The notes below the pieces were generated by a model. The model was not told the origin of the DNA. It saw nothing but the letters and a program-made list of their open reading frames with translations, and did not search any database. Position numbers and translations under genes: made by a program. A DNA stretch of 64,000 nucleotides from Candidatus Poribacteria bacterium (lineage in GTDB: Bacteria > Poribacteria > WGA-4E > PCPOR2b), in assembly GCA_965220385.1 (NCBI GenBank), contig OZ244825.1, forward strand, positions 777,142 to 841,141, given 5' to 3'. Below, piece after piece: positions 1 through 64,000 of this stretch. The first letter of the stretch is position 1. The number at the start of each line of letters is the position of its first letter.

Positions 1-768
1 CACCCACGCCTCAAACCTATGGGTCGTAGCGGACAGCACCAGATCCGCCTTGTCCAGCAGGGATTTGCGCCGCTCTGGAGAAAGTAGCATGTCCCATGCT
101 CCTGTCCGCGAATGCGCCGCCACTATGATGACGTCTCTGCTCCCTTTTTCGATTCCTTCAAGCGTGCCCATCATCCACACACGGCTGCTCTCTGGGAACG
201 CCACCGCATCATCCATAGGCTGATCTGAGAAGTGCATCTGGATCAGATGGACGGTGTAATCGCGGACCGGAATTTGCGCATAGTATTCTGAGCTGTTAGG
301 ACGGATAATGCTCGCGTGGGCTTCCAGCTTCACGAGATCGAGTATCGGCGCGCCTTCGCCGTAATCGGACTGTCTGTGGGTCGGGCTGTAGTATTCGTTC
401 TCACCGTCCGCGACGTTGGGGTAGAAGTGTTCACGCCACCAAGGCTCGGATTGCAGCCAAGGGATAAAGGTATTCTCGAAGCGATGTTTCACGTGGTCGC
501 CTAAACCTACCACAAAGGCGGGATTTCCCTCCTTCATCCAAGCGGTCATTCGAGCAAATTCCACACTACTGAGCGGCGAGTCCCCCTTGTGATCACTCAT
601 GAGGGCAAAGTGTAGATCTGCTATTCGGTCTAAATCCGCGATGGACGCAACGCCGGGTAGTCCATTCCCAACAGCCTCCTGTGGGTTAGCGCTCTCGGTA
701 TCTGTTATCTGTGAAGTCGCCCAAATCAGAAGGGTCAAGACAAGAAGCTGCCCCAGTCTGTCCTTCAT
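1..768 (-). CDS. Calcineurin-like metallophosphoesterase, 3' end outside the window; secreted (N-terminal signal peptide MKDRLGQLLVLTLLIWA)
   Basis: Manual reverse-complement translation from the ATG at 768 gives MKDRLGQLLVLTLLIWATSQ...GLGDHVKHRFENTFIPWLQSEPWWREHFYPNVADGENEYY with the GDH(V/X) phosphoesterase motif. The frame stays open to position 1; it is absent from the ORF track because it has no stop inside the window. Confidence 0.55.
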   Translation of the reverse strand, partial: MKDRLGQLLVLTLLIWATSQITDTESANPQEAVGNGLPGVASIADLDRIADLHFALMSDHKGDSPLSSVEFARMTAWMKEGNPAFVVGLGDHVKHRFENTFIPWLQSEPWWREHFYPNVADGENEYYSPTHRQSDYGEGAPILDLVKLEAHASIIRPNSSEYYAQIPVRDYTVHLIQMHFSDQPMDDAVAFPESSRVWMMGTLEGIEKGSRDVIIVAAHSRTGAWDMLLSPERRKSLLDKADLVLSATTHRFEAWV

Positions 769-786
769 CGTTGCTAATCCTCACTC

Positions 787-2046
787 TTACGCTTCCCAAA
801 TGGGCCAATCGGTTTCTTGGAGCCGCTTCCAGAGGCTATCGAATCGCTCACTTCCATCGTCCTCCCATTCGTCCAATCTGACACCGGGCGCGAAAGATTC
901 GTCTACCCCCTGCTTCATCAATCGTTCCGCCTGTTGTAGGCTTTGGTAATAGTGTTTCAAGCCGCCGGGGAGTGTGACGACGGAGATATGTCGAAGCCAC
1001 TCCGGCGCGGGCGTCTCGGAATAACGGCTGACAGCATTTTCATCCAATTCTACCCCCAACCCCGGTCCCTCTGGAACTCTCATAAATCCCCGCTGAACCG
1101 TATGCCCGTCCACAATCAGGTCATCTTCGTAGGTGTGGCTTGCCGTTACGCCCGGCAGCGTCGCTGTCGGCATCACCGCTCCCAAATGACAGGCGAACGC
1201 TGCGGTTATACCCGTCCCGACGTACTGTAACAGGATTGGGGTGTTCGCAGCGGCAAACGCCCAACTTGCTGCCAACGCACCCTTAATCGTTTCATGGCTG
1301 CACAGCGCACCATCGAAATCGCCTGCGCGAAGACCGACCCAAGGACCTGAGGGTTGACGCGATGCGCCCTCTTGGACAACACCGACACCGTGTAGGTAGA
1401 ACGGGATGCGGATCTCTTGATGCAGCCGCCGCCACCCTTCAACATCGTATGCGAAGATTGGCTCTTCAACACCCTTCACGATCGGAATCTTCTCCAGCTC
1501 TCGAAGGATGGGTAAGGCTTTCTCTACGTTGGTCAAGGCGCCGTTAAAATCAAACTCGACACGAAAGTCCGGCGGTGCAACCTCCTGCATTGCCTGCGAC
1601 TGTTCGACGATATCATAAAATGCTCTGGCTTTGCATTTGAGTCCACGATATCCGCGTTCAGCCGCGACCTGCACTTCAGCGGCGCTGTCTTCGGGCGACA
1701 TTGAGGGCATCCACCAACCCATCGACACCCACTGACGTACCTGCTGCCCCATCAACTTCCATGCCGGCAAGCCCAGATGTTTGCCCATCAGGTCATAGCA
1801 CGCCATGTCGAGGTTGAACCGCCCCTTCCCCATGACATGGTCGAACGGATTCGTGCCGATGTATGCGTCCAAGAGTTCCTGCTCGAAAACGGGACCGGGA
1901 TTCTCTCCCAGTCCAATCAAGCCGGTATCCGTATGGAATTTATAGACCGTTACCTGTTCGTTCAGTCCAAAATGGTAATATTGCTTGCGAATGCGTTCTT
2001 CGTAGGGGACCCGCAGGAGGATCGGTTCAATCGCGGTGATTTTCAT
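787..2046 (-). CDS. Enolase-superfamily enzyme (mandelate racemase/muconate lactonizing enzyme family, probably a sugar-acid dehydratase)
   Basis: 441 aa ORF; probable true start MKITAIEPILLRVPYEE. The N-terminal capping domain plus TIM-barrel pattern (KITAIEP...GLGE...) is typical of MR/MLE-family proteins. Confidence 0.7.
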   Translation of the reverse strand: MKITAIEPILLRVPYEERIRKQYYHFGLNEQVTVYKFHTDTGLIGLGENPGPVFEQELLDAYIGTNPFDHVMGKGRFNLDMACYDLMGKHLGLPAWKLMGQQVRQWVSMGWWMPSMSPEDSAAEVQVAAERGYRGLKCKARAFYDIVEQSQAMQEVAPPDFRVEFDFNGALTNVEKALPILRELEKIPIVKGVEEPIFAYDVEGWRRLHQEIRIPFYLHGVGVVQEGASRQPSGPWVGLRAGDFDGALCSHETIKGALAASWAFAAANTPILLQYVGTGITAAFACHLGAVMPTATLPGVTASHTYEDDLIVDGHTVQRGFMRVPEGPGLGVELDENAVSRYSETPAPEWLRHISVVTLPGGLKHYYQSLQQAERLMKQGVDESFAPGVRLDEWEDDGSERFDSLWKRLQETDWPIWEA

Positions 2047-2269
2047 AGGAGGTGTCCTTTCGTGGTGGGTTATCAACTCGCTCATGATAGCACAGATCTT
2101 GCTCTCAGACAATAGAAAGCGATAGGAATAACAAGCAGTACGTAGTGCGTAAGCAAGACATTTCTACGATATGACAGCGGTTGCGTAGATAATTCCTTAC
2201 GTATTACGTGTTACCCTTCCGAATATCGAGATAATCTATTTGAGGCACACGCGAGAAGGATATTGCAGC

Positions 2270-3019
2270 CTACCCAAACTGTTCTATCAAGAGTTGCGTA
2301 ATGGGATTGGGACGGCTGTAATAGTTCTGTGTGGCGTCGTCTTTACCTTCCCACAAACGGCGCGGAAAAATCGTGTGATTGCTGAGATATCGGTCTGTGG
2401 TACGACCACAGTAAATGTGAACGGTACGGCGTTCAGAGGTGGTCTGTCGGACATTCCCGGCGTGGAAGGTTGACGCGTTGAAGAGGATCGCTGTGCCGGC
2501 GGGACCGACGAGGTGCTGTGCCGCGCTGAGGTCATAAGCCTCAAGCGGGAATAATTCTGTGGATTGCGCGGTGCCGGGCAGGACGCTAAAGGTGTGCGTT
2601 GTGTCGTCTACATCCGTCAGATAAAATACCACCGATAGATAGCGCGTATAATATGGAAGTTCGGCATCCGCCCTATTCTCACGATTCGCATCGCGGTGCC
2701 AGCGGCATTCGGTATCGCCATCGGGGTTCGGCGCACGGAGCATCACCGAGTGCTCCTCTGCACAGATATCTTCTCCCATGATAGCGTTCATCAACGGCAG
2801 CAACGTCGGTGGGCGCATGGTCACGTCCATCTCCGGGCAGGCGAGTAGGGCGTGGACGTTCTGGCAACGTCCGCTCTGTCCACGGTCTATCCACATCACC
2901 GGATTCTCGACGAGGTCCCGATCTATCGCCTCATTGATAGATTGAACCTCCTCAATAGAAAGGGCATTGGGTACGACAAGATAACCGTTTTCCTTGAAAA
3001 ATTTTAACTGTTCTTTCAT
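2270..3019 (-). CDS. Phytanoyl-CoA dioxygenase (PhyH) family Fe(II)/2-oxoglutarate oxygenase
   Basis: 249 aa; N-terminus MKEQLKFFKENGYLVVPNALS is typical of the PhyH family, and the WHRD...H motif is present. Confidence 0.7.
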   Translation of the reverse strand: MKEQLKFFKENGYLVVPNALSIEEVQSINEAIDRDLVENPVMWIDRGQSGRCQNVHALLACPEMDVTMRPPTLLPLMNAIMGEDICAEEHSVMLRAPNPDGDTECRWHRDANRENRADAELPYYTRYLSVVFYLTDVDDTTHTFSVLPGTAQSTELFPLEAYDLSAAQHLVGPAGTAILFNASTFHAGNVRQTTSERRTVHIYCGRTTDRYLSNHTIFPRRLWEGKDDATQNYYSRPNPITQLLIEQFG

Positions 3020-3265
3020 TAGGTCTTTCCTCGCAATGTGTTAGGGGAGGCTAATTATATTGAGAATTATAGGAACGAGAAGGTGGATAGTCAAGCATAA
3101 AGGTCGAAATTCAGATTCTTGTTTTTGGATAGATGTGCTATAATTGAAACATAAATCTTTGCATCGTCAGGTCAAATTTTCTTGGTGAGACTTGGCCGGG
3201 ATTGCGTGATACTATGCTTGATGTATCTTAAGTTCTATTTGCCAAAATCGAAATCGGGGGATAGC

Positions 3266-4108
3266 ATGAATATCGTAGAACTCCTCAAACTCAGAGGATT
3301 GGATACGAAGAAATCAACTAAGATGATAAGACACACAGACCACGGCGATTATCTTATTAGTGAGATGACCAAAAAGGAATTAGAGATCTATCAACGATGC
3401 CAAGATAAAGGAGCTTTTAAGGGCCTGGATTATGTTGTTTCTTTTCGTGGACTTGAGCGGACGAAAGCAAAGTTCATCGGTGTGTATAAAGTCACAGATG
3501 AAAAACCGTTAACGCCTAGATTTTGCCCCAAGAACTATCGTTTTCGTAAAATCTTTGAAGGAGGTGGTTCTTTCTACGAATTGGAGAAAGTTTCTGGTTT
3601 TGAGGACTTGGAGGGCCGGGTTATTATCGAATGGGGGCAAGGAATGCAATGGGCTCAATGGCTTAGTAATGAGAAAGAGGTGTTTGAGATTCGACCTCCC
3701 GGTGCTGCCCAACCCTTTCCGGACTATCTGGACTTAATTCTGGAGTTTGATAGAATGCGCAAAATGGTTGATAACCCGGATTCTTGGCGAGAGTGGCACA
3801 CCATGTTATCAGTGGTTGCAGGGGTGTATCTGATAGTCGACACGAAAACAGGTAAACCATATGTTGGTTTAGCGCTTGGGGAAGATGGCATCATAGGCAG
3901 ATGGGCGCAATACGCTAAAAACGGTCATGGAGACAATGAAGGACTTAAGAAGCTATTGTGCAATCATGGCAGTACCTATGCTAATAACTTTTCTTTTAGT
4001 ATACTCGAGACACTTCCTAAAAACTGGACTGATCAGAAAATGAGAGAACGTGAAAAGGTATGGAAAGATAAACTGCGTTCAAGAGAATTTGGACTAAACC
4101 TGAATTGA
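3266..4108 (+). CDS. GIY-YIG nuclease-domain protein (C-terminal GIY-YIG, N-terminal domain of unknown function)
   Basis: C-terminal GVYLIVDTKTGKPYVGLA...R...E...N matches the GIY-YIG core. Start MNIVELLK is preceded by a GGGGGAT Shine-Dalgarno. Local GC is about 38% against about 55% for the surrounding sequence. Confidence 0.6.
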   Translation: MNIVELLKLRGLDTKKSTKMIRHTDHGDYLISEMTKKELEIYQRCQDKGAFKGLDYVVSFRGLERTKAKFIGVYKVTDEKPLTPRFCPKNYRFRKIFEGGGSFYELEKVSGFEDLEGRVIIEWGQGMQWAQWLSNEKEVFEIRPPGAAQPFPDYLDLILEFDRMRKMVDNPDSWREWHTMLSVVAGVYLIVDTKTGKPYVGLALGEDGIIGRWAQYAKNGHGDNEGLKKLLCNHGSTYANNFSFSILETLPKNWTDQKMREREKVWKDKLRSREFGLNLN

Positions 4109-4153
4109 TAACAACCTGTAAAATCACGCAAAAACCAATAGGAAAAAGATAAA

Positions 4154-4375
4154 ATGGCTAAATATTTCGCATCTGCTATAGACAAACCGGGGCTTAAACC
4201 TTACGAAATCGCACAATCTTCTGTAGGTCGATTTTCCAAAATCGACGTTTCTGGGTCGAGGTATGTATCTCAATCTATGCCGTTCCGAGGACTCCGACGA
4301 ATCGTTCCGAGGGTCGACATATGCGAGGCGAAAACTCTCGGGACCGAGTACATAAATCGAACCCTTTTCAAATAA
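4154..4375 (+). pseudogene. Duplicated 5' fragment of the downstream gene (first 19 codons MAKYFASAIDKPGLKPYEI identical), then diverges
   Basis: Nucleotides 4154-4210 are an exact 57 bp direct repeat of 4522-4578. Confidence 0.35.
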
Positions 4376-4521
4376 ATGTCAACATGCCCTAAGCATATTA
4401 CTTGGAATCCTATTCGCAGCCGCAGGACAGTGTAGTCGGTATATGGAATACGTGAAGCGTGAATCTTCAAAAAGCGTGAATCTTCAAATCAACCAATGAA
4501 CTAATGGACTCATACACTAAT

Positions 4522-4836
4522 ATGGCTAAATATTTCGCATCTGCTATAGACAAACCGGGGCTTAAACCTTACGAAATCTCACGGACGCTGCGCGGGCAGC
4601 TTCACTACTTCACCGAAGGTGCCAGCGCCCACCAATGGGAACATAGCGGCGATCCAAATGCGTTTTTCTTTCCGCTCGACCTGACCACCGAACTGTTTGA
4701 CGAAGGCGTGTTCTACGTGACCTCCCCGTTGGACGATCAGAACCAAGCCGAAATTGAGATCACGGAAGAACAGGAAGACTTTTTGGAATGGCTCATCTCG
4801 AATGAAGTTGAGCAGGTAAAGGTTTCGGAAGTGTAA
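4522..4836 (+). CDS. Hypothetical acidic protein
   Basis: ORF begins MAKYFASAIDKPGLKPYEISRTLRGQLHYFTEG...; I recognise no domain. Confidence 0.45.
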   Translation: MAKYFASAIDKPGLKPYEISRTLRGQLHYFTEGASAHQWEHSGDPNAFFFPLDLTTELFDEGVFYVTSPLDDQNQAEIEITEEQEDFLEWLISNEVEQVKVSEV

Positions 4837-4892
4837 CGTGATGCGTAAATTGGTTCATTAATGAGCAAATGAACCAAGGACAGGAGTTTCAG

Positions 4893-5723
4893 ATGACCGT
4901 CACCCCAAACAGTATTAATCAGATGCAAGTAGTCCCTACCGGCGGCTCCCTTGGGGCGGAAATCCAGGGGCTAAACCTTGTGCATCCCTTGCCCGAAGAC
5001 ACGGTTCAGGGGCTACACCACGCGCTGCTATCGCACGCTGTCCTACTCTTTCGTGGACAGCAGATTAGCGACGAGGACCAAGTACGGTTCACCAACTACT
5101 TCGGTCAGGCGGTCGAGCATGTCCGCAAGCAGATGCCGCGCCCAGTCAAAGAGATCTTCTTCGTCTCCAATGTCGAAAAGGACGGTCAACCCATAGGCGC
5201 ACTCGGCAACGACGAGATCCCCTTCCACTCCGATCTATCATATCTGCGGAAACCCGGAACGCTCTCCATAATCTACGCGGTCGAACTTCCTTCCACCGGC
5301 GGTGCCACGCAGTGGTGCAACTGCTACGCTGCCTATGAGGCACTTGATCCCGACCTCAAGGCACGGCTCAAAGGGATGCGCGCTGTCCATCGCCATCACG
5401 TCGAAAGCCAGAACCCCCCAGAACTGATTGACCATCCGGTTGTTTGTACCCACCCCGAAACCGGGCGCAAAGCGCTCTACGTCGGTCCCCACCTGACTCG
5501 ACATATCGTCGGCGTTAGCGAATCGGAGAGCCGTGCGCTGCTTGGAACACTCTTCGATCATATGTCGCAGGAACGGTTTGTCTGGACGCACGATTGGAAA
5601 ATTGGTGACCTGATTATATGGGACAACCGCTGTACCATGCATCGGCGAGCAGGGTTCCCACCGGATGAGCGACGAATAATGAAACGGACACAGATTTTCA
5701 ACGACGCAATCCCGTATGAGTAA
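4893..5723 (+). CDS. TauD/TfdA-family Fe(II)/alpha-ketoglutarate-dependent dioxygenase
   Basis: Contains IPFHSDLSY (HxD) and a downstream His; length and order match taurine dioxygenase-like enzymes. An AGGACAGGAG Shine-Dalgarno precedes the ATG at 4893. Confidence 0.75.
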   Translation: MTVTPNSINQMQVVPTGGSLGAEIQGLNLVHPLPEDTVQGLHHALLSHAVLLFRGQQISDEDQVRFTNYFGQAVEHVRKQMPRPVKEIFFVSNVEKDGQPIGALGNDEIPFHSDLSYLRKPGTLSIIYAVELPSTGGATQWCNCYAAYEALDPDLKARLKGMRAVHRHHVESQNPPELIDHPVVCTHPETGRKALYVGPHLTRHIVGVSESESRALLGTLFDHMSQERFVWTHDWKIGDLIIWDNRCTMHRRAGFPPDERRIMKRTQIFNDAIPYE

Positions 5724-5951
5724 GAATGAAACGTGATGCGTGAAACGTGAAGATCGGAAGATGACCCGTCCTAAAGTCGTAAACACATTCCGCTTCGCAA
5801 ATTAAGTGGGTCGTCGTATCGTGAACAAAGCTATGACCCGGTAGGTGCGGTTTCTAACCGCACCGAATCCCGACGAGTCGGAACAGGACATGAGGAGCAA
5901 AAGTGTCTATAAGTGGGTCGTCGTATCGTAAACAAAGGTAAGGAAGAGACA

Positions 5952-7688
5952 GTGAAAAACACTCGATTTCTGCTCTCTGCTCTGGTTGATTTTCCGGATG
6001 ACTGCAATCGTTTGGTCTTTACACCCGGCCTGGTAGAAAACCTGATAGATCGCCTCCACTGGATGGGCGTCCGTCGGGTGTACTGGAACTATTACCAAAA
6101 AGGGATGTGGGACAATTTCGCCGACAACTCGGACGCGACTCGCCAGACCCTTGCGAATTTGGGAGAACCCCTAACTGTTGGCTGCCGTCTGGCGCATGAG
6201 CGAGGGATGGAATTCTACGCCACCATCAAGCCCTACGAAACCGGCGCAAGTCACGCCAATCCCAAAGATAGCCCTGAGATGATGGCTGTGCCCGGCTTGC
6301 CATGTATCGGTGGGGTCTGCAAGGTTGATCCGTGGGTCATGGCGCATCCGGAGATGCGGGTGCGAGGACGCAGCGCGGACGTACCCATGGGACTGGAGAA
6401 CGTCCCAATTGAGCGCATCCAACTCCGCCAAAAAGACATGGCGCCCGTCCGTATCGCACCAGAAAACATCGAAATCTGGACGAGTGACGATAATAACGGC
6501 TACCGAAAGCAGGACCTGACCTTTGCGGTGACCGAATCTGTTGAAACCTGTCCACGGGATGTCTTTGAGCTTGACGGCGACCCAGTCACGTCCCAAGGGG
6601 AATCGGTGCGAGCCCTCAACCTGAGTGGACTGAATCTGCTCGATCCGTTTATTGCGATCACCACCAATTTTGAGGACAGAGATGGCAGCTTCCGCAATAC
6701 CGCGATGGAGATGGTGCGGGCATTTGGTCCCAGCGGTCAGCCGATACCGATTGTCGTCGCCAGTCACAAGGCGGTTTGGAGACCCGTACGAGACTTCCGC
6801 ACAGGTGACCTTGAGTACGATGCAGGACTCGGCGATGCCATCGTTTGTCTTGATGTTAACAACCAACCTGTAGTCCCATCAGATACGTCCGCGAGTGACT
6901 CCAACGACGGGGTGATTGCGGTCGCGAGGGGACGAAACGAGTATTTCTCCGGTTCGCTCTGTGAAGCGTATCCGGAGGTACAATCGTACTGGTTGGGTTG
7001 GGTCGGCGAGTGCATTGCGGCGGGTGTTGACGGATTGGACGTTCGCATCTCCTGCCATAGTAGCTGGACAAATACGCCGGAGATCTACGGTTTCAATGAA
7101 CCTGTGACGGGGGAGTACCAGCGGCGATACGGTATCAATCCGGACGTGGAACCGTACGACCCAGCGTTGGTCGGGGCATTGCGCGGCGAATTCTTCGATC
7201 AGTTCCTGCGCGCAACAAAGCGGCGCCTGTCCGCAGCCGGTAAACGGATGCAGGTTCATGCGGAGATGGAATCGTTCCGGTCCGACGCCTGTCAGGGGCG
7301 CTGGCGCACCCGTCCCGGCAACATCACGTTTAACTGGCGAAGTTGGCTACATACCGGGCTAGCGGACGAAGCCACACTATTTGGACGTGGTTGGATGCCC
7401 GACCAAATGCTCAACGACGCACTCACGTTGGAGATGCTGCGGGAAGCTGCTGATACCGATGTGCCCGTGCATTTGAGCAAAGCGGTCGGACATAGCCGCG
7501 ACGGACGGGTACACGCTGATCTGTTGGAGTATATCTACCGTTTCGGTGGACTCACCGGATACACGCTCTATGAGACCGCGGCGATGTATGATGGGCAGCA
7601 GCTTGGGGCTGACGGTCAGCTACAGTTCCACCCGGGGCTGTGCGAGGGGATACGTGACCGTGTTAGAACTTTGGGGCTCATAGATTAA
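5952..7688 (+). CDS. Hypothetical protein (possibly a glycoside-hydrolase-like TIM barrel)
   Basis: Long ORF with coding-like composition. GTG start after an AAGGAAG Shine-Dalgarno is preferred over the ATG at 5913, which lies inside an intergenic repeat. No confident family assignment. Confidence 0.45.
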   Translation: MKNTRFLLSALVDFPDDCNRLVFTPGLVENLIDRLHWMGVRRVYWNYYQKGMWDNFADNSDATRQTLANLGEPLTVGCRLAHERGMEFYATIKPYETGASHANPKDSPEMMAVPGLPCIGGVCKVDPWVMAHPEMRVRGRSADVPMGLENVPIERIQLRQKDMAPVRIAPENIEIWTSDDNNGYRKQDLTFAVTESVETCPRDVFELDGDPVTSQGESVRALNLSGLNLLDPFIAITTNFEDRDGSFRNTAMEMVRAFGPSGQPIPIVVASHKAVWRPVRDFRTGDLEYDAGLGDAIVCLDVNNQPVVPSDTSASDSNDGVIAVARGRNEYFSGSLCEAYPEVQSYWLGWVGECIAAGVDGLDVRISCHSSWTNTPEIYGFNEPVTGEYQRRYGINPDVEPYDPALVGALRGEFFDQFLRATKRRLSAAGKRMQVHAEMESFRSDACQGRWRTRPGNITFNWRSWLHTGLADEATLFGRGWMPDQMLNDALTLEMLREAADTDVPVHLSKAVGHSRDGRVHADLLEYIYRFGGLTGYTLYETAAMYDGQQLGADGQLQFHPGLCEGIRDRVRTLGLID

Positions 7689-7764
7689 GAAAGTCCTGAC
7701 CGTTCAGGCGCACTGATCGTATTGTCCTGAACAGCTAGAAGAAACTAATATAAATGGAGTGTAA

Positions 7765-8847
7765 ATGATGACCGATCAGAAATCAGCGGACTACCGTGCG
7801 GCGATTATCGGCTGCGGGAGTATCGCTAACAGCCACGCCTCCGGCTATAATCGGACCGAGGCGACCGCGCTGGTCGCGTGTGCAGACACGGTAGAAGCGA
7901 AAGCAGCAGGTTTCGCCGAGCGAAACGCTATTCCTAACTACTACGCCGATTACCGAGCAATGCTTGACGTTGAGAAACCTGACATCGTGAGCGTCTGCAC
8001 GTGGCACCCCCTTCACGCAGAGATGACAATCGCTGCCGCGGCACGGCAGCCGAAGGCTATCCTCTGCGAGAAGCCGATGGCGACCAACCTGGGCGAGGCT
8101 GAAGCGATGATGATTGCCTGCCAGCGGAATCAGGTTAAATTGGTGATCGGTTTCCAGCGTCGATTTCTTGGGGCATGGACGGAAGCGAAAAATCTGATTG
8201 CATCCGGCGCAGTTGGCAAACCGGAACGGATATCACATACCCGTCTGACCGGGCTGCTCAATGCGAGTAGCCACGGGTTTGACTGTATGCGTTATATTCT
8301 GGGCGATCCCAAGGTGGAATGGGTCTTTGGTCAGGTGGAGCGGAAGACCGATCGGTACGAACGCAGTGTGCGTAGCGAGGATTGCGTGGCGGGATTCTTC
8401 CTATTTGAGGGCGGTGTGCAGGCGAGTTTCCAGACAGACGTTGTCCCCGAAAACAAATGGGCGTTTGTGCAGGGGACGGATGGGCTGATCGATTTCGACG
8501 ATGGTTGGATCCGCTACTTCAACGCTGAGACGGCTGGTTGGAAGGACGTAGAGGTTGAGGAAGTGGATGCGGCTGCTGCTCAGGTGGGGGAGTTGGTTGA
8601 GTGGATCGAAGATCGCTGCGTCCATCGCAACGAAGCGGAAAATGGTTTGTGGACGATGCACATGATGATGGGTGCCTACGAATCTGCCCGCTGCCACGAG
8701 GTGGTCCGTTTACCGATGCAAACCCGAGCGAACCCGCTCGATCTGATGGTGGAATCTGGACAGTTGCCGGTGCAATACCCCGGACGCTACGATATTCGCA
8801 GTTTCTTACTTGAGGGCGAAGCGATGAATCTGGAAGAGACTGAGTGA
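7765..8847 (+). CDS. Gfo/Idh/MocA-family NAD(P)-dependent oxidoreductase
   Basis: N-terminal Rossmann AIIGCGSIANSHA and the EKP motif (ILCEKPMA). Confidence 0.8.
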   Translation: MMTDQKSADYRAAIIGCGSIANSHASGYNRTEATALVACADTVEAKAAGFAERNAIPNYYADYRAMLDVEKPDIVSVCTWHPLHAEMTIAAAARQPKAILCEKPMATNLGEAEAMMIACQRNQVKLVIGFQRRFLGAWTEAKNLIASGAVGKPERISHTRLTGLLNASSHGFDCMRYILGDPKVEWVFGQVERKTDRYERSVRSEDCVAGFFLFEGGVQASFQTDVVPENKWAFVQGTDGLIDFDDGWIRYFNAETAGWKDVEVEEVDAAAAQVGELVEWIEDRCVHRNEAENGLWTMHMMMGAYESARCHEVVRLPMQTRANPLDLMVESGQLPVQYPGRYDIRSFLLEGEAMNLEETE

Positions 8848-8959
8848 CGAGGGAGCGGGAAAGTCCTTTGTTCATTATTCGCAGTTTCTTACTTGAGGGC
8901 GAAGCGATGAATCTGGAAGAGACTGAGTGACGAGGGAGCGGGAAAGTCCTTTGTTCATT
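8794..8959. repeat. 83 bp direct tandem duplication (two copies) covering the last 18 codons plus stop and downstream flank of the Gfo/Idh/MocA gene
   Basis: 8794-8876 and 8877-8959 are near-identical (ATTCGCAGTTTCTTACTTGAGGGCGAAGCGATGAATCTGGAAGAGACTGAGTGA...). Confidence 0.8.
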
Positions 8960-9281
8960 GGTGCATTAATGAGCTATAGTGAATTCTAAAAATAAATAGA
9001 CACCTTCGCTCCTCGGTTTCGATCCCGCCTGCCTGCTCTCGGCTTGTCGGAGTCCCCATGTATCGGGGATCCTATCGGGGGATTTATCGGAACCGGTAGA
9101 TGCGGTTTCCAACCGCACCGGTTTGGAATGTCTCATTAATTCTACGGTCCACTATAAATCGGTTTCTGTTGCACAATTTTTTAGCATGGCGATTCTTTTT
9201 TATTTGTGTAGGTTAGTGTGGATTGACGGGGGAATGAAACGGGGAACGTGACGCGTGAGATAGACTAAAGAGGGGTGTTTT

Positions 9282-10160
9282 ATGCACATTATGCGGTCTT
9301 GGATGTTTGTACCGGGACATCAGCAAAGGATGATTGATAAAGCCTACGAACTAAAACTGGATGTAGCGATGTTCGATCTGGAGGACGGGGTGCCGCCCGG
9401 CGAAAAGAATACCGCCCGCGCCATGATGGCGGAAACCCTTGCCCGTCCGTCTGATAGAATGCTCCGTTTTGTGCGTATCCACCCCATCGGAAGCAAGGAG
9501 ATAGAGTCGGATCTATCTGCCGTAATTCGTCCCGGTCTGGACGGACTCACGTTGACGAAGGTGAATTGCCCCGATGGTGTGTCCCAAGTCAGCGCGATTC
9601 TGGATGAGCGAGAGGAGATAGCTGGACTCCAACCGGGGAGTGTTCGTTTGCTCGCCACGATTGAGAGTGCTCGCGGGTTGATTCAGGCACCCGCGATCGC
9701 AGCATCCAGCCCCAGACTTGTCGGGCTGATGTTCGGTGCCGAAGATTTCGCGATGGATCTGGGGCTGTTCAACGTCCGCCAAGGCGAAGCGGGAGATTTC
9801 CTGTACGCCCGCTCTGCACTCGTCGTCGCTGCCGCCAGCGAACGGTTACAAGCGATAGATCGGGTCTATCTCGACATTCGGAATCCCGACGGATTGGAAA
9901 AAGACACACGGTTTGCCCGTGACCTCGGGTTCACCGGCAAAGCCTTAATTCACCCCGCCCAGATTGAGGTCGTAGAAAAAGTTTTCCATCCAACCGATGC
10001 GGAGGTTGAGTATGCTCGACGTGTGGTGGAAGCCTTTGAGGCGGCGGAAGCGGAAGGCGCCGGTGCGGTTGCTGTCGACGGTCAGATGGTCGATCTGCCT
10101 GTGGTGGAGCGTGCCCGGCGTGCCCTGCAGCTTGTATCTGAAAATCCCTCGGATAAATGA
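9282..10160 (+). CDS. HpcH/HpaI aldolase / citrate lyase beta-subunit (CitE)-like (citryl/malyl-CoA lyase family)
   Basis: N-terminus MRSWMFVPGH...LDVAMFDLEDGV is diagnostic of the CitE/HpcH fold. Confidence 0.7.
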   Translation: MHIMRSWMFVPGHQQRMIDKAYELKLDVAMFDLEDGVPPGEKNTARAMMAETLARPSDRMLRFVRIHPIGSKEIESDLSAVIRPGLDGLTLTKVNCPDGVSQVSAILDEREEIAGLQPGSVRLLATIESARGLIQAPAIAASSPRLVGLMFGAEDFAMDLGLFNVRQGEAGDFLYARSALVVAAASERLQAIDRVYLDIRNPDGLEKDTRFARDLGFTGKALIHPAQIEVVEKVFHPTDAEVEYARRVVEAFEAAEAEGAGAVAVDGQMVDLPVVERARRALQLVSENPSDK

Positions 10161-10166
10161 TTGTCA

Positions 10167-10560
10167 AAACGTAATACGTAAAGAAGATGTAACGCAAGGG
10201 GGCAAGGCCGCAAAGGAAAAAAGAGAGCGAAAAGAGAGAAGGCGGGAAAACGAGAAAACGAGAACGGAGGCATTTAGCCCCGGCGGGGCGGCATGTTTGT
10301 AGAATGTGGTATCACCCCACTAACAAAAGCCCCAGCGGGGCGACATGTGATACCGTAAAACGTAATACGTAAAGAAGATGTAACGCAAGGACGCAAAGAA
10401 AAAAAGAGAGCGAAAAGAGAGAAGGCGGGAAAACGAGAAAACGGGAACGGAAGCATTTAGCCCCAGCGGGGTGACATGTTTATAGAATGTGGTATCACCC
10501 CACTAACAAAAGCCCCGGCGGGGCGACATGTGTGTTTTCGCTCCAGCAGGACGATATGTC
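10167..10560. repeat. Two tandem copies (about 200 bp period) of a composite intergenic repeat: purine-rich tract plus MITE-like palindromic unit TTTAGCCCCGGCGGGGCGGCATGTTTGTAGAATGTGGTATCACCCCACTAACAAAAGCCCCAGCGGGGCGACATGTG
   Basis: 10167-10366 and 10367-10560 are nearly identical. The inner unit recurs at 36870-36905, 37048-37130 and 50068-50150. Confidence 0.85.
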
Positions 10561-10622
10561 CAATCTCGTACAGGTAGCGCCGGTATCTCCACTGTCGAAA
10601 CAAAAATAAAGGAGGAATACTC

Positions 10623-12047
10623 ATGAAGATCCCAAGAGACGATAAGGTTCGTATGCTTAGATTTGCCGTACAGTTTTTGCCAGCGATGATACCTCTTTTT
10701 TTCTCCTTGTATTTCTGGAAAAAGGGGTGGACTGAGCCTGTCATAACCTTTATGTTGCTAAGTATTGGACTGATATTATTAGGGGGCTTTCTGATTCTAG
10801 TCAAGAGGATCATAGGCAACGATAGGTATTTTGTGGTTATAGGTGGCGCTCTGCTTATTCTGATAGGGTTGTATTGCTGGATAGGCAGCGGTAATATCTA
10901 TACGAGCATATTTGCTGTATTGGTCGGTATGGCTGTAATATTAGGGGAGATGTTAAAAGAAAAGCGGTGGCAGATTAGTATCACTGTTGCATTAGTGCTC
11001 GCTGTAGGCACTATCATCTATCTGGAAGAAACCAGTGAAGATAAAGGACATGCTGTCGACAGCGAGGGGGGCGTACAGCAGGAGGTCGTGGATAAAGCAT
11101 CGGCACCCAGCGATGTTCCAAGCGGTGAACCCGCAGTTTCGGCTACATCCGAACAGTCGATGACTGATATGATGAATCGGTTCTTAACTCCTGAGCAACG
11201 TGAAAATCCAACATTCCAGAAAGTAATGAAGGTTATGGAGTCCGATTCATTTCAGAAGCAGATGCAGGAACAAGATCTGCGGACACCGCAAGAATTTATT
11301 GACCTCATGGCAGCACATGGATTAACGGAGTTTGCAGAGATAGATTATGATAAAATCATGGCTGATGCCTATGCCCTTTCCGCACAACAATACGCTACCG
11401 CAAACCCCGGTAAAGACCCCGCGGACGACGATGAGGTAATGGCAAAACGAATCGGAGAAAGCCTGAAGACCGCCGATCCTGTATATGGCATAATGGAAAT
11501 TATGCAGGATCGCGAGATTGCTCTGTGGATGAGTGCCCGTTTCAAAGGGGACCAAGCTGCGATGAGTGAGTGGTTGATGCCGGTGATGAAAGGCGCCGTA
11601 TCGGCTGACTCTGCAAATTCGTCGTCCGCACCAATGGATTTTGAATTCCCCGACGGGTTTTTGTCCGATAGCCCTCCTGACGAACCCACAGAGCAGCTCC
11701 CTTTCGTAGAATCGGAACCCTTACTATCTGACCCCAGCCCGACATCAACGCGGAAAGAGCCTTCCATCCCCGACACCGAAAAGAGTTCCGCAGCAGCACC
11801 AACGGTTGAACCGGAAAAGATTCTCACTGAACTGTCTCCAGAACCGCCTGCACTCCCTACGGACGAGGAACTTGAAACGGCGTTAAGGGAACGATTTTCG
11901 CCTGAGCGTTTCGAGCGGGCAATGACAACGTTGGAGCGGTATGGACCGGAAGAGGGACTTCGCCGCCTTCGAGAGGCTGATCCGGAAATCGCCAAGCAGA
12001 TGGAACGGCGCCGCAGTAGAGAAGGTGGAGAGCAGGATTCCCGATGA
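10623..12047 (+). CDS. Polytopic membrane protein with a long acidic disordered C-terminal region ending in a conserved EEGLRRLREADPE motif
   Basis: N-terminal hydrophobic helices; the C-terminal RYGPEEGLRRLREADPEIAKQ matches the C-terminus of the 13418 protein (YGTEEGLRRLRVSDPDAARQ). Confidence 0.5.
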   Translation: MKIPRDDKVRMLRFAVQFLPAMIPLFFSLYFWKKGWTEPVITFMLLSIGLILLGGFLILVKRIIGNDRYFVVIGGALLILIGLYCWIGSGNIYTSIFAVLVGMAVILGEMLKEKRWQISITVALVLAVGTIIYLEETSEDKGHAVDSEGGVQQEVVDKASAPSDVPSGEPAVSATSEQSMTDMMNRFLTPEQRENPTFQKVMKVMESDSFQKQMQEQDLRTPQEFIDLMAAHGLTEFAEIDYDKIMADAYALSAQQYATANPGKDPADDDEVMAKRIGESLKTADPVYGIMEIMQDREIALWMSARFKGDQAAMSEWLMPVMKGAVSADSANSSSAPMDFEFPDGFLSDSPPDEPTEQLPFVESEPLLSDPSPTSTRKEPSIPDTEKSSAAAPTVEPEKILTELSPEPPALPTDEELETALRERFSPERFERAMTTLERYGPEEGLRRLREADPEIAKQMERRRSREGGEQDSR

Positions 12048-12068
12048 AAGGGAGAAGGAGATTCAGTT

Positions 12069-12446
12069 ATGCCATTTGGAGAAAAGGTGCGCGAGTATAT
12101 CCTCAGGAACGTCGGGAAGTTGGGGATCGGTTGTGGGATAGGGATGATTTTGATGGGAGCGTATATTCTGATAATAGCGAGCAATGCAGGCAGGGGGTCT
12201 ATCTTTCATCCGGGCGCGGGCTATGTCCTACTGGGTATAAGTTTCATCACCATGAATCTCTTAGAGTGGAAGCCGTTGCTGATGCTTACCTGCACTGTGG
12301 TTGCGCTTGGACTCGCGCTGTTGCTACTCGTATTCAAGCCCGGAGATGAAACCGCTGAGCGCGCGGCGGTTGTGCAGCAGGAGGCTGTGGAAGCAGCGTC
12401 AAAGCCCAATGGAGTGCTAGATGACGCGGCGTCTCTTACGCGGTAG
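12069..12446 (+). CDS. Small integral membrane protein (3 predicted TM helices)
   Basis: An AAGGAG Shine-Dalgarno precedes the ATG; hydrophobic segments; stop lies in the conserved ...TR-TAG-GG context that precedes U element 1. Confidence 0.4.
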   Translation: MPFGEKVREYILRNVGKLGIGCGIGMILMGAYILIIASNAGRGSIFHPGAGYVLLGISFITMNLLEWKPLLMLTCTVVALGLALLLLVFKPGDETAERAAVVQQEAVEAASKPNGVLDDAASLTR

Positions 12447-12454
12447 GGAGAGCA

Positions 12455-12620
12455 TCTTCAATCAATACAGCTAGCGGTATCATACTCTTGTTTACGGGCA
12501 TAATATCGCTTTTTTGTGCTCACAAAACGCCACCCTTCGATTGCCTATGATGTGAGTCGGTTAAAACGATTCAAAACCTCCGCATCTTTTTCGTGGAATA
12601 TGGTAAATCAATAAGGGACT
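12455..12620 (+). promoter_or_regulatory. U element copy 1: hairpin/T-run terminator followed by a conserved about 100 bp module ending in an extended -10-like TGGTAAAT (degenerate copy)
   Basis: Aligns to the copies at 14436, 18122 and 20062: AGCGGTATCATAC...ATGATACCGCTTTTTTTGTGCTCAC...CAAAACCTCCCCATCTTTTTATCGGAATATGGTATAATCACGCA. Confidence 0.6.
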
Positions 12621-12667
12621 ATGTGTGCTTCGTACGGTTTTTTAGGGAACAGCGCCGTGTGCGATAA

Positions 12668-12820
12668 TGTTAGTAAAAGTTACTAACATTAGTAACATTT
12701 GCTAGCAATAGTTACTAATAACCGAGTTATTTCCTTCAACGACTTTTTAGACATTTCGCGCTTGAAGCCTGATGCCCACTGGGTTTGTGCGATTTTCGTT
12801 TCTTTTGGCATGTTAATTGC
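12668..12820 (+). promoter_or_regulatory. Sigma-54 promoter unit 1: UAS of TTAGTAA/TTACTAA palindromes (12668-12720) plus -24/-12 element TGGCATGTTAATTGCT (12805-12820)
   Basis: GG and GC spaced exactly as in the TGGCAC-N5-TTGC consensus. UAS palindromes sit about 100 bp upstream, the classic enhancer-binding-protein geometry. The unit is repeated at 16371-16523 and 18313-18451. Confidence 0.7.
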
Positions 12821-12995
12821 TTCTTATGGGTCTGTGGTTGAACACTTCAACCGTAACGCGTAGCGGAAAAGCATAGATTTTCAATGATTAGCTTATTCTC
12901 AAAGTGGGTGTGCTAAGACATTTTGTGAAGTTGAAAATCTTTCCTTTCTGGCCAGAATGCTAAACGCATTCTTAACAATTCAAAGGAAAAAGCAC

Positions 12996-13322
12996 ATGAA
13001 AAACTTAGGGGTTCTCTTCTGCGCCATTTCACTCGTCATGATGATCGGCCTAATGGTCGTATTTTTTACGGAACCCGCTGAAGCAGGAGCAGACGAGAAG
13101 ATAAGGGTAAAAAATGTTGTAAAATATTACGATGACTTTGACAATTACTGCCCTAACCTTTCATACACTAGAATCACCCTTGAACCAGTTGTATACAATG
13201 GATATGGTCACTACTATAACTACCATATAATGGGTAACTCGGGACACACTAGTCACAGTTATCAGATCGTGTCATGGGTCACCATTCATACAACTTTTAC
13301 CGTTGCTAGTTGTAATACTTAA
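12996..13322 (+). CDS. Small secreted/membrane-anchored protein (N-terminal signal/TM; Tyr/His/Asn-rich C-terminal half, 2 Cys)
   Basis: MKNLGVLFCAISLVMMIGLMVVFF signal-like N-terminus; first gene downstream of sigma-54 promoter 1. Confidence 0.45.
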   Translation: MKNLGVLFCAISLVMMIGLMVVFFTEPAEAGADEKIRVKNVVKYYDDFDNYCPNLSYTRITLEPVVYNGYGHYYNYHIMGNSGHTSHSYQIVSWVTIHTTFTVASCNT

Positions 13323-13417
13323 GCATCGTTAGAAAACTAGGCAGCCCAGCCTCTACTCGTGTCTCCGTAGGGGCTGGCAAAAAAACAGTTAAGCGATTCA
13401 GAAGGGACGGTATTTTG

Positions 13418-14422
13418 ATGCGAAAGGTTGTTCTATTGATCTCCGTGATAGTTATTCTAACAGCAGGCTGGATTTTCTACCTAAACCGGGAAAAAAAGAA
13501 CTTTATAGAGAATCTACCGCAATCCCCTGCGGTTGTTAACCAACCTATTAACAGTTCCTCTTCATCAGTAAATGAAAAGGAGGATTCTAGCTACTTTGTT
13601 GAAGTGGATGGGAAGAAATTCATTCCTGATGGCCGCCTGCATAAGACACTTCCACAGGAGCAGACCGCCTCCGCAGAAAAAACGTCTTCAGAAACGCCCA
13701 CTCCAGACGAGAAAGCAGATTTTGTGCGCGACCAATGGATTCAAATGTTTGGAGACATTCCACAGGTTCATGCCGCATCTGAGTACATGAGAAAAATATA
13801 CAAACGGGAACGTATGACAATTGATGAAGAGATTGCTGGCTTAGAAGCCTCACACTACCTATTTCCAGAGGGTGGGCATGGACTAATGTTGGCAATACGA
13901 AAGACTCAGAAAGCACAGGGGCTCGACGAGGACGACTTTGAGATCGTGTATGAGGAGGATTGGGAGAATGTAAGGCCTCCGCCGGGTTATAAGGAATATC
14001 ATTTTGGGAATGTACCTGAGCATCTCCGGTCCGATACCCCTGCACCTGATAGGATTTTTTCAGAAAGCATTGATGGAGATATAGACTTTCCTCCTGCTCG
14101 TTCTGAGGGGACTCCTGTAATGCCGGAACCTAAGACCTCAGTCACGTCTGACCATGTTCACCATGGAGATAGGCATGTACACGAACCGCCCACCCTCCAA
14201 CCGCCTGCACCGACAACTGCTAAAGGTGTTGAAGCGAACGGCTGGGAGGGGTTATCGTCTAAACAACGGGAGCAGGCGAAAGCGTTCTTTGACGAATATG
14301 GCACAGAGGAAGGGCTGCGGCGGTTGAGGGTGTCTGATCCTGACGCTGCGCGTCAATTTGGGCAGGAACGGCAGAAACCGCCTATCCCTTCCGAACCAAA
14401 TGATGAATCTTCTACGCAGTAG
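13418..14422 (+). CDS. Single-pass membrane-anchored protein with a disordered Pro/Glu-rich region and C-terminal EEGLRRLR...DP motif (paralogous at the C-terminus to the 10623 protein)
   Basis: N-terminal TM VVLLISVIVILTAGWIFYL; C-terminal FFDEYGTEEGLRRLRVSDPDAARQF. Confidence 0.5.
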   Translation: MRKVVLLISVIVILTAGWIFYLNREKKNFIENLPQSPAVVNQPINSSSSSVNEKEDSSYFVEVDGKKFIPDGRLHKTLPQEQTASAEKTSSETPTPDEKADFVRDQWIQMFGDIPQVHAASEYMRKIYKRERMTIDEEIAGLEASHYLFPEGGHGLMLAIRKTQKAQGLDEDDFEIVYEEDWENVRPPPGYKEYHFGNVPEHLRSDTPAPDRIFSESIDGDIDFPPARSEGTPVMPEPKTSVTSDHVHHGDRHVHEPPTLQPPAPTTAKGVEANGWEGLSSKQREQAKAFFDEYGTEEGLRRLRVSDPDAARQFGQERQKPPIPSEPNDESSTQ

Positions 14423-14435
14423 GGGCGGGCTTAAA

Positions 14436-14585
14436 TCCATACAACAGCGGTATCATACCCTGGTTCACGGGCATGATACCGCTTTTTTTGTGCTCACAGC
14501 GTGGTGTTAGGTAGCCGAAACGCCTCAAAACCTCCCCACCTTTTCATAGGAATATGGTATAATCACGCAGGTTATTATTTGAGAG
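14436..14585 (+). promoter_or_regulatory. U element copy 2 (terminator hairpin AGCGGTATCATACCC...GGCATGATACCGCTTTTTTT plus conserved module with TGGTATAAT)
   Basis: Best-conserved copy; perfect 11 bp stem followed by T7. Confidence 0.65.
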
Positions 14586-14881
14586 ATGTGCATAATGATT
14601 GCCCCGATGCTCCCCGATGCAGAGATCTGGACAGGAGTTACGGCATACGGCGTATGCCTACTACTATGGGCGGTGCACTGGGGTACGGGTTGAGCAAGAT
14701 ACTCAACCTACGGGTGTGGTATATTGTTGGGTTTCACTGTATCTATCTATAAGGGGTTGTCGAAAGGCGAAACCGCTATTGTGTTTGATATAGATTCGCT
14801 TTCAACCATTCAACCCAATCTACGTGACCGATAAATAGATTCAAACCGTTAAAACAGTATCATGATCTTGAGTTCCTGTGC

Positions 14882-15853
14882 CTACGAAATTCCCAACTTT
14901 TCCATCTTATAGCGGAAAGTGGAGTAAGGGATGCCGAGATTTTTTGCGGCTTGAGTGCGATTCCAATGGGTTTCTTCAAGTGCCTGTGTGATCTGATCGT
15001 GCTCGCTCTCGACTGCCGATTCGTCAGGTTGTGACGGCAGTTCTTCCAATGCCTCTCCTTGAATATCAAGATGCTCGATTCCTATCAACGAGATCTTGGG
15101 TGGACAGAGAACAGCGGTGCGCTCAACGATATTTCGCAGTTCACGGATGTTGCCGGGGTATTGATAATCCAGAAGGGACGATTTAGCCCCGTCTGAAAAG
15201 CCGTCGAAGCTGCGCCCTCTTCTGGCGGTGTATGCCGCTAGGAAATGGTCCACCAACGGCAGGATATCTTCTGTTCTTTCCCTAAGCGGTGTGAGGTGGA
15301 TAGGAAAGAGGTTGAGCCGATGGAATAGATCACTGCGGAACTGTCCAGATTTGACAAGTTGTGGCGGATCTCTGTTGAATGCACTGATAATATGTGCTTG
15401 AAAGGAGATCTCCTCGGTGCCGCCAAGCCGTCTCAGCGTCCGGGTGTCGAGAACCCGCAGCAACTTAGCTTGTATGTCGAGTGGGAGGTCAGCAATTTCA
15501 TCCAGCAGAAGCGTGCCGCTATCTGCTATCTCAAAGTAGCCGGGTTTATCCGTCGTTGCATCGGTGTATGCCCCTTTGACGTGGCCAAAGAGTTCGCTTT
15601 CGACCAACGACTCTGGCAATGCCGAACAGTTGACAGCGACAAACGGCTGCTCTTCCGAAGACCCTTGAAAATGAATTGCCCGTGCGACCACCTCTTTTCC
15701 TGTGCCCGTTTCGCCGGTGAGGAGAATCGTATCAACCTTTGCTGCGACCGCCTGCCGGATGCGTTCTCGTACCTCTTGCGTAGCTGAACTATCTCCCACA
15801 AGGAATCGGTTTTGTATCCGCGGATTGTGATAGCTCGTAGATCGATTATCCAT
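14882..15853 (-). CDS. Sigma-54-dependent transcriptional activator (bacterial enhancer-binding protein) with no N-terminal regulatory domain (PspF-like architecture: AAA+ domain plus C-terminal HTH)
   Basis: GETGTGKE Walker A, ESELFGHVKGAYTDA (GAFTGA-type sigma-54 contact loop), RELRN (sensor II) and C-terminal HTH NLGIPYSTFRYKMEKLGI. The AAA+ domain starts about 40 residues from the N-terminus, so no receiver/GAF/PAS domain. Start chosen at MDNRST after an AGAGGG Shine-Dalgarno. Confidence 0.8.
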   Translation of the reverse strand: MDNRSTSYHNPRIQNRFLVGDSSATQEVRERIRQAVAAKVDTILLTGETGTGKEVVARAIHFQGSSEEQPFVAVNCSALPESLVESELFGHVKGAYTDATTDKPGYFEIADSGTLLLDEIADLPLDIQAKLLRVLDTRTLRRLGGTEEISFQAHIISAFNRDPPQLVKSGQFRSDLFHRLNLFPIHLTPLRERTEDILPLVDHFLAAYTARRGRSFDGFSDGAKSSLLDYQYPGNIRELRNIVERTAVLCPPKISLIGIEHLDIQGEALEELPSQPDESAVESEHDQITQALEETHWNRTQAAKNLGIPYSTFRYKMEKLGIS

Positions 15854-15961
15854 TTGTCCCTCTCTTCTCGATAAACGCGGCTTGACTGTTTTATCCTCAA
15901 AAGAGTTGATGTATCGCATGGTCAGCTACTTTCGAGGTTCTCCACTGTTCCCATTTCCTTT

Positions 15962-16224
15962 CTATACTTAGTAAAGGATACAGGAGGACACAGACAGGGG
16001 GCAAATTTGTTTTCTTTAGTTTGAAACAAATAGTTTCAAGTTAAAAAAAATAAATTGATTCGTCTTAAAAAATAGTTCAAGCAGCTGCCGAATTTTTGTC
16101 AAGCATGGGCGAGGTGACCTCGCCCCTACAGTTGGCTGCGTAAGTTCTATACTCAAAAGGATACAAGAGGACGCAGACAGGATGCAAATTTAAAATCTTT
16201 AGAGTTAAACCAACAGTTTAACTC
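15962..16224. promoter_or_regulatory. Two copies (about 185 bp apart) of an about 80 bp element in the divergent promoter region of the bEBP gene, each carrying a perfect palindrome (TTGAAAC-N5-GTTTCAA; GAGTTAAAC-N5-GTTTAACTC)
   Basis: 15962-16040 and 16147-16224 align (CTATACT.A..AAGGATACA.GAGGAC.CAGACAGG..GCAAATTT...). A GGCGAGGTGACCTCGCC hairpin at 16108-16125 lies between them. Confidence 0.6.
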
Positions 16225-16370
16225 CTCCAAAAATAACTCGAATGGGGTGTGGGACACCCTGTGTTGAACGCTCGCTGAGGTCGACAAGGCGGTAGGATCC
16301 CATAAAATTTATCACAGGGAGTTCGCAGCGATGAAGGTCTTTGACTCCCTCTTGGGACTTATGCAGAAAA

Positions 16371-16523
16371 GTTAGCAATAGTTGCTAACATTAGCAATAG
16401 TTGCTAAGCAACAGTTGCTAATAATTGGGTTAACCGCTTCGGCGACTTTTTGCATATTTCGCCTTGAAAGCCTGATGTCCGCTGGGTTTGTGCGATTTTC
16501 GTTGCTTTTGGCATGATAATTGC
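16371..16523 (+). promoter_or_regulatory. Sigma-54 promoter unit 2: UAS TTAGCAATAGTTGCTAACATTAGCAATAGTTGCTAAGCAACAGTTGCTAA (16371-16430) plus -24/-12 TGGCATGATAATTGC (16509-16523)
   Basis: Consensus spacing exact; three TTAGCAA-N3-TTGCTAA palindromes about 90-140 bp upstream. Confidence 0.75.
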
Positions 16524-16656
16524 CCCTTATGAGTTTGTGGTTGAACCTTTCAACCATGATAAAGGATTTTCGATAGGTAGCGATTTGAATTATGAGTACA
16601 CAAGCATTGTATTGTGCAAATCGTAACACCACACACTTAATGAGAGGAGAGATACG

Positions 16657-17421
16657 ATGAAAACCATATTTGACGTGCTTCGTCACCCGCTGGTTATCGG
16701 TGCACTCGTATTGAGCATCCTCATTGTGGTAGGTGTGTATTTCGGAAGCCATTGGTACTATGGTGATGTTGAACCAGTTGAAATGCCGGAGGTTTCTGCA
16801 CCTGCTCCGCCCCTGCCTAAAAATCTTTCCGTCTCTGAAGTTGATTTGAGTGGTCTGGATGGGGAATCATCCCCACCGCAAACGGAATCAGAGCCTACAG
16901 TTTCGTCTGTGGAAGGCGAGTCGGTCGATGATTTCTTGGCAGAGCTATCGGATGAGGAGATGGCTCTGTTGACAGCTGAGGTGGTGGAACCTCAACGGGT
17001 TTCTCCCTTTGGCTTTGGTCCATATCCCCAAGTACCTTCAGATTTTCCCGAAGATCCCATTTGGGAAGAAGATATGGAAGCAAATATCTCACAATTTGGC
17101 AGCGAAGCGATGAAGGAAGCAGAATTGATGGATCGGGTTTTAATTCAACTCTGGAATCAGGGACATCGTGCTACTTCTGCGTCAAAGCACAGTAACGGGC
17201 TCGTCTATCCATCATTTCCCAACACGGTCTTTGTCCGATGGGACTACATAGAGGAAGAAGATGGGACAATTACTAAATATGCAAGGAGAATATCTAGTGG
17301 TGCGGAGGTATCAGATAGTGACCTTAATGATTTAGGGGAAGGGATTATTCCGCCCGGCATAAAGGTGCTTGACTATGATTCAGATGGAATAAATCCCTAC
17401 ACTTTTTTGAATCTTAACTAA
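16657..17421 (+). CDS. Single-pass membrane-anchored protein, family A (N-terminal TM, Pro/Ser/Glu-rich linker, conserved about 140 aa C-terminal domain ending PYTFLNLN)
   Basis: 77% paralog of the 18587 protein; GAGGAGAG Shine-Dalgarno; no recognisable domain. Confidence 0.6.
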   Translation: MKTIFDVLRHPLVIGALVLSILIVVGVYFGSHWYYGDVEPVEMPEVSAPAPPLPKNLSVSEVDLSGLDGESSPPQTESEPTVSSVEGESVDDFLAELSDEEMALLTAEVVEPQRVSPFGFGPYPQVPSDFPEDPIWEEDMEANISQFGSEAMKEAELMDRVLIQLWNQGHRATSASKHSNGLVYPSFPNTVFVRWDYIEEEDGTITKYARRISSGAEVSDSDLNDLGEGIIPPGIKVLDYDSDGINPYTFLNLN

Positions 17422-17435
17422 TAAGGAGAAATAAG

Positions 17436-17804
17436 ATGCGTAAACATTTTTTGGGTGTCTTGATAATCTGCTTTTTGTCTGTTTTTTCCGTGCTTTCTTT
17501 TGCAAAAAAATCCGGGCCGCTAACAGCTGAAGCTTCTATATACAAAAAACGAACACAGACAGTAGCCAAGGCGAAGGTTCAGGCGACAGTTGCAGCAAGG
17601 CATGGGGCGTGGGCAATATCCGCTGTCTCAGGGAATAACTCTGATGGCGATGCTGGACACTATCGATACGGACTATCTACCCAAGTTGTACACCCAAAAG
17701 ATTACACCTCACGCGCGTCAAATGCGAGGGCTAGCGCGTGGATTTCTGGACACGATCGGCATGGCAAGGCTTGGTTTGTACAAGATTCAAAACCTGACAA
17801 CTAG
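17436..17804 (+). CDS. Small secreted protein, family B (Sec signal peptide; mature about 95 aa with ...ASAWISGHDRHG... motif)
   Basis: MRKHFLGVLIICFLSVFSVLSFA signal peptide; TAAGGAG Shine-Dalgarno; homologous to the 19369 protein (shared NSDxD...TS.A.A.(A/S)WI(S/T)G(H/Y)(D/N)RH). Confidence 0.55.
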   Translation: MRKHFLGVLIICFLSVFSVLSFAKKSGPLTAEASIYKKRTQTVAKAKVQATVAARHGAWAISAVSGNNSDGDAGHYRYGLSTQVVHPKDYTSRASNARASAWISGHDRHGKAWFVQDSKPDN

Positions 17805-18121
17805 TATTTGGTGTTCGCAGACGTTTAACAGACCGGGGGTGTACCTTCAGATTTGAGGATATGCCCTCTTTTTTATGCTCCGTTTGCTCTAAACTTAATC
17901 AGCAGTTTTCCGAGGATACCAGCAATATCACGCGATAGCAGCATACCAGATTCTATAGCGCAATCTTCCGGACTGATTGAGCTAGGATTACTGCGCTACA
18001 GTCCGGGTATTTTCAGTTCACTAGAGACTCTAGCATAACGTGCTGGGTATTTGCGATTGGCGATCTGAAGGGGAACGACGCGAGTCGCTTGTTCATTCCG
18101 GTACGCAGTAGGGTAAACGTC

Positions 18122-18265
18122 TTCAATTAACACAACTAGCGGTATCATATCTTTTTTAGGGTTATGATACCGCTCTTTTGTGCTCACGGCGTGGCGTGAG
18201 TCAGCTAAAGCACCTCAAAACCTCCCCATCTTTTTATCGGAATACGGTATAATTACCAGGCTGCT
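18122..18265 (+). promoter_or_regulatory. U element copy 3
   Basis: AGCGGTATCATATC...GTTATGATACCGCTCTTTTGTGCTCACGGCGTGGCGTGAGTCAGCTAAAGCACCTCAAAACCTCCCCATCTTTTTATCGGAATACGGTATAAT. Confidence 0.65.
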
Positions 18266-18312
18266 ACTCGTGCTTCATGCGGCTTTCCAGAAACATCGGT
18301 GTGTGCAGAAAA

Positions 18313-18451
18313 GTTAGTAATTGTTGCTAACATTAGCAACAGTTGCTAATAATTGGGTTAACCGCTTCGGCGACTTTTTGCATATTTCGCCTTGAAAGCC
18401 TGATGTCCGCTGGGTTTGTGCGATTTTCGTTTCTTTTGGCATGTTAATTGC
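18313..18451 (+). promoter_or_regulatory. Sigma-54 promoter unit 3: UAS palindromes (18313-18350) plus -24/-12 TGGCATGTTAATTGC (18437-18451)
   Basis: About 95% identical to unit 2 over roughly 280 bp, including the long leader. Confidence 0.75.
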
Positions 18452-18586
18452 TTCTTATGAGTCTGTGGTTGAACCCTTCAACCATGATAAAGGATTTTCG
18501 ATAGGTAGCGATTTGAATTATAAGTACACAAGCACTGTACCGTGTAATTTCTAACACTGTACACTTAAATGAGAGGAGAGCGTACG

Positions 18587-19357
18587 ATGAAAACGGTACT
18601 TGACCTGCTTCGTCACCCGTTGGTTCTCGGTGCACTCGTATTGAGCATCCTCATTGTGGTTGGTGTGTATTTCGGAAGCCATTGGTACTATGGTGATGTT
18701 GAACCAGTTGAGATACCGGAGATCTCCGCTCCTACTCCCGCCCTGCCTAAAAAATCTGCCTCCTCTGAAGTTGATTTGAGTGGCTTACAAGGGGAATCAT
18801 TGACACTGGAAACGGAATCAACGCCTACAGCACCGTCTATGGCAGTCGAGTCGGTCGATGATTTCTTAGCAGAGCTATCGGCTGAAGAGAAAGTACTGTT
18901 GACGGCGGAAGTGGTGGAAGATACGCAGCCGGTTTCCCCATTCGGTTTTGGTCCATATCCCCAAGTACCTTTAGACTTTCCCAGAGATCCCATCTGGGAA
19001 GCAGTCGAGATGTACGAAAAAATCAATCAACATGGACGTGGTATGATGAAGGCAATAGAATTGATGGATCGGGTTGTAATAAAACTCTGGAATCAGGGGC
19101 ATAGAGCAAGCTCTGCGTCAATGAGTAAAGGACGCGTCTATCCGGGATTTCCCAACACGGTTTATGTCCGATGGAGTTACATTGAAGAACCAGATGGGAC
19201 AATTACTCGATATGCAGGACGAAAAACGAGTGGGCCGGACATCCCCGAAAGTGTCTTTGATGCTTTAAGTGAGGGGATTGTCCCACCCGGCATAACCGTA
19301 CTTGATCATGATGCTGATGGAATAGATCCTTACACTTTTTTGAATCTTAATCAATAA
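18587..19357 (+). CDS. Single-pass membrane-anchored protein, family A (paralog of the 16657 protein)
   Basis: MKTVLDLLRHPLVLGALVLSILIVVGVYFGSHWYYGDVEPVE... is near-identical at the N-terminus and conserved in the C-terminal domain. Confidence 0.6.
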   Translation: MKTVLDLLRHPLVLGALVLSILIVVGVYFGSHWYYGDVEPVEIPEISAPTPALPKKSASSEVDLSGLQGESLTLETESTPTAPSMAVESVDDFLAELSAEEKVLLTAEVVEDTQPVSPFGFGPYPQVPLDFPRDPIWEAVEMYEKINQHGRGMMKAIELMDRVVIKLWNQGHRASSASMSKGRVYPGFPNTVYVRWSYIEEPDGTITRYAGRKTSGPDIPESVFDALSEGIVPPGITVLDHDADGIDPYTFLNLNQ

Positions 19358-19368
19358 GGAGAAATAAA

Positions 19369-19767
19369 ATGCGTATACGTTTTTGGGTCGGTTCGATAAT
19401 CTGCCTTGGTTCAATAATCTGTCTTTTGGTTACTTTTTCCGTACTTACCTCGATAAGCCACGCGGCAGGTTGTGACGAGTCAGAGTGTGACGAAGGGGTC
19501 TGTGCTAGTGCGAGGATAAGTGGTGGGGCAGAGCTAAAAGCAAGAGGGGTCGTGCGTGCTCCGAACAACTGTTGGGGCGGCTGGGGGATAAACGTGCGCG
19601 CTGGAACTAACAGTGACAGCGATTCAGACTATTACACAGGTGGGACAAGGAACGATCTGGAGGTTAAGCAGCATACGAGCCAAGCGAAAGCAACCTCGTG
19701 GATTACTGGGTATAATAGGCATGACGAGTCTTATTATGCCAATGCCTGTGATGAGTCTGGTGGTTGA
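19369..19767 (+). CDS. Small secreted Cys-rich protein, family B (paralog of the 17436 protein)
   Basis: Signal peptide, 6 Cys, conserved ...ATSWITGYNRHDES... motif; identical TAAGGAGAAATAAAATG ribosome-binding-site context to the 17436 gene. Confidence 0.55.
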   Translation: MRIRFWVGSIICLGSIICLLVTFSVLTSISHAAGCDESECDEGVCASARISGGAELKARGVVRAPNNCWGGWGINVRAGTNSDSDSDYYTGGTRNDLEVKQHTSQAKATSWITGYNRHDESYYANACDESGG

Positions 19768-19892
19768 TTCATCTGCAAAGCACGGACTGTTGACATTTTG
19801 TGCTTGAGATTTGTATAGTAACAGCGATTTCGCCGGAGTAGGCTTGTTAGGTATTGCTTAACAAGTTCAAGTTTTTTACAAACCCATATCAT

Positions 19893-19950
19893 AAAAAACG
19901 GGATGGATACCGTATCGCCTATCTTGTGGTGTCCAACCCGTTTTTTGTGC
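19893..19950. terminator. Bidirectional rho-independent terminator hairpin (AAAAAACGGGATGGATACC...GGTGTCCAACCCGTTTTTT)
   Basis: 13-14 bp imperfect stem flanked by an A-run and a T-run, downstream of the 19369 gene. Confidence 0.55.
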
Positions 19951-20061
19951 CCAAGATCCGAAAAAACTTCATATTTCCCCTGTGGATGTTTCTTTACGTC
20001 CGGTGATGAAATATCTCTAGTTAAAAGGGAGTCTGCGCTCTTGACACAGTAGGGCTGTGTC

Positions 20062-20212
20062 CTAAATCAATACAACCCGCGGCATCATACTCTTTTTTCA
20101 GGGGATATGATACCGCTTTTTTTGTGCTCACAGCGTGGCGTGAGTCGGCTAAAGTGCTTCAAAACCTCCCCATCTTTTTATCGGAATATGGTATAATCAC
20201 GCAAGTTGTTAT
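20062..20212 (+). promoter_or_regulatory. U element copy 4, immediately upstream of the sucC-like gene
   Basis: CGCGGCATCATAC...GATATGATACCGCTTTTTTTGTGCTCACAGCGTGGCGTGAGTCGGCTAAAGTGCTTCAAAACCTCCCCATCTTTTTATCGGAATATGGTATAATCACGCA. Confidence 0.65.
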
Positions 20213-20230
20213 CTATCAGAAGGGAAAGCG

Positions 20231-21430
20231 ATGAGACTCCTCGAACATCAAAGCAAAAAATTACTCTCCAACTTCGGATTAGCTTTCACGGACTCGACGC
20301 TGGTTAACTCAATGGGTGAGGTGCGAGCAACCGTTGAGCGTGTCGGGCTGCCCGTTGTCCTGAAGGCGCAGACCCCTTTCGGTGGACGTGGGAACATCGG
20401 GGCGGTGAAGTTCGCGGAGACCGTGGATCAAGCCGTCATCGCGGCAAAGGCTTTGTTCGGGATGGACGTGCGCGGCACAATCGTTGACGTGGTTTCGATT
20501 GAACCGAGGCTAAACTACGAACGCGAGTTTTACGTTGGTATTACATGGGATACGGTCGCAAAGCTGCCGGTTGTACTATTGAGCCTCGCCGGTGGTGTGG
20601 ATGTTGAATCCTCCCAGAGCGATCAGGGCGCACGTCAGTCATTTGACCCGTGGACGGGACTCGCACCTTATGAGGCGAGAGGATTGGCCGCCAAAGTTGG
20701 ATTAACGGGAAAAACCTTCTTGGGAGTCGGGGATACTCTTACCAAGTTGTCGGGAGCGTTTCTCGCCTGCGATGCCGTCACGATGGAGATCAATCCGTTA
20801 GTCGTTATCGAGGACGAGACACTTATCGGGCTTGATGCGCGCCTAGAGATTGAGGACGAGGCGGTGTATCGGCAGCGGAAACGGTTGGAGCCGTTGGGCG
20901 AACTGACGGTGACCGCAGCGGGTCGTCCGCCCACGCCTCTGGAACTGGAGGCACAACGTATCGATGCAATAGACCATCGGGGCGTTGCCGGACGCGTGGT
21001 CGAATTTGACGGCGATCTCGCCCTCCTGATCGGTGGCGGCGGCGCAAGCCTGACCGTTTTCGACGCAATCAAAGCGCACGGCGGAAGTCCGGCGAACTAC
21101 TGCGAAGTAGGCGGAAACCCGACGGAGGAGAAGGTTGCTGCCATAACATCGCTCCTGCTATCAAAGCCGGGAGTGAAGGGGCTGGCAGTTATCATGAATG
21201 TGGTCAACAACACCCGTGCGGATGTCATCGCTCGCGGTGTCCTCATGGGGGTCGAGACCGCAGGAAGAAAACCCGCGGAGACAATCAGCCTCTTCCGTGT
21301 CCCCGGCAACTGGGAGGCGGAAGCGCGGGAGATCATGGAGGCAGCCGGCGTCGAAGTCTACGGACGCGAGGTGTCGTTAGATACGGCTGCCCGGTTGGCT
21401 GTTGAAAGGAATCGCGCCCATGCTGCTTGA
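20231..21430 (+). CDS. ADP-forming succinyl-CoA synthetase beta-subunit-like ATP-grasp protein (SucC/MtkA/CcsA family)
   Basis: N-terminus MRLLEHQSKKLLSNFGL...VVLKAQ...GGRG pattern matches SucC; translationally coupled to the alpha-like subunit. Confidence 0.7.
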   Translation: MRLLEHQSKKLLSNFGLAFTDSTLVNSMGEVRATVERVGLPVVLKAQTPFGGRGNIGAVKFAETVDQAVIAAKALFGMDVRGTIVDVVSIEPRLNYEREFYVGITWDTVAKLPVVLLSLAGGVDVESSQSDQGARQSFDPWTGLAPYEARGLAAKVGLTGKTFLGVGDTLTKLSGAFLACDAVTMEINPLVVIEDETLIGLDARLEIEDEAVYRQRKRLEPLGELTVTAAGRPPTPLELEAQRIDAIDHRGVAGRVVEFDGDLALLIGGGGASLTVFDAIKAHGGSPANYCEVGGNPTEEKVAAITSLLLSKPGVKGLAVIMNVVNNTRADVIARGVLMGVETAGRKPAETISLFRVPGNWEAEAREIMEAAGVEVYGREVSLDTAARLAVERNRAHAA

Positions 21431-22307
21431 CCCGAAGGGGGGTGTTCTCGTGCAGGGGATCACCGGCAGGGAAGCGAGCCGTATGGTCGAAGACTCGCTC
21501 GCCTACGGGAGTAACATCGTCGCCGGTGTAACACCCGGTAAGGGAGGACAGGGCGTCCACGGAGTGCCCGTCTACGACACAGTCGCAGCAGCGGTTGAGA
21601 AGCATCGCCCAACGATCAGCATTATCTCTGTTCCGCCTCCCGCCGTGCTTGATGCCGCCCTCGAATCCTTCTCCGCCGGTATGCAGCTCTGTCTGATTAT
21701 GACGGAGCGTGTCCCACAACTGGACACCAGTAAATTACTGATCGCCGCCCGCTGCACCGGTTGCACCGTCATCGGTCCCAATTCGTTGGGGCTGATCCGT
21801 CCGGGAATTGCGAAACTCGGCACCATCGGCGGTCGCGTGGATAATGTGCGACGTTCCTTTATGCCGGGCAAGGTCGCTGTGCTATCTCGCAGCGGTGGTA
21901 TGACCACCGAGATCGCCAGCTATCTGACCAGTCGTGGCGTGGGGCAGAGTATCGCTATCGGCGTGGGCGGGGATGCACTCATCGGCTCCAATTTCACGGA
22001 ACTGATTGAACGCCTTGAGGCGGATCCCGACACGGATGCTGTAGTTATCTATGGGGAGCCGGGCGGGGCTGCGGAGGAGCAGCTCGCAGCGCGAATGAAG
22101 CAAAAATCGTCCCGACTCCGAATAGTTGCCTTTCTGTCCGGCAGCTTCGTTGATGACCTCGAAGGTGTACGGTTCGGTCATGCCGGGGTGATCGTCGAAG
22201 GGGGACGCGGATCAGTTCGTGGGAAGGTGAAAGCCCTCCGTGAAGCCGGAATATTTGTAGCAGAGACGTTTGAGGACATTTTACACGGGCTTGAACCTGA
22301 TGCGTAG
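21420..22307 (+). CDS. Succinyl-CoA synthetase alpha-subunit-like CoA-binding protein (SucD family)
   Basis: VLVQGITGREAS...GVTPGKGG...IGPNSLGLIRPG motifs; ATG overlaps the upstream stop (ATGCTGCTTGA). Confidence 0.7.
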   Translation: MLLDPKGGVLVQGITGREASRMVEDSLAYGSNIVAGVTPGKGGQGVHGVPVYDTVAAAVEKHRPTISIISVPPPAVLDAALESFSAGMQLCLIMTERVPQLDTSKLLIAARCTGCTVIGPNSLGLIRPGIAKLGTIGGRVDNVRRSFMPGKVAVLSRSGGMTTEIASYLTSRGVGQSIAIGVGGDALIGSNFTELIERLEADPDTDAVVIYGEPGGAAEEQLAARMKQKSSRLRIVAFLSGSFVDDLEGVRFGHAGVIVEGGRGSVRGKVKALREAGIFVAETFEDILHGLEPDA

Positions 22308-22399
22308 GTTGGTTCATTGGTGCACCGGTTTATCAATCGCACCAATGAACTGTTGAACCAATGAACTTTTCTTTAATGAACGAATGAACGAGCGAACGA

Positions 22400-24682
22400 A
22401 TGAACTCTTGGTACAGTATTAAAGGACTGGTTCGGTATTTATCCGCCATCCTTCTATTTGCCCTGTTCATATATCTACCTGCTGCACATTCACAGCAATT
22501 TATAGCGAAGGACGGGGAAATTCGCGGGACGGTCTATGGTCAAGAGGCGAGCGAGCCGTTAGTGGACGCTACCGTCCGATTGGTCGAAAGCGACCGAGTG
22601 ACGCTGACCGATGATAAGGGTGGATTTCGATTCGAGGATCTGTCTCCCGGCGATTATACATTGGCTGTGATTGCCATCGGTTATCGTCTCCTTGAGGAGA
22701 ACAACGTCGCTATGGTGAAGTCGGGCGAGGTGACTGAGGTCGAGATTTATCTTGCCCCGGTCGATACGATCTTAGATGAGGTCGAGGTCAGATCGCGGTC
22801 CATACCGACGACCGTCGGTAGGCAGACCGTAGGCGTCATGGAGATTAAACGGATCCCCGGCAGCGCAGGGGACGCACTCCGAGCACTCCAGGCGTTGCCG
22901 GGGATCGGTGTCGCAAGTGATTTCGACGGTCAACTCTATATCCGCGGCGGTGCCCCCGACGACAACCGGTTTTACCTTGATCGTGCCCCTCTCTTTTATC
23001 CCTACCACTTTGGTGGCTTGGTCTCAACTATCAATTCAGAGGTGCTCAACCGGATTGATGTCTACGCCGGCGGATTCGGAGCGGAGTTTGGAGCGGACGC
23101 CCAAGCCGTAATAGACATCTATTCGCGGCGTGGCAGGGAAGATCGGATAGGCGGCAAATTTAACGTGAACCTCCTCTATTCCGAGGGGTTGGTTGAAGGA
23201 CCGATTGGAGGGCGCGGGTCCTGGTATCTCGCAGGGCGGCGAAGCTATGTCGACCTCTTCCTGATGGAGACTACCCAGATCACGGCGTTTCCGCGATTCT
23301 GGGACTATCAGGCGAAGGTCAGCTACGATCTCTCTGACAATCACCAATTCGACGTTAAGGCGTTCGCCGCGGGCGATGTCATGGGGTTTAAGTTGGGTTT
23401 AGAAGATGTTGATTATGATCCAACGCTCGCAGGAAGGTTCGACCTTGAAGGGCGATTTGGTGTGCAAGCCGCGGATCTCAGATCAACACTGACCGACCGC
23501 CTCACTTCGCATCTCTCCGTCTCGCGTGCGACTTTCTTACAAGCCTTTAGCTTCGGTCAAGGCCTTTTCCTGCGACTGGAGCCGATCCAGTACGAAGTCC
23601 GCGAGGACCTCGCCTACCGCTTGAATTCGCAACATCAGCTTGAATCGGGGCTGCTTGTTTCTACGGCGCAGTGGAACGGATCCGCCAACTTTCCTCGCCG
23701 CGCCGATGAAGGGGACCCGCAGGCGACCGAATCTCAATTCTTCACCTTTGCGGAAAAGATCTCTGTAGATTTTGCCGAACGGTTCAACGTCATTGAGGGG
23801 TATCTCCAGAATCGGTATGACCCGTTTGCGTTCTTATCGCTTACGTTAGGGCTGCGGCTGGACTATTTTAACCTTACCGATCGCGTCTCCGTGGGACCGC
23901 GGGGCAGCCTTCAATTCAATATACCGGGCGGTTCAGAGCTCCGCTTTGCCTACGGTAGATACGAGATTAGTCCTTATCCATGGCAAATTATCCCGGGATA
24001 CGGAAATCCGGAGGTGAAGGAGAATACGGCGACCCATTATATCCTGGAATTGGAACGGGAAATTAGCGCCCAAACACGGCTCAAGGTTGCCGGTTATCAG
24101 AAAGATTTTAGAGACCTAATTACCCGTGATCAGGTCGCGGGATACCTGAATCAAGGACAGGGCTACGCGCGTGGGATTGAAATTTCTCTCAAACATCGTG
24201 CCGGCGACCGATTCTTCGCTTGGGCGAACTACGGCTACTCTGTTTCTAAACGCGAAGACCGGCCCGGCGATCCAGAGCGACTCTATTCGTTTGATCAGCC
24301 CCACGTCGCAACGCTCACAGCAAGCTATCTGATCACACCGACATGGGAGATCGGTGCGAAGTGGCAGTATCGCTCCGGGCTGCCCTACACGCCGGTAGTC
24401 GGTCGGGAGATTCGACGCCATCCAGATACAGGTCGCCCCCGCTACAGTCCTCTCTTCGGCGAAACGAACACGGCGCGGGTACCGCCGTTCCACCGCTTGG
24501 ACATCCGTATCAGCAAGTCGTTCATCTATCAGCGTTGGCGATGGAGCATCTTCCTTGAGGTACTTAATGCATATAATCGCAAGAATGTGTTAGATGTTGA
24601 TTACAACAGAAGCTACACAGAGGAGCGATACCTCTACCAATTGCCCATAGTCCCGTATCCGGGGATAACGGTTGAGTTCTAA
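22400..24682 (+). CDS. TonB-dependent-receptor-like outer-membrane protein (CarboxypepD_reg domain, plug, beta-barrel; C-terminal Phe)
   Basis: Signal peptide; GTVYG...TVRLVESDRVTLTDDKGGFRFEDLSPGDYTLAV (CarbopepD_reg); RIPGSAGDALRALQALPGI plug; ends ...GITVEF. Confidence 0.7.
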   Translation: MNSWYSIKGLVRYLSAILLFALFIYLPAAHSQQFIAKDGEIRGTVYGQEASEPLVDATVRLVESDRVTLTDDKGGFRFEDLSPGDYTLAVIAIGYRLLEENNVAMVKSGEVTEVEIYLAPVDTILDEVEVRSRSIPTTVGRQTVGVMEIKRIPGSAGDALRALQALPGIGVASDFDGQLYIRGGAPDDNRFYLDRAPLFYPYHFGGLVSTINSEVLNRIDVYAGGFGAEFGADAQAVIDIYSRRGREDRIGGKFNVNLLYSEGLVEGPIGGRGSWYLAGRRSYVDLFLMETTQITAFPRFWDYQAKVSYDLSDNHQFDVKAFAAGDVMGFKLGLEDVDYDPTLAGRFDLEGRFGVQAADLRSTLTDRLTSHLSVSRATFLQAFSFGQGLFLRLEPIQYEVREDLAYRLNSQHQLESGLLVSTAQWNGSANFPRRADEGDPQATESQFFTFAEKISVDFAERFNVIEGYLQNRYDPFAFLSLTLGLRLDYFNLTDRVSVGPRGSLQFNIPGGSELRFAYGRYEISPYPWQIIPGYGNPEVKENTATHYILELEREISAQTRLKVAGYQKDFRDLITRDQVAGYLNQGQGYARGIEISLKHRAGDRFFAWANYGYSVSKREDRPGDPERLYSFDQPHVATLTASYLITPTWEIGAKWQYRSGLPYTPVVGREIRRHPDTGRPRYSPLFGETNTARVPPFHRLDIRISKSFIYQRWRWSIFLEVLNAYNRKNVLDVDYNRSYTEERYLYQLPIVPYPGITVEF

Positions 24683-24705
24683 TCCAAGACTGCCATTAGC
24701 GATTG

Positions 24706-26484
24706 CTATTTGAGAATAACCATCTTTCGAGTGCTGGAATAATCCCCTGCATGTAGCTGGTAAAAATAGATACCGCTCCCCACCGGCTCGCCTAACTGGT
24801 TGCGTCCGTCCCAATACGCCGCACGCGTCCGATCCATGTAATACCCCGCCACCTGATGCCCTAAATCCAATTGCCGGACCAACATGCCCTCGGTATCATA
24901 GATGGTAAGCGTTACCTCCGCAGCGTGAGCCAGTTGATACGGGATCCATGTCTCTGGATTGAAGGGGTTGGGGTAGTTCGCAAGTAAGGTAGTTTGGTCG
25001 GGACGGATCGCTTCCAAAATGTGCTTTAGGTTAAGGATACCCTCTTGAAAGGGAAGTGAGCCATCATCCACTGCGTGCGCCATATCTATCCAATTCTGAA
25101 TCGTCTCGGAATTGATGCCTGATAGGGGTTGCATTCCTACACCGGGGGCTAAGCCGTTTGAAGATTCACCTAAGCGTTGGGCAACTTGGATAAGGTCGAA
25201 AATATTGACCACCCCATCACTGTTGATATCAGCTTGCGGGTTGGATTGACCAAAGTTTTGAGCCACTACAATCAGATCGAAGATATTTATCTGTCCATCC
25301 CCGTTGACATCCCGCGAGTTGCCGACGGTAATTGAATTGACGACGATTCTGAAGGGAATTCGGCCTCCGCTCGGATCGCCCAACCTAACTCCGCGTAGCC
25401 TTAAATTTCCCTCCCCTACTGTCTTTGCTTCAAAGGTTATGGATAGCAAGGTTCCAGTTCCGCTGATGCCGCCTGCGCTGATACGTGCTAACGCGGAGCC
25501 GGTGATTTCGCCCGCGGTATTGTTGATGCTGCCCGCCTGAAAAAAGGTTTGTCCGTTGTTCTGGGAAAGAAAATCCCCTTCACTGACAGAGACGGCTTGG
25601 AGAACCGCAGGATCGAACGTAATATCGAGTTCCCAACCTGCTAAATTGGTAATGTCTTCGACCATGAGTCCGAGTGTAAATGTATCACCTACGTTTACTG
25701 AATCAGTTGTGGGAAAGAAAATTCTTGCCAAATTATCCTCTACAATCTTCGCATCCCCGATTAAGACGCCATGGTTCCCATGTCGGGATAGATCGTTGGC
25801 TGTCCCGTCATCGAAGTTCCAGTAACCGGCGAGCCCTGACTCATTTCCCTGAAGCACGGTATTCATTGTGGCTTGGATCTCCGCTTCCGTGCGAACAAAA
25901 TTCCAGAGTCGTACTTCGTCAATCAGACCATCGAAAAAATTCCGAGCACTTGGCCGACGACCGCCAATTTTGAAGTAGTTATGCTCGTCATAAACGTCCC
26001 CAATTTCCCCTGTGCCGACGCTTGAAAACACCAGCACCCCGTTGGCAAAGAGTTGAAAGGTCTGCGTCTCCTCTGAATAGGTGAATGCGAGATGTGCCCA
26101 TGTGCCCTCGGGAACGACATATTCGGTGTTAACCCAATCCCATCCCGGATTCTCGTTGCTAACGGCGAACCGAATACTGCCATCCTCAAATCGCCCGAGT
26201 TCATATTCACCCTCCTTATTGACGATAATTCCTCCGTTCGTTCGGGTATCACCCTGGCCCGAACCTGGACCTAACGGATGGATCCAAGTTTCAATGGTTA
26301 GTGTAAGGGGCATGACCAAGGATTGTGCGTGTTCAACGCGGACTTCGTCGCCTTCACCATCCAGACTCAATACAGAACCGATCCCTGCGGCAAGGCTCAA
26401 GTTGAAACTTCCACAAAAGAGGAAGAGAAGAATTGACACCCACAGGCTATGTTTCAGGAAATTACGAACCGCGTATCTTTTCAT
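24706..26484 (-). CDS. Secreted multidomain protein: LamG/ConA-like, cohesin-like and two dockerin-type repeats, with a T9SS C-terminal sorting domain
   Basis: DEVRLWNFVRTEAEI...YWNFDDG (LamG); DVNGDGQINIFDLIVVAQNFG and DINSDGVVNIFDLIQVAQRLG (dockerin repeats); C-terminal YPNPFNPETWIPY...TRKMVILK. Confidence 0.7.
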   Translation of the reverse strand: MKRYAVRNFLKHSLWVSILLFLFCGSFNLSLAAGIGSVLSLDGEGDEVRVEHAQSLVMPLTLTIETWIHPLGPGSGQGDTRTNGGIIVNKEGEYELGRFEDGSIRFAVSNENPGWDWVNTEYVVPEGTWAHLAFTYSEETQTFQLFANGVLVFSSVGTGEIGDVYDEHNYFKIGGRRPSARNFFDGLIDEVRLWNFVRTEAEIQATMNTVLQGNESGLAGYWNFDDGTANDLSRHGNHGVLIGDAKIVEDNLARIFFPTTDSVNVGDTFTLGLMVEDITNLAGWELDITFDPAVLQAVSVSEGDFLSQNNGQTFFQAGSINNTAGEITGSALARISAGGISGTGTLLSITFEAKTVGEGNLRLRGVRLGDPSGGRIPFRIVVNSITVGNSRDVNGDGQINIFDLIVVAQNFGQSNPQADINSDGVVNIFDLIQVAQRLGESSNGLAPGVGMQPLSGINSETIQNWIDMAHAVDDGSLPFQEGILNLKHILEAIRPDQTTLLANYPNPFNPETWIPYQLAHAAEVTLTIYDTEGMLVRQLDLGHQVAGYYMDRTRAAYWDGRNQLGEPVGSGIYFYQLHAGDYSSTRKMVILK

Positions 26485-26520
26485 GAATCTTGACTCCTTA
26501 AAATTTAGGCTAAAGGTGAA

Positions 26521-28356
26521 TTATTTCAGAATTACCATCTTTCGTGTGAAGGAATAATCGTCTGTGCGCAGCTGATAGAAATAGACCCCACTCCCCACCG
26601 GCTCGCCTAAATGGTTGCGGCCGTCCCAATACGCCGCTCGTGCCCTATCTGTGTAATACCCCGCCTGCTGATACCCTAAATCTAATTCACGCACCAATAC
26701 CCCTTGAGTGTCATAAATGGTAAGCGTCACATCGGCAGCATGAGCGAGTTGATACGGAATCCATGTCTCTGGATTAAACGGGTTTGGATAGTTGTGCAGC
26801 AATGCCGTCTCCGCCGGTATTTCATACGCGACCAGCGCTGGCAACTGAATAAGTCCGTGCCTTACATCTTCAGCGGTTACTGTATATTGGAGTGGCTCTA
26901 CACCAACTAACGGATTTGAAGATTGAGCAGAGATTTCAAGGATATCTCCGATCATAGCCGCTCGCCCCCTCTCTAAATCAACGTCCGTGAGTTGATAGCC
27001 TATCCCATCCGAGCCCCAATTATCTGTGTGAGGGCGGTGTGCGCCTCTTGCTACAGTGGTGACCGTTCTGCCGGTTGCGCGGTTCTTCACAGTGAGCCGG
27101 AAGCTTGTTGTGTTCAACCCCCTTCCGCTACCAGCAACCGAACCTCTCAACGCCAAAATAGGTGTCATATCGTCCACTTGGATACCCTTCAACGATACCG
27201 GCGGTGCGCCACCCACTTCTGGCAAGTTGCTCCATGCATCGCCGGAGGTTTTAACCTCCTCGCTCTGTAGAGCGTTCAGGATAAAGGCTTGCCCCCCGGA
27301 GATCTCTATATCTCCAGGATCTCCCGCCCGTCCAACTAACTTGAACTCCCCGCCATCGGTGAGGATTATTACAGGGACATTGCCCCCAATCCCATCGAGC
27401 GTAAATAGATCGCTCACACGCGCTATTCCCGGCTCTTTCAACGGCAGACCCACAACGTTGAGACCCCGGTTTAAGGTTATGGTACTCATCCCGTCTGTTC
27501 CTAACGCACTCCCTCGCAGACGAAGCGACAGCACCGGTTCTTTCAAATTGACCATAACCCCTTTCTCGTCAGTCAATCTCGCGTTCGCGGGACCATCTCT
27601 GTCGACAGCACCGAAGTAGCTGCGCCATTCCTGTGTTTGGGAGTCATAGGTGATGAGGTAAGTGACTTTTGACGCGCCACCGAGTGCGTCGTACAGATCG
27701 CTGATAGATTCGATAGTCCGTGCCACTCCACCAACGGCATTCACCTTCAGCGGCACATGGATCAAACTGATACCTTCCGGTATCGACAGTTTGAATTCCG
27801 CATCACTTGCCGAGGCAGCGGTTGAAGTGATAGTCGCCCCTGTAATCGAAGCGATTTTAATTTCCTGTGCCGTTCGACTCCCAATCACAACACGCTCAAA
27901 TCCGATCATCGTTTCTGTTTCGGCTAATACCTTGAACCTTGCTACGGCGAGGGTCCCATCACCATCTCCCGCCCCGGTCATAGCGAACGCAGCGTATCTC
28001 ACTGAACCGTCCCCAACTACAGCCGGTATCGTATATACATCGGACACGGGGTAGTCTGGATCACTTACAGACTCCAGTTCGGTTGGGGGGAACATAAGTG
28101 TGCCCTCATCGCCAGCGAGATAGTCCGCATTTTCAATACTTATAAATTCCAGTTCAGTTGGACTAAAGGTGAGTGTGAAATCATAGCCAGCGACGTTAGA
28201 TCCGCCAGTGATATTAATGGAAAATTCAACTTCATCACCCACCGCGGGCATATTTGAGCTGGGCTCGGCTGAGATGTCCACTTGTGCGAATCCTGTTGAT
28301 GCAACCGAGAGCCATATCAAAGGTAATAAACTAAAACGAAAGAGTTGCTTGCTCAT
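26521..28356 (-). CDS. Secreted protein with a cohesin-like N-terminal domain, an about 400 aa module shared with the 41783 protein, and a T9SS C-terminal sorting domain
   Basis: Signal peptide MSKQLFRFSLLPLIWLSVASTGFAQ; the C-terminal 80 aa is near-identical to that of the 24706 protein. Confidence 0.7.
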   Translation of the reverse strand: MSKQLFRFSLLPLIWLSVASTGFAQVDISAEPSSNMPAVGDEVEFSINITGGSNVAGYDFTLTFSPTELEFISIENADYLAGDEGTLMFPPTELESVSDPDYPVSDVYTIPAVVGDGSVRYAAFAMTGAGDGDGTLAVARFKVLAETETMIGFERVVIGSRTAQEIKIASITGATITSTAASASDAEFKLSIPEGISLIHVPLKVNAVGGVARTIESISDLYDALGGASKVTYLITYDSQTQEWRSYFGAVDRDGPANARLTDEKGVMVNLKEPVLSLRLRGSALGTDGMSTITLNRGLNVVGLPLKEPGIARVSDLFTLDGIGGNVPVIILTDGGEFKLVGRAGDPGDIEISGGQAFILNALQSEEVKTSGDAWSNLPEVGGAPPVSLKGIQVDDMTPILALRGSVAGSGRGLNTTSFRLTVKNRATGRTVTTVARGAHRPHTDNWGSDGIGYQLTDVDLERGRAAMIGDILEISAQSSNPLVGVEPLQYTVTAEDVRHGLIQLPALVAYEIPAETALLHNYPNPFNPETWIPYQLAHAADVTLTIYDTQGVLVRELDLGYQQAGYYTDRARAAYWDGRNHLGEPVGSGVYFYQLRTDDYSFTRKMVILK

Positions 28357-28413
28357 GATTTTGCTTCCTTTACAGTTTAGAGTGAGATAGTCATGCAATT
28401 CATCAAAAGTGAT

Positions 28414-29340
28414 TCAAAATGCCTTCAGCTGCACCACAGTTTCCGCGTCAAGATCGCCTATCTCAACCACAGATAGATTCTCCCTTACTTCATCCACAGT
28501 CTTCATTCCTATAACCGCAGCGCTGATCCGTGGTTCTGATAACACAAACTGCACCGCCAACCGCCGCAATGCCACAAGGTCGTTATCCACGTACTCGCGC
28601 ACCTGCTCAAGCCGATTCAATACCAAATTTCGCCGTGCCTCTGTCCAGTCCCACGCCCATAAAAGCCCCTTCTCCACCCGCTCAAGCACCAGTTCCAGTG
28701 GAAGCGACAGAAAGCCTTGATAAAACACACCGCCCATCACTACCCCGACATTGTGAGCCACCGCTTGTGGTAGGAGCGCTTCTGCCGCGCTCCAATCCAA
28801 TAGATTAAAACGGTTGAAGCTGAGGGCGACATCGAGTTCTCCTGTCTCTACTGCTGCAGTTACCTCGGCGAGCCGACCGCTCACCCCTATGAATCGTACC
28901 CGCCCCTCCCGCTGTAGTTGTCGCAAGCCGTCCACCATTCCGCTGGGGCGGAGAATCTTCTCAACTGCGGCTGCACCTTCGCCAAGGTGTTGGATATCGT
29001 GTGCCAGCACCACATCTACGTGGGAACGCCGCAACGCCGCCAAGCTCTCTTCAACACCCGCAATTGTGCCTGCTGCCGTTGGGTTTTGGCGGGGAGAAAT
29101 TTTCGTGCAAACGATACAATCACCTGTGTAATCTGCCAGTGCCTTCCCGATGATATCTTCGCTCGGACCATAGTGGCGTGACGTGTCGATATAGTTGACA
29201 CCAGCTTCGAGCGCGGTGTGGATCGCAGCAATAGCGTCCCCCTCATCGAAAGGACCGTGACTGGTGCCTGCGTAGACTGCCCCGCCCAATCCGATTTCCG
29301 ATACCTCAAGTCCTGTCCGCCCTAACGTCCTATAGCGCAT
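28414..29340 (-). CDS. Aldo/keto reductase
   Basis: MRYRTLGRTGLEVSEIGLG...YIDTS..YG N-terminal AKR signature. Confidence 0.8.
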   Translation of the reverse strand: MRYRTLGRTGLEVSEIGLGGAVYAGTSHGPFDEGDAIAAIHTALEAGVNYIDTSRHYGPSEDIIGKALADYTGDCIVCTKISPRQNPTAAGTIAGVEESLAALRRSHVDVVLAHDIQHLGEGAAAVEKILRPSGMVDGLRQLQREGRVRFIGVSGRLAEVTAAVETGELDVALSFNRFNLLDWSAAEALLPQAVAHNVGVVMGGVFYQGFLSLPLELVLERVEKGLLWAWDWTEARRNLVLNRLEQVREYVDNDLVALRRLAVQFVLSEPRISAAVIGMKTVDEVRENLSVVEIGDLDAETVVQLKAF

Positions 29341-29421
29341 TGAGTTATCTCCTCTGTTTTGGGAGGGTTATCTGTTTAAGAAACCGGGTTTTTGAAATAA
29401 CTCGGTGTCTCTAAGGTGTGC

Positions 29422-30456
29422 TTACCGGATAAACACACCAGCTCGCGCAGCGATGTCAATTGCCTTGCGCGCATCTATCACCCGCGGTCCATTAAGATTC
29501 AACCGCACACGAGCAGTGGCACCCTGGCGCAGTTCAATTTCGCGTTCACCGTCAAGCGCAAGCACACACGGCTGTTGATGTTTGACAATAACCATTTCCT
29601 CCACGTCCAAAGGTCGACATTCCGCCAAACTGACCTCGCTCAGGAGACCGGGGGCGATGGTAGCGAGCACGCGCTGCCCTTCCGAGCCCAGGCGGAGATA
29701 CAAACCCTGCTCCGGAGAATCCAACCGAATCTGAGCGTGAGCACCGATCGACGACAGTCCGATACTGCCCGGTTCGACGCGAGTCAAAAAGAGTTCGTTG
29801 ATTTTTGATGCATCCCAGATAGCACGAGAAGCGACAAATCGTTCATTATAGACAGCCACATCTACCAGCGCGATGTCATCAGGCGTTTCGCTGTTAACGG
29901 AATCTTTCCCCCGATCGTTCTCGTCAGGTTTCTCGCAAAAGATGTCCAAACGGGGTGCCCGTTGCACCGCCGCATCTGCTTCGCCGCACATCACTAACCC
30001 CGCAGCCATTCCCGCGACTGTACCCTCCAGCATCGTCGGAAAAACGTTGTTAGTCCCCGTGGAGATGGGCATGAGAGGCACATCGCCACACCCTTTGGCT
30101 ACCGCGCGGTTGGTGCCATCCCCACCCAACGTGATGATGCAGCCCACTCCCTCCGTTGCCATGAGCGCAGCCGCCTGCGTCGAGTCGCGTTGGCTGAAGG
30201 TTTTGAGCATAGGGAGGATTTTAACATCGAGCCCTATCTGTAGCCCATCAAGTGCCTTGTGTCCGATGCTAAACGAGTCGGGCATCACAAACACCCGCTT
30301 AGCGCCTACCGCTTCGAGCCCCATCAATACACGGCGCACGATGTTGACCTTTTCATCATTGTTGAACACCGCGCCATGGGCAACAAGTCGGCGAATGTCT
30401 CTACCTGATGCTGGGTTTGCGATAATGCCGACGCTATTTGTGCTATCTATTCGCAT
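29422..30456 (-). CDS. ATP-NAD kinase / diacylglycerol-kinase-like protein (GGDGT motif)
   Basis: IITLGGDGTN plus NP..G at the N-terminus. Start choice between 30456 (ATG) and 30495 (GTG) is uncertain. Confidence 0.55.
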   Translation of the reverse strand: MRIDSTNSVGIIANPASGRDIRRLVAHGAVFNNDEKVNIVRRVLMGLEAVGAKRVFVMPDSFSIGHKALDGLQIGLDVKILPMLKTFSQRDSTQAAALMATEGVGCIITLGGDGTNRAVAKGCGDVPLMPISTGTNNVFPTMLEGTVAGMAAGLVMCGEADAAVQRAPRLDIFCEKPDENDRGKDSVNSETPDDIALVDVAVYNERFVASRAIWDASKINELFLTRVEPGSIGLSSIGAHAQIRLDSPEQGLYLRLGSEGQRVLATIAPGLLSEVSLAECRPLDVEEMVIVKHQQPCVLALDGEREIELRQGATARVRLNLNGPRVIDARKAIDIAARAGVFIR

Positions 30457-30719
30457 ATTGGATAACTCGATGGAAACGTGATCTTCACCGATCACAACGT
30501 TGGGTGTTGTTTCTTGGGGTTAGGGATGGGAGAATAACCGTATCGGAAGATTATAGCATAATCTCTTTCTATTTTCTGCCTATTTTTTCGTTCGACCTGT
30601 TTCTGAACTTTTTCGTTTAATTTCTAAGGCAACCGTGCTACAATTTTGATCGTTGTTGGGGCGCGTCGGTTCATGTGCAGCTCCCTTTATCTGTGCGTTC
30701 CCACTCAGGAGATGGAACC

Positions 30720-31847
30720 ATGACACTGTCCGTATGGCAGGATGTACCTGAACCCATTCAGGCGGAACACGACGATGTCGTGATCGGTGCCGGCATTGTG
30801 GGCGCTTATACTGCGACCCTGCTTTGTGAACGAGGACGCGATGTTGCGCTCGTCGATGCCCGTTTTCCAGCCGCTGGAGCGTCTGGTCGAAACGCGGGGT
30901 TCGTATTAACATCACAACGCGAACCGTATCCAGTGCTTATTGAGCAGGTGGGCCGCGAAGCTGCCCGCGAAATCATGGACATGGTGCGCGAAAATGTGAT
31001 CCGGATGCGCTCGTTGGCGAACCACTTCGCCGTCCCGCTTGAGGATGGTGCAGCACATCTCGCGGAGACCCACGCCGAAGCCCGTGAATTGGAACGCTGG
31101 GCGCGTGCCCTTGAAGCCGACAGCGCGACGGTAGACTTTTCCTACAGCGATCCCTACGGGTCATCAGGCTACATCGCGACCATGCAGATCGAAAACGATT
31201 TCATGGTGCAGCCTGCACGATTGACCGAAGCGATCGCCGCCTCCGCTGGTGCCACACTCTATGACCACAATGAGGTATATGCCATTGAATCGGCGGGTGA
31301 ATCCCTCCTTGTCCACGGGCGCCGGGCGCATATTCGGTGTCGTAAAATCTATGTCGCCACCAACGGCTACGGATGCGATCTGCACCCATACCTGCGACGT
31401 ATTGTCCGACCCGTGCGGGGACAGATAACGGTGACGACACCGGTCGAACCTTTAATCAGTATTGCGGGTATTACCGAGAACCACTATTTCCGCCAATTCC
31501 CCGACGGACGGCTCTTCATCGGAGGCGCGCGAGCGTTCTTCGAAGCACAGGAGTACACCGCCGAAGATGCCATAACGCCAGATCTACACGTGAACCTTGT
31601 AAACTATCTACGGTTGTGGTTTCCGGGCGTCGATTTTGACGTTGAACGTCAATGGGCGGGTATCCACGGCTTTACACCCGACCGCCGTGTGGCTGTTGGG
31701 TCTTTCCCAAATGAAAAGCGCGTTGTCTTTGCTGTGGGATTCAGCGGTTACGGCAACTCAATTGGCCTTGTCGCTGCCGAGCGCATGGTAGCGTTAGCGT
31801 TGGATGGACGGGACCCCGGTCCCCTCTCTGCCGCCCGCTTTGCCTAA
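30720..31847 (+). CDS. FAD-dependent oxidoreductase (DAO family)
   Basis: VVIGAGIVGAYTA dinucleotide-binding motif; a GGAG Shine-Dalgarno precedes the ATG at 30720. Confidence 0.75.
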   Translation: MTLSVWQDVPEPIQAEHDDVVIGAGIVGAYTATLLCERGRDVALVDARFPAAGASGRNAGFVLTSQREPYPVLIEQVGREAAREIMDMVRENVIRMRSLANHFAVPLEDGAAHLAETHAEARELERWARALEADSATVDFSYSDPYGSSGYIATMQIENDFMVQPARLTEAIAASAGATLYDHNEVYAIESAGESLLVHGRRAHIRCRKIYVATNGYGCDLHPYLRRIVRPVRGQITVTTPVEPLISIAGITENHYFRQFPDGRLFIGGARAFFEAQEYTAEDAITPDLHVNLVNYLRLWFPGVDFDVERQWAGIHGFTPDRRVAVGSFPNEKRVVFAVGFSGYGNSIGLVAAERMVALALDGRDPGPLSAARFA

Positions 31848-32156
31848 TGCCGCTGCACTTTGCTTTATTATGGTGAATTAGGGAAATAAGTGGACATTTA
31901 CCAATCCTCCGACACTCGTGCAGTGTCCCAAGTCCCCCTGACAAGGGGGATTTAGGGGGTTGGCTGTGTATTGAAAGTGTCTAAGTAATTGTAAAATCTA
32001 CCATAAAACACCGATTCAATCGTCGTTTCTGAGTGCCGCTCGCAGTGGATTGGCAAACCCACTCCACAGATTCAGGTGTACACGCCTACCATTTGCGACT
32101 TCCGCTATACTGCAAGAGCGGTTAAATTGTCGTTTCTATTGAGATTCCAGGAGGAA

Positions 32157-33914
32157 ATGCTGGTGCAAACCCCAGACCGAGTCGATCCAATCACATTTGA
32201 AGTTATCCGCAACGCGCTGTTGGAAGCAACCGAGGAAATGACAATCGCGCTGCGGCGTAGCGCGTATTCAACCAACATCAAGACCCGTGCGGACTTCTCC
32301 TGTGCCTTTTTCGATCGCGAGCTGCGGTTGGTGGTGCAATCCTTCGGTCAGCCCACTCACTTGGGATCATTGGTCGAATTAGTCCCGAAAGCTATTATCG
32401 ACTACGGGGTCGAAAACATCGGACCGGGCGATACCCTCTTGGTCAACGACCCGTATGGAGGCGGTGGCCACCTCAACGACATCACCCTCATTACCCCTGT
32501 CTACTACAACGATGAGCCGTTCGGTTATGTCGCCAATGTCGCCCATCATGTCGATGTAGGTGGCGGTGCACCGGCAAGTGTCGGCGCGTTCCGTGAGGTC
32601 TATCAAGAAGGAGTCATCATCCCGCCCGTAAAATTAGTGCAGGCAGGAGAAATGCGATCCGATATCTTTCGACTGGTGCTGTCGCAGATTCGGTCGAAAC
32701 GCGAAACGGGCGGCGACTTTCGGGCACAGGTGGCGGCAAACACCACCGGGATGCGTCGGTTGCGTGCAATTATGGATCGGATGGGAGCGGAAACCTTCGC
32801 GTTCTATATCGACGAGCTGATCGCTTATGCCGAGAGACGCACCCGTGCAGAGGTTGCCAAGCTGCCGCACGGTGTCTATACCGCCGACGGTTACGTTGAC
32901 ACCGATGGCTTTACCGATGAACCGGTACACCTCGTGGCGAAGATGGTGGTCGACGAGGACGGTATGTTCTTTGATCTGACCGGCTGCGACCCGCAGCGAC
33001 GGGCGCCGGTGAACTCCACCTACGCCCAGACCTTCTCCGGCTGTGCGTATGTCCTCAAGTGCCTAATCGATCCCGATATACCGACCAATGCGGGTTTCTA
33101 CGGGTTCGTGCGGATGCTCGCTCCCGAAGGGACGGTGGCAAATAGTACGCCGCCCGCCCCGGTCGTGGGTGGCTGGGAGACGCAGACCCGGTTGATCGAT
33201 GTGATGTTCAAGGCGCTATCGCCGGTGATGCCGGAGCGGGTGCCAGCCGGTACGAAAGCCATGATGTGTCACGCCGGGTTCGGTGGAGCAGACCCGCGCA
33301 CAGGAGAATATTACTGTTTTCTGGAGACGATGGCTGGCGGGTTTGGCGGGCGGATTGCCAGCGACGGTCCCGACGCCGTACAGACGCACGGGCAGAACAC
33401 CGAGAATGCTCCCATTGAGGAGACCGAAACAAACTATCCTGTACGCATCACGCGTTACGAGTTAGTGAACGATTCAGATGGTGCGGGCAAGCATCGCGGC
33501 GGGTTAGGGCTACGTCGTGATTACGAATTTCTCGACCATGAACCCTCCTTCACTATCTTGGCAGATCGTGACCGTTGGGGACCCTGGGGATTGTTCGGCG
33601 GGCAGCCGGGCCTCAAGGCAAGTTACATCCTAAACCCTGACACGGAGCCTGTCGAACTCAGTTCCAAAGTGACCGTCCAACTTCAACCGGGAGAAATAAT
33701 GAGCTACCGTACCTGCGGCGGCGGGGGATACGGTCCGCCCGAAGAACGCGATCCGGATATGGTGTGCCGCGACGTGCGCGACGGTAAGGTGAGTCTTGAG
33801 CGGGCGAGAGAGGTTTATAAGGTTGTGGTTGATACCCAGTCGTGGACGGTGGCTGAGGCAGAGACAGAGCGGTTGCGCGCCAGCGGAGCGGAGGATTCTG
33901 ATAATGAGTCTTAA
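32157..33914 (+). CDS. Hydantoinase B / 5-oxoprolinase-family protein (HyuB), paralog 1
   Basis: TFEVIRNALLEATEEMTIALRRSAYSTNIKTRADFSCA is the canonical HyuB N-terminus; an AGGAGG Shine-Dalgarno precedes the ATG. Confidence 0.8.
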   Translation: MLVQTPDRVDPITFEVIRNALLEATEEMTIALRRSAYSTNIKTRADFSCAFFDRELRLVVQSFGQPTHLGSLVELVPKAIIDYGVENIGPGDTLLVNDPYGGGGHLNDITLITPVYYNDEPFGYVANVAHHVDVGGGAPASVGAFREVYQEGVIIPPVKLVQAGEMRSDIFRLVLSQIRSKRETGGDFRAQVAANTTGMRRLRAIMDRMGAETFAFYIDELIAYAERRTRAEVAKLPHGVYTADGYVDTDGFTDEPVHLVAKMVVDEDGMFFDLTGCDPQRRAPVNSTYAQTFSGCAYVLKCLIDPDIPTNAGFYGFVRMLAPEGTVANSTPPAPVVGGWETQTRLIDVMFKALSPVMPERVPAGTKAMMCHAGFGGADPRTGEYYCFLETMAGGFGGRIASDGPDAVQTHGQNTENAPIEETETNYPVRITRYELVNDSDGAGKHRGGLGLRRDYEFLDHEPSFTILADRDRWGPWGLFGGQPGLKASYILNPDTEPVELSSKVTVQLQPGEIMSYRTCGGGGYGPPEERDPDMVCRDVRDGKVSLERAREVYKVVVDTQSWTVAEAETERLRASGAEDSDNES

Positions 33915-34644
33915 ACATGGCGATGGCTGGAATATACCAGCGGACAACCCCTTTTATCCACGGCTACCAGCGGTCTATCGGAATGTGCGGTTTCAGTTTA
34001 TCTTCTTCCATGCCGATCCAATCGCTGTCCAAGGCTTTCTTCCAGAGCCTCTGGAAGCTGCAGAGGACGGTTTGTGCGTGGCTTCGGGGTTGGAGGTGCC
34101 GTTCTGCACAAACTATGGACCCTTCCAAGAATCTTTTATTGTGATGAAATGCCGTTTCAGGGATCAGACCGGATTTTATTGCTCCCACGTTTTTCATGAC
34201 GGTCCGGCGGGTATCGCTGCAGGCAGGGAAATTTACGGGACGCCGAAGGTGTACGCGGGGCTGAAGGTAACGCAGGCGGATCGGTGCATGGTTACGCAGA
34301 CATCGCTCGGGGGTGTGCCGGTATTGAATCTCAGTTCCAGCATGGAAACCGCCGTCTCCCACGATGCGATGCCCTCTCTGACCCCGGCTTGGCGATTGAA
34401 GGTTATTCCACGAGCGGACGGTCCGGGACCCGCGATCAAACAGTTAGTCGATTGCAGCGAAACGACTCAGGATTTAGAGGTGCACTTCACCGCAAAGGGG
34501 CAAGGCAGGATCATTCTGGGCGCTTCCCCGTTGTGTGATCTCACCCCTCTCGCGCCGTTAGAATACGGAGATGCCTACTACATGGAGAGCAGCTACTCCG
34601 AGGGATATGCACAGATCGTCTACGACTATTTGAGGGACGAGTAA
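33904..34644 (+). CDS. Acetoacetate decarboxylase (ADC)-family protein
   Basis: About 246 aa; start MSLKHGDGW overlaps the HyuB stop by 11 nt; ADC-like fold assignment by sequence pattern only. Confidence 0.5.
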   Translation: MSLKHGDGWNIPADNPFYPRLPAVYRNVRFQFIFFHADPIAVQGFLPEPLEAAEDGLCVASGLEVPFCTNYGPFQESFIVMKCRFRDQTGFYCSHVFHDGPAGIAAGREIYGTPKVYAGLKVTQADRCMVTQTSLGGVPVLNLSSSMETAVSHDAMPSLTPAWRLKVIPRADGPGPAIKQLVDCSETTQDLEVHFTAKGQGRIILGASPLCDLTPLAPLEYGDAYYMESSYSEGYAQIVYDYLRDE

Positions 34645-34657
34645 CGGGGAGAGACAG

Positions 34658-35503
34658 ATGGCGAAGGTCAAATCAGAAGCAGCCGCCGACGCTTCGGAGA
34701 CGAAAGAACGATATACACTAGGGTATTCGCCGCAAACGATCCAGCAGCTTCAGAGACGCACCGCAGCGAACGAGGCGGGGTTTCTCCTTCCCCACCTGAG
34801 TGCTGGTATGCGTCTCTTAGATTGCGGTTGTGGTCCCGGTAGCATTACCGCTGGATTGGCGGAAGCTGTCGCGCCCGGTCAAGCCGTGGGAGTTGATATT
34901 GAACCCAATCAGTATAGGTCCGCGTGGTTGCAGGCGGCTAAAGCCACAGGAATCAACCTCCACTTTGGATGCGCCGATGTCTATCGTCTCCCTTTTTCTG
35001 ATAGCTCATTTGATGCGGCGTTTCTGCACAATGTGTTGAGCCATCTTCGGCAGCCCCTTAATATTCTCAAGGGGATATACCGGCTTTTGCGCCCGGGCGG
35101 TGTGATCGGTATCAGCCATCCCGATTTTAGTGGACGACTCATCAGTCCTTCGGATCTACTGCTGGATAGAGACCACGAACTTTATTGGCGATTGGTTGAA
35201 CATAACGGTGGCAACCCTGCTATCGGTAAACACCAACGCACTCTGCTGCACGACGCCGGATTTGTTCGAGTTGAAGCGGTTGCAAAGTATTCAACCGTTG
35301 GGGCGCAAGGTGGAGTGCGGAGGCGTGGTGGACTCGGTGGGCGGATGGATAGCGGATCGGCTATCGCGCAACAGATGATCGATTTGGGTTGGACAGATCG
35401 CGCTGAATTGGAGCGGATAACCATCGCTTGGCGAAAATGGAGCGAGCATCCCGGCGCGTTTATGGCAAATGCTACCGTTACAGCGGTGGGTTGGAAGGAA
35501 TAG
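34658..35503 (+). CDS. Class I SAM-dependent methyltransferase
   Basis: LLDCGCGPGSIT motif I; GGGGAGAGACAG Shine-Dalgarno. Confidence 0.75.
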   Translation: MAKVKSEAAADASETKERYTLGYSPQTIQQLQRRTAANEAGFLLPHLSAGMRLLDCGCGPGSITAGLAEAVAPGQAVGVDIEPNQYRSAWLQAAKATGINLHFGCADVYRLPFSDSSFDAAFLHNVLSHLRQPLNILKGIYRLLRPGGVIGISHPDFSGRLISPSDLLLDRDHELYWRLVEHNGGNPAIGKHQRTLLHDAGFVRVEAVAKYSTVGAQGGVRRRGGLGGRMDSGSAIAQQMIDLGWTDRAELERITIAWRKWSEHPGAFMANATVTAVGWKE

Positions 35504-35532
35504 GTTGGATTAACATTGGTTGAGGCGAACAG

Positions 35533-36258
35533 ATGGGAAACAAGCTAAGAATTGGTATCCTCTACCCCCTCTACTCTGCGGAGGACGATTATCCACGGCT
35601 TGCTGCTGCGTTACAACCGCCGGTTGAGGTACGGGTAATTCATACCGATAGCCCAAATCTGCATCGGATCGACGAGAGCCTTATCACCGGCAGTCGGGAA
35701 TACCTGCTGGCGGGTGCGGAGGAGCTACGTCCCCACAATGTGGCTGCCTGCCTATGGGCGTGCACAAGTGCGAGTTTTGCGTTTGGTGTTGAGGGGGCGC
35801 AACGTCAAGCGCAGGACCTGGTGGATGCACTCGGTGTACCGGCATCAAGCACATCGTTGGCGTTTCTCACTGCCAGCAAAGCGCTCGGACTGAAGCGGGT
35901 TGCCGTCGCTGCCACATACCCCGAAGAACTATCAAACGCTTTCCGTGCTTTCTTGGAAACAGGTGGGGTTGAAGTGGTGCACATGGGATGTCTCGGCGTC
36001 TGGACAGGTGACGAGGTCGCTCTGATTGAACGCGAGGAGGTATTACGCTTTGCACGTGCCAACGACCATCCCGATGCCGAAGCGGTTCTCATCCCCGATA
36101 CCGCGTTGCATACCGTTGATTTTCTGCCGGAACTTGAAGCGGCGGTCGGCAAAACAGTGCTGACAGCGAACCAGGTAACGATGTGGGAAGCCTTGCGCCT
36201 AACGAATTGTTTAACACCGCAGTCCAATTTGGGACAATTGATGGCAGTGAAAGCGTGA
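35533..36258 (+). CDS. Asp/Glu/hydantoin racemase-family protein (maleate isomerase/arylmalonate decarboxylase-like)
   Basis: About 240 aa with paired Cys-containing half-sites (ACLWACTSASF ... TANQV). Confidence 0.6.
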   Translation: MGNKLRIGILYPLYSAEDDYPRLAAALQPPVEVRVIHTDSPNLHRIDESLITGSREYLLAGAEELRPHNVAACLWACTSASFAFGVEGAQRQAQDLVDALGVPASSTSLAFLTASKALGLKRVAVAATYPEELSNAFRAFLETGGVEVVHMGCLGVWTGDEVALIEREEVLRFARANDHPDAEAVLIPDTALHTVDFLPELEAAVGKTVLTANQVTMWEALRLTNCLTPQSNLGQLMAVKA

Positions 36259-36309
36259 TCAACAATTCCAAACTAGCACCAGACCTTATTAGAATCAAGG
36301 AGATCAAAA

Positions 36310-36794
36310 TGGATCGATATATTGAAGTGACTCTTAGAAAGCGTGGTGTGAGTTGTGTTGCGCGGATGCTTGACGACCTTGCCCCGAAGACCTGCGAGGC
36401 GGTGTGGAACGCGCTGCCACAGGAGAGCGATGCCTACCACGCCAAATACGCGAGCAACGAAGTTTATTGTCTTGTCCCGCCCTTTGCACCGAGCGAGATA
36501 GGTCTCGAAAATCCAACAATTATGCCGATCCCCGGCGATCTGCTCTACTTCTTCTTCCCGCCCGGCACCATTACCAGTCCAGCGGTGCGCGAGATTGCCT
36601 ATACTACCGGCATGGTAGACCTCGCGATTTTCTACGGACGCGATAATCTCATCTTCTCGCCCACGATGGGACCCGTCCCCGGTAACCGGTTCGCTGAGGT
36701 CACTGAGAATCTTGAAGAGATGGCGGAGGCATGTAACAGTATTTGGCGCGAGGGATTTGTCGGCGAACGATTAGCGTTTAACCGATTGGAGTAA
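36310..36794 (+). CDS. Hypothetical protein (possibly cyclophilin-like/DUF3830-type)
   Basis: An AAGGAG Shine-Dalgarno precedes the ATG; 161 aa; weak family guess only. Confidence 0.4.
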
Positions 36795-36837
36795 TGGATG
36801 CATTCGTTCAAAGTTTCCTTTAGCCCCAGTTGCTTTG

Positions 36838-47058: not shown

Positions 47059-48003
47059 CTACCTATGAACCCCTTTCTCCCAGTGTCGGACGAGCGGGTC
47101 AAGATCATCCCAGAAGGCTTCTGGAATCTCTAACTCAGCAGCCTTCACATTCTCTACCGCTTCCTCAGGGGTTCGAGCGCCCGGAATTGCTGTGGTCACC
47201 TGCGGGTGGCGGGTGGGCCACTGCAACGCTGCAGCGACGAGCGGAATCTCGTACTCTTGGCAAAGCCGTTGAATCTTGGACACATGATCCAAACACTCTT
47301 GGCTAAACTGTCGCCTTCCGTAGTCCCTCCCCGATATCGGTCCCGTCGCCAGCACGCCGACTTCAAGCGGTGTGGCACACGAGATCCCGATGTTATATTT
47401 CTCCGCAGCGGGCAGGATACGTTCAGCAGCTTCTTGGTTTAACAGACTCCACGCATCGGGGACAACCGCTGCGTCAAATTCGCCCGTCTCGATATAGGGT
47501 GTATTGGTCGGCGGATCGTTGGACGCCGAACCGATAAATCGCACCACCCCCTCGTTCTGAAGTCGACGCAACGCCCCTAACGCGCCATTTTTGCTCATCA
47601 CATCTTCCATCGGCACACCCATCGCATCGTGGATATAGACCAAATCAAGCTGCTCTAGCCCAAGCCGTTCAAGGCTCGCCTCCACGCTGCGTAAAGTACC
47701 GTCAAAAGAATGGTCTTTCCCCTCCCGATAGGCGCCCGTTTTGGTGACAACCGTGCATTTGGCAGCAAGATCTGCACGGCTCCTGAGTGCGTTGCCGACA
47801 ATCTTCTCAACAGCTGTACCCCCATAGAGCGGAGCGGTGTCGATCAGGTTGCAGCCCGCCTCAATGGCAGCGTGAACCGCCCGTGCCCCCATCTCTTCAT
47901 CTAAGTCTCGTGGCGGCTCCGACGGCTGACTGCCGATGTAGATGGTTCCCAGTCCGATGATAGTGACCTCAAGCCCTGTGCGTCCCAGAATTTTCGTTTT
48001 CAT
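47059..48003 (-). CDS. Aldo/keto reductase
   Basis: MKTKILGRTGLEVTIIGLG...; a GAGGT Shine-Dalgarno precedes the ATG at 48003. Confidence 0.8.
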   Translation of the reverse strand: MKTKILGRTGLEVTIIGLGTIYIGSQPSEPPRDLDEEMGARAVHAAIEAGCNLIDTAPLYGGTAVEKIVGNALRSRADLAAKCTVVTKTGAYREGKDHSFDGTLRSVEASLERLGLEQLDLVYIHDAMGVPMEDVMSKNGALGALRRLQNEGVVRFIGSASNDPPTNTPYIETGEFDAAVVPDAWSLLNQEAAERILPAAEKYNIGISCATPLEVGVLATGPISGRDYGRRQFSQECLDHVSKIQRLCQEYEIPLVAAALQWPTRHPQVTTAIPGARTPEEAVENVKAAELEIPEAFWDDLDPLVRHWEKGVHR

Positions 48004-48138
48004 GGCGACCTCGCTTGGTTGGTTCATTAGTTCATTGGTTTATTAGTTCATTCATGTACGATTGAACCAATGGAATTGTCTTCACGTTTCACGCCCGGCG
48101 TTGGTGTGCGTAAGATTTCGCTAGCGACATAAGTTATA

Positions 48139-48981
48139 CTATACGCTCTGTGCGAACTGGTCCAGGTGGTGTCGGGCGCGGTTAATCTCATCGGTCACCT
48201 CTGCGGTCGTATCGAGGATCGGGATCCCACGCGGAACGGGATGCATAAAGATCTCCGTCCATCCGGAGAAGTTAATCTTTTTTAACGCAGATAAAATCGG
48301 CGCAAAATCCAAAGTACCCCGCCCCGGCAGCTGCATCAATTCCTGTTCTTTTGGTAACTTCTCGTGGCAGCCCATGCCGTGTTGCCACGCATAGAATAGG
48401 GCTAACCCCGGTCCCAGATCCGTAATCAACTGCGCCACCAATTCGGCGTCGTCCGGCAGGTGGTAGGGCGCCAAAGCGATGCCGAGATGTGGGGAATCCG
48501 TGAACTCAATCAACCACCGCATTGAGTCCGGCGATTCAATCAATGCGCTGCTGTGGTTCTCAATGCTGATGGTGATGCCGTGCTGCTCGGCAGTTGCGAT
48601 GTGCGGCTTCAACCCTTCTGCGAACTCAGCGACCGCTGCACGTAACTCCTCACCCGCTAAGTCCTTAGGTCCCTTGCTGCCGGTCACAATTAAGGAAGCC
48701 CCAAAGTCTTCGCAAAAAGCCATCTCGTCCGCTAAGCCGAAAGGACCCAGATCGAAACGGGTTGATACGCCTAAACCCGCTCCGTGATCCGCAAGGAGCG
48801 CCGCAAAAGCTTCGTTCCCCATAGACTCGACCTGCTCCCGCTGATCGCCGTGGACACGCGGCCAAATATCGATTTTCTCACTCCCGATCTTCTCCACTTC
48901 CGGTACAATCTCGGCTAAGGAGGTAGTGCCGTACATGCACGAAGCGAGGATATAGTTTAATTCAAATGGTGTGTCACTCAT
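48139..48981 (-). CDS. Sugar phosphate isomerase/epimerase (xylose-isomerase-like TIM barrel)
   Basis: About 280 aa TIM-barrel pattern with conserved E/H metal ligands; translationally coupled to the upstream Gfo gene. Confidence 0.65.
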   Translation of the reverse strand: MSDTPFELNYILASCMYGTTSLAEIVPEVEKIGSEKIDIWPRVHGDQREQVESMGNEAFAALLADHGAGLGVSTRFDLGPFGLADEMAFCEDFGASLIVTGSKGPKDLAGEELRAAVAEFAEGLKPHIATAEQHGITISIENHSSALIESPDSMRWLIEFTDSPHLGIALAPYHLPDDAELVAQLITDLGPGLALFYAWQHGMGCHEKLPKEQELMQLPGRGTLDFAPILSALKKINFSGWTEIFMHPVPRGIPILDTTAEVTDEINRARHHLDQFAQSV

Positions 48982-50000
48982 AGCTTATCCACCTCCACAG
49001 ATTCTCCGCTTTTGCCAGACCGATATGCTGCCTCAATAATAGCCAAGACATGACGCCCTTCCGCAGGGGAGACCGGAACCTCTCCATCATTCTCAATCGC
49101 ATCCACAAAACGTCGCACCGCCACCGGCAACCCAAGCTCGTCCGGTCCTTCACTCTCCACCGGGGGATGCGCCCACTCTCCCGTCTCCTTGCGCCACACC
49201 GCCACCGGTGCCTCGCCGCCAAAGCGGATCTGCCCCTCAGTGCCCAAAATCTCATTTACACTGATTCCGCCTACCAGCGCCGACCAGCCAACCTGTATCG
49301 AAGTTGTTGCCCCGTTAGCGTGCTCAATCAGAACCAGCGCCGTATCTTCCACCTCGATATCCTGTACATGGCGACCGATCCGTGCATAGACCCTAACCGC
49401 CGGAGACCCGACATAATTGAGCGCGGTATAGACCTGGTGATAGCCGTTATCAATTAAAGGTCCGCCGCCGCCAGCTCTGGCTTCGGTGCGCCACTGCTGA
49501 GAGACACCTCTGCCCACCACGTGGGACCCACCGAAGCCTTCGGAACGCACCAGAAACACCGATCCGATTGCGCCCGCCTGTATCTGATCCATCGCCGCCC
49601 GGTGTGCCGCTGAGAAAAGCTGATTATGCCCGACCGTCATCTTGCGACCGGTGCGCTCTGACGCAGCGATCATCCGATCGACCTCCTCCAAGTTAGTAGC
49701 GATAGGTTTTTCGAGGAATACGTGAGCGCCCCGCTCCATCGCGGCAACCGCTTGAGGTTCGTGCAGATGGTGAGGGGTGCAGATATGCACCAAGTCCAGT
49801 TTTTCTTTGGCAAGCATCTCTTCCCAATTGGTATAAAGGTGCCCCGACGCAACCCCCAGTTTTCCGCCCATTAGGTCAAGGCGTTCTTGCGCGAGATCTG
49901 CCAGTGCGGTAACTGTTACGCGATCGTTCAACCTTGCTAGCATGGGTCCATGCCGCCGTTCCGTGATTCCGCCACAACCGATAATTCCTGCTCTCAACAT
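48978..50000 (-). CDS. Gfo/Idh/MocA-family oxidoreductase
   Basis: MLRAGIIGCGGITERRH...FLEKPIA. Confidence 0.8.
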   Translation of the reverse strand: MLRAGIIGCGGITERRHGPMLARLNDRVTVTALADLAQERLDLMGGKLGVASGHLYTNWEEMLAKEKLDLVHICTPHHLHEPQAVAAMERGAHVFLEKPIATNLEEVDRMIAASERTGRKMTVGHNQLFSAAHRAAMDQIQAGAIGSVFLVRSEGFGGSHVVGRGVSQQWRTEARAGGGGPLIDNGYHQVYTALNYVGSPAVRVYARIGRHVQDIEVEDTALVLIEHANGATTSIQVGWSALVGGISVNEILGTEGQIRFGGEAPVAVWRKETGEWAHPPVESEGPDELGLPVAVRRFVDAIENDGEVPVSPAEGRHVLAIIEAAYRSGKSGESVEVDKL

Positions 50001-50067
50001 AAATCGTCCTCCTCAGTGCGATTATAATAAATGTTATCCGTTCTGTCAATTGTCTTTATTGGTTCAT

Positions 50068-50150
50068 CGCTTCATTTAGCCCCAGTGGGGCGACATGTTT
50101 ATAGCACACGGATAAACAAATACCCTAAAGCCCCAGAGGGGCGACATGTG
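50068..50150. repeat. MITE-like repeat unit TTTAGCCCCAGTGGGGCGACATGTTTATAGCACACGGATAAACAAATACCCTAAAGCCCCAGAGGGGCGACATGTG
   Basis: Same family as 10263-10540 and 37048-37130. Confidence 0.8.
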
Positions 50151-50721
50151 TATCCGCAGGGCGGAACGCAAGAAGAATGGATGAACCAACTAATGAATCA
50201 ATGAACTCCCTGATACATCGGGATCCAAAGCGACTTGAACAATGTGGAAACAACTTTCTCATTAGCTAGGGTGTGTTGACATTTTGCTTTTGCTATCGCG
50301 AGAAACGCTCGAGTCACTGGAAAAGCTGCCAGAACCCGAGTTTTTTCTTCAAAACTCGGTTTCTTTTCTGGGGATTCTACGTCAGTGAACCAATGTATGG
50401 CTTTCTATTATCTGGTTACAATGAAATGTCAACAGAATCTAGCACCAAAGGTTAATACTCCGCTAGGACCAAAACAGGAATGACCAAAATTCCCATTTTT
50501 TCCTTCAAAACTACCGCTTGCAATTATATCGCCTGACAGTTATAATTCTACTCAATACGAAAATCCTGAAGACAGTAGATCCAACGAATGACTTTCTAAA
50601 ATCCCTCACTGTCTATGCCTACTATGCGGGTGAATGAATATTATCAGTCACACACAATTTTTAGTCCCTACCCAATTTTATAAATGAACCTCATACTTCC
50701 GAACGATACAGGAGAAGACAA

Positions 50722-51672
50722 ATGAAATATGTGGAGCTTGGCACAACCGGAGAGCAGGTATCCCTTGTCGCCTTGGGGTGCATGAGCCTAACACCCACCG
50801 CGAAGGAACGCAGCATCGCAACCGTCCATCGTGCCTATGAACTGGGCATCACTCTATACGATACCGCCGACATCTACGGCGACGGCGAATCCGAAAAAAT
50901 ACTCGGAGAAGCCCTCCGGGAGGGCAATATCCCACGTGAAAAGGTGATTATCGCCTCCAAATGCGCCGCCCTGCGGTACGAAAATGTATATACATGGAAT
51001 CTGTCCGGGGACTACATCAAGGAGTGCTGTGAGGGATCGCTCAAGCGTTTGGGGGTGGACTATATAGACCTCTATCAGCCGCACCGCATTGACTATCTCG
51101 CACACCCAGAGGAAACCGCCCGTGCACTGGAGGATCTGAAAGCAGAGGGGAAGATCCGGCATGTCGGTGTCAGCAACTATACGCCAGATGAGATCCGCGC
51201 CATCTCCGCTTATACCCGCGTAGAAGCACTCCAGACGCTATTTCACCTGCTAATCCAAGAACCTCTTGAGGTCGGTCTCGCCGCGGTCTGCTTGGAAAAG
51301 AAGATGAATATGCTCTGCTACAGTCCGCTTGCCGGCGGACTGCTCACGGGAAATAAACCGCTGCCGCACACCTTCGATCAGGGATTCGGCGATTGGCAGG
51401 AACAACGTGAACAAGGTGTCGTAGCGCAGGTAAAGATAGTCGCTGATCGATACGGCGTAACCCCGGGACAGATCGCTTTAGCATGGCTTATGGCACTACC
51501 CGGTGGTGTTATCCCACTCGTAGGCACCGGCAACCCCGACCACATTGCAGAAGGTGCGAAGGCTGCGGATATTACGCTGGAGCGTGACGATTGGTATGAA
51601 CTGACCGTCATTGGTCGCGGTCGTCGGATGCGGTGGCGGGGAAGACCCTATGTCTATTTAAAGGATCGGTAG
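50722..51672 (+). CDS. Aldo/keto reductase
   Basis: MKYVELGTTGEQVSLVALGCM...DTADIYG. Confidence 0.8.
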   Translation: MKYVELGTTGEQVSLVALGCMSLTPTAKERSIATVHRAYELGITLYDTADIYGDGESEKILGEALREGNIPREKVIIASKCAALRYENVYTWNLSGDYIKECCEGSLKRLGVDYIDLYQPHRIDYLAHPEETARALEDLKAEGKIRHVGVSNYTPDEIRAISAYTRVEALQTLFHLLIQEPLEVGLAAVCLEKKMNMLCYSPLAGGLLTGNKPLPHTFDQGFGDWQEQREQGVVAQVKIVADRYGVTPGQIALAWLMALPGGVIPLVGTGNPDHIAEGAKAADITLERDDWYELTVIGRGRRMRWRGRPYVYLKDR

Positions 51673-51776
51673 TATTGGTTCACTAGTTCATAAGCCCCCC
51701 TGACCAGGGGGATTTAGGGGGTTAAAACACACTCTCGCCGCGTGCCTGTAGTTCACTATTTTATTGAATTGGCGAA

Positions 51777-52654
51777 CCCCTGAAAGGAGATACACTGTGA
51801 TTGATTTTTCACGCTCCACGTTTACTTGGCATTCACTTCCATGGACGCCCGATCCCTACTATCGTTGGACAGGCGGTTTTGTGGGAGAGCCTGGTCAAGC
51901 GTATCATGTCCGATTCGGCCTTGAAGCCAGCTGCGAAGTACGAGACGAATCGAGCGGACATGTTAGAAAGATGTTTCTCGGGGCACCGTGTCGGAGCGAG
52001 TACACAATCGCGTCCCGAAACATGTTCCAGATTCCCAGTGGTGAGTGGCGTATGGCTTTCAGCGATGAATCGCAGTTAAGCATCGCGAGAAGACCGAGCA
52101 ACGAATCCGAGGAAGCCTCAACGAGAAAGCTCAGCGAGATCTATCAAAGTTATAAGGTTGATGTGCGTTCCCATGATAACTTTTCTGAGCTGACCGATAT
52201 AGGTGAGATCTGTGAAGCAACCCTGAACGGCGACCTACTAAACGCAAGGTCAACCTACCGCGATGCCGACCGCGGACTCTCGATCTCGGTCGAATATCCC
52301 GTAGATGTCATGAACCTCAATGTAGAGGATAAGCAGTTCCAAGTCTGTACCGGCCCCATCATGCTGCCCGACCTCCACACTTGGGACGGTAACGACGTTA
52401 AGCGGGTGTTTCAGGCGCAGGTCGCTATCTCCGCATTTGACTGGGTGGAATTCATCTTACTACGGGAGATCAACGCATCGGATGCGGATCGGGAATGGCT
52501 GGACAAGCCCCGCGGTCGAGATCGTCTGGAGCTGCGAGATCCGAATAATCCACCGCCCAACTATCCGCCCGCACGACCCCGTCCTACCGTTTATAATGAA
52601 GTCTGGGAATTTGAAGCCGCCAACGTTGTGTTACGAGCAACAAATCCAGTTTAA
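51777..52654 (+). CDS. Hypothetical protein
   Basis: GTG after an AGGAG Shine-Dalgarno; no recognisable domains; Pro-rich C-terminus. Confidence 0.35.
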
Positions 52655-52777
52655 TCCACTAATTCATTGTCAGTGGCGAACACAGGTCTGCATTCCCTTC
52701 AAGTCCCATAGGATAAGAAACCGAGTTTTTTCTTGAAAACTCGGTTTCTTTCTATGATGCACATACGGAAGAATCTT

Positions 52778-53830
52778 AAACATTTAGGAGTTACGCAGTT
52801 GAGGTGTAAATTGGTTTATTGAGATAATCCCGGACAGCATCTCTGATAATGGAGAGTTTAGCTTCAAACCAACTGATGCCTGTCAAAAACCGGTGTCGCT
52901 CCAAACGTAGAAATGCTCTCAATGCGAGACCGATATGGTTCCGTTGTGCCACCGCCTTGCGCGCAAAACACCTTTCAACGCCAACAAATTGCTTGATACC
53001 GCGATGATATTCTTCAATAGCCCAACCCAACTCAGCATATTTGAGTCGAAATAGTTCGTTCATTGAGAGATCACTTGTTGCCCAATATTCAATGTTGCCG
53101 TTTTTGGAAACGATCCTGAACACTTTAATCAATCCGTATCCCTTCAGATGAACGATAGTCCCTTTGTTGCTAATTGGTAACTGGCTGACCGGTTGATTGC
53201 CTTGTCTATTGAGGTTGACCTGTCGATTCGACTTCAATTGGGTCAACCAGTGCCATTGATACTTTTGAATCGTCTTTAGATTCTTCAAACTGCTGTACCA
53301 ACTGTCAAACACGACGCACTCTGGAGCAAACCCTCTGGCATCAGCGGTGGCAATCAGTGCTTGGAAGTGGTCATTTTTGGTCAAACCATCATGGGCTTTA
53401 TTATACAAGCGATAGTCGCAAGGAATGTGACTGTCACCATCGGTCCACATCAGTGTAATGAGGTTAATGCCTGATACCACTTGTTGGTGTTTGCCTGACC
53501 AGTGACGGGTGACAAGATCCATCTTCTGTGCATACGGTTTATCAAGCGTTGAGTCGTCTATGACTAAAACGCCTTGGGTTTTGTTGACACAAGGTGCTGC
53601 CTCACGCCACAACGATTCTGAATCAGCAGGCAGTCTATACAACAACCGATTCAATGAGTCATGGGCAGGTGGATTATCGTCTGAAGGCTGCACGCGGGCT
53701 GCCTCTGTGCAACTGTAGGTACTCGGGGTGGCTATCACAAAGTTGATGTAGTCATATTCGGTACATTTGGCTGGATTCATAAACACTATTATAACCTATT
53801 TGGATGCTCAACTGCGTAACTCCTAACATT
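52778..53830 (-). mobile_element. IS701-like insertion sequence (DDE transposase 52791..53786) bounded by inverted repeats TTAGGAGTTACGCAGTTG
   Basis: Transposase motifs VIDDS...VFDSWY...EEYHRGIKQ are typical of the IS701/IS4 superfamily. The left inverted repeat TTAGGAGTTACGCAGTTGAGG (52778-52798) matches the reverse complement of CAACTGCGTAACTCCTAA (53813-53830). Confidence 0.7.
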
Positions 53831-54079
53831 ATAGGACTTACGCACTTGAACACTCAAAATTTGTAGTTCGGTGATGAATCACCGCAGTACGCCATTTCCA
53901 ACGCCCGTTTCTTAATCCCGCCTGCCTGCTCTCGGCTTGTCGGAGTCCCGCCTGTCCCGATTTATCGGGGATTCATCGGGGATTTATCGGGGATTCATTG
54001 CGCGTCCGGACGGTCAATAAATCGCCCTACTACAAACTGAACTGCGTAACTCCTAACATTATTTCAACGTAAGAGGTAT

Positions 54080-55315
54080 TTGATGCACGCAGAAATTGTT
54101 ATGATTGGAACCGAACTCCTGCTCGGAGAGATTGTCGACACGAACGCTAACAGATTGGCACTCGCACTCCGAGATGTTGGGCTAGACCTATACTACAAAA
54201 CAACTGTCGGCGATAATCTTGACCGAATGACCGAGGTCCTCAACTTGGCGCTTGATCGGTCGGATGTCATCATCACCTCCGGCGGTATCGGTCCCACAGT
54301 GGACGACGTCACACGCCAAGCCGTTGCCAACGCAACCGGGCGTAGACTGGTCTACAGCACGGAATTGGAGGCTGAGATTGCCGCACGTTTCAACCGGTTT
54401 GGTCGACCAATGGCGGACAACAACAAACGTCAAGCCTACATCCCCGAAGGCGCAACGCCGCTGACAAATCCCGTGGGGACGGCGCCCTGCTATCTGAGCG
54501 AGGATGTGAACGGGCGGGGCTGTATCATTTCGCTGCCGGGTGTGCCGAGGGAGCTGGACCACATGATGGAGAACACCGTCATTCCGCTGCTGATCGAACG
54601 CATGGGTGGAATCAAGATCACGCGGGTTCGTGTGCTACGCACATGTGCCGTGGGAGAGAGTAATATTGATCGCGGAATCGGCGATCTGATGACGGAGGGC
54701 AATCCTACCGTAGGACTGGCAGCCCATATCGGTCAGACTGATGTGCGAATCACCGCAAAGGCGGATACGGAAGAAGAAGCCGATACGCTCGTCGCTGGAA
54801 TGGAAGAAAAACTCCGCGAACGGTTAGGGGTCGCCGTTTATGGTGTGGGCAAGGTAACGGTGGCGGAGGTCGTCGGCGAGCTTATGCAAGAAAAATCGCT
54901 CAGGATAGGCGTAGTCGATACACTCACCGGCGGTCAACTCGCACGAGATCTCGTTGAGTCCGGCTATGCTGACCTCGTTGTGACTGACCTTGCTCCGGCT
55001 AATTTAACGGAGGCGTCGAAACATTCGGACGCTGCTATCGCCGACCCCACGGATGTTGAAGAAGCGCGTTCCCTCGCTGTGTCCCTCGCTGAGGGTGTGA
55101 CACCCGCCGGCGGCATAGGACTTGCAATGATTGGACCCTATGAAGATTCGTCCACCTTTGTTGCCTTGAACGGACCGGGAGAAGCAGGTCTCTTTGAACG
55201 GGGGCGCAACTTTCAGGATACCGATCATATGCGTCGGTGGTTGGTTGTCCAATCCTTGGATTGGGTTCGCCGCACACTCTTGGGACAGATGAAGTCGCCG
55301 GTGGATTGGAATTAG
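54080..55315 (+). CDS. CinA-family competence/damage-inducible protein (MoCF-binding domain plus C-terminal CinA domain)
   Basis: MMHAEIVMIGTELLLGEIVDTNA...ITSGGIGPTVDD. Confidence 0.75.
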   Translation: MMHAEIVMIGTELLLGEIVDTNANRLALALRDVGLDLYYKTTVGDNLDRMTEVLNLALDRSDVIITSGGIGPTVDDVTRQAVANATGRRLVYSTELEAEIAARFNRFGRPMADNNKRQAYIPEGATPLTNPVGTAPCYLSEDVNGRGCIISLPGVPRELDHMMENTVIPLLIERMGGIKITRVRVLRTCAVGESNIDRGIGDLMTEGNPTVGLAAHIGQTDVRITAKADTEEEADTLVAGMEEKLRERLGVAVYGVGKVTVAEVVGELMQEKSLRIGVVDTLTGGQLARDLVESGYADLVVTDLAPANLTEASKHSDAAIADPTDVEEARSLAVSLAEGVTPAGGIGLAMIGPYEDSSTFVALNGPGEAGLFERGRNFQDTDHMRRWLVVQSLDWVRRTLLGQMKSPVDWN

Positions 55316-55334
55316 CCTACAGGAGGTAGAACTA

Positions 55335-55811
55335 ATGGCTAAACTTGACGGATTAACTCCCGCAAAACGGTTGTATCTTGAATATTGGACAGCATTCCGA
55401 GATCTTCTAGAAGAACGTAGCGGACTGATTAATCCCGTCAAACCTTCCGTGGAGAGAGAACTGCACTTTGGTATTGGTCGTACTGGGTTTCATATCACCG
55501 TTCTTGCTAGTGTTAGGAGTGAATGGATCTGTGTGCGTCTTGTACTGAATCATCAGGAAGCCAAAAGTCACTTTCATCTCTTGGAATGGGATAGGATAAA
55601 TATTGAAAAAGAGTTCGGTGCTAAATTGGAATGGGAGGAAAAACCTGGATTCAAAGAGAAGCACATAAGACGCTTTCTGTATGGCACCGATCTTAAAGAC
55701 CGACACGATTGGAACAGACAGCACTTGTGGCTATATCAGCAACTCGAAACCTTTTACAAAGTCTTCTCGCGGCGAGTTAAAGAACTTGACGCTAACGATT
55801 ATCACCCCTGA
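55335..55811 (+). CDS. DUF4268-domain protein (short, stand-alone)
   Basis: LYLEYWTAFRDLL...W..E.K......I pattern is shared with the C-terminal half of the next gene. Confidence 0.5.
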   Translation: MAKLDGLTPAKRLYLEYWTAFRDLLEERSGLINPVKPSVERELHFGIGRTGFHITVLASVRSEWICVRLVLNHQEAKSHFHLLEWDRINIEKEFGAKLEWEEKPGFKEKHIRRFLYGTDLKDRHDWNRQHLWLYQQLETFYKVFSRRVKELDANDYHP

Positions 55812-55858
55812 GACTAGCCGTATAGATGAATCGGCTCAGAATAAAGGAGATAGGATTG

Positions 55859-56842
55859 ATGGCAAAACTTGAACGTTTAACCAAAGTCCCTCTCAGGGAC
55901 TTTTGGGAAGGGGAGGCGAGTGATTTCACGCCTTGGTTGGCTGACGAGGAAAATATAAGCCTATTGGGTGAGACAATTGGTATTGAAATGGAAGTCGAGG
56001 CGCAGGAGAAAAATGTTGGTCCGTTCAGAGCGGATATTCTGTGTAAGGATACAGTGACAGACAGTTCGGTGCTCATTGAAAATCAGCTTGAGCGGACAAA
56101 TCACACCCATCTCGGTCAATTGTTAACCTATGCCGCTGGGTTGGAAGCTGTAACAGTGGTATGGATCGCGGAACACTTTACCGAGGAGCATCGTGCTGCA
56201 CTCGACTGGCTCAACGAGATTACGGATGAAGGGTTTAGCTTCTTCGGGCTGGAGATTCAACTGTGGCGAATTAATGATTCACCGATGGCACCGAAGTTTA
56301 ACGTGGTCTCACATCCTAACAGTTGGCAGAAAACTGTTACGAGAATATCGCGAGGTGAATTAAGCACCACAAATCAGTTGTATCTCGAATACTGGACGAA
56401 GCTACGAAATCTTCTAGAACAACGTGACGGCGTGATTAACCCCAGAGAACCTCGGACTGCGAACTGGCTAGGTGTTAGCATTGGTCGCTCAAAGTTTCTG
56501 CTCGCTGCTTCTGCTAGCATGAGAGACAAATGGATCTGTGTGAGCCTTACGCTTAGAGGCCCCGATGCAAAACCTCACTTCCAGCTCTTGAAAAGGGAAA
56601 AGGCAGATATCGAAGAAGAGATTGGTGACAAGCTGGAGTGGGATGAAAAGGACGATTGGGAGCGAAGCGAAATAAGTCTCTCTTTTCCGAAGGAAATCGA
56701 TCTCGAAGACCGCGGAGACTGGAATAGACAGCACCAATGGCTCTGTGAGAAACTTGAAACCTTTCATCAGGTTTTCTCGCGGCGGGTTAAAGAGCTTGAT
56801 GCCAGCGATTATCTCCCCGAAGAGGACGAGACCGACGAATAA
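55859..56842 (+). CDS. PD-(D/E)xK nuclease-like N-terminal domain fused to a C-terminal DUF4268 domain
   Basis: N-terminus ...EMEVEAQEK...FRADILCKD...VLIENQLE (E...D...ExQ-type restriction-endonuclease-fold motif); C-terminal half is about 45% identical to the 55335 protein. Confidence 0.5.
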   Translation: MAKLERLTKVPLRDFWEGEASDFTPWLADEENISLLGETIGIEMEVEAQEKNVGPFRADILCKDTVTDSSVLIENQLERTNHTHLGQLLTYAAGLEAVTVVWIAEHFTEEHRAALDWLNEITDEGFSFFGLEIQLWRINDSPMAPKFNVVSHPNSWQKTVTRISRGELSTTNQLYLEYWTKLRNLLEQRDGVINPREPRTANWLGVSIGRSKFLLAASASMRDKWICVSLTLRGPDAKPHFQLLKREKADIEEEIGDKLEWDEKDDWERSEISLSFPKEIDLEDRGDWNRQHQWLCEKLETFHQVFSRRVKELDASDYLPEEDETDE

Positions 56843-56863
56843 ACCAAAAAACATTGGCCATAA

Positions 56864-58507
56864 ATGGAAAATGGAATCGATACCGCCGCAGCCTCCGAAG
56901 ACCAACAGCGAGTCACCCGATCTGCCGGGATCGTCAGTATCGCCGTCATGGCGTCGCGGCTGCTTGGGTTGGTCCGTGAGAAGGTGATCGCCTACTACTT
57001 TGCCGCCGGCGTCGGCGGTGATGCGTTCTATGCCGCGTTCCGAATCCCAAACCTGATGCGGGATCTATTCGGCGAAGGTGCGTTGAGCAAGGCGTTTGTC
57101 ACAACCTTTACGGCGACCGAATTGGAGGACGGCGAAGAAGCCGCTTGGCGCTTGGCGAACCGGGTGTTCAACGCCAGTTTCCTCCTGCTAACACTGATAA
57201 CGGTCATTGGGATTTTCGCTGCCCCCGCTATTGTCGATCTAATATTCACCGGCAAGGGGTTCCAAGAGGTGCCGCTCGATCCGTCAGAACATTCCGGCTT
57301 CGATTCCAAGCGCGATCTGACCGTCTACCTGACGCGGATCATGTTTCCGTACCTGATACTGGTTTCGCTGGCAGCGGTCACGATGGGGCTTCTCAACAGC
57401 AAGGGCAAATTCGGGCTGCCCGCCTCCGCCTCCTCTTTTTTCAACGTGGGTTCGTTAATCGTCGGGGTGTGGGGTTACTATATCGGGCCAAGCCTTGACC
57501 TACACCGAACAACGGGGATGGCGGTTGGCGTAGTCGTTGGAGGCGCGTTGCAGTTCCTGATCCAAGTGCCGTCAGCACGGCGTGTCGGATTCCGCTATCA
57601 GCCCCTTCTCAGCTTTCGTGACGAACGGGTGCGACAGGTGATGCGTCTTATCGGACCGGCGATCCTTGGGGTTGCCGCGTTGCAGATAAACGTGCTGGTC
57701 AACTCAATCTTCGCATCGGAGGGCGGGGGCTGGCTGACCTGGATTAATCGTGCCTTTCGGCTCATGCACCTACCGATCGGTGTCTTCGGTGTTGCAATCT
57801 CCACCGTTGCCCTGCCGAACCTTGCGAAATTGGTCGCAGAGGGAAACATGGAGGAGTTCCGCCGCGCTTTTTCGTATGCGCTGCGTCTGACCTTTCTGCT
57901 CACGGTGCCTGCATCGATTGGGTTGATGGTGCTCGCGGAACCGATCTGTCGTCTCATCTTTGAGGGCGGACAAGCGAGTCCTCTGGACACGCAACAGACG
58001 GCGGGCGCCCTGTTCTACTACGCCTTCGGTCTCTGCGGTTTTTCGGCAGTCAAAATCGCGACGGACGGATTTTATACCTTCAACGACACGCGCACTCCTG
58101 CTATAATTAGCCTGTGCACCGTTGGACTCAATATCACCCTGAACTACCTCTTTATCTATCGGCTCGGCTTCGACCACCGATCCCTTGCACTATCAACCGC
58201 CTGCACAATTACGCTGAATTTCCTTGCGCTGCTGTTTCTTCTGCGCGGAAGGGCAGGCGGATTGGGATTAGCTAGCATCTGGCTATTACTAATTAAACTC
58301 GCACTTGCTTCTGCTGTTATGGGGTGCGCCTGCTGGTGGAGCTACACACAGATTGAGGGATGGCTGGGTGTCGAAAGCATTGTCGCTCGGCTCATCGGTG
58401 TGTTTGTCCCGATCGGGTTGGGCGTAGCGGTTTTGGTCGCGGGCGCCAAGTTGATGCGGATCCGAGAGCTGGATCAACTGCTAAGCGCAATCGCTCGACG
58501 GCTGTAA
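56864..58507 (+). CDS. murJ: Lipid II flippase MurJ
   Basis: About 14 TM helices; N-terminal ...SRLLGLVREKVIAYYFAAGVGGDAFYAAFRIPNLMRDLFGEGALS... is highly characteristic of MurJ/MviN. Confidence 0.85.
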   Translation: MENGIDTAAASEDQQRVTRSAGIVSIAVMASRLLGLVREKVIAYYFAAGVGGDAFYAAFRIPNLMRDLFGEGALSKAFVTTFTATELEDGEEAAWRLANRVFNASFLLLTLITVIGIFAAPAIVDLIFTGKGFQEVPLDPSEHSGFDSKRDLTVYLTRIMFPYLILVSLAAVTMGLLNSKGKFGLPASASSFFNVGSLIVGVWGYYIGPSLDLHRTTGMAVGVVVGGALQFLIQVPSARRVGFRYQPLLSFRDERVRQVMRLIGPAILGVAALQINVLVNSIFASEGGGWLTWINRAFRLMHLPIGVFGVAISTVALPNLAKLVAEGNMEEFRRAFSYALRLTFLLTVPASIGLMVLAEPICRLIFEGGQASPLDTQQTAGALFYYAFGLCGFSAVKIATDGFYTFNDTRTPAIISLCTVGLNITLNYLFIYRLGFDHRSLALSTACTITLNFLALLFLLRGRAGGLGLASIWLLLIKLALASAVMGCACWWSYTQIEGWLGVESIVARLIGVFVPIGLGVAVLVAGAKLMRIRELDQLLSAIARRL

Positions 58508-58669
58508 TAGTCCACTGCTTCATTGAATGGGAGGACTGGACATTGCGCTCCTCTGGAGCGAGAGATGGACGCACCGCCGTCTGGTTCACTGATGCACTTG
58601 TTCATGGTTGTGATTAATGAGCTTTTGAACTAATGAACCCGATCTGTTCAACGGTTACGGCCTACACCC

Positions 58670-59443
58670 CTATTTGGGTTGATAATTTTCGTGGTGCACA
58701 ACCGTCGATGAGGACAAACGGACGGATTTACCACTCGGCGCGTCAAGGTAGCCGAGCCGCAGCAACGTAATGATCTCGTGGGACTCTGGGATATTGAAGG
58801 ATTCTTGGATTCTTTTTCGATCATCCTGACTTTCCAGCGGTGCACTGACAAACTGTGTGCCGATTTCGAGTGCTGTGGCTGTTAGGAGTAGGTTCTCTAC
58901 GGCAGCGCCCATGCCCAGCCACATCCACCGATCCCCGCCTTCGCCGGGCGGGCGTCTGGTACCGTCCATCAGGACGAGGATGAGCAGCGGCGAACTACGG
59001 ACCAGCTCGGAGATTTCTTTGGCCGGCACCTTGCCTGCGCCCAGATGTCCCAGAATACTGAGATGTTTCGCATGTTTCAGAAGTGGCTTGAGTTTAGTCG
59101 GATCTTTACGGAACATTGGCGGGAGATCAACATGATCGGTCAGCAGCACGCCGTCGCGGCGTTCTTCCCACTCCGCTTCTGTCAGACGCATCCAGCGGCT
59201 ATTGTCATCCAGAAAAGTACTGTCTTTGAATTGATCAACAACACTCTTCGCTGTCAACTCCGCAAGGGCGTTTTTCCCTACGTCTTCACGAATAACGAGG
59301 AACTCCCATGGCTGTGTGTTGAATGGGGAGGGCGCCCACTGCGCCGCTTGGATGAGTTGGTCAAGGTGTTCCTCAGAAATTGCGTCTTTGCGAAAGTCGC
59401 CGCGATGGGTGCGGCGTTGGGCGATAGCATCGAAAAGGTCCAT
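58670..59443 (-). CDS. Nitroreductase-family protein
   Basis: MDLFDAIAQRRTHRGDF...P..N.QPWEF N-terminal nitroreductase signature. Confidence 0.6.
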   Translation of the reverse strand: MDLFDAIAQRRTHRGDFRKDAISEEHLDQLIQAAQWAPSPFNTQPWEFLVIREDVGKNALAELTAKSVVDQFKDSTFLDDNSRWMRLTEAEWEERRDGVLLTDHVDLPPMFRKDPTKLKPLLKHAKHLSILGHLGAGKVPAKEISELVRSSPLLILVLMDGTRRPPGEGGDRWMWLGMGAAVENLLLTATALEIGTQFVSAPLESQDDRKRIQESFNIPESHEIITLLRLGYLDAPSGKSVRLSSSTVVHHENYQPK

Positions 59444-59530
59444 AGGGATCTCCTAACACAAGGCGTAATATATCAGCGTAGCTGCGGATCCAACCCTTTA
59501 CGTTCCACGCTTCACATGTAAGGAAAGAAA

Positions 59531-60760
59531 ATGGCACAACAAACAGACGTTTTAATCGTTGGCGGTGGTATTTGGGGACTGAGCACCGCCTATCACTTAG
59601 CCAAATCAGGACAGAAGGATGTGCTCGTTCTTGAGCGCAACGAGGAAATCGCGGTCGAGACGACACCACAAGCTGCAGGACTCGTCGGTCAAATTCGGTC
59701 CTCCGCTACCATGCTGAATGCGATCCGATACGCGCTCGAACTGTTCTCCCAGTTTCCAAACGAAACCGGACATGATACAGGTCTGCGCCAGACCGGGAGT
59801 TTGATGGTCGCGCTCACGCCAGAACGGATGGAAGCCTACGGGCGTCAAATTGAGCGATCCCACCGAAACGGGATCGAAGCGAACTTTGTCTCCCACGCCG
59901 AGATGACTCGCCTCGCTCCCGCGCTGGATGTCAGCAAGGTTGAGGGTGGATATTTCGTCCCCAACGATGGATACGTCGATCCGCAACAATGCGCTCGTGC
60001 CTATGCCGCTGCCGCAAGGGATTTGGGCGTCCAAATCCAATTGAATACGCCGGTAACAGGATTCCGACAGCGCAATGGGGAGATTCTCGGTGTTGAGACC
60101 GAAAACGGTTTAATCGAGTCAAATCAACTCGTGATCACCGCTGGACCGTGGGGTGCTATGCTCGCCAAGAAACTTGGCGCAACCACGGCAGCACAACCGA
60201 TTCGCCATCAACGCGTCCGCACAGTGGCAAGTCCCGGAATCCCCGACCACCATCCTGCTGTACGTGTCACCGATGTCAGCTGCTATCTGAGACCCGACAA
60301 AGACGGTTACCTCTACGGGTTCTTTGAACCAACACCGGTCAGCATTGATCTGGAAGCGATGCCATCCAACTTCAGGACAGGGGATATTGAACCGCCTGTG
60401 AAGGTCATGGCGGAAGCGCAGAGACGGCTTGTTCCAACCTTCCCGATCCTGAAAGACCTTGAGATTGCCGAGTATCGACGCGGGATGACCACATTTGCGC
60501 CGGACGGCGCCTACCTGATTGGTCCCGTGCCGGGTATTGATCGACTCTACTTAGCCACCGGTTGCGCCGCGCTGGGAATCGCCGGTTCCGCAGCGGTCGG
60601 TCGATGGCTTACGAACTGGATCATCAACGGAAGCCCCGGCGAAGATCTGGGTATGTTCTCCCACCAACGGTTCGGCGCCCAAGCTGCTGATCAGGACTGG
60701 TTGCGTCGAGAGAGTGAACAGTTCTACGCAAACTACTACGGTATCCGCGCCGACGAATGA
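59531..60760 (+). CDS. FAD-dependent oxidoreductase (DAO family)
   Basis: DVLIVGGGIWGLSTAYHLA dinucleotide-binding motif. Confidence 0.75.
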   Translation: MAQQTDVLIVGGGIWGLSTAYHLAKSGQKDVLVLERNEEIAVETTPQAAGLVGQIRSSATMLNAIRYALELFSQFPNETGHDTGLRQTGSLMVALTPERMEAYGRQIERSHRNGIEANFVSHAEMTRLAPALDVSKVEGGYFVPNDGYVDPQQCARAYAAAARDLGVQIQLNTPVTGFRQRNGEILGVETENGLIESNQLVITAGPWGAMLAKKLGATTAAQPIRHQRVRTVASPGIPDHHPAVRVTDVSCYLRPDKDGYLYGFFEPTPVSIDLEAMPSNFRTGDIEPPVKVMAEAQRRLVPTFPILKDLEIAEYRRGMTTFAPDGAYLIGPVPGIDRLYLATGCAALGIAGSAAVGRWLTNWIINGSPGEDLGMFSHQRFGAQAADQDWLRRESEQFYANYYGIRADE

Positions 60761-60823
60761 AACGCGAAGACGAGAAAGCCGCATTGAACTATTGAATCCT
60801 TGAACTCAATAAAAAGGTCAGCG

Positions 60824-61705
60824 ATGACAGAACGTGAAGACAATATAGACGATACAAATCCTACCCCTGAACCTATTGGACGACAGCGGGCGATACGGGT
60901 TGACGTGCCCACAAACCTAAATAATATTCGCGTTATCCTGTTTGAACCACGTGAACCGGGCAACATCGGATCTGCAGCGCGGGCGCTCAAGGGAATGGGA
61001 CTCTCCCAACTATACCTCGTCAATCCTGTCCCATTTCTTGACGCTAAACCGACATGGTACATGGCGCACGGCGCAACGGACGTTATTGAGAACTGCTGCG
61101 TTGTGGATACGCTGGAGGAGGCTCTCGAAGGAATTCAGTTTCTCGTCGGCACCACCCATCGGCGACGCGACCCAAGACTGCCACCCTCTGTCTCAGCGAG
61201 AGAAGCTGCACAGGAGATTGCTGCTGTTTCACAGGGTCAGGGGGTGGGGCTGCTATTTGGGCGTGAGGATTTTGGACTATCCACCTCCCAAATCAGCCAC
61301 TGCCAGTTGATAGCGAGCGTACCCATGGCCTCGAAAAATCCCTCTCTGAATTTAGCGCAGGCGGTACAGGTCTTCGCCTACGAAGTCTTTCTTGCAAGCG
61401 CAGGTGACATCCCGCCGCCGGAGTTGGAGTATGCAGACGTCAACGAGATCGAAGCGTTTTACGGTCGTATCACGGCCCTGTTACAACGGATCGGTGTTAC
61501 ACCATACAATCACGATTGGGAAACCTATCTGAAATCGTTGCGGCGTGTGTTTTCGCGGACACGGCTGGAAGAGCGAGACATCGCCACCCTGGATATGATC
61601 TTCTCAACGACGCTCCGCTACATCACCCGGCTCAACCGCCAACTTGAAGACAGGTCAGACACTCCTCCCACCGACCTCTCAGACGAGGACGATCTCAACA
61701 CTTGA
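60824..61705 (+). CDS. SpoU/TrmH-class tRNA 2'-O-methyltransferase (TrmJ-like)
   Basis: IRVILFEPREPGNIGSAARALKGMGL (SPOUT motif I) and the downstream ...LLFGRED...SHCQLIASVP... region. Confidence 0.65.
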   Translation: MTEREDNIDDTNPTPEPIGRQRAIRVDVPTNLNNIRVILFEPREPGNIGSAARALKGMGLSQLYLVNPVPFLDAKPTWYMAHGATDVIENCCVVDTLEEALEGIQFLVGTTHRRRDPRLPPSVSAREAAQEIAAVSQGQGVGLLFGREDFGLSTSQISHCQLIASVPMASKNPSLNLAQAVQVFAYEVFLASAGDIPPPELEYADVNEIEAFYGRITALLQRIGVTPYNHDWETYLKSLRRVFSRTRLEERDIATLDMIFSTTLRYITRLNRQLEDRSDTPPTDLSDEDDLNT

Positions 61706-62003
61706 CCTTAATCTCATCGTCCTCAACAATCACTTCGTAACATCTAACGCGCAGCCGCTCGTCCGTGTAGCAACGTCCATTTGTAATATCATAAGCGTAA
61801 CTGTGTACCGGGCAGACCACCGCGCCGTTCCTAACCCGTCCCCTGCCAAGAGGGCCCCGCGCGTGTGCGCAGGTGTTGTCTAAGGCGTAGAAATTCTCGT
61901 TGTCAACGTTGAAAACCGCAATCCGTTTCCCGTTCACGGTGAACGCCTTGCCCCGTCCCTCCCGAATATCTGACGTTTTCGCAACCGTCTCATAAGACGA
62001 CAT
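61695..62003 (-). CDS. Rieske [2Fe-2S] domain protein (NirD-like small subunit)
   Basis: C.H...C..H ligands (CAHARGPL...CPVHSYAYD); about 102 aa from MSSYETVAKTSDIREG. Confidence 0.6.
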   Translation of the reverse strand: MSSYETVAKTSDIREGRGKAFTVNGKRIAVFNVDNENFYALDNTCAHARGPLGRGRVRNGAVVCPVHSYAYDITNGRCYTDERLRVRCYEVIVEDDEIKVKC

Positions 62004-62296
62004 AACAATCTCCTTTCTCCTTAGGTCATGTTCAGAAATGATGCAATAGAAACCGATTTTTTCTTGAAAACTCGGTTTCTCTCGGTGTGTTGCAATGTTT
62101 TTTTGGACCCCGTAGGTCAAGTTTCCTAGCCGGGCTACATCAATAAACAAATGGTTTTCACGTTGCACGTCCCGATATCCTTGTCTCCGATTTATTGGAA
62201 GCTTACGAGACCGAGGCTCCCGATTCTATGGGGGCATTACGTTTCACGCTTTCTTCTAGCATGAGCGTTCTTATCAACTCTTGATGCTTCGTTCGT

Positions 62297-63364
62297 TCAG
62301 CCCCGACGTTGGTCTAAGAACATTCGAAAAATATCTTCAAAGAGTCGCACATCGGTCAAGGTGTCCTCACCGGACGACCTGAACGGTGTGTCGTTCCGCA
62401 CATTTTCTATGAAATATTCCGCTTCCCGTCGGTACGCCCATGTCCAAGTCGGTTTCGGGATTGGGCGCGAGACCTCCTGCGTCTCTCCGGCTCGATAAAT
62501 CTCTACCTCCGCGGGGGTATTTTTCAGCAGCAGCGGTGGTGCCCATGTATGCACCCAACCGTCCTCAAAATAAATTTGCGTGTGCTCATCCCACCGATAG
62601 TGCGAAACCCTACCCGTTTCAAGCGTTACCCGCACACCCGCCATGTCGAAGATGACAATCCCGCTGTAACCGTTATTGTCAAGGTCGACGTGTTTGACCT
62701 GCACCTGATCCTTGGCATCCAAAAACCAACGCAGCAAGTTGATATTATGGGTGTACTGCTGCAGGTAACCCAAGTAAGGGCGTACCCATTCTGACGGCAA
62801 CCATTCGGGGGTTTCTGCGGGCGCAGCTGGCTTTGCGACATCGCTCGTTACCATTGGTGTGTCCAGATTACAGATCCATTCCCCACAAAAACCGTGATTC
62901 CTCACGTAGGTCATCCCCCCCAATTCACCGGTCGCTCGAAACTCGTCCACCTTAGACCTTACCAGTTCGTTGCCGGCGTCGTACCGTTTCATGTAGCCGA
63001 CCATCAGTTTCGTGCCAGCGGTTTTCCCAGCAGCGACAATCGACTCCGCCTGCTGAACTGAGACCGCCATCGGCTTCTCCATAAAGACCTGTTTTCCCGC
63101 ACTAAGAAGGTCTTTCGCAATCTCTCCCTGCAACGCGAAATCAGCGGACACCGCAACGGCTTCAATTTCTGGGTCGGCTGCAAGTTCGGTGTGGTCCGTG
63201 TAAAGCCGAGGGATTCCCCATCGCTGCTGCACTTGCTGACCCAGTTCGGTGCGGACCTCTGCCAACGCAACGAGTTTGCAGTTGGGAAGGCTGGTAAAGT
63301 TCGGGATATGCACCTTCTGCGCCATGAAGCCGCAGCCGACATAGCCTAATTTAATCGGGTCCAT
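62297..63364 (-). CDS. Gfo/Idh/MocA-family oxidoreductase
   Basis: MDPIKLGYVGCGFMAQKVHIPNF...FMEKPMA. Confidence 0.8.
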   Translation of the reverse strand: MDPIKLGYVGCGFMAQKVHIPNFTSLPNCKLVALAEVRTELGQQVQQRWGIPRLYTDHTELAADPEIEAVAVSADFALQGEIAKDLLSAGKQVFMEKPMAVSVQQAESIVAAGKTAGTKLMVGYMKRYDAGNELVRSKVDEFRATGELGGMTYVRNHGFCGEWICNLDTPMVTSDVAKPAAPAETPEWLPSEWVRPYLGYLQQYTHNINLLRWFLDAKDQVQVKHVDLDNNGYSGIVIFDMAGVRVTLETGRVSHYRWDEHTQIYFEDGWVHTWAPPLLLKNTPAEVEIYRAGETQEVSRPIPKPTWTWAYRREAEYFIENVRNDTPFRSSGEDTLTDVRLFEDIFRMFLDQRRG

Positions 63365-63497
63365 TCGTTCTGTCTTTTCCTCAACTGAAATATTGGCGAA
63401 TCTCCAAAAAAATCACGGATGATTTCGTGTGGATTTGCGTAGATTCGTGGACGTATGTTGATCTCTTAAAGGCTTATCTGTCGGTGCAGTAGCCTTT

Positions 63498-64000
63498 TTA
63501 TATAGGTCTCATTGCCATGCCTCTTTTGGCTTTTGAAATTAGTCCAATCGTCAGGAAATTTGCCGCTAATCCCCAGACACCGGCGTGGATGCCCAGCGGT
63601 TTCGTTGCGACCCCCATGCCAGCAAGGTTGGCGAACATGATCCCTAACGCAACGCAGGTGCCGACAAGCAACCCCGACAGAACAGCATCGGTGCGGAGCG
63701 ATTTCAGGTGGACACCGAGGAAGATGGCGGGTGCGACTTGGCAAAGTAGCTCCAGTTTAATTTCTGTCAGCCTCCAGAGCGTCTGCGGGAGCTGAATCGC
63801 CAGAAAAACCAACACCGCCATAAGGCCCCACGAGAAAACTTTTCCTGTAACGGTCAGGTGATGCTGAGAAACATCGGGACGCATCCGTTTATACAGATCT
63901 TGCGTAAAAACGGAGGAGACCGCAAGCAACGCGGAGTCGACGGTGGACATAATCGCAGCGACAGCGGCAGAAAGAAAGAGGATAAGCAGGATTCGGATGC
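63498..64000 (-). CDS. Sodium:solute symporter (SSS)-family transporter, C-terminal part (5' end outside the window)
   Basis: Hydrophobic TM segments; frame is open to the window edge; composition resembles the SSS family. Confidence 0.45.
   Translation of the reverse strand, partial: IRILLILFLSAAVAAIMSTVDSALLAVSSVFTQDLYKRMRPDVSQHHLTVTGKVFSWGLMAVLVFLAIQLPQTLWRLTEIKLELLCQVAPAIFLGVHLKSLRTDAVLSGLLVGTCVALGIMFANLAGMGVATKPLGIHAGVWGLAANFLTIGLISKAKRGMAMRPI

What the first reader, a model, noticed from the sequence alone, without database searches (positions are those of the whole stretch)
3020..4580. Low-GC GIY-YIG nuclease gene island flanked by a 57 bp direct repeat of the downstream gene's 5' end
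A roughly 1.5 kb segment at about 38% GC (flanks about 55%) carries a single gene with an unknown N-terminal domain and a C-terminal GIY-YIG nuclease domain. Immediately after it, nt 4154-4210 duplicate exactly the first 57 nt (start codon onward) of the next gene (4522-4578), giving a truncated decoy ORF. This is a footprint of insertion of a foreign element (homing-endonuclease-like or defence-island cargo) accompanied by target duplication or gene conversion. An AAGCGTGAATCTTCAAA tandem dyad (4456-4490) sits at the junction. Stand-alone C-terminal GIY-YIG proteins occur in several antiphage systems, so a defence role is possible.
Basis: partly seen in the sequence, partly recalled or inferred. 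Interest (0 to 1): 0.6.

Follow-up and report, generated by a model that had tools for sequence, protein, structure and literature searches.

The report
Uzume defence gene with recombination scar
A sponge-symbiont (Poribacteria) chromosome carries a known single-gene anti-phage nuclease (Uzume/UzuA) in a slot it has long occupied in related species, and the 57-base duplicate after it is a local recombination scar, not a mark of the gene's insertion.

Summary
The sequence facts hold. There is a 41.5% GC stretch, against 52% for the window. It holds one 280-aa gene (3266-4108) with a C-terminal GIY-YIG domain. An exact 57-nt copy of the next gene's 5' end lies at 4154-4210 and matches 4522-4578. 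A 17-nt unit is repeated twice at 4455-4488.

The geometry in the title is wrong. Both repeat copies lie downstream of the nuclease gene and bracket 311 nt of non-coding leader.

The gene is a full-length UzuA, the Uzume defence protein (PADLOC E 2.8e-85). It is 29% identical to the experimentally verified Bacillus UzuA.

The window is Candidatus Poribacteria. In 10 other Poribacteria loci uzuA sits in the same slot: conserved TGCTATAAT promoter, uzuA, about 45 nt, then the 104-aa gene. Synonymous divergence matches the flanks, so uzuA is an old resident, and its alleles are swapped between lineages by homologous recombination. The closest relative keeps the first 29 nt of uzuA and has lost the rest.

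Only this genome has the duplicate. I read it as the scar of a misplaced crossover between a uzuA-bearing and a uzuA-less haplotype. The crossover lies next to a dispersed palindromic repeat.

This is an ordinary new member of a known family. Interest is low to moderate.

The parts
3066..3094 (-). Promoter-like site (TTGACT-17-TATAAT, 11 of 12) facing the PhyH-family dioxygenase gene (2270-3019, -)
   Evidence: Consensus scan. This is a consensus match only.
3136..3144 (+). Extended -10 promoter motif TGCTATAAT inside a conserved about 45-nt block. I infer it is the rightward promoter for uzuA and the small gene.
   Evidence: The motif is present exactly once between the PhyH gene and the small gene in all 19 Poribacteria loci examined. 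It lies 78-130 nt upstream of the small gene in short uzuA-less leaders and 130-844 nt upstream of uzuA where uzuA is present. It is also the left edge of a 1.4-kb zero-mismatch exchange tract between L027 and L030. Function is inferred.
3266..4108 (+). uzuA, the single gene of the Uzume anti-phage system (280 aa). Residues 1-183 form an N-terminal domain with no family assignment. Residues 186-280 (nt 3821-4105) form an I-TevI-type GIY-YIG nuclease domain.
   Evidence: PADLOC UzuA PDLC03973, E 2.8e-85, profile positions 3-278 of 278. 29% identity (E 2e-39) to the verified Bacillus sp. FJAT-27231 UzuA and 38% identity over the full length to the B. cereus B4080 UzuA. The family profile hits I-TevI 1LN0/1MK0 at E 7.6e-5. 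AF2 model pLDDT 89, Foldseek to 1MK0 with probability 1.0. Y188, Y199, R212 and E263 are invariant and N278 is nearly invariant in 47 homologues. dN/dS is 0.2-0.45.
4137..4153 (+). Type-A ribosome-binding leader (ATAGGAAAAAGATAAA) of the small gene, in its native place after uzuA
   Evidence: It matches the sequence directly upstream of the small gene in L002-L007, L009, L010 and L014.
4154..4210 (+). Repeat copy 1: the first 57 nt (19 codons) of the small gene, in the native position 45 nt after the uzuA stop. It opens a 73-codon chimeric ORF (4154-4375) with no homologues.
   Evidence: Exact repeat. Window 3247-4215 is collinear with the uzuA-to-small-gene junctions of L003 and L004. The ORF has no Pfam, PADLOC or NCBIfam hit.
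4218..4279 (+). Degenerate copy of a dispersed palindromic repeat of about 62 nt found in Poribacteria (CTGTAGGTCGATTTTCCAAAATCGAC...TCGACCTACAG). It starts 4-7 nt after copy 1.
   Evidence: Other copies lie in L003, L004, L015 and L024-L030. Intact copies fold as strong hairpins (z -4 to -6), while the window copy is weak (z -1.8). The L015 deletion (window 3295-4216) ends 1 nt before it.
4281..4302 (+). 22-nt insertion relative to L015, bounded by the direct repeat CGTTCCGAGG (slippage-type indel)
   Evidence: Pairwise alignment.
4414..4521 (+). Type-B leader of the small gene, as found directly upstream of it in uzuA-less relatives. It includes the 17-nt tandem duplication at 4455-4488.
   Evidence: Homology to L001, L008, L011-L013 and L015. 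L015 and L001 carry one 17-nt unit.
4522..4836 (+). Intact 104-aa gene, a Poribacteria-specific conserved acidic protein of unknown function. Its first 57 nt (4522-4578) are repeat copy 2.
   Evidence: 40 homologue clusters, no Pfam hit, conserved motif GVFYVxSPLDDQNQAEIEITEEQEDFL. AF2 pLDDT 78 with no fold match in PDB. dN/dS is about 0.1. Synonymous sites in codons 1-19 are more conserved than in the rest of the gene.

Best explanation
**What the gene is.** The gene 3266-4108 is uzuA, the single gene of the Uzume anti-phage system.

**Where it sits.** In Candidatus Poribacteria uzuA is a long-standing but dispensable resident of one fixed slot. That slot is the leader between a conserved rightward promoter block (TGCTATAAT, 3136-3144) and a conserved 104-aa gene. 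From there it is probably co-transcribed with that gene (inferred).

**How it moves.** uzuA alleles evolve fast at the protein level. They are swapped between lineages by homologous recombination anchored in the two conserved blocks on either side, the promoter block and the first about 57 nt of the small gene. In many lineages uzuA has been deleted.

**What the repeat is.** I infer that the 57-nt repeat is the scar of one such exchange that went wrong. A uzuA-bearing haplotype (uzuA, type-A leader, small gene) was joined after about nt 57-63 of the small gene to DNA of a uzuA-less haplotype. That DNA began inside its own leader, at the left end of a dispersed palindromic repeat (4217/4218). 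It continued through the type-B leader into an intact small gene. This is one illegitimate join plus one homologous anchor. The result is a dead 5' stub (copy 1, the 73-codon ORF) and the functional gene (copy 2).

**How UzuA most likely works (inferred).** The N-terminal domain senses an infection cue or a nucleic-acid feature. The I-TevI-like GIY-YIG domain then cuts DNA.
For: **Shown: family membership**
- Full-length UzuA HMM match, homology to the tested UzuA proteins, and an intact catalytic set.

**Shown: fixed slot**
- Same slot and same 44-48 nt spacing to the small gene in 11 loci, and absent in 12.
- The promoter block is invariant in 19 loci.

**Shown: age and exchange**
- dS of uzuA between the window and L003/L004 is 0.63-0.65, against 0.60-0.69 for the flanks.
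- The uzuA tree is incongruent with the flank tree.
- L027 and L030 share a 1.4-kb zero-mismatch tract. It runs from the promoter block through uzuA into the start of the small gene, while the adjacent PhyH gene differs by 9.5-11%.

**Shown: loss in the closest relative**
- L015 keeps the leader and uzuA nt 1-29 and lacks window 3295-4216.

**Shown: anatomy of the repeat**
- Copy 1 with its type-A leader is collinear with the native junction of L003/L004. Copy 2 is preceded by the type-B leader of uzuA-less relatives.
- The duplication occurs in only 1 of 24 loci.
- The junction abuts a dispersed palindromic repeat.
- Divergence between the window and L015 steps from about 1% left of the L015 junction to about 5% right of it.
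Against: - No uzuA-less haplotype carrying the exact 4217-4413 sequence without the uzuA remnant was found, so the proposed partner haplotype is hypothetical.
- The two copies are 57/57 identical and share derived bases (GGG and AAA) that L015 lacks. This requires a conspecific partner or later gene conversion.
- The L015 deletion ends within 2-6 nt of the end of copy 1. The model explains this only by chance (roughly 1-2%) or by fragility or a fixed DNA end at the palindromic repeat.
- Anti-phage activity is untested here. The subfamily closest to this protein (B. cereus B4080 type) showed no defence in the original screen.
- The persistent 40-42% GC of an old resident gene is not explained.
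Confidence: 0.6

Rival explanations
1. uzuA in Poribacteria is a selfish free-standing homing-type GIY-YIG endonuclease gene. It cuts the empty leader allele and is copied in by double-strand-break repair, with co-conversion of the flanks. On this view the 57-nt duplicate and the shared 4217 breakpoint are imprecise repair scars at or near its cleavage site.
For: - The GIY-YIG domain is of the I-TevI type.
- It is a free-standing gene in an intergenic slot between conserved genes, with presence/absence polymorphism.
- The gene tree is incongruent with the flanks, and a sharp-edged identical tract is shared by diverged lineages.
- The gene is persistently AT-rich.
- Two independent junctions (window and L015) share a breakpoint within a few nt.
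Against: - The family was defined by anti-phage activity of a homologue.
- The nuclease domain is C-terminal, and the N-terminal domain matches none of the DNA-binding modules of GIY-YIG homing enzymes.
- All 11 alleles are intact, with dN/dS of 0.2-0.45 and dS as large as the flanks in some pairs. That means long-term maintenance, not an invade-and-decay cycle.
- Ordinary homologous recombination explains the exchange tracts equally well.
Confidence: 0.1
2. The two copies are attL and attR of a site-specific integrative element that targeted the 5' end of the small gene and carried a replacement 5' end. The 311 nt between them is what remains after internal deletion, or is a non-autonomous element.
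For: - Direct repeats of 57-65 nt that rebuild the target gene's end are typical of integrase-mediated insertion.
- The type-B leader plus the new gene start could be element-derived.
- A mobile-looking palindromic repeat lies at the left inner edge.
Against: - There is no recombinase gene or any family-assignable ORF between or beside the copies.
- There is no tRNA or RNA gene.
- The type-B leader is the normal chromosomal leader in several uzuA-less species, where no second copy exists.
- The duplication occurs in only 1 of 24 loci.
Confidence: 0.07
3. The duplication arose locally in one chromosome, by replication template switching or hairpin-stimulated slippage at the palindromic repeat, without any second haplotype. 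On this view the leader between the copies was already present upstream.
For: - The same leader shows other small slippage events in this lineage: the 17-nt tandem and the 22-nt indel bounded by CGTTCCGAGG.
- The copies are perfectly identical.
- The palindromic repeat lies at the junction.
Against: - The sequence after copy 1 is not a copy of the sequence after copy 2, so this is not a simple tandem duplication.
- The two copies carry two different upstream leader types. Each type is found alone in other species. That pattern is what a join of two haplotypes predicts.
Confidence: 0.15
4. Assembly artefact: two strain haplotypes (uzuA-bearing and uzuA-less) were stitched together at the shared 57-mer.
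For: - The source is a metagenome-assembled chromosome.
- The structure is exactly a concatenation of two haplotype types at a shared exact repeat.
- The copy 1/leader junction sequence was not found in JGI metagenome contigs.
- None of the window's proteins could be retrieved from the contig index.
Against: - The identical UzuA protein is recorded on a single 6.35-Mb contig. That is typical of long-read assemblies, whose reads span 368 nt many times over.
- A stitch at the 57-mer would not create the copy 1 to 4217 junction, which lies outside the repeat.
- The independent short-read assembly L015 contains the same left edge of the leader at 4217, joined to a uzuA remnant.
Confidence: 0.05

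Closest known systems
Uzume (UzuA), single-gene anti-phage system of Millman et al. 2022 (bioRxiv 10.1101/2022.05.11.491447, Tables S2 and S16; PADLOC PDLC03973/PDLC03974)
   Same: - The two-domain architecture matches over the full length: an unassigned N-terminal domain of about 185 aa and a C-terminal GIY-YIG domain.
- The size is the same, 280 aa.
- The C-terminal motif FGLNLN is conserved.
- The HMM match has E 2.8e-85.
- It is a stand-alone gene.
   Different: - Identity to the one experimentally protective member (Bacillus sp. FJAT-27231) is only 29%. It is closer (38%) to the B. cereus B4080 member, which gave no defence in the screen.
- Here the gene is chromosomal, outside any defence island, and fixed in one syntenic slot of a sponge-symbiont phylum. 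In Bacillus, Klebsiella and Enterobacter homologues are often on plasmids (PMC11811056).
Free-standing GIY-YIG homing endonucleases (I-TevI and the Seg proteins of T4-like phages)
   Same: - The catalytic domain has the same fold and residues (30% identity to the I-TevI catalytic domain, Foldseek probability 1.0).
- It is an intergenic, dispensable gene between conserved genes, with patchy distribution and allele exchange together with flanking DNA.
   Different: - The domain order is reversed: the nuclease domain is C-terminal.
- There is no NUMOD, IENR1, zinc-finger or HTH DNA-binding module.
- It sits on a bacterial chromosome, not a phage genome.
- It has been maintained under purifying selection for a divergence as deep as its flanks.
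Other single-gene GIY-YIG defence proteins (PD-T4-3, PD-Lambda-1), listed together with Uzume in bioRxiv 10.1101/2024.10.26.620412
   Same: They are single-protein systems with a GIY-YIG nuclease as the presumed effector.
   Different: PADLOC gave no hit to those families, only UzuA and a weak generic homing-endonuclease model. The N-terminal domains are unrelated.
Homology-facilitated illegitimate recombination (one homologous anchor plus one illegitimate join, described for naturally transformable bacteria; from general knowledge)
   Same: It would produce what is seen here: foreign or variant DNA joined at a non-homologous point on one side and merged by homology on the other. A short duplication results when the illegitimate join falls inside the anchor region.
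   Different: Nothing is known about DNA uptake in Poribacteria. The event is inferred from one junction, and no microhomology is evident at 4214-4217.
REP/BIME-type dispersed palindromic repeats
   Same: It is an imperfect palindrome of about 62 nt. It is dispersed in intergenic DNA of several Poribacteria genomes and forms a strong hairpin.
   Different: No associated transposase was looked for or found. Only one degenerate copy lies in this 64-kb window. Its role at the junction is circumstantial.

Membership tests
Uzume / UzuA | Full-length match to the family profile | tested here: met
   PADLOC PDLC03973: E 2.8e-85, 284 bits, protein residues 1-280 on profile positions 3-278 of 278. The second UzuA model, PDLC03974, gave E 2e-44.
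Uzume / UzuA | Sequence homology to the experimentally tested UzuA proteins | tested here: met
   29% identity, E 2e-39, residues 18-280, to Bacillus sp. FJAT-27231 UzuA (defence observed). 38% identity, E 2e-59, over the full length, to B. cereus B4080 UzuA (no defence observed).
Uzume / UzuA | C-terminal GIY-YIG nuclease domain with an intact catalytic set | tested here: met
   The Pfam GIY-YIG hit is weak in this protein (E 0.0046, below the gathering score), but 44 of 47 family members match it. The family profile hits I-TevI at E 7.6e-5. Foldseek to 1MK0 has probability 1.0. Y188, Y199, R212 and E263 are invariant and N278 is nearly invariant.
Uzume / UzuA | Single-gene system with no obligatory partner | tested here: met
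   The 104-aa gene always follows uzuA in Poribacteria. However, it is also present in 12 loci without uzuA and in other contexts (L032-L037), and it is confined to Poribacteria, whereas UzuA is widespread. No PADLOC hits lie in the neighbouring 20 kb.
Uzume / UzuA | Protection against phage infection | not testable with these tools
   This needs expression and phage challenge. Only one family member is reported as protective.
GIY-YIG homing endonuclease (I-TevI / Seg type) | GIY-YIG catalytic domain of the I-TevI class | tested here: met
   (TIGR01453, E 2.4e-7, below cut-off).
GIY-YIG homing endonuclease (I-TevI / Seg type) | N-terminal nuclease domain linked to a C-terminal sequence-specific DNA-binding module (NUMOD, IENR1, zinc finger or HTH) | tested here: not met
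   The nuclease domain is C-terminal. Residues 1-183 match no such Pfam module in any of 47 members and no PDB sequence. The only fold resemblance is a weak one to ASCH/PUA-like domains (probability 0.72, E 0.12).
GIY-YIG homing endonuclease (I-TevI / Seg type) | Fixed insertion site with endonuclease-plus and endonuclease-minus alleles, and spread with flanking co-conversion | tested here: inconclusive
   The fixed slot and the plus/minus alleles are shown. An identical 1.4-kb tract is shared by diverged lineages. However, dS equals the flanks in other pairs, and plain homologous recombination explains the same data.
GIY-YIG homing endonuclease (I-TevI / Seg type) | Cleavage of the endonuclease-minus allele | not testable with these tools
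   A biochemical assay is needed.
Integrase-mediated genomic island with att duplication | Direct repeats bracket the cargo, and a recombinase gene lies inside or beside it | tested here: not met
   Both copies lie downstream of uzuA and bracket 311 nt without a family-assignable ORF. There is no tRNA or RNA gene.
Transposon or insertion sequence with target-site duplication | Short target duplication (2-15 bp), terminal inverted repeats and a transposase | tested here: not met
   The repeat is 57-65 nt. No inverted repeats lie at 4211/4521. No transposase is present.

The most novel reading that the evidence does not exclude
The Poribacteria uzuA is not, or not only, a defence gene. On this reading it is an active free-standing homing-type GIY-YIG element that targets the promoter-proximal leader of the 104-aa gene. 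The 57-nt duplicate in the window and the deletion in L015 end within a few nt of each other at position 4217, beside a dispersed palindromic repeat. They would then be repair scars at its cleavage or recombination hot spot. This would tie the Uzume 'defence' family mechanistically to homing endonucleases. A related open point is that the N-terminal domain may be a PUA/ASCH-like reader, which would make UzuA a modification-sensing nuclease.
Probability: 0.1. Interest if true: 0.6.

Novelty: new member of a known kind. Interest (0 to 1): 0.25.

Why it matters
- It places a Uzume-family gene in Candidatus Poribacteria, an uncultured sponge-symbiont phylum.
- It shows how a single defence gene can persist for a long time in one promoter-proximal slot. 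The gene is repeatedly deleted, and alleles are swapped between species through two short conserved anchor sequences.
- The window preserves a rare failed or intermediate product of that exchange, and the closest relative preserves a deletion product.
- This is useful as a worked example of defence-gene turnover without mobile-element machinery. It does not reveal a new system or mechanism.
- Low GC here is a poor clock for recent acquisition. All alleles stay at 40-42% GC despite flank-level synonymous divergence.

Tried and rejected
**Searches that returned nothing**
- Exact-protein look-ups of the window's UzuA, TauD, small gene, chimeric ORF and P0001 in the contig index were all 'not on record'. 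The source contig could therefore not be fetched.
- An exact search for the copy 1/leader junction in JGI metagenome contigs gave 0 hits.
- The scan of metagenome contigs with the small-gene alignment returned only 6 distant loci without uzuA or the PhyH/TauD context.
- There is no tRNA, tmRNA or Rfam family in the window, so tRNA-linked integration is rejected.

**Structure and domain searches**
- The fold search for the small protein gave no meaningful match.

**Neighbourhood and other cargo**
- PADLOC and Pfam on neighbouring ORFs without family assignment gave nothing, so a defence island is rejected.
- ORFs in the leaders of other loci (L002, L004, L024) have no Pfam family, so there is no evidence that the slot holds other cargo.

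**Readings rejected**
- A simple tandem duplication is rejected because the sequences following the two copies are unrelated.
- The 26-nt similarity 3226-3251 / 4220-4245 (81%) was considered as an insertion boundary. It is rejected because L015 keeps both copies.

**Literature**
- No paper in the library describes a Uzume mechanism.
Full report
**1. The observation**

The stretch 3020-4521 lies between a PhyH-family dioxygenase gene (2270-3019, minus strand) and a 104-aa gene (4522-4836). A TauD-family gene (4869-5723) follows.

GC is 41.5% for 3020-4580 and 42.2% for the nuclease gene. The window mean is 52.2% and the flanking genes are 54-56%. Comparable low-GC stretches occur elsewhere in the window.

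The only gene in the stretch is 3266-4108 (280 aa). The conserved N-terminus of its homologues fixes the start at ATG 3266.

The 57-nt repeat 4154-4210 = 4522-4578 is exact and was never matched in shuffles. It extends to 65 nt with two mismatches. The 17-mer AAGCGTGAATCTTCAAA is a direct tandem pair at 4455-4488.

The title's geometry is wrong. Both copies lie downstream of the nuclease gene and bracket 311 nt of non-coding DNA.

**2. The gene**

PADLOC gives a full-length match to UzuA, the single protein of the Uzume system (E 2.8e-85, profile positions 3-278 of 278).

Table S2 of Millman et al. (bioRxiv 10.1101/2022.05.11.491447) lists two tested UzuA proteins. The Bacillus sp. FJAT-27231 protein showed defence, and the window protein is 29% identical to it (E 2e-39). 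The B. cereus B4080 protein showed no defence, and the window protein is 38% identical to it over the full length (E 2e-59).

Several lines place the C-terminal domain with the homing endonuclease I-TevI:
- A profile of 47 homologues hits the catalytic domain of I-TevI (E 7.6e-5).
- An AlphaFold model (pLDDT 89) superposes on it with probability 1.0.
- Y188, Y199, R212 and E263 are invariant and N278 is nearly invariant.

The N-terminal 183 residues have no Pfam or PDB sequence relative. They show only a weak fold resemblance to ASCH/PUA-like domains (probability 0.72, E 0.12), which I treat as a lead and not a result.

The literature held here describes Uzume as a single-gene GIY-YIG system of unknown mechanism (10.1101/2024.10.26.620412; PMC12926258).

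Homologues occur on 420 plasmid records and a few phage records.

**3. The organism and the slot**

Relatives of the TauD gene place the window in Candidatus Poribacteria. The synteny enolase-family gene, PhyH, leader, 104-aa gene, TauD, GFO-family gene is conserved in 15 species-level genomes.

uzuA is present at the same place in the window, L003, L004 and the loci of three further UzuA clusters (L024-L031). Its stop codon is always 44-48 nt before the start of the small gene. It is absent from 12 loci.

Every locus has exactly one copy of an invariant TGCTATAAT motif inside a conserved block (window 3136-3144). This block lies 78-130 nt upstream of the small gene in the short uzuA-less leaders, and upstream of uzuA where uzuA is present. 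I infer that this is the promoter of a rightward operon and that uzuA rides on it.

Nothing within 20 kb matches a defence family, so this is not a defence island.

**4. Age and exchange**

Synonymous divergence of uzuA between the window and L003/L004 is 0.63-0.65. That is the same as for PhyH, TauD and the small gene (0.36-0.69). dN/dS is 0.2-0.45 for uzuA against about 0.1 for the flanks. The gene is therefore an old resident that changes fast at the protein level, not a recent arrival.

All alleles nevertheless stay at 40-42% GC against 54-55% in the flanks.

The uzuA tree disagrees with the flank tree. L027 and L030 share a 1.4-kb tract without a single mismatch. It starts sharply at the promoter block and fades out in the small gene, while the adjacent PhyH gene differs by 9.5-11%. 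So uzuA cassettes are exchanged between lineages by homologous recombination, anchored in the promoter block and in the 5' end of the small gene.

The first 19 codons of the small gene are exactly the duplicated part. They are unusually conserved at synonymous sites (majority-codon share 0.90-0.94, against 0.77-0.86 elsewhere).

**5. The closest relative**

L015 is 2.6% different in PhyH plus TauD. It has the whole left leader and the first 29 nt of uzuA. It then lacks window 3295-4216 and continues with 4217 onward, that is, the leader between the copies and the small gene. L015 has therefore lost uzuA and is not an empty target site.

Mismatch density between the window and L015 is 0.4-1.6% from 2501 to 3294. 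It is 4.4-5.2% from 4251 to 4750. The L015 junction is thus also a step in divergence.

**6. The duplicate**

Copy 1, with its type-A ribosome-binding leader, is collinear with the native uzuA-to-small-gene junction of L003 and L004.

Copy 2 is preceded by a different, type-B leader. That leader is the normal one in the uzuA-less genomes L001, L008, L011-L013 and L015.

Between the copies lie three segments:
- a degenerate copy of a dispersed palindromic repeat of about 62 nt (4218-4279; other copies in L003, L004, L015 and L024-L030; intact copies fold with z -4 to -6);
- a lineage-specific segment (4280-4413);
- the type-B leader (4414-4521).

Only the window, of 24 loci, has two copies.

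The structure is what a join of a uzuA-bearing haplotype (up to nt 57-63 of the small gene) to a uzuA-less haplotype (from the left end of the palindromic repeat onward) would give. That join needs one illegitimate junction and one homologous anchor. I consider this the most likely origin, with probability about 0.55-0.6.

Two points remain unexplained by this model:
- The two copies are identical and share bases that L015 lacks. This needs a conspecific partner or gene conversion.
- The L015 deletion ends 2-6 nt from the end of copy 1. This is either chance or a sign that the end of the palindromic repeat is a preferred breakpoint.

**7. Rivals**

| Rival | Probability |
|---|---|
| Homing-type selfish element | 0.1 |
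| Remnant of site-specific integration | 0.07 |
| Purely local template switching | 0.15 |
| Assembly chimera | 0.05 |

The evidence for and against each is given in the rival section. The chimera is unlikely for three reasons. The junction at 4214-4217 lies outside the shared 57-mer. The independent assembly L015 has the same leader edge. The source contig is 6.35 Mb.

**8. Verdict**

This is a new member of a known defence family in a little-studied phylum, sitting in an old, recombination-prone slot. The duplicate is a small recombination scar of local interest.

Noticed in passing
window 4218-4279; L015:4280-4350 (-); L004:17488-17560; L003:6284-6352; L024:8032-8095; L025-L030: A dispersed palindromic repeat of about 62 nt is found in Poribacteria genomes (CTGTAGGTCGATTTTCCAAAATCGAC...GTCGAGATGTGAATCTCGACCTACAG). 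Intact copies form strong hairpins. The 5' leader and start of uzuA (window 3236-3275) also resemble the variant seen in L024.
   Followed up: partly
window 3100-3145 and the equivalent block in 18 loci: A conserved block of about 45 nt ends in an invariant TGCTATAAT (extended -10). It is present once in every Poribacteria locus between the PhyH gene and the small gene. It is also the sharp left edge of an inter-lineage exchange tract (L027 vs L030).
   Followed up: partly
window 4522-4578 (codons 1-19 of the 104-aa gene): Synonymous sites of the first 19 codons are markedly more conserved across species than the rest of the gene. The drop falls exactly where the duplicated segment ends. It could reflect a translation-initiation constraint, an RNA element, or repeated recombination tracts ending there.
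   Followed up: partly
window 4490-4521 and the equivalent in L008, L011, L012, L015: The type-B leader just upstream of the small gene consists of about four 8-nt units (CTAATGAA / CTAATGGA / CTAATATG). This is a short periodic motif without an obvious Shine-Dalgarno sequence.
   Followed up: no
window 5913-7688: The 591-aa ORF between the TauD and GFO-family genes has no Pfam domain precomputed for its homologue and no PADLOC hit. It is present in some Poribacteria loci and absent in others (absent in L007, L010, L024-L026, L028-L030). This is a second presence/absence polymorphism in the same neighbourhood.
   Followed up: no
window 10600-14400 and 16600-19800: Lower-GC stretches (down to 39.5% near 12.5 kb) hold ORFs without any Pfam or PADLOC match. 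Alignment with the closest relative L015 breaks down from about 12.5 kb onward, so this is a strain-variable region.
   Followed up: partly
L025:10648-11975 and L029:10738-11867: IS630-type transposase genes (DDE_3 plus HTH_32) are inserted downstream of the HpcH-family gene in some strains that carry the same uzuA allele. Sister contigs lack them.
   Followed up: no
L031:6001-7224: The UzuA cluster representative P0013 is called as 407 aa because an upstream start was chosen. The homologous part begins at about 6382, so the extension is probably a gene-calling artefact.
   Followed up: no

Follow-up and report, generated by a model that had tools for sequence, protein, structure and literature searches.

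The window analysed here, a 64-kb stretch of chromosome from a sponge-symbiont-type bacterium, Candidatus Poribacteria, holds a block of genes between an HpcH/citrate-lyase-beta-like gene and a gene pair resembling both subunits of succinyl-CoA or citryl-CoA synthetase. As an earlier sequence-only reading had noted, the block is AT-richer than its flanks, with a GC content of 0.44-0.51 inside and 0.54-0.61 outside. All eight of its ORFs are intact, and seven have an entry of identical length in the public protein collection. The genes in and around the block, in window coordinates, are:

10623-12047, plus strand: A0, 474 aa, multi-TM N-terminus; public gene call of the same length
12069-12446, plus strand: M0, small multi-TM membrane protein, 125 aa
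12996-13322, plus strand: S1, Sec-type secreted protein, 108 aa; ORF with a public gene call of 108 aa
13415-14422, plus strand: A1, 335 aa, N-terminally anchored, with a His-rich segment and a conserved C-terminal EEGLRRLR module
14882-15853, minus strand: sensor-less enhancer-binding protein; public gene call of 323 aa, with the ORF reaching 15919
16657-17421, plus strand: A2, family A, 254 aa
17436-17804, plus strand: S2, family B, 122 aa, signal peptide and predicted eight-strand beta-sandwich
18587-19357, plus strand: A3, family A, 256 aa, 71% identical to A2
19369-19767, plus strand: S3, family B, 132 aa
20231-21430: citrate-binding ATP-grasp (succinyl-CoA-synthetase-beta-like) gene

Two related genes, A0 and M0, lie just 5' of the block start given earlier. 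The C-terminal 'YGPEEGLRRLR..DPE' module of A0 is common to A1, which its C-terminal 115 aa match at E 6e-11; against Pfam, A0 gave nothing above cut-off. In L005 and L010, both related genomes, a homologue of M0 adjoins the activator gene. The six exported cargo products were said to lack a recognisable domain, and searches of Pfam, NCBIfam and PADLOC returned no match for them. Their proposed grouping into two or three paralogous families has to be replaced by four families, since S1 and A1 are unrelated to families B and A: neither S1 against S2/S3 nor A1 against A2/A3 showed detectable homology by BLAST or hhalign (probability ~1%). S1 constitutes a separate family; among the fetched loci, only L037 has a homologue, a fragment of 57 aa. 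The expected order of an anchored followed by a secreted protein holds for A2-S2 and A3-S3; in unit 1 it is reversed, S1 preceding A1, and the cassettes hence are not uniform.

The block contains three homologous regulatory units (12660-12860, 16362-16656 and 18304-18586) with the following elements:

12670-12718, plus strand: unit 1 enhancer (UAS), three TTAGTAA-N3-TTACTAA-type palindromes, overlapping or adjacent
12806-12821, plus strand: unit 1 sigma-54 -24/-12 element, TGGCATGTTAATTGCT, GG-N10-GC spacing
12836-12852, plus strand: hairpin/palindrome GGTTGAAC-N-TTCAACC, just 3' of the predicted unit 1 transcription start
15973-16036 and 16156-16219: two copies of a 64-nt element, between activator gene and unit 2
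16372-16421, plus strand: unit 2 enhancer, three TTAGCAA-N3-TTGCTAA palindromes
16509-16524, plus strand: unit 2 sigma-54 -24/-12 element, TGGCATGATAATTGCC, GG-N10-GC spacing
16539-16555 and 18467-18483: further copies of the GGTTGAAC-N-TTCAACC element
18314-18349, plus strand: unit 3 enhancer, two palindromes
18437-18452, plus strand: unit 3 sigma-54 -24/-12 element, TGGCATGTTAATTGCT, GG-N10-GC spacing

An identity of 85-95% had been assigned to all three units. Units 2 and 3 come close to this (89% in the core, 84% over the whole unit); unit 1 is only ~79% identical to the others in the core from the enhancer to +30. Because its leader is only ~35% identical, conservation of the leader of about 130 nt is limited to units 2 and 3. 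The palindrome arrays and promoters of the sequence-only reading were recovered throughout. With at most one mismatch, TTAGYAA-N3-TTRCTAA has 8 matches against 0.01 expected, every one within the three units and at about -137 to -104, and each unit has its -24/-12 element with GG-N10-GC spacing (at 12806, 16509 and 18437). Seven further genomes of Candidatus Poribacteria (L001, L005, L007, L008, L010, L026 and L037) keep the entire regulatory unit, at the same place in the chromosome. Enhancer, spacer and -24/-12 element are conserved across species, and the palindrome arms covary symmetrically (TTAGTAA..TTACTAA vs TTAGCAA..TTGCTAA). The strict sigma-54 consensus has 55 matches in 1.02 Mb of related loci, where ~4 would be expected, and almost all of them fall on the gene strand; 21 of the 55 lie directly 5' of family-A genes, an association that had been suggested as a check. 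Neither the 64-kb window nor the fetched related loci contain rpoN.

The GGTTGAAC-N-TTCAACC hairpin is the sole stable stem in the leader fold. It is retained across 10 copies of the promoter; two of its G-C pairs are changed to A-T in a compensatory manner, and some positions are mismatched. Besides the enhancer, there are other palindrome types, one conserved further upstream and another at about +10 to +30, which we counted against the model given below. Each copy of the 64-nt element terminates in a palindrome with 9-bp arms, and one to three copies occur at the same place in L001, L005, L008 and L026; the element may serve the activator gene as operator or promoter, or represent a small RNA.

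The activator carries the Pfam domains Sigma54_activat (3.7e-62), AAA_lid_14 and HTH_8, the latter a Fis-type C-terminal HTH, and has no N-terminal sensor domain, in agreement with the proposal that the block encodes its own sensor-less enhancer-binding protein. It stays under every cut-off of the NCBIfam equivalogs. The sigma-54-contacting loop of its AAA+ domain reads GAYTDA; GAYTDA or GAFTDA rather than GAFTGA likewise counted against the model. Orthologues with 76-82% identity adjoin HpcH at the same position in L001, L005, L008 and L026. From the position and symmetry of the TTAGYAA-N3-TTRCTAA palindromes, we infer that they bind this activator.

The block is further interspersed with promoter-like elements of a different kind:

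12437-12610, plus strand: U1, terminator hairpin and promoter module with a degenerate -10 (TAAATC)
14415-14565, plus strand: U2, hairpin AGCGGTATCAT...ATGATACCGCTTTTTTT plus TGGTATAAT
18100-18260, plus strand: U3, from the U-copy alignment and core motif
19790-19867, plus strand: TTGACA-N18-TATAGT, then a hairpin
20050-20200, plus strand: U4, at the presumed native position immediately 5' of the citrate-binding ATP-grasp gene

Alignment of the four U copies, of ~150 bp each, showed that within the window they are confined to the block, as claimed before, and the core motif TCAAAACCTCC.CA.CTTTT has 4 matches against 0 expected. The elements read as a terminator followed by an extended -10 sigma-70 promoter. 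They do not seem to be a special punctuation of the block; they rather look like duplicates of a neighbouring housekeeping-type promoter/terminator. The core motif is found 5' of the ATP-grasp gene in L005, L007 and L026, 5' of a 119-aa fragment of this gene in L037, and 5' of A1-like genes in L001, L005, L026 and L037; in L001, a 5' fragment of this gene is duplicated. U is probably the ATP-grasp gene's own promoter region, spread into the block by tandem duplication. Since the extended -10 promoters of U2 and U3 are intact, sigma-70 read-through into unit 3 is possible. The element at 19790-19867 is homologous to the B-to-A spacer of a five-cassette array in L006 and therefore probably is the remnant of an array junction. 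Non-coding stretches are present 3' of S2 and of S3. In related loci, the recurrent gene order is HpcH - activator - A - B - (A1-like) - ATP-grasp gene, with varying cassette number. The block is probably a hypervariable accessory island that grew by tandem duplication of one module, consisting of a 3' gene end with terminator and extended -10 sigma-70 promoter (U), enhancer and sigma-54 promoter, and cassette.

In the predicted model of A2, a TM anchor (residues 11-35) is followed by a disordered acidic linker (36-89) and a conserved alpha/beta C-terminal domain (~115-254); the confident model of this 140-aa domain had no match among solved structures. Family A is restricted to Poribacteria; clustering at 50% identity divides it into 578 clusters. 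Family B (S2, S3) is modelled as a secreted Ig-like beta-sandwich, with no match to any PDB sequence. When cassettes are compared, the A C-domain is better conserved than B in 97% of cases, and both divergences track each other. NG86 dN/dS values were 0.2-1.5 for mature B and 0.08-0.5 for the A C-domain; gene-wide values near 1 could reflect relaxed constraint rather than positive selection. In 72 of 121 scorable cases, family A is followed by family B, another family A or another ORF with a signal-like N-terminus; a recognisable family-B gene lies 3' of only about one quarter of family-A genes. Tandem arrays in related loci reach up to five A+B pairs, and sigma-54 activators and ECF sigma factors are enriched among family-A neighbours. 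Adjacency and co-divergence suggest that A and B work together as cognate partners, in the periplasm or at the surface, and that they are under diversifying pressure.

Taken as a whole, an activator-driven sigma-54 island with exported A/B cargo and an origin by tandem duplication is the explanation we favour, with moderate confidence. The sensor-less activator probably switches on the membrane-anchored and secreted proteins of the island. As a dimer or oligomer, it would occupy the palindromes ~100-140 bp 5' of the three sigma-54 promoters and, by ATP hydrolysis, open sigma-54 closed complexes, turning on S1-A1, A2-S2 and A3-S3. As it has no sensor domain, output would be set by its amount or, in trans, by a putative anti-activator, as is the case with HrpS and PspF. 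All cargo products would be exported. Family A would be held in the inner membrane by its N-terminus, with a long acidic linker and the conserved domain of unrecognised fold facing the periplasm; the Sec-secreted family B would co-diversify with its neighbouring A gene, several times faster. Diversifying pressure might arise, e.g., at an interface with host, phage or competitors. Our best guess is that the cargo forms a module of the periplasm or surface that can be induced and is under such pressure. The earlier description as a self-contained accessory block of exported proteins under control of sigma-54 and an enhancer-binding protein agrees with the conservation of the unit across species.

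Family A, with or without B as co-receptor or decoy, might instead be the missing sensor of an external ligand that feeds back on adjacent input-less regulators, sensor-less activators or ECF sigma factors. Short sensor-less activators adjoin family A in L034, L035, L041, L044 and L055, and ECF sigma genes lie directly 5' of A in L006, L009, L047, L056, L060 and L071, a slot usually occupied by an anti-sigma gene. However, only ~10-20 cytoplasmic residues of A precede the membrane helix, which leaves no room for any known domain of anti-sigma or anti-activator type; a separate small zinc-finger anti-sigma-like ORF is already present in L006 and L009, and five-pair arrays would be unusual for a sensor. 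We thus consider this unlikely. Somewhat more doubtful still is a Psp-like envelope-stress response, in which the activator would be the counterpart of PspF and the anchored proteins, like PspB/PspC, would act as stress effectors or sensors. The architecture is of PspF type (AAA+ and HTH without regulatory domain), PspF models match partially (TIGR02974, 265 bits), PADLOC reports an RtcR_PspF2 match, the cargo is membrane or periplasmic, and ECF sigma factors (extracytoplasmic-function regulators) often adjoin family A. Yet the PspF equivalog cut-offs are missed (265 vs 443.55 bits and 235 vs 529 bits), Pfam and NCBIfam found PspA/IM30, PspB or PspC domains in no island protein, and stress effectors normally are conserved, not usually hypervariable, variable in copy number and confined to one lineage.

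Fast evolution of B, its co-divergence with A and the five-pair arrays would also suit a bacteriocin-immunity array, a polymorphic arsenal created by duplication, with B as lactococcin-972-like toxins and A as their immunity factors. We hold this to be improbable: B has no sequence match to Lactococcin_972, other Pfam families or any PDB sequence, and the presumed immunity gene A is clearly under purifying selection. Lactococcin-972 clusters contain an ABC transporter and a DUF1430-type membrane immunity system, and neither was seen here; moreover, a Sec-exported protein in a diderm stays periplasmic without a further exporter, of which the island has none. Decaying duplication debris, with sigma-54-like motifs and palindromes as passive passengers and non-functional small ORFs, would account for the AT-richness and the degenerate pieces (U1 -10, stretches after S2 and S3, promoter remnant at 19790), but is already largely refuted by the intact ORFs with their public entries, purifying selection and cluster number of family A, confident structure models and the regulatory unit conserved in seven other genomes, and deserves hardly any credence.

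Returning to the favoured sigma-54 island, the sequence-only reading was aware of no system described as organised in this way; a sensor-less activator with a palindrome at about -138/-125 is, however, the HrpS/hrpL design (PMC8657755), and also that of PspF. HrpS has no N-terminal domain and a GAYTGA loop; the palindrome that it binds, TGCAA-N4-TTGCA, lies at -138/-125 of a promoter with GG-N10-GC spacing (PMC8657755). As in HrpS (and HrpR)/sigma-54/hrpL of Pseudomonas syringae, Erwinia and Dickeya, the island activator consists of AAA+ and HTH without a sensing domain, its loop contains Tyr (with Asp in GAYTDA where HrpS has Gly), its TTAGCAA-N3-TTGCTAA sites at -137 to -104 lie similarly, and the circuit controls proteins that a host-associated bacterium exports. 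The HrpS to HrpL step has a parallel in L006, where the ECF sigma factor gene 5' of the five A+B pairs is controlled by a sigma-54 promoter. In contrast to Hrp, the island has neither type III secretion genes nor HrpV or HrpG partners, and the sigma-54 promoters of the window directly drive cargo genes, not a single sigma-factor gene; the activator stays under all curated equivalog cut-offs. PspF/pspABCDE shares the sensor-less activator gene divergent from or beside its operon and the envelope-associated targets; in contrast to it, the island has no PspA, PspB or PspC, its activator stays below the PspF model cut-offs, and its cargo is lineage-specific, multi-copy and fast-evolving. The predicted family B fold resembles the CsgC/CsgH periplasmic curli inhibitors (CsgH) and lactococcin 972 only at the level of a generic beta-sandwich; from the latter it also differs in sequence, length (mature B ~95 aa vs 66 aa), cell-envelope type and gene neighbourhood. 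Francke et al. reportedly described sigma-54 in 2011 as a 'controller of the bacterial exterior', and known sigma-54 regulons, host-associated bacteria included, often comprise envelope or secreted proteins, as does the island. The Chlamydia sigma-54 regulon is described as one of membrane proteins and type III effectors (PMC7482065). Such regulons mostly consist of recognisable families, unlike the unannotated, Poribacteria-restricted cargo of the island. The control circuit of the island is of a known kind; its cargo proteins are undescribed, one of them evolving very fast.

Eight open reading frames on the plus strand and one on the minus strand make up the island at 10.6–20.2 kb:

10623-12047, plus strand: A0, 474 aa, with a multi-TM N-terminus
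12069-12446, plus strand: M0, a small membrane protein of 125 aa
12996-13322, plus strand: S1, 108 aa, with a signal peptide
13415-14422, plus strand: A1, 335 aa, anchored at its N-terminus
14882-15919, minus strand: the sigma-54 activator, an ORF of 345 aa
16657-17421, plus strand: A2, 254 aa, anchored protein of family A
17436-17804, plus strand: S2, 122 aa, secreted protein of family B
18587-19357, plus strand: A3, 256 aa, family A
19369-19767, plus strand: S3, 132 aa, family B

Seven of the nine proteins are identical to entries in public protein collections (the exceptions are A1 and S3), none of them named; A2 corresponds to P0001, and the public gene call gives the activator 323 aa (14882-15853). 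When all nine were compared with Pfam, NCBIfam and PADLOC, the activator alone had significant matches, in agreement with the sequence-only reading, which had recognised no domain in the six cassette products. As that reading had also held, the block is AT-richer than its flanks, with a GC content of 0.44-0.51 vs 0.54-0.61. Low GC is not island-specific, since AT-rich patches elsewhere in the window hold unrelated genes, namely a 308-aa ORF without an assigned family at 3182-4108 and a 331-aa ORF, transposase-like by eye, at 52791-53786. The island is flanked upstream by an HpcH/HpaI (citrate-lyase-beta-like) gene and downstream by a citrate-binding ATP-grasp gene, a CoA-ligase alpha-like gene and a TonB-receptor-like gene. 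The gap from the HpcH stop codon to A0 contains a direct repeat in tandem, with units of about 185 bp (10166-10349 and 10357-10532) that are 94% identical. The repeat is purine-rich (GAAAAGAGAGAAGGCGGGAAAACGAGAAAACG), shows on its minus strand hairpins that are rich in GC and carry T-runs (GCCCCGCNGGGGC TTTTGTTAGT), and had no Rfam match. Over the whole window Rfam gave nothing at gathering thresholds, and at E up to 1 the stretch 10100-20300 gave a single sub-threshold match, inside the activator gene.

The three regulatory units (12660-12860, 16362-16656 and 18304-18586) had been described as 85-95% identical and as sharing a conserved leader of 130 nt. This holds for units 2 and 3, which align at 89% identity from the enhancer to about +30 and at 84% overall, but not for unit 1, which reaches about 79% against either of them in the enhancer-to-+30 core and only about 35% in the leader. 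The proposed palindrome arrays were borne out, as TTAGYAA-N3-TTRCTAA with at most one mismatch occurs eight times in the 64 kb, every time inside units 1-3, where 0.01 occurrences would be expected. With positions counted from where the -24 element starts, the palindromes occupy -137 to -104, within the distance of about 80-150 bp expected between an upstream activator site and a sigma-54 promoter. The -24/-12 elements themselves also stood up: TGGCAC-N5-TTGCW, with strict GG-N10-GC spacing, is exact at 12806 and 18437 and has one mismatch at 16509, and it is kept in orthologous loci. We found the regulatory unit in seven other Poribacteria genomes (L001, L005, L007, L008, L010, L026 and L037; such numbers denote related loci with family-A genes), where palindrome order, the spacer GCCTGATGCCCACTGGGTTTGGGCGATTTTCGT, the -24/-12 element and a downstream GGTTGAAC..TTCAACC hairpin are all retained. 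Among copies the palindrome arms vary symmetrically (TTAGTAA/TTACTAA vs TTAGCAA/TTGCTAA), the pattern expected from constraint by a dimeric DNA-binding protein. The hairpin shows two compensatory changes, and mismatches too. The unit-3 leader as a whole is unlikely to be a riboswitch or other structured RNA, since it folds no better than its shuffles (z -0.36) and only the 5' hairpin is stable. An RpoN box was absent from the 64-kb window and from 1 Mb of related loci, a result that is uninformative on rpoN in the genome.

The interval that separates the activator gene from the first family-A promoter also holds one to three copies of a conserved element of about 64 nt:

15973-16036 and 16156-16219 in the window
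8918, 9313 and 9493 in L001
5495 in L005
5382 and 5562 in L008
4869, 5335 and 5515 in L026

It consists of AAAGGATACAnGAGGACnCAGACAGG, ATGCAAATTT and a palindrome with 9-bp arms (for example, GTTTGAAAC-N5-GTTTCAAAC or GAGTTAAAC-N5-GTTTAACTC), in which the arms vary among copies and complementarity is kept. The spacer that holds it is 1.6 kb long without a called gene in L001, and the matching gap in L008 and L026 is 1.3-1.4 kb. The element could be an operator or promoter of the activator gene, or mark small-RNA genes.

The activator has the domains of a sigma-54 enhancer-binding protein. Sigma54_activat matches residues 40-208 of the 345-aa ORF at E 3.7e-62 (209 bits vs a cut-off of 20.2 bits), and the C-terminal Fis-type helix-turn-helix HTH_8 matches residues 304-342 at E 9.9e-14; together with AAA_lid_14 these are its only Pfam domains. 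Only about 17 (323-aa call) to 39 (345-aa ORF) residues precede the AAA+ domain, and Pfam finds no N-terminal receiver, GAF, PAS or V4R domain, which fits the PspF/HrpR/HrpS-type subgroup. The block hence does encode its own sensor-less enhancer-binding protein, as had been suggested. It is not a PspF equivalog (TIGR02974, 265 vs 443.55 bits; PRK11608, 235.5 vs 529), it stays under every NCBIfam equivalog cut-off, PspF included, and Pfam and NCBIfam reveal no PspA-like protein among the island proteins. The sigma-54-contacting loop, GAFTGA in the reference motif, reads GAYTDA in the window activator and GAFTDA or GAYTDA in its orthologues; we know of no functional variant with Asp at position 5. 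From the arrangement of the locus, the activator would bind the TTAGYAA-N3-TTRCTAA palindromes and, acting from these enhancers, probably turns on the island's sigma-54 promoters.

The cargo is more heterogeneous than the two or three paralogous families first proposed. A2 and A3 share 71% identity, and S2 and S3 30% (E 6e-14). In profile–profile comparison A1 and S1 stand apart (hhalign probability about 1% each for A1 in family A and S1 in family B), so that the six cassette products fall into four families. A0 resembles A1 only over a C-terminal module of some 115 aa (E 6e-11). A conserved C-terminal module of about 45 aa, RFSPERFxRAxxTLxxYGPEEGLRRL+..DPE[IV]A, recurs in several anchored or exported proteins of Poribacteria that are not related in other respects; it lacks a Pfam match and might serve in docking or sorting:

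A0, residues about 430-465
A1, residues about 285-320
L010, 3686-4915
L028, 2653-4116
L073, 15-683

The family-A model comprises about 10 residues with Lys and Arg, a membrane helix (11-35), a disordered acidic linker (36-89) and an alpha/beta domain at about 115-254 (pLDDT about 90), a confidently modelled domain for which no counterpart was found among solved structures. Its invariant residues (S116, D129, W136, E156, R160, W166, D202, G203, plus several Pro and Gly) give no hint of catalysis. Family A does not fit a classical membrane-bound anti-sigma factor, which would have a cytoplasmic N-terminal domain of about 50-90 residues before the helix vs the 10-20 residues present here, and Pfam gave no zf-HC2 or RskA match. 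The family-B model (pLDDT 85.6) shows a signal helix and eight long antiparallel strands, predicted to form a generic Ig-like sandwich, a fold that does not assign a function. Family B does not combine membership in Pfam Lactococcin_972 with an ABC/DUF1430 immunity system, as a Lactococcin 972 bacteriocin would, nor does it pair the sequence family of the curli inhibitors CsgC/CsgH with a curli (csgA/B/E/F/G) gene context. Profile searches of PDB sequences with the alignments of both families returned nothing at E up to 10.

Family A is large and nearly confined to one lineage. We found 198 close relatives of A2 and 506 with the family-A profile, and an exhaustive profile search of 1.84 billion representatives gave 578 clusters at 50% identity, nearly all of about 250 aa; a second large-database search returned essentially the same best 120 matches and no annotation. 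A scan of one genome per species yielded 182 matching stretches, and the 78 loci kept are all from Candidatus Poribacteria except two records titled ‘uncultured bacterium’. The order HpcH, activator (minus strand), A, B recurs in L001, L005, L008 and L026, with fragments of it in the fetched parts of L007 and L010. Cassette number varies among genomes: extra cassettes follow the first A–B pair in L001, L005 and L026, in the latter two of which the ATP-grasp gene comes after them, and L006 has a tandem array of five A+B pairs at a different site. Between its cassettes, L001 has a 115-aa piece duplicated from the 5' part of the ATP-grasp gene.

Across 30 A+B pairs, B was less conserved than the neighbouring A C-domain in 97% of comparisons, and the two divergences correlate. 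By Nei-Gojobori estimates, dN/dS ranged from 0.08 to 0.5 in the A C-domain and from 0.2 to 1.5 in mature B, where several unsaturated comparisons lay at or above 1. These rates would fit diversifying selection or relaxed constraint on B and purifying selection on A. We also surveyed the ORFs (at least 60 aa, starting at most 150 nt downstream) behind 121 scorable family-A genes, one further gene being too near the locus end; the categories sum to 123 vs a stated total of 122, and category counts are used. A recognisable family-B gene followed in 30 cases, a second family-A gene in 2, an ORF without a signal-like N-terminus in 17 and no qualifying ORF in 33, while 40 were followed by another ORF with a signal-like N-terminus, a loose heuristic that is positive for 38% of background ORFs. 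A and B might be cognate partners in the periplasm or at the cell surface, with diversifying pressure acting on the pair.

The sequence-only reading had seen the block as punctuated by a U element. Its four copies (12437-12610, 14415-14565, 18100-18260 and 20050-20200) do align across about 150 bp and occur nowhere else in the window, each with the following parts in order:

end of a gene, final codons with the stop: ACGCAGTAG
T-run hairpin: AGCGGTATCAT...ATGATACCGCTTTTTTT
conserved box: TCAAAACCTCCCCATCTTTT
extended -10: TGGTATAAT, degenerate in U1

U lies directly upstream of the ATP-grasp gene in L005, L007 and L026 and of an ATP-grasp fragment in L037, and also upstream of A1-like genes in L001, L005, L026 and L037. 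U is therefore best read as the ATP-grasp gene's own terminator and sigma-70 promoter region, copied with each cassette: a footprint of tandem duplication rather than a dedicated punctuation signal. A dispersed mobile repeat does not agree with its confinement, within the window, to the block, and otherwise to orthologous promoters in related genomes. Behind S3, a TTGACA-N18-TATAGT with a hairpin (19790-19867) is homologous to the spacer from B to A in the L006 array and, on that basis, is probably an array-junction remnant. Tandem duplication probably built the island, and the locus illustrates how an accessory island can grow via repeated copying of a neighbouring housekeeping-type promoter and terminator. 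With tblastn of all island proteins, no pseudogene remnants were found between cassettes (14423-14881, 17805-18300 and 19768-20230). Past U2, whose promoter is intact, roughly 315 bp (14566-14881) run convergently up to the activator gene's 3' end; they contain no convincing ORF and no match to any island protein; a predicted U2 transcript through them would be antisense to the activator-gene end.

Elsewhere, too, family-A genes keep company with regulators. Family-A loci totalling 1.02 Mb contain 55 matches to the strict sigma-54 consensus vs about 4 expected (about 14-fold), nearly always on the gene strand; 21 sites lie directly upstream of family-A genes, and further ones precede small exported proteins, an ECF sigma gene and an activator gene. 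Among the two nearest family-A neighbours in 74 loci, the commonest Pfam families were WD40 (9-10 of 131 proteins), ECF sigma (9) and sigma-54 activators (8), and several of these activators are likewise sensor-less. In L034, a PD40 propeller follows immediately after two A genes. Other family-A promoters carry different palindromes: in L073 (about 2985-3030 and 7805-7850), TGGAAAG-N3-CTTTCCA at -102 and -60 and a related CTTTCCA-N2-TGGAAAG at about -69, and in L055 (about 5800), TCTGTCCA-N2-TGGACAGA at -70 of a sigma-54 promoter. These differences hint at a separate enhancer sequence for every paralogue of the sensor-less activator. In L006 (4949-12586), an ECF sigma gene (5122-5664) has a consensus sigma-54 promoter (TGGCACATAAATTGCT) in front of it and is followed by a 90-aa ORF, which carries an anti-sigma zinc-finger motif (H-x3-C-x2-C), and then by the five A+B pairs. 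This resembles a cascade from sigma-54 to an ECF sigma factor, and in L009 the same sigma/anti-sigma pair precedes the array. Just upstream of family-A genes, L040 (422-3598) and L043 (2610-5393) have ORFs of about 930-1060 aa matching the ECF sigma profile; oversized for ECF sigma factors, they may encode fusion proteins.

Poribacteria are uncultivated and mostly associated with sponges, and to our knowledge almost nothing is known of their gene regulation or host-exposed products. Our literature search for Poribacteria together with sigma-54 met both terms only in work on a sponge pathogen. One activator, a defined palindromic enhancer and three near-identical sigma-54 promoters make a testable circuit, open to reconstitution in a heterologous host. 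Two unannotated families, A with about 580 clusters at 50% identity and the Ig-like B with a gene-wide dN/dS near 1, are reasonable candidates for host-, phage- or competitor-facing roles. We may speculate, while considering it rather unlikely in its entirety, that A and B form an undescribed Poribacteria-specific envelope module, in which a membrane-tethered periplasmic A domain of new fold works with a positively selected, Ig-like secreted cognate B; multiplied into tandem arrays of variable size, the module would provide variation at the surface or in the periplasm towards sponge host, phages or competitors; its dedicated, input-less regulators would be sensor-less sigma-54 activators or ECF sigma factors. 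If the cargo were an ordinary periplasmic stress module, the value of the locus would be confined to annotating a lineage-specific family.

The feature is thus real, and its cargo consists of undescribed, lineage-restricted families. Its regulation is of a known, HrpS/PspF-like kind, contrary to the initial view that no system of such organisation had been described. PspF is one model of a sensor-less sigma-54 activator. HrpR and HrpS are the other: according to a published review, they have no N-terminal sensing domain, the HrpS loop is GAYTGA, and the sigma-54 promoter of hrpL has an HrpS site, TGCAA-N4-TTGCA, at -138/-125 (PMC8657755). By architecture and geometry, HrpS/hrpL is the nearest known design to the island's circuit; Tyr at loop position 3 is common to HrpS (GAYTGA) and the island activator (GAYTDA), and the order of sigma-54 promoter and ECF sigma gene in L006 echoes the HrpS-to-HrpL cascade.

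Follow-up and report, generated by a model that had tools for sequence, protein, structure and literature searches.

Copies of a predicted terminator-promoter spacer, probably spread by segmental duplication, at a hypervariable locus upstream of a sucCD-like operon in Candidatus Poribacteria

Introduction

Tandem duplication, as described by the amplification-divergence model, creates novel junctions and leads to promoter capture in arrays of paralogues. Correia elements of Neisseria and other MITE-type repeats are short intergenic sequences that supply promoter or terminator signals; their hallmarks are terminal inverted repeats, target duplications and tens to hundreds of dispersed copies. 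Here we describe a module of about 150–180 nt, designated U, present in four direct copies in a 64-kb stretch of Candidatus Poribacteria DNA (the window). A sequence-only reading of this DNA had taken U for a mobile or recombining boundary module that terminates one gene cassette and provides a promoter for the next. We consider it likely that U is instead a duplicated terminator-plus-promoter spacer belonging in front of a sucCD-like operon, multiplied by segmental duplication at a recombination-prone, hypervariable locus. Loci outside the window are given L numbers, with letters for individual copies.

Results

Location and extent of the U copies

An nhmmer profile search resulted in exactly four matches (E 4e-50 to 3e-55) and no further copies in the 64-kb window, and the repeat families D4, D6 and D7 from a repeat search of the window corresponded to the same four direct copies, confirming the places originally reported for them (Table 1). 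All four have the same orientation and belong to one locus. The 38-nt promoter core gave three matches at up to three mismatches, compared with 0.00 expected from shuffles. All copies begin at a stop codon that lies in TAC(G/A)C(A/G)GTAGGG, and the gene 3′ end said to precede each was recovered: in U1 and U2 it is genuine and belongs to the 125-aa membrane-protein gene, whose last codons lie in U1, and to the 335-aa gene, respectively, while remnants of about 55 nt (335-like) and only about 10 nt are found at U3 and U4, respectively. The copies in the window are 73–84% identical among themselves, no closer than to those of other genomes, and the copy nearest to U1 is that of L003 (84%). A fixed unit of 150 nt could not be upheld, as the length of homology varies and U1 and U3 have a contiguous block of 400 nt in common that extends through the sigma-54 promoter (12455–12852 vs 18120–18483).

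Table 1. Features of the U locus, with positions in the window.
Feature	Position	Strand	Support	Details
Upstream genes (474-aa protein, 125-aa membrane protein)	10623–12446	+		
U1	12431–12628	+	nhmmer, E = 3.9e-50	stop 12444–12446; hairpin 12473–12510 (−10.7 kcal/mol, z = −1.4); −10 region 12604–12609
Cassette 1, regulatory region	12670–12820	+		three palindromic sites TTAGYAA-N3-TTRCTAA, 12670–12718; predicted sigma-54 promoter TGGCATGTTAATTGC, 12806–12820
Cassette 1, genes	12957–14422	+		121-aa secreted protein 12957–13322; 335-aa membrane-anchored protein 13415–14422
U2	14408–14585	+	nhmmer	stop 14420–14422; hairpin 14446–14483 and T7 run (−23.7 kcal/mol, z = −5.7); extended −10 14555–14563
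Sigma-54 activator (enhancer-binding protein)	14882–15919	−	PF00158 3.7e-62; PF02954 9.9e-14	
Cassette 2	16372–17804	+		activator sites 16372–16421; predicted sigma-54 promoter 16509–16523; 254-aa gene 16657–17421; 122-aa gene 17436–17804
U3	18097–18272	+	nhmmer	gene remnant about 18056–18111, stop 18109–18111; hairpin 18138–18174 (−19.8 kcal/mol, z = −6.1); −10 18248–18253
Cassette 3	18314–19767	+		activator sites 18314–18349; predicted sigma-54 promoter 18437–18451; 262-aa gene 18569–19357 (probable start 18587); 132-aa gene 19369–19767
U4 (adjoins sucC; orthologous position)	20038–20218	+	nhmmer	remnant stop 20050–20052; hairpin 20079–20116 and T7 run (−17.1 kcal/mol, z = −3.3); conserved blocks at −45 to −30, 20159–20179; extended −10 20189–20197
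SucCD-like CoA-ligase operon	20231–22307	+	NCBIfam, scores below curated cut-offs	beta subunit 20231–21430; alpha subunit 21402–22307

The terminator half

The first part of U is a hairpin with a stem of 13–16 bp followed by a run of six or seven T residues, which looks like an intrinsic (Rho-independent) terminator; fold energies supported this part of the sequence-only reading. The hairpins of U2–U4 are stable (z = −3.3 to −6.1), and that of U1 is weakened by two mismatches. In the alignment, 93.7% of hairpin cells pair, compared with 23–52% in slid controls. Covariation was not above the shuffle control (118–120 of 500 shuffles reached the same level), and support for the hairpin therefore rests on pairing and thermodynamics.

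The promoter half and the sucCD-like operon

All copies had been described as ending in an extended −10 (TGnTATAAT), which applies to U2 and U4 only; both read TGGTATAAT and match TGNTATAAT. U3 has TATAAT without the TG motif (CGG in its place; CGGTATAAT). The −10 of U1 is degenerate (TAAATC, 3/6 matches to TATAAT, within TGGTAAATC), and this copy has a 20-nt insertion in the promoter module and differs at 5 of 59 promoter positions that do not vary otherwise. The window is enriched in TGNTATAAT (6 sites vs 1.15 expected), two other sites being located 38–55 nt 5′ of ORF starts. A conserved small ORF in the module was excluded by the 20-nt indel in L003, L007 and U1.

The promoter region comprises 85 nt, in which blocks at about −45 to −30 and directly following the T-run are conserved and the extended −10 lies about 33 nt before the ATG (33 nt in U4). 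This half was found directly 5′ of the sucC-like gene in all 12 loci that hold the sucC 5′ end (L013–L015 included), and the gene pair 3′ of the module in all related genomes is a SucCD-like CoA-ligase operon, the subunits of which have NCBIfam scores below the curated cut-offs. Among nine sucC-proximal copies, mean pairwise identity of the promoter module was 0.894, with the most conserved blocks at −21 to −4 (0.978) and −45 to −30 (0.942), compared with 0.885, 0.922 and 0.706 for sucC codon positions 1, 2 and 3. By this comparison the sucC-proximal promoter half is as strongly conserved as the first two codon positions, and purifying selection acts on it. Based on the 12 orthologous loci and this selection, the sucCD-like operon very probably has its promoter region in U4, a predicted activity already proposed for the last copy. 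No recognisable −35 hexamer was identified in the U promoter, and a simple sigma-70 scan did not flag it; an ACCTCC tract is located at about −39 to −34 of the putative promoter, 5′ of the predicted transcription start. In L014 the promoter half alone precedes sucC, indicating that the two halves are separable.

Distribution in Poribacteria

A scan of 185,579 species genomes with the exact 24-base core pattern, which more diverged copies elsewhere in these genomes could have escaped, gave matches only in Candidatus Poribacteria MAGs. Nine of the 11 exact matches lie directly 5′ of ATGAGACTCCTCGAACATCAAAGC, the start of sucC, and those in other genomes are all in the sucC-adjacent array, with the possible exception of one copy (L001). 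L001 and L009 are on the same chromosome. Loci with more blocks adjoining sucC have more U copies: one in L002, L004, L008, L013, L014 and L015, two in L005, L006 and L010, at least three in L009 and four in the window. Extra copies arise only where genes beside sucC were duplicated; in L002 and L008 only a single U separates the 474-aa/125-aa gene pair from sucC.

Cassettes between the U copies

Every cassette between U copies has its own predicted sigma-54 promoter and palindromic upstream activator sites, so U is not needed to drive the cassettes; of the promoter roles first envisaged for U, only that for sucCD was supported. U2 is directed at the 3′ end of the convergent activator gene. 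The activator contains AAA+ and HTH_8 domains without a sensor or receiver domain and is PspF-like, the PspF profile aligning to it from profile position 1. No Pfam family was identified for the 121-aa or 335-aa protein of cassette 1, orthologues of which are present in L006 and L009; the 474-aa protein has a C-terminal EEGLRRLR-type domain in common with the 335-aa family. At a second locus, beside an ECF sigma factor, this cassette family occurs in arrays of two to five pairs, in which nhmmer detected no U (E ≤ 10 for L011; E ≤ 1 for L011 and L012).

Junctions, decay and mosaic structure

At least four different right-hand breakpoints were found, located about 20 nt (U1 and U3) or 25 nt (U2) after the −10, or inside sucC, at nt 46 (L009b and L010a) or at about codon 55–59 (L006a and L009c). 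Left flanks range from a gene remnant of about 10 or 55 nt up to a whole gene. Extra copies carry variable pieces of the upstream gene 3′ end and of the sucC 5′UTR or coding sequence, and homology past U is copy-specific, as in the 400 nt of U1/U3 or the p132-spacer-U stretch common to U4 and L005a.

At 59 positions without variation among the proximal copies, extra copies have a mean of 5.5 changes, about five times more than the proximal copies themselves (1.1 per 60 positions, leave-one-out), and the −10 or its spacing is lost in U1, L005a and L009a. Seven of eight extra copies have an unchanged hairpin, which hints that the extra copies are not purely decaying junk. In L009b and L010a the duplicated copy lies directly 5′ of a 335-like gene and may serve as its promoter. 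Identity between U3 and other copies is 84–87%, as opposed to about 32% between the neighbouring, diverged 122-aa and 132-aa paralogues, which suggests that U3 remains under constraint, has undergone conversion or arrived after those genes.

On the left flank L002 is clearly the closest genome (88–96% nucleotide identity vs 76–87% for others), but it is not the closest at sucC (85% vs 82–86%), indicating a mosaic seam at the locus. The U copies sit at the seams between gene blocks and in this sense do mark cassette boundaries. A p262-p132-spacer-U unit is followed by sucC in the window and L013, and by another p335 gene and another U in L005.

Discussion

We suggest that U is no element in its own right and would represent the native Poribacteria spacer between a small membrane-protein gene (125-aa/335-aa family) and the sucCD-like operon, with two working parts, a terminator ending the upstream gene and the sucCD-like promoter. 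The stretch from a CitE-like lyase gene to sucC is a hypervariable hotspot of cassettes, predicted to be sigma-54/activator-dependent, that encode orphan membrane-anchored and secreted proteins. Repeated segmental (tandem) duplication, with the right end in the sucC 5′UTR or early coding region, would have amplified blocks in it, and homologous recombination together with lateral exchange among lineages would have reshuffled them later; this is the order and mechanism that we infer. Each event would leave one more spacer, with an upstream-gene stub on its left and a sucC leader or coding stub on its right, and repeated events would give the four copies at the seams of three cassettes in the window. 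Full constraint acts only on the sucC-adjacent copy, upstream copies keeping their predicted terminators and losing promoter features, and existing copies, as direct repeats, are possible substrates for further expansion, deletion and exchange.

It is rather unlikely that U is a dedicated recombination module, with integron-like logic but no integrase, providing portable homology arms for gain, loss and swapping of sigma-54 cassettes and extra promoters for sigma-54-independent basal expression of the downstream block. The copies do lie exactly at the seams of segments with nearest relatives in different genomes (U1 and the left flank resemble L002/L003, cassette 1 L006/L009 and cassette 3 L013/L014/L005); their mutual identity, no higher than that with copies in other genomes, the alternative neighbours of the p262-p132-spacer-U unit, the invariant hairpin of most extra copies and the possible promoter at L009b/L010a would also fit. 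However, the variable breakpoints imply that there is no fixed crossover site, promoter features decay in extra copies, U2 faces the 3′ end of a convergent gene and not a cassette, and the arrays at the other locus expand without U. Any duplicated sequence is a recombination substrate, so that no selection for such a role need be assumed. The attC-like shuffling considered in the sequence-only reading found no support, since neither attC boxes at the U copies nor an integrase in their flanks was detected.

A small non-autonomous mobile element (MITE- or Correia-like) with a terminator and an outward-facing promoter, inserting between genes, is scarcely credible, even though four intergenic copies of similar size each combine a hairpin with a promoter-like −10. 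Exact inverted matches at the termini do not exceed 3–5 nt, neither terminal inverted repeats nor target-site duplications were found at the U copies, and no transposase was found in their flanks. The ends differ from copy to copy and include pieces of flanking genes, and the copies have one orientation at one locus, with none elsewhere in the 64-kb window, none in the other-locus arrays and exact matches in other genomes confined to the sucC-adjacent array with the possible exception of L001, all of which argues against the mobile or boundary element first proposed. Strong conservation of the 85-nt module (0.89 mean pairwise identity) and its CCTCC tract might instead reflect a small RNA or an anti-Shine-Dalgarno sequence, both raised by the earlier reading, or a structured leader, alternatives that we regard as very improbable. 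Rfam gave no hits at gathering thresholds in the window, nor did any U copy give one at E ≤ 1; on neither strand does the module fold better than shuffled sequence (z = +0.10 and +0.53), and the RNAalifold covariation term was only −1.04 kcal/mol, with compensatory pairs only in the terminator stem, leaving no excess structure beyond the hairpin. The tract lies 5′ of the −10, occupying the −35 region of the DNA, and would be absent from the transcript of this promoter.

The duplicated spacer itself resembles a known combination of an intrinsic terminator, with a GC-containing stem and T6–7 run, and an extended −10 sigma-70 promoter, with TGnTATAAT 33 nt 5′ of the start codon and conserved across species. 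Unlike typical sigma-70 promoters it has no recognisable −35 hexamer but a conserved TCAAAACCTCC(C/G)CATCTTTT at −45 to −26, possibly an activator site or a lineage-specific −35/UP element. The cassettes recall the PspF system in their TGGCATG-N4-TTGC promoters about 90–120 nt 3′ of two or three palindromic sites and in a local activator without a sensor domain; the targets, however, are orphan membrane-anchored and secreted proteins and not psp genes, and no PspA-like partner was identified for the local activator. As in integrons, a repeat lies between successive short cassettes of the same orientation next to a fixed anchor, but the U locus has no integrase, R''/R' core sites or constant recombination point, its cassettes carry their own promoters, and U is the native upstream region of the adjoining operon. 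Correia and MITE-type repeats are likewise short, intergenic and able to give neighbours promoter and terminator signals, whereas U has no terminal inverted repeats or target duplications and is confined to one locus. With amplification-divergence, the locus has in common paralogous cargo, a flanking non-coding repeat that is carried along, event-specific junctions inside a neighbour gene that survives intact in its downstream copy, decay of redundant regulatory copies, and direct repeats that permit later expansion or deletion. Different segments have different nearest relatives, and lateral exchange therefore seems to be superimposed on the duplications. What sets this locus apart is that the repeated piece is the whole terminator-plus-promoter spacer of a housekeeping-type operon, so that it resembles a designed boundary module.

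Copies of the repeated module in the window

Sequence reading of positions 12300-20500, a repeat search and a four-way alignment confirmed four direct copies of one module, designated U1 to U4 from left to right, at the block boundaries where the sequence-only reading had placed them. An nhmmer profile built from the four copies themselves recovered only these four when run over all 64 kb (E 4e-50 to 3e-55), every copy lying at a single locus, and a 38-nt promoter core occurred three times at ≤3 mismatches against 0.00 expected from shuffles. Every copy starts on the left at the stop codon within TAC(G/A)C(A/G)GTAGGG and continues through a hairpin and T-run, GTGCTCAC, a variable stretch, TCAAAACCTCC(C/G)CA(T/C)CTTTT and, at the end, GGAATA(T/C)GGTA. 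Among the four copies, the TGnTATAAT motif TGNTATAAT is exact in U2 (14555-14563) and U4 (20189-20197) only. The -10 region reads CGGTATAAT in U3, with the TG gone, and TGGTAAATC in U1, with the hexamer gone; U1 also has a 20-nt insertion and a weakened stem. The extended -10 first read in all copies thus holds for U2 and U4 and fails for U1 and U3. The gene 3' end described before each copy belongs to intact genes at U1 (125 aa) and U2 (335 aa), and is reduced to remnants at U3 (about 55 nt of a 335-like gene) and U4 (about 10 nt only). U1 and U3 share contiguous homology of 400 nt, through the downstream regulatory region, and U3 and U4 share 142 nt only; U is a repeat of variable extent and not the fixed unit of about 150 bp first proposed. 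Its CCTCC tract, once likened to an anti-Shine-Dalgarno sequence, lies at about -39 to -34, counted back from the -10, and is therefore DNA upstream of the predicted start, outside RNA from this promoter.

Features of the locus and its surroundings (window positions)
Feature	Position	Strand	Remark
CitE-like acyl-CoA lyase gene	9282-10160
Purine-rich tandem repeat	10160-10535
474-aa protein gene	10623-12047
U1	12431-12628		nhmmer profile hit
Activator sites and sigma-54 promoter, cassette 1	12670-12820		predicted
335-aa protein gene	13415-14422
U2	14408-14585		nhmmer profile hit
Sigma-54 activator gene	14882-15919	minus
Partial tandem repeat	15955-16330
Activator sites and sigma-54 promoter, cassette 2	16372-16523		predicted
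U3	18097-18272		nhmmer profile hit
Activator sites and sigma-54 promoter, cassette 3	18314-18451		predicted
Spacer with sigma-70-like promoter	19790-19950
U4	20038-20218		nhmmer profile hit
sucCD-like genes	20231-22307	plus
TonB-dependent-receptor-like gene	22400-24682
Two cohesin/dockerin protein genes	24706-28398	minus

Predicted terminator and promoter halves

The hairpins of U2-U4 had fold energies of -17.1 to -23.7 kcal/mol (z = -3.3 to -6.1), that of U1 being weaker (-10.7 kcal/mol, z = -1.4). Across 17 copies the stem was paired in 93.7% of cells, compared with 23-52% in slid controls, and a run of T6-7 follows directly 3' of it. Stem covariation was no higher than in the shuffle control; the stem is supported by pairing and energy, not by covariation. 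Hairpin positions were unchanged in seven of eight extra copies. With a stable stem-loop and then a T-run downstream of a stop codon, one half of U looks like a predicted intrinsic terminator, in agreement with the sequence-only reading. A simple scan for sigma-70 and terminator consensus sequences was blind to U, and uninformative about it, because the U promoters have no -35 and the hairpin loops exceed 8.

The promoter half lies directly upstream of sucC in all 12 loci with a sucC 5' end, and its extended -10 motif is invariant in 9/9 sucC-proximal orthologues. Compared pairwise, block by block, the nine sucC-proximal copies had a mean identity of 0.894 for the whole 85-nt promoter module, 0.978 for block -21..-4, 0.942 for block -45..-30 and 0.94 for the T-run plus GTGCTCAC, against 0.885, 0.922 and 0.706 at sucC codon positions 1, 2 and 3, respectively; constraint on the promoter module is thus about equal to that on non-synonymous sites. 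The TGnTATAAT motif at a conserved position, with this signal of selection, characterizes an extended -10 promoter, and the proposal that the last copy serves sucCD was upheld, as a predicted promoter. At 59 positions invariant in the proximal copies, the extra copies (n=8) carried 1-15 changes (mean 5.5), compared with 0-2 (mean 1.1) by leave-one-out within the proximal copies. This fits relaxed constraint on redundant promoters, with terminators that may still be useful or were recently copied. In the window as a whole TGNTATAAT is enriched (6 sites against 1.15 expected), two further sites lying 38 and 55 nt upstream of ORF starts, from which an extended -10 without a clear -35 seems to be the ordinary promoter type of this genome.

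Other readings of this half were tried and rejected. A sigma-54 reading of TGGTATAATCACGCA failed on inspection (GG-to-GC spacing off by one, no TTGC); a 36-codon GTG ORF ending at the sucC ATG was discarded because a 20-nt indel in U1 and in the related loci L003 and L007 breaks its frame; and a CTCAC...GTGAG inverted repeat made a weak operator because its second half-site varies (GTGAG, GTTAG or GTCAG). The intact extended -10 of U2, a predicted promoter, faces about 300 nt of unassigned sequence (14586-14881) and, beyond it, the convergently oriented activator gene, 3' end first. Activity of this promoter would yield an antisense or interfering transcript against the activator.

Gene cassettes between the copies

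U had been proposed as the promoter driving each cassette. Judged from predicted sites, the blocks between U copies are not promoterless, each cassette having its own sigma-54 promoter and activator sites, and the proposal was abandoned. The sigma-54 -24/-12 pattern TGGCATGNTAATTGC (TGGCATG-N4-TTGC) has three matches in the window, at 12806, 16509 and 18437, with two or three palindromes TTAGYAA-N3-TTRCTAA about 90-120 nt upstream of each; the palindrome gave 16 strand-matches against 0.13 expected, every one at the three promoter sites. The activator (345 aa) has AAA+ and HTH_8 domains and no sensor domain. The stretch from activator sites to promoter is conserved whole in other genomes. The predicted sigma-54 regulon of orphan envelope-protein cassettes is kept in L005, L006, L007, L009, L010, L013 and L015.

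Cassettes 1-3 encode membrane-anchored or secreted proteins of 121 and 335, 254 and 122, and 262 and 132 aa. These had no match in Pfam or PADLOC, and in NCBIfam only the 335-aa protein had matches, two at chance level, scoring about 18 bits where the curated cut-offs are 80 and 756.5. The 262-aa family counts 512 or more homologues. No Pfam domain is present in any of them, and the small number with a source name are called hypothetical; the closest database homologue of the 262-aa protein (P0001) is 100% identical over 98% of length. An AlphaFold model of the family (mean pLDDT 70.8, C-terminal domain confident) had no match in the PDB at E ≤ 0.001. Cassettes 2 and 3 are paralogous, with 82% identity over 1.1 kb, and between their second genes amino-acid identity has fallen to about 32%. 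The 474-aa and 335-aa proteins have in common a C-terminal motif of about 50 aa, YG-x-EEGLRRLR-x2-DP, preceded by an N-terminal membrane anchor and a low-complexity linker, and the 335-like family is tandemly amplified to three copies in L009. For Poribacteria, literature searches on sigma-54 or on tandem duplication turned up nothing of relevance.

Neighbouring features

Downstream of the 132-aa gene lies a near-consensus sigma-70 promoter, TTGACA-18-TATAGT (11/12 matches), followed by hairpins at 19841-19867 and 19890-19949, the latter with a T-run. Homologous inter-cassette spacers in L011, L013 and L014 carry the promoter before the next cassette; in the window it precedes nothing, and may be either a relic or the start of a short non-coding RNA some 130 nt long. 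In L013 the hairpin after the 132-aa gene is split by an IS (11430-12206, DDE_Tnp_1 transposase), an insertion into the neighbouring spacer hairpin that is unrelated to U. L015 has an insert of about 130 nt between the -10 and the sucC start (about 11040-11165) with inverted-repeat flanks (GAGAAACCGAGTTTTT...AAAAACTCGGTTTCT).

Between the CitE-like and 474-aa genes, a purine-rich unit is present in two tandem copies (94% identical, period 183-191 nt), each with two GC-rich hairpins (GCCCCGGCGGGGC). In the interval from the activator gene to the regulatory region of cassette 2 there is another tandem repeat of period 183 nt, this one partial and about 80% identical over 64 nt; its short palindromes TTGAAAC...GTTTCAA and GTTAAAC...GTTTAAC may be additional regulator sites. 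Kinship between these two repeats was considered, and on comparison they proved unrelated.

For succinate-CoA ligase the NCBIfam cut-offs are 370 and 353, and the 'sucCD' genes fall well short of them at 227 and 263, respectively. Precomputed Pfam matches of the orthologues in L013 and L015 include Citrate_bind, and in genomes without cassettes the CitE-like lyase gene, which borders the variable region at its other end, is only two genes away. The CoA-ligase/lyase pair may belong to a pathway for another dicarboxylate rather than represent canonical SucCD. Downstream of the TonB-dependent-receptor-like gene, two large proteins carry cohesin, dockerin, Laminin_G_3, FlgD_ig and Por_Secre_tail domains.

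The module in related genomes

A single exact pattern, TCAAAACCTCCNCANCTTTTNNNNGGAATA, which diverged copies would escape, was scanned over 185,579 species genomes and gave ten loci, all in Candidatus Poribacteria MAGs; metagenome contigs scanned with the U pattern gave 0 matches. In 9/11 matches ATGAGACTCCTCGAACATCAAAGC, the start of the sucC-like gene, follows TATAAT by 30-35 nt, and the module in these matches comes after a stop codon whose gene product has the C-terminus ...SSTQ or ...SSTR. With the L001 copy set aside, the exact matches in nine other genomes (mostly near-complete single-record assemblies of 5.1-6.8 Mb) all fall within the sucC-adjacent array. Architectures were derived by placing the window proteins on the loci and searching these with the U profile. 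The number of U copies (1, 2, ≥3 or 4) rises with the blocks stacked upstream of sucC.

Gene order at related loci (genes named by protein length; p335-like, homologue of the 335-aa protein)
Locus	Order
L002, L008	lyase, p474, p125, one U, sucC
L004	lyase, p335-like, one U, sucC
L013, L015	lyase, activator (reverse strand), one cassette, one U, sucC
L014	cassette, U promoter half only, sucC
L005	one cassette, damaged U, p335-like, U, sucC
L006	p335 fragment, U, first ~59 codons of sucC, cassette, U, sucC
L010	cassette, p335 fragment, U, 15 sucC codons, p335-like, U, sucC
L009	three p335-like genes, U after each, the last U then 56-codon sucC fragment, cassette

The decisive control is a second type of locus, found through the 262-aa family search (L011, 10001-16185; L012, 10001-13038). 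Here two to five tandem cassette pairs, each of a ~255-aa anchored and a ~125-aa secreted protein, adjoin genes for an ECF sigma factor and for a small protein of 82-90 aa, and a sigma-54 activator is absent; at this locus the cassettes are predicted to be under ECF-sigma control. By nhmmer, U was found neither in L011 at E ≤ 10 nor in either locus at E ≤ 1, other spacer sequences being repeated in its place. U is therefore tied to the sucC neighbourhood and not to the cassettes.

Origin of the copies

The copies end on the right at four or more different breakpoints. U1 and U3 break at one point, about 20 nt beyond the -10, and have a private 8-nt insertion in common there; U2 breaks about 25 nt beyond the -10. 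L009b and L010a (letters denoting copies within a locus) end at sucC nucleotide 46, the same in two genomes, and L006a and L009c at about sucC codon 55-59, where the sucC fragment meets a homologue of the intergenic region between activator and cassette, at a point about 110 nt before the activator sites. In L006, L009 and L010 the upstream copies are followed by sucC 5' fragments of 15 to ~59 codons. Left-hand ends are also several, from a 10-nt gene remnant up to whole genes, and remnants of the 335-like gene 3' end precede U3 and L010a. The variation at both ends argues against any site-specific mechanism. Junctions of this kind are expected from tandem duplication of a segment from upstream of the cassette regulatory region into the sucC start, which would keep the downstream sucC copy intact and leave an upstream sucC stub behind.

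The window copies are mutually 73-84% identical, and for each of them a copy in another genome is equally close or closer (U1 and L003, 84%; U3 and L008, 87%; U4 and L005b, 87%); sub-segments of one copy can differ in nearest neighbour. The left flank is clearly closest to L002 (88-96% nucleotide identity against 76-87% for others), an advantage lost at sucC (85% against 82-86%). A unit of p132, spacer and U is common to the window (U4) and L005 (Ua), with a different sequel in each genome. This mosaic of nearest relatives is taken to indicate old duplications, homologous recombination and lateral exchange across the locus, for which the U copies and their conserved flanks would be obvious crossover substrates.

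In another reading the sucC-proximal spacer was co-opted as a landing pad for homologous recombination, Poribacteria lineages exchanging and amplifying sigma-54 cassettes of orphan envelope proteins via crossover within U copies; the array would then act like an integrase-free integron, and the duplicated sucC promoters would give new blocks basal expression. We regard this as unlikely. Far less probable still, even taken together, are the readings of U as a mobile element or an RNA. The repetition and boundary position of U had suggested a self-contained mobile module, but the longest exact terminal inverted match was 3-5 nt, a search for direct-repeat flanks of 4-10 nt found no target-site duplication, and all four window copies sit at one locus rather than dispersed. 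Pfam detected no integrase, transposase or other recombinase at the locus or in ORFs within about 10 kb on each side, the ORFs covered being metabolic genes and those for an enhancer-binding protein and the cohesin/dockerin proteins. The suggestion of a small RNA in the module likewise found no backing. Rfam gave 0 matches over the whole window at gathering thresholds and, within 12000-20600 at E ≤ 1, only a weak S4-Bacteroidia leader (15844-15884, E = 0.15, below the gathering score) outside every U; a tRNA/tmRNA scan gave no match. The promoter module showed no extra fold stability over shuffles on the two strands (z = +0.10 and +0.53), and RNAalifold, with a covariation term of -1.04 kcal/mol, supported the terminator stem alone.

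Very probably, U is the native terminator and promoter spacer of the sucCD-like operon, multiplied by segmental duplication and recombination in a hypervariable cassette locus. What discriminates between the readings is its orthologous position in relatives, the variable junctions, the decay of redundant copies and the fact that arrays of these genes elsewhere lack the repeat. An apparently designed terminator-promoter boundary module would thus be the product of ordinary segmental duplication beside a conserved operon. Poribacteria are an uncultivated phylum of sponge symbionts, and we know of no experimental promoter data for them; U yields a well-supported candidate promoter and terminator pair for this phylum. 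It also delimits a hypervariable, recombination-prone locus of orphan envelope-protein cassettes under predicted sigma-54/PspF-like control.

Comparison with known systems

The likeness to integron attC sites raised in the sequence-only reading did not survive comparison. The RYYYAAC core is absent from the four U copies and GTTRRRY occurs once, in U2 only; Pfam found no IntI tyrosine recombinase near U; and, whereas an integron would have a constant recombination point, the right-hand boundaries of U vary. MITEs and Correia-like repeats differ from U in their terminal inverted repeats, target duplications and dispersed copies. None of these findings requires a new mechanism. U shows the marks of segmental duplication: junctions specific to each event, homology extending into the flanking genes, a copy number that follows the number of blocks, and no copy in the ECF-sigma arrays where the cassette genes are also duplicated.

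Follow-up and report, generated by a model that had tools for sequence, protein, structure and literature searches.

A receiver-less sigma-54 activator and its predicted enhancer module at a variable cassette locus of Poribacteria

Introduction

Sigma-54 activators without a sensor domain are already known, and the protein described here is a further example with an informative evolutionary history. Closest to it in domain content is PspF of Escherichia coli, which likewise consists only of an AAA+ domain and a helix-turn-helix (HTH) domain, lies divergent from its sigma-54 target operon, and has its enhancer in the intergenic region. HrpR and HrpS of Pseudomonas syringae, sensor-less sigma-54 activators of host-interaction and secreted-protein genes, are a co-dependent tandem pair that forms a hetero-hexamer and is negatively controlled by HrpV. 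In the NtrC1/DctD class, removal of the receiver yields constitutive activators.

NorR provides a further point of reference. The natural protein has a GAF domain and the GAFTGA loop, and it depends on three enhancer sites, of the form GT-N7-AC, both to form hexamers and to hydrolyse ATP (PMC2941729). The substitutions G266D and G266N render NorR fully constitutive and bypass repression by the sensor domain (Bush et al. 2010, PMC2941729), and F264Y bypasses this repression in part; the bypass mutants still form enhancer-dependent hexamers on three sites as well as open complexes, and the G266D and G266N proteins still activate transcription with reduced ATPase activity (PMC2941729). Loops of this kind occur naturally in enhancer-binding proteins of Desulfovibrio vulgaris with predicted sigma-54 regulons, namely DVU2106 (GAFTDA) and DVU2275 (GAYTDA), both catalogued as single-component regulators that have sensory domains (PMC4641369). 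In Dickeya VfmH, a G-to-D change has been discussed as a possible cause of lost contact with sigma-54 (PMC10714721).

Here, we outline the genetic setting of a sigma-54 activator gene in a 64-kb stretch of DNA (the window) from a member of the Poribacteria, a sponge symbiont. We lean towards the reading that this activator is a locus-specific, constitutive, expression-controlled enhancer-binding regulator of a small cassette regulon.

The activator gene and its product

The gene and the domains of its product are as follows.

14882..15853, minus strand: gene for the 323-aa receiver-less sigma-54 activator, stop codon included, probably starting at Met23 of the longest open reading frame
15854..15919, minus strand: in-frame 22-codon 5′ extension, probably an untranslated leader (no Shine–Dalgarno [SD] sequence, closed frame, homology starting at Met23)
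15296..15802, minus strand: AAA+ sigma-54 interaction domain (PF00158, Sigma54_activat), residues 40–208 of the 345-aa frame, E 3.7e-62
15557..15574, minus strand: L1-loop motif GAYTDA, a variant of GAFTGA, residues 116–121 of the 345-aa frame
14894..15010, minus strand: C-terminal Fis-type HTH (PF02954, HTH_8), residues 304–342, E 9.9e-14

The product is a complete sigma-54 activator made up of an AAA+ domain and an HTH only, without a sensor domain, which bears out what an earlier reading of the sequence alone had claimed. In the longest open reading frame (14882..15919, minus strand, 345 aa), Pfam additionally places AAA_lid_14 at residues 213–285 and finds no domain on the N-terminal side of Sigma54_activat. 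All ATPase motifs are intact, among them Walker A (GETGTGKE), Walker B (LLLDEI), the arginine finger, and both sensor motifs (I and II); RRLGG, SAFNRD, and GNIRELRN are present. In these AAA+ motifs and in an HTH that has dyads and −24/−12 promoters nearby, the protein agrees with bacterial enhancer-binding proteins (bEBPs). Its gene is under purifying selection (dN/dS against orthologues 0.21–0.28, with dS up to 0.67).

The sequence-only reading had taken the frame as open to 15919. Translation probably begins instead at Met23 (ATG at 15853), which is preceded at 5–10 nt by the purine-rich SD sequence AGAGGG that neighbouring genes also use; ATG15919 has no SD sequence and an in-frame stop three codons upstream. 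The same protein sequence is annotated as 323 aa in NCBI/ENA, most homologues are also 323 aa long, and DNA homology with the genes of receiver-bearing orthologues begins at Met23. A cryptic N-terminal regulatory domain, which had been named as a finding that would refute the earlier reading, is ruled out by the stop that closes the frame upstream and by tblastn of three receiver domains against positions 15700–16700, which returned noise only and no receiver relic.

Enhancer dyads and sigma-54 promoters

Three sets of dyads and promoters flank the activator gene.

12670..12820, plus strand: enhancer cluster 1 and promoter 1, with three dyads of the TTAGTAA/TTACTAA flavour at 12670–12718 and the promoter at 12806–12820
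16372..16421, no strand assigned: enhancer cluster 2, three 17-bp dyads TTAGCAA-N3-TTGCTAA at −137, −118, and −104 from the promoter
16509..16523, plus strand: sigma-54 promoter 2, TGGCATGATAATTGC, an exact −24/−12 match divergent from the activator gene
16539..16555, plus strand: conserved leader hairpin GGTTGAACCTTTCAACC downstream of promoter 2
18314..18451, plus strand: enhancer cluster 3 and promoter 3, with two dyads at 18314–18349 and the promoter at 18437–18451

Dyads of the TTAGCAA-N3-TTGCTAA type match the window 13 times against 0.10 matches expected by chance, and all 13 are confined to three clusters (12670–12718, 16372–16421, and 18314–18349), the last with two dyads and the other two with three each. 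Perfect TGGCA-N6-TTGC sites number exactly three (12806, 16509, and 18437), all on the plus strand and each 104–137 nt downstream of a dyad cluster; promoter matches with one mismatch are at chance level (18 observed versus 15.4 expected). Within the 64 kb, dyads and exact promoters are found only beside the activator gene. Further copies of the leader hairpin GGTTGAACCTTTCAACC lie at 12836 and 18467, and most modules of the other loci have one as well. Upstream of the activator gene there is no −24/−12 match on the minus strand, which rules out a sigma-54 promoter driving the activator gene itself.

The module of dyads and promoter accompanies the activator family in 12 loci and four genomic contexts. 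In the poribacterial loci examined, it consists of three dyads and a −24/−12 promoter in fixed geometry: 19 of the 19 exact −24/−12 promoters of module type in 12 related loci have the same dyads at a fixed distance, and one locus (L027) has one further exact match without dyads. In a different genomic context (L028), all three dyads are shifted by 10–11 nt, that is, by one helical turn; beside a kinase-linked, 62%-identical homologue (L029), the same dyads occur with a degenerate −24/−12 element 104 nt from dyad 3. The HTH recognition region, PYSTFR(Y/F)KM, is conserved across all branches of the family. Because the module co-occurs with the family in 12 loci and four contexts, the dyads that precede the three promoters are predicted to be, and very probably are, the cognate enhancer of the activator, which lends support to the earlier suggestion that the TTAGCAA/TTGCTAA palindromes are candidate sites for its HTH. 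When JGI metagenome contigs were scanned twice for the enhancer–promoter module, there were 0 matches.

The cassettes and the question of an anti-activator

The genes around the activator form three cassettes.

12957..14422, plus strand: cassette 1, with genes for a secreted protein of 121 aa (probably 108 aa) and an anchored protein of 335 aa, which run towards the 3′ end of the activator gene
14446..14559, plus strand: intrinsic terminator and conserved 54-nt block (families D10 and D11) closing cassette 1, between cassette 1 and the activator gene
16657..17804, plus strand: cassette 2, with genes for two orphan proteins, one signal-anchored (254 aa) and one secreted (122 aa)
18569..19767, plus strand: cassette 3, 262-aa and 132-aa proteins, a paralogous duplicate of cassette 2

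The cassette 3 proteins are 71% and 32% identical to those of cassette 2, and a syntenic locus (L020) has only one cassette of this type. The family of the 254-aa protein comprises 198 homologues and has no Pfam match; among its matches, the one with a source name is poribacterial. The C-terminal domain of the 254-aa protein is modelled confidently by AF2 and has no fold match in the PDB. Compared with Pfam, the cassette proteins match neither PspA nor PspA_IM30 nor any other family. In each of the six proteins whose genes follow the sigma-54 promoters, at most 10 residues precede the single hydrophobic segment at the N-terminus, and the products of the cassettes are predicted to be extracytoplasmic. 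Across loci, the cassette families are shuffled and none constantly adjoins the activator; the conserved neighbours of the activator are metabolic enzymes.

The sequence-only reading had called the activator PspF-like and had raised the question of which anchored cassette protein, if any, acts as a PspA-like anti-activator. On an explanation of this PspF/HrpS type, the activator would be made constitutively and held by a separate anti-activator on its AAA+ domain until an envelope or host signal releases it. The PspF-type two-domain architecture, the arrangement of the gene divergent from a sigma-54 operon across an intergenic enhancer (compare pspF–pspA), and a regulon that encodes envelope or secreted proteins all speak for such a mode of control. 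The AAA+ domain is 43% identical to that of PspF. As regards the protein itself, however, the likeness to PspF does not go beyond domain architecture: the activator stays below the cut-offs of the PspF equivalogs (TIGR02974, 265 bits against 443.55; PRK11608, 235.5 against 529), the solved structures of NtrC1, NtrC, and FleQ match it better than PspF does, and a Glu aligns with the PspA docking residue of PspF, Trp56 (in a PspF sequence verified against the PDB). It further differs from PspF in belonging to a receiver-containing lineage and in having its enhancer clear of its own proximal upstream element. At the activator locus, there is no pspA-like gene, and the cassette proteins, because at most 10 residues precede their hydrophobic segment, would expose hardly any of their chain in the cytoplasm for contact with the AAA+ domain. 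Compared with HrpR/HrpS, the window has a single bEBP gene in 64 kb (tblastn) and no HrpV-like neighbour. A conserved anti-activator among the cassettes is ruled out, as no cassette family is constant between loci, and control by a separate anti-activator, which may be encoded elsewhere in the genome, seems to us rather unlikely.

Relation to response regulators and the receiver-bearing paralogue

The best match among solved structures is of the NtrC1/DctD type (Aquifex NtrC1, PDB 4l4u/1ny5; 245 bits), from which the window protein differs in having neither receiver nor linker. The two features that define NtrC-type response regulators, a receiver and an adjacent cognate kinase, are both absent from the window locus. 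In other Poribacteria, receiver-bearing orthologues occupy the same HpcH/GFO_IDH...sucCD locus, and their receiver is degenerate, with DD changed to GN and the conserved Lys to Gln or Arg, so that the acidic pair and the Lys are lost. In a more distant homologue (P0114), the receiver is canonical and followed by a long helical linker, and a CHASE histidine kinase is encoded next to the gene. At the loci for which gene tables were available, there is no HisKA/HATPase gene among the called genes, the only exception being the locus of the 62%-identical homologue (L029). We propose that the sensor-less state may be a derived truncation of a response regulator; the neighbour-joining tree of the activator family (100 bootstraps) gives neither the number nor the direction of receiver gains or losses, as it does not separate receiver-bearing from receiver-less orthologues (bootstrap values for monophyly 37% for the receiver-bearing orthologues and 0% for the short forms).

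One complete genome (OZ242036.1) encodes both the short form and a 440-aa paralogue. Because the HTH recognition regions of the two are near-identical and the same dyads form part of a sigma-54 module at the locus of the paralogue, the paralogue may also drive the cassettes. These findings are the basis of a second alternative, in which the activator would share its enhancer with a receiver-bearing paralogue encoded elsewhere, either in mixed hexamers (compare HrpR/HrpS) or in competition, and a signal would enter through the receiver of the paralogue. Against it stand the degenerate receiver of the paralogue (Lys to Gln), which has no adjacent kinase, and the position of the cassettes, which always adjoin the orthologous gene and never the paralogue; we regard this alternative as decidedly unlikely. 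The 444-aa proteins of the family include paralogues.

The L1 loop

Among the short family members, the motif is readable in 90, which share only 72–93% identity, and 87 of these have D or N at position 5 of the loop. The receiver-bearing paralogue clade likewise has D, N, or S there, so that the substitution does not go hand in hand with loss of the receiver. The F-to-Y and G-to-D changes are those that bypass control in NorR, and the activator has no sensor domain; by this analogy, it is most likely constitutively active once assembled on its enhancer. The likeness to NorR without its GAF domain, or to the bypass mutants, lies in the loop GA(F/Y)T(D/N)A, in a predicted activity that needs no N-terminal domain, and in the three enhancer dyads. 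NorR is also among the best NCBIfam matches, at 293.9 bits below a cut-off of 476. The differences are that the activator has no GAF domain, that its dyads are unlike the NorR sites, that the variant loop is the wild-type state of the whole clade, and that the N-terminal domain of its ancestor would have been a receiver, not GAF. The two Desulfovibrio proteins with the same loop variants belong to unrelated regulons and organisms.

That the loss of the receiver and a damaged loop have left a crippled remnant, a DNA-binder unable to activate that would be inert or would passively occupy or repress the enhancer, as the normally high conservation of GAFTGA, the discussion of VfmH (PMC10714721), and the lower ATPase activity of NorR G266D/N might suggest, is very improbable in view of the D or N retained in nearly all short homologues, a dN/dS of about 0.2–0.3 with intact ATPase motifs, the perfect, strongly conserved −24/−12 promoters that persist beside the gene, and the ability of NorR G266D/N to activate transcription.

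A model of constitutive, expression-controlled activation

On the reading towards which we lean, the activator would serve a small sigma-54 regulon of interchangeable cassettes, each with its own module of dyads, −24/−12 promoter, hairpin, orphan genes, and terminator. Such a unit would comprise three 7-N3-7 dyads at about −137, −118, and −104, and one or two secreted or membrane-anchored orphans. Fis-type HTH dimers would occupy the dyads, three dimers would nucleate the AAA+ hexamer, and the hexamer would remodel the sigma-54 holoenzyme on the promoter, about 100 bp further downstream. Its ancestor would be an NtrC/NtrC1-type response regulator, the receiver of which decayed before a new 5′ region took its place, with the junction exactly at today's start codon. 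With no sensor and with the F-to-Y and G-to-D loop, the protein would be constitutive once on the enhancer, and control would act on its synthesis via an upstream element of about 97 nt, the palindrome of which may be an operator for another regulator or a leader-RNA hairpin with a CU-rich tract that pairs with the ribosome-binding site.

A broader reading, which we offer tentatively and hold to be doubtful, is that of a ‘plug-in’ regulon, that is, a hypervariable array in sponge-symbiont genomes under one dedicated activator. This activator would have become signal-independent in nature as NorR did in the laboratory, by losing a degenerate sensor domain and gaining the GAFTGA-to-GA(F/Y)T(D/N)A bypass substitutions, while control moved to a new 5′ element. 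Since each cassette would bring its own enhancer, promoter, hairpin, and terminator, a recombined cassette would at once come under the single activator, and the array would vary the exterior of the symbiont towards its host. The cassette architecture suggests a simple route by which a shifting set of surface or secreted orphans may be placed under one switch, and it fits the general link between sigma-54 and the cell exterior that has been proposed (PMC3162934).

One chromosomal locus thus has orthologues both with a (degenerate) receiver and without one, and in the receiver-less orthologues loop changes that were isolated as NorR bypass mutations are wild type; together, these two properties make the family a natural test bed for the escape from, loss of, and replacement of intramolecular control of an AAA+ protein. 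For a phylum that has not been cultivated, the three-dyad module offers an enhancer that can be tested directly.

The palindromic element upstream of the activator gene

The element is present in two copies.

15962..16058, no strand assigned: proximal copy, about 97 nt, with the palindrome TTGAAAC-N5-GTTTCAA at 16021–16039
16145..16241, no strand assigned: distal copy, about 97 nt, with the palindrome GAGTTAAAC-N5-GTTTAACTC at 16202–16224

The cores of the two copies (15973–16036 and 16156–16219) are 80% identical and 183 nt apart. Both palindromes are perfect, and neither the element nor either palindrome occurs again in the 64 kb. The proximal copy is found at the same position in three other loci (L022, L024, and L030; palindrome at −184/−186 from the start), and the palindrome variant of the distal copy recurs in L020 and L030; L028 has a version of it with one mismatch. 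The distal palindrome differs from the proximal one by two symmetric (compensatory) pairs of changes, and compensatory changes preserve the symmetry across loci. Upstream of receiver-less alleles, the element is present in seven loci, plus one in which it is disrupted, and it is absent from the three receiver-bearing loci searched; by this distribution, it appears to be specific to receiver-less alleles.

The palindromes had been described earlier as duplicated operators that suggest autoregulation or a second regulator. The element has proved real and conserved, whereas its presence in two copies is not general (copy number upstream of receiver-less alleles ranges from 1 to 3) and autoregulation is unlikely, because the palindrome half-sites TTGAAAC and GTTAAAC differ from the enhancer half-site TTAGCAA. 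A second regulator or an RNA leader would fit the element better. In the leader fold predicted by alifold, a CU-rich tract pairs with the SD sequence and the start codon in four of four sequences (z = −3.3), with minimal covariation (2 pairs among 4 close sequences). The idea of an anti-SD leader misfits L028, because the element there abuts the start codon, and we keep this leader-RNA model only as an alternative. A consensus scan for a sigma-70-type promoter in the element gave no convincing match, with the overall count at chance level, and Rfam and tRNA scans of the 64-kb window gave no matches.

One further feature lies between the two copies.

16107..16150, no strand assigned: GC hairpin and short repeat (reverse complement of ACTTACGCAGCCAACTGTAGG)

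This insert resembles a small insertion sequence, and the same TATAG junction holds related and longer inserts in four other loci (L020, L001, L023, and L030).

Activator gene, ancestry and loop

The activator and its loop lie as follows:

14882-15919, minus strand: activator ORF, longest form (ORF call)
15557-15574, within the activator gene: L1 loop, GAYTDA

The sequence-only reading described a complete AAA+ sigma-54 domain and an HTH without a sensor domain, and Pfam bears this out: the ORF encodes an AAA+ sigma-54 interaction domain at residues 40-208 (E = 3.7e-62), followed by an AAA lid and, at residues 304-342, a Fis-type HTH, with all ATPase motifs intact and no Pfam domain N-terminal to the AAA+ domain. 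Translation likely starts at Met23 (15853), since AGAGGG lies at Shine–Dalgarno (SD) distance before that codon (as in neighbouring genes), the public record for the 6.35-Mb source contig has the identical 323-aa sequence, and homologues are mostly 323-327 aa long; the ATG at 15919 has no SD sequence. A cryptic N-terminal domain read from a start farther upstream, a reservation raised earlier, is absent: the frame is stopped three codons 5' of ATG15919, and receiver-domain queries against the upstream DNA found no relic. In the reference collection the closest genome, at 81% identity, is a MAG of Candidatus Poribacteria. Purifying selection acts on the gene (dN/dS 0.21-0.28, with dS up to 0.67).

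The activator had also been called PspF-like, which does not hold beyond architecture. Kinship with PspF was rejected: the protein scores far under the cut-offs of PspF equivalog tests, the solved structures of NtrC1, NtrC, FleQ and ZraR match it better than PspF does, and a Glu aligns with PspF Trp56. By sequence comparison, the activator is a truncated response regulator. At the same syntenic position, some Poribacteria (loci L026 and L027) have an orthologue of 444 aa that bears a receiver at its N-terminus, a shortened linker and canonical GAFTGA; its receiver keeps the phospho-acceptor Asp, with the acidic pair DD replaced by GN and the conserved Lys by Gln or Arg. In P0114, a distant homologue, the receiver is canonical and the helical linker long. 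The window gene is homologous at DNA level to the receiver-bearing genes from the Met23 codon onwards, and 5' of this codon the receiver-less loci have a different sequence in common. Because every outgroup retains both a receiver and GAFTGA, receiver loss is the parsimonious direction; neighbour-joining bootstrapping did not resolve the number of losses.

In a survey of 120 homologues together with the window protein, the loop motif is readable in 90 short forms; 87 show D or N at loop position 5, and 29 of them Y at position 3. Receiver-bearing orthologues have GAFTGA, whereas D, N or S stands at position 5 in the clade of receiver-bearing paralogues. The same variants are already known: Escherichia coli NorR is fully constitutive with G266D or G266N and partly so with F264Y, these mutants bypassing GAF-domain repression, forming enhancer-dependent hexamers with reduced ATPase and retaining open complexes (PMC2941729), and Desulfovibrio enhancer-binding proteins with predicted regulons also have GAFTDA and GAYTDA (PMC4641369). 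The variant thus has precedents and would not be expected to disable the protein, and it fits an activator that has escaped control by an N-terminal domain.

Sigma-54 cassettes and the activator family

The window holds exactly three perfect TGGCA-N6-TTGC sites (+ strand; 12806, 16509 and 18437), with one-mismatch -24/-12 matches at chance level. Dyads of the form TTAG(C/T)AA-N3-TT(G/A)CTAA number 13 against 0.10 expected and are confined to three clusters, each upstream of one perfect promoter; they start 137/118/104 nt upstream of the promoters (123/104 nt in the third cluster). The conserved module spans ~200 nt, with the dyads at one end and a leader hairpin at the other; this hairpin, also present in most modules of other loci, may form an RNA leader structure or serve as an operator. 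Each promoter serves one or two orphan genes, whose products have no Pfam match and a single N-terminal hydrophobic segment after <=10 residues, which points to a signal peptide or signal anchor. At the 3' end stands an intrinsic terminator, near-identical among cassettes, and then a conserved 54-nt block. The 5' module and this terminator/54-nt block thus form repeated cassette boundaries, which could mediate recombination.

12836-12852, 16539-16555, 18467-18483: leader hairpin/palindrome GGTTGAAC-N-CTTCAACC, ~16 nt downstream of each -12 element
12473-12605, 14446-14559, 18138-18249, 20078-20193: cassette-end terminator (AGCGGTATCAT...ATGATACCGCTTTTTT) and 54-nt block (...CAAAACCTCCSCAYCTTTT...)

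Twelve related loci were retrieved for comparison. In other Poribacteria, the orthologous activator is syntenic, with HpcH_HpaI/GFO_IDH genes on one side and sucCD on the other, and is flanked by the same orphan cassette families in varying number and kind, with transposases in some; the locus is thus a hypervariable island. Every exact -24/-12 promoter of the module type in the related loci has dyads at identical distances, and L027 has one other exact match, without dyads. In L028, where the activator (72% identity) has other genomic surroundings, the three dyads of each of the two modules are all displaced by 10-11 nt, one helical turn. In L029, a canonical kinase-linked homologue (62% identity) lies in an operon with a CHASE histidine kinase, and the dyads read TTAGTAAC-N-GTTACTAA. 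The modules of the more distant branches are:

L025 3074-3190; L031 1655-1790: the one sigma-54 module of the receiver-bearing paralogue locus; it precedes a 70-79-aa orphan gene and contains the same dyads (one or two)
L029 2080-2225: dyads of the same type; a -24/-12 element in degenerate form (AGGTATAGCGATTGC) follows dyad 3 at a distance of exactly 104 nt

The paralogue locus also contains Radical SAM, LPG synthase, glycosyltransferase and PMT_2 genes, and in L029 ~60-nt direct repeats follow the degenerate element in series (2395-2590). The HTH recognition region is nearly invariant over all family branches (orthologues, L028, paralogue and L029). Together with the presence of dyads in every branch, this makes a strong associative case, short of proof, for the family's HTH reading the dyads, and it favours the earlier proposal of these palindromes as candidate HTH sites. 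NtrC sites share the 7-N3-7 geometry of the window dyads, and a set of three dyads matches the three sites that NorR requires for hexamer assembly.

The duplicated upstream element

15962-16058 and 16145-16241: element, two copies upstream of the activator gene, 80% identity over a 64-nt core
window 16107-16150; L020 9700-9890; L030 7205-7290 and 7385-7660: short insertion-like repeats at the same TATAG junction beside the element

The duplicated palindromic operators of the sequence-only reading correspond to a real element with two copies here and none elsewhere in the window; the duplication itself varies, copy number upstream of receiver-less alleles being one in L001, L022, L024 and L028, two in the window and L020, and three in L030. 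The element is disrupted in L023, also receiver-less, and absent from the receiver-bearing loci L025-L027. Usually the palindrome lies 184-186 nt before the start codon. Its two recurring types, (GT)TTGAAAC-N5-GTTTCAA(AC) and GAGTTAAAC-N5-GTTTAACTC, differ by two symmetric pairs of changes, which means that selection acts on the dyad symmetry itself. The half-sites are dissimilar to the enhancer half-site, which argues against autoregulation via these palindromes, one of two options raised earlier, and for the other, a second DNA-binding protein, or for an RNA hairpin. RNAalifold predicts pairing of the element's CU-rich tract with the SD sequence and start codon in four loci, and the window leader folds better than its own shuffles (z = -3.3); covariation is minimal, and L028 has no intervening leader between element and start codon.

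The TATAG-junction repeats begin GGACTTAC/GGACTTGC...CAGCCAACTGTAGG, carry GC-rich hairpins, occur in several genomes and look like a small mobile or recombinogenic family. With such sequences next to the element, its copy-number changes may be partly accidental.

Proposed mechanism

We propose that the activator would be an enhancer-binding protein that serves the cassette modules alone and is constitutively competent, with regulation acting, via the upstream element, on its synthesis and not its activity. An anti-activator encoded elsewhere may control it, or the receiver-bearing paralogue, which has dyads in common with it, may cooperate or compete; that the activator is an inactive occupant of the enhancer is least likely. 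PspF and HrpR/S already exemplify the architecture. What is new is the receiver presence/absence polymorphism among orthologues of one locus, the clade-wide fixation of a bypass-type loop, and the tie, in an uncultivated phylum of sponge symbionts, to a hypervariable array whose self-contained sigma-54 cassettes encode extracytoplasmic orphan proteins. In the literature searched, no paper connects Poribacteria to sigma-54.

Other features of the window

The ~255-aa family has no Pfam domain, and its sole hit bearing a source name is poribacterial. In each member, a TM helix and a disordered acidic linker accompany a C-terminal domain that is predicted with confidence (pLDDT about 90) and for which Foldseek found no match in the PDB. 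The YG(P/T)EEGLRRLR tail reappears on different cassette proteins at other loci. The 474-aa gene has no sigma-54 promoter, and a 51-nt piece related to the tandem repeat upstream of it also occurs at 50127.

16657-17421 and 18569-19357: ~255-aa orphan family members (198 homologues, several paralogues per genome)
11841-12020 and 14198-14377: common C-terminal ~60-residue region of the 474-aa and 335-aa cassette proteins, 40% identity, YG(P/T)EEGLRRLR
8793-8958: 83-bp unit repeated perfectly in tandem (two copies at 100% identity)
10160-10540: ~183-190-nt tandem repeat with GC hairpins (GCCCCGCTGGGGC), 94-95% identical, upstream of the 474-aa gene
24706-26484 / 26521-28398: paralogous large-ORF pair, 82% DNA identity over about 270-300 nt at the starts
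32076-33914 / 37211-38935: paralogous large-ORF pair, 69% DNA identity over about 270-300 nt at the starts
41744-45250: 1168-aa ORF with 66-nt (22-residue) tandem repeats at 43054-43565, probably the eukaryote-like kind of leucine-rich repeat that has been reported for Poribacteria
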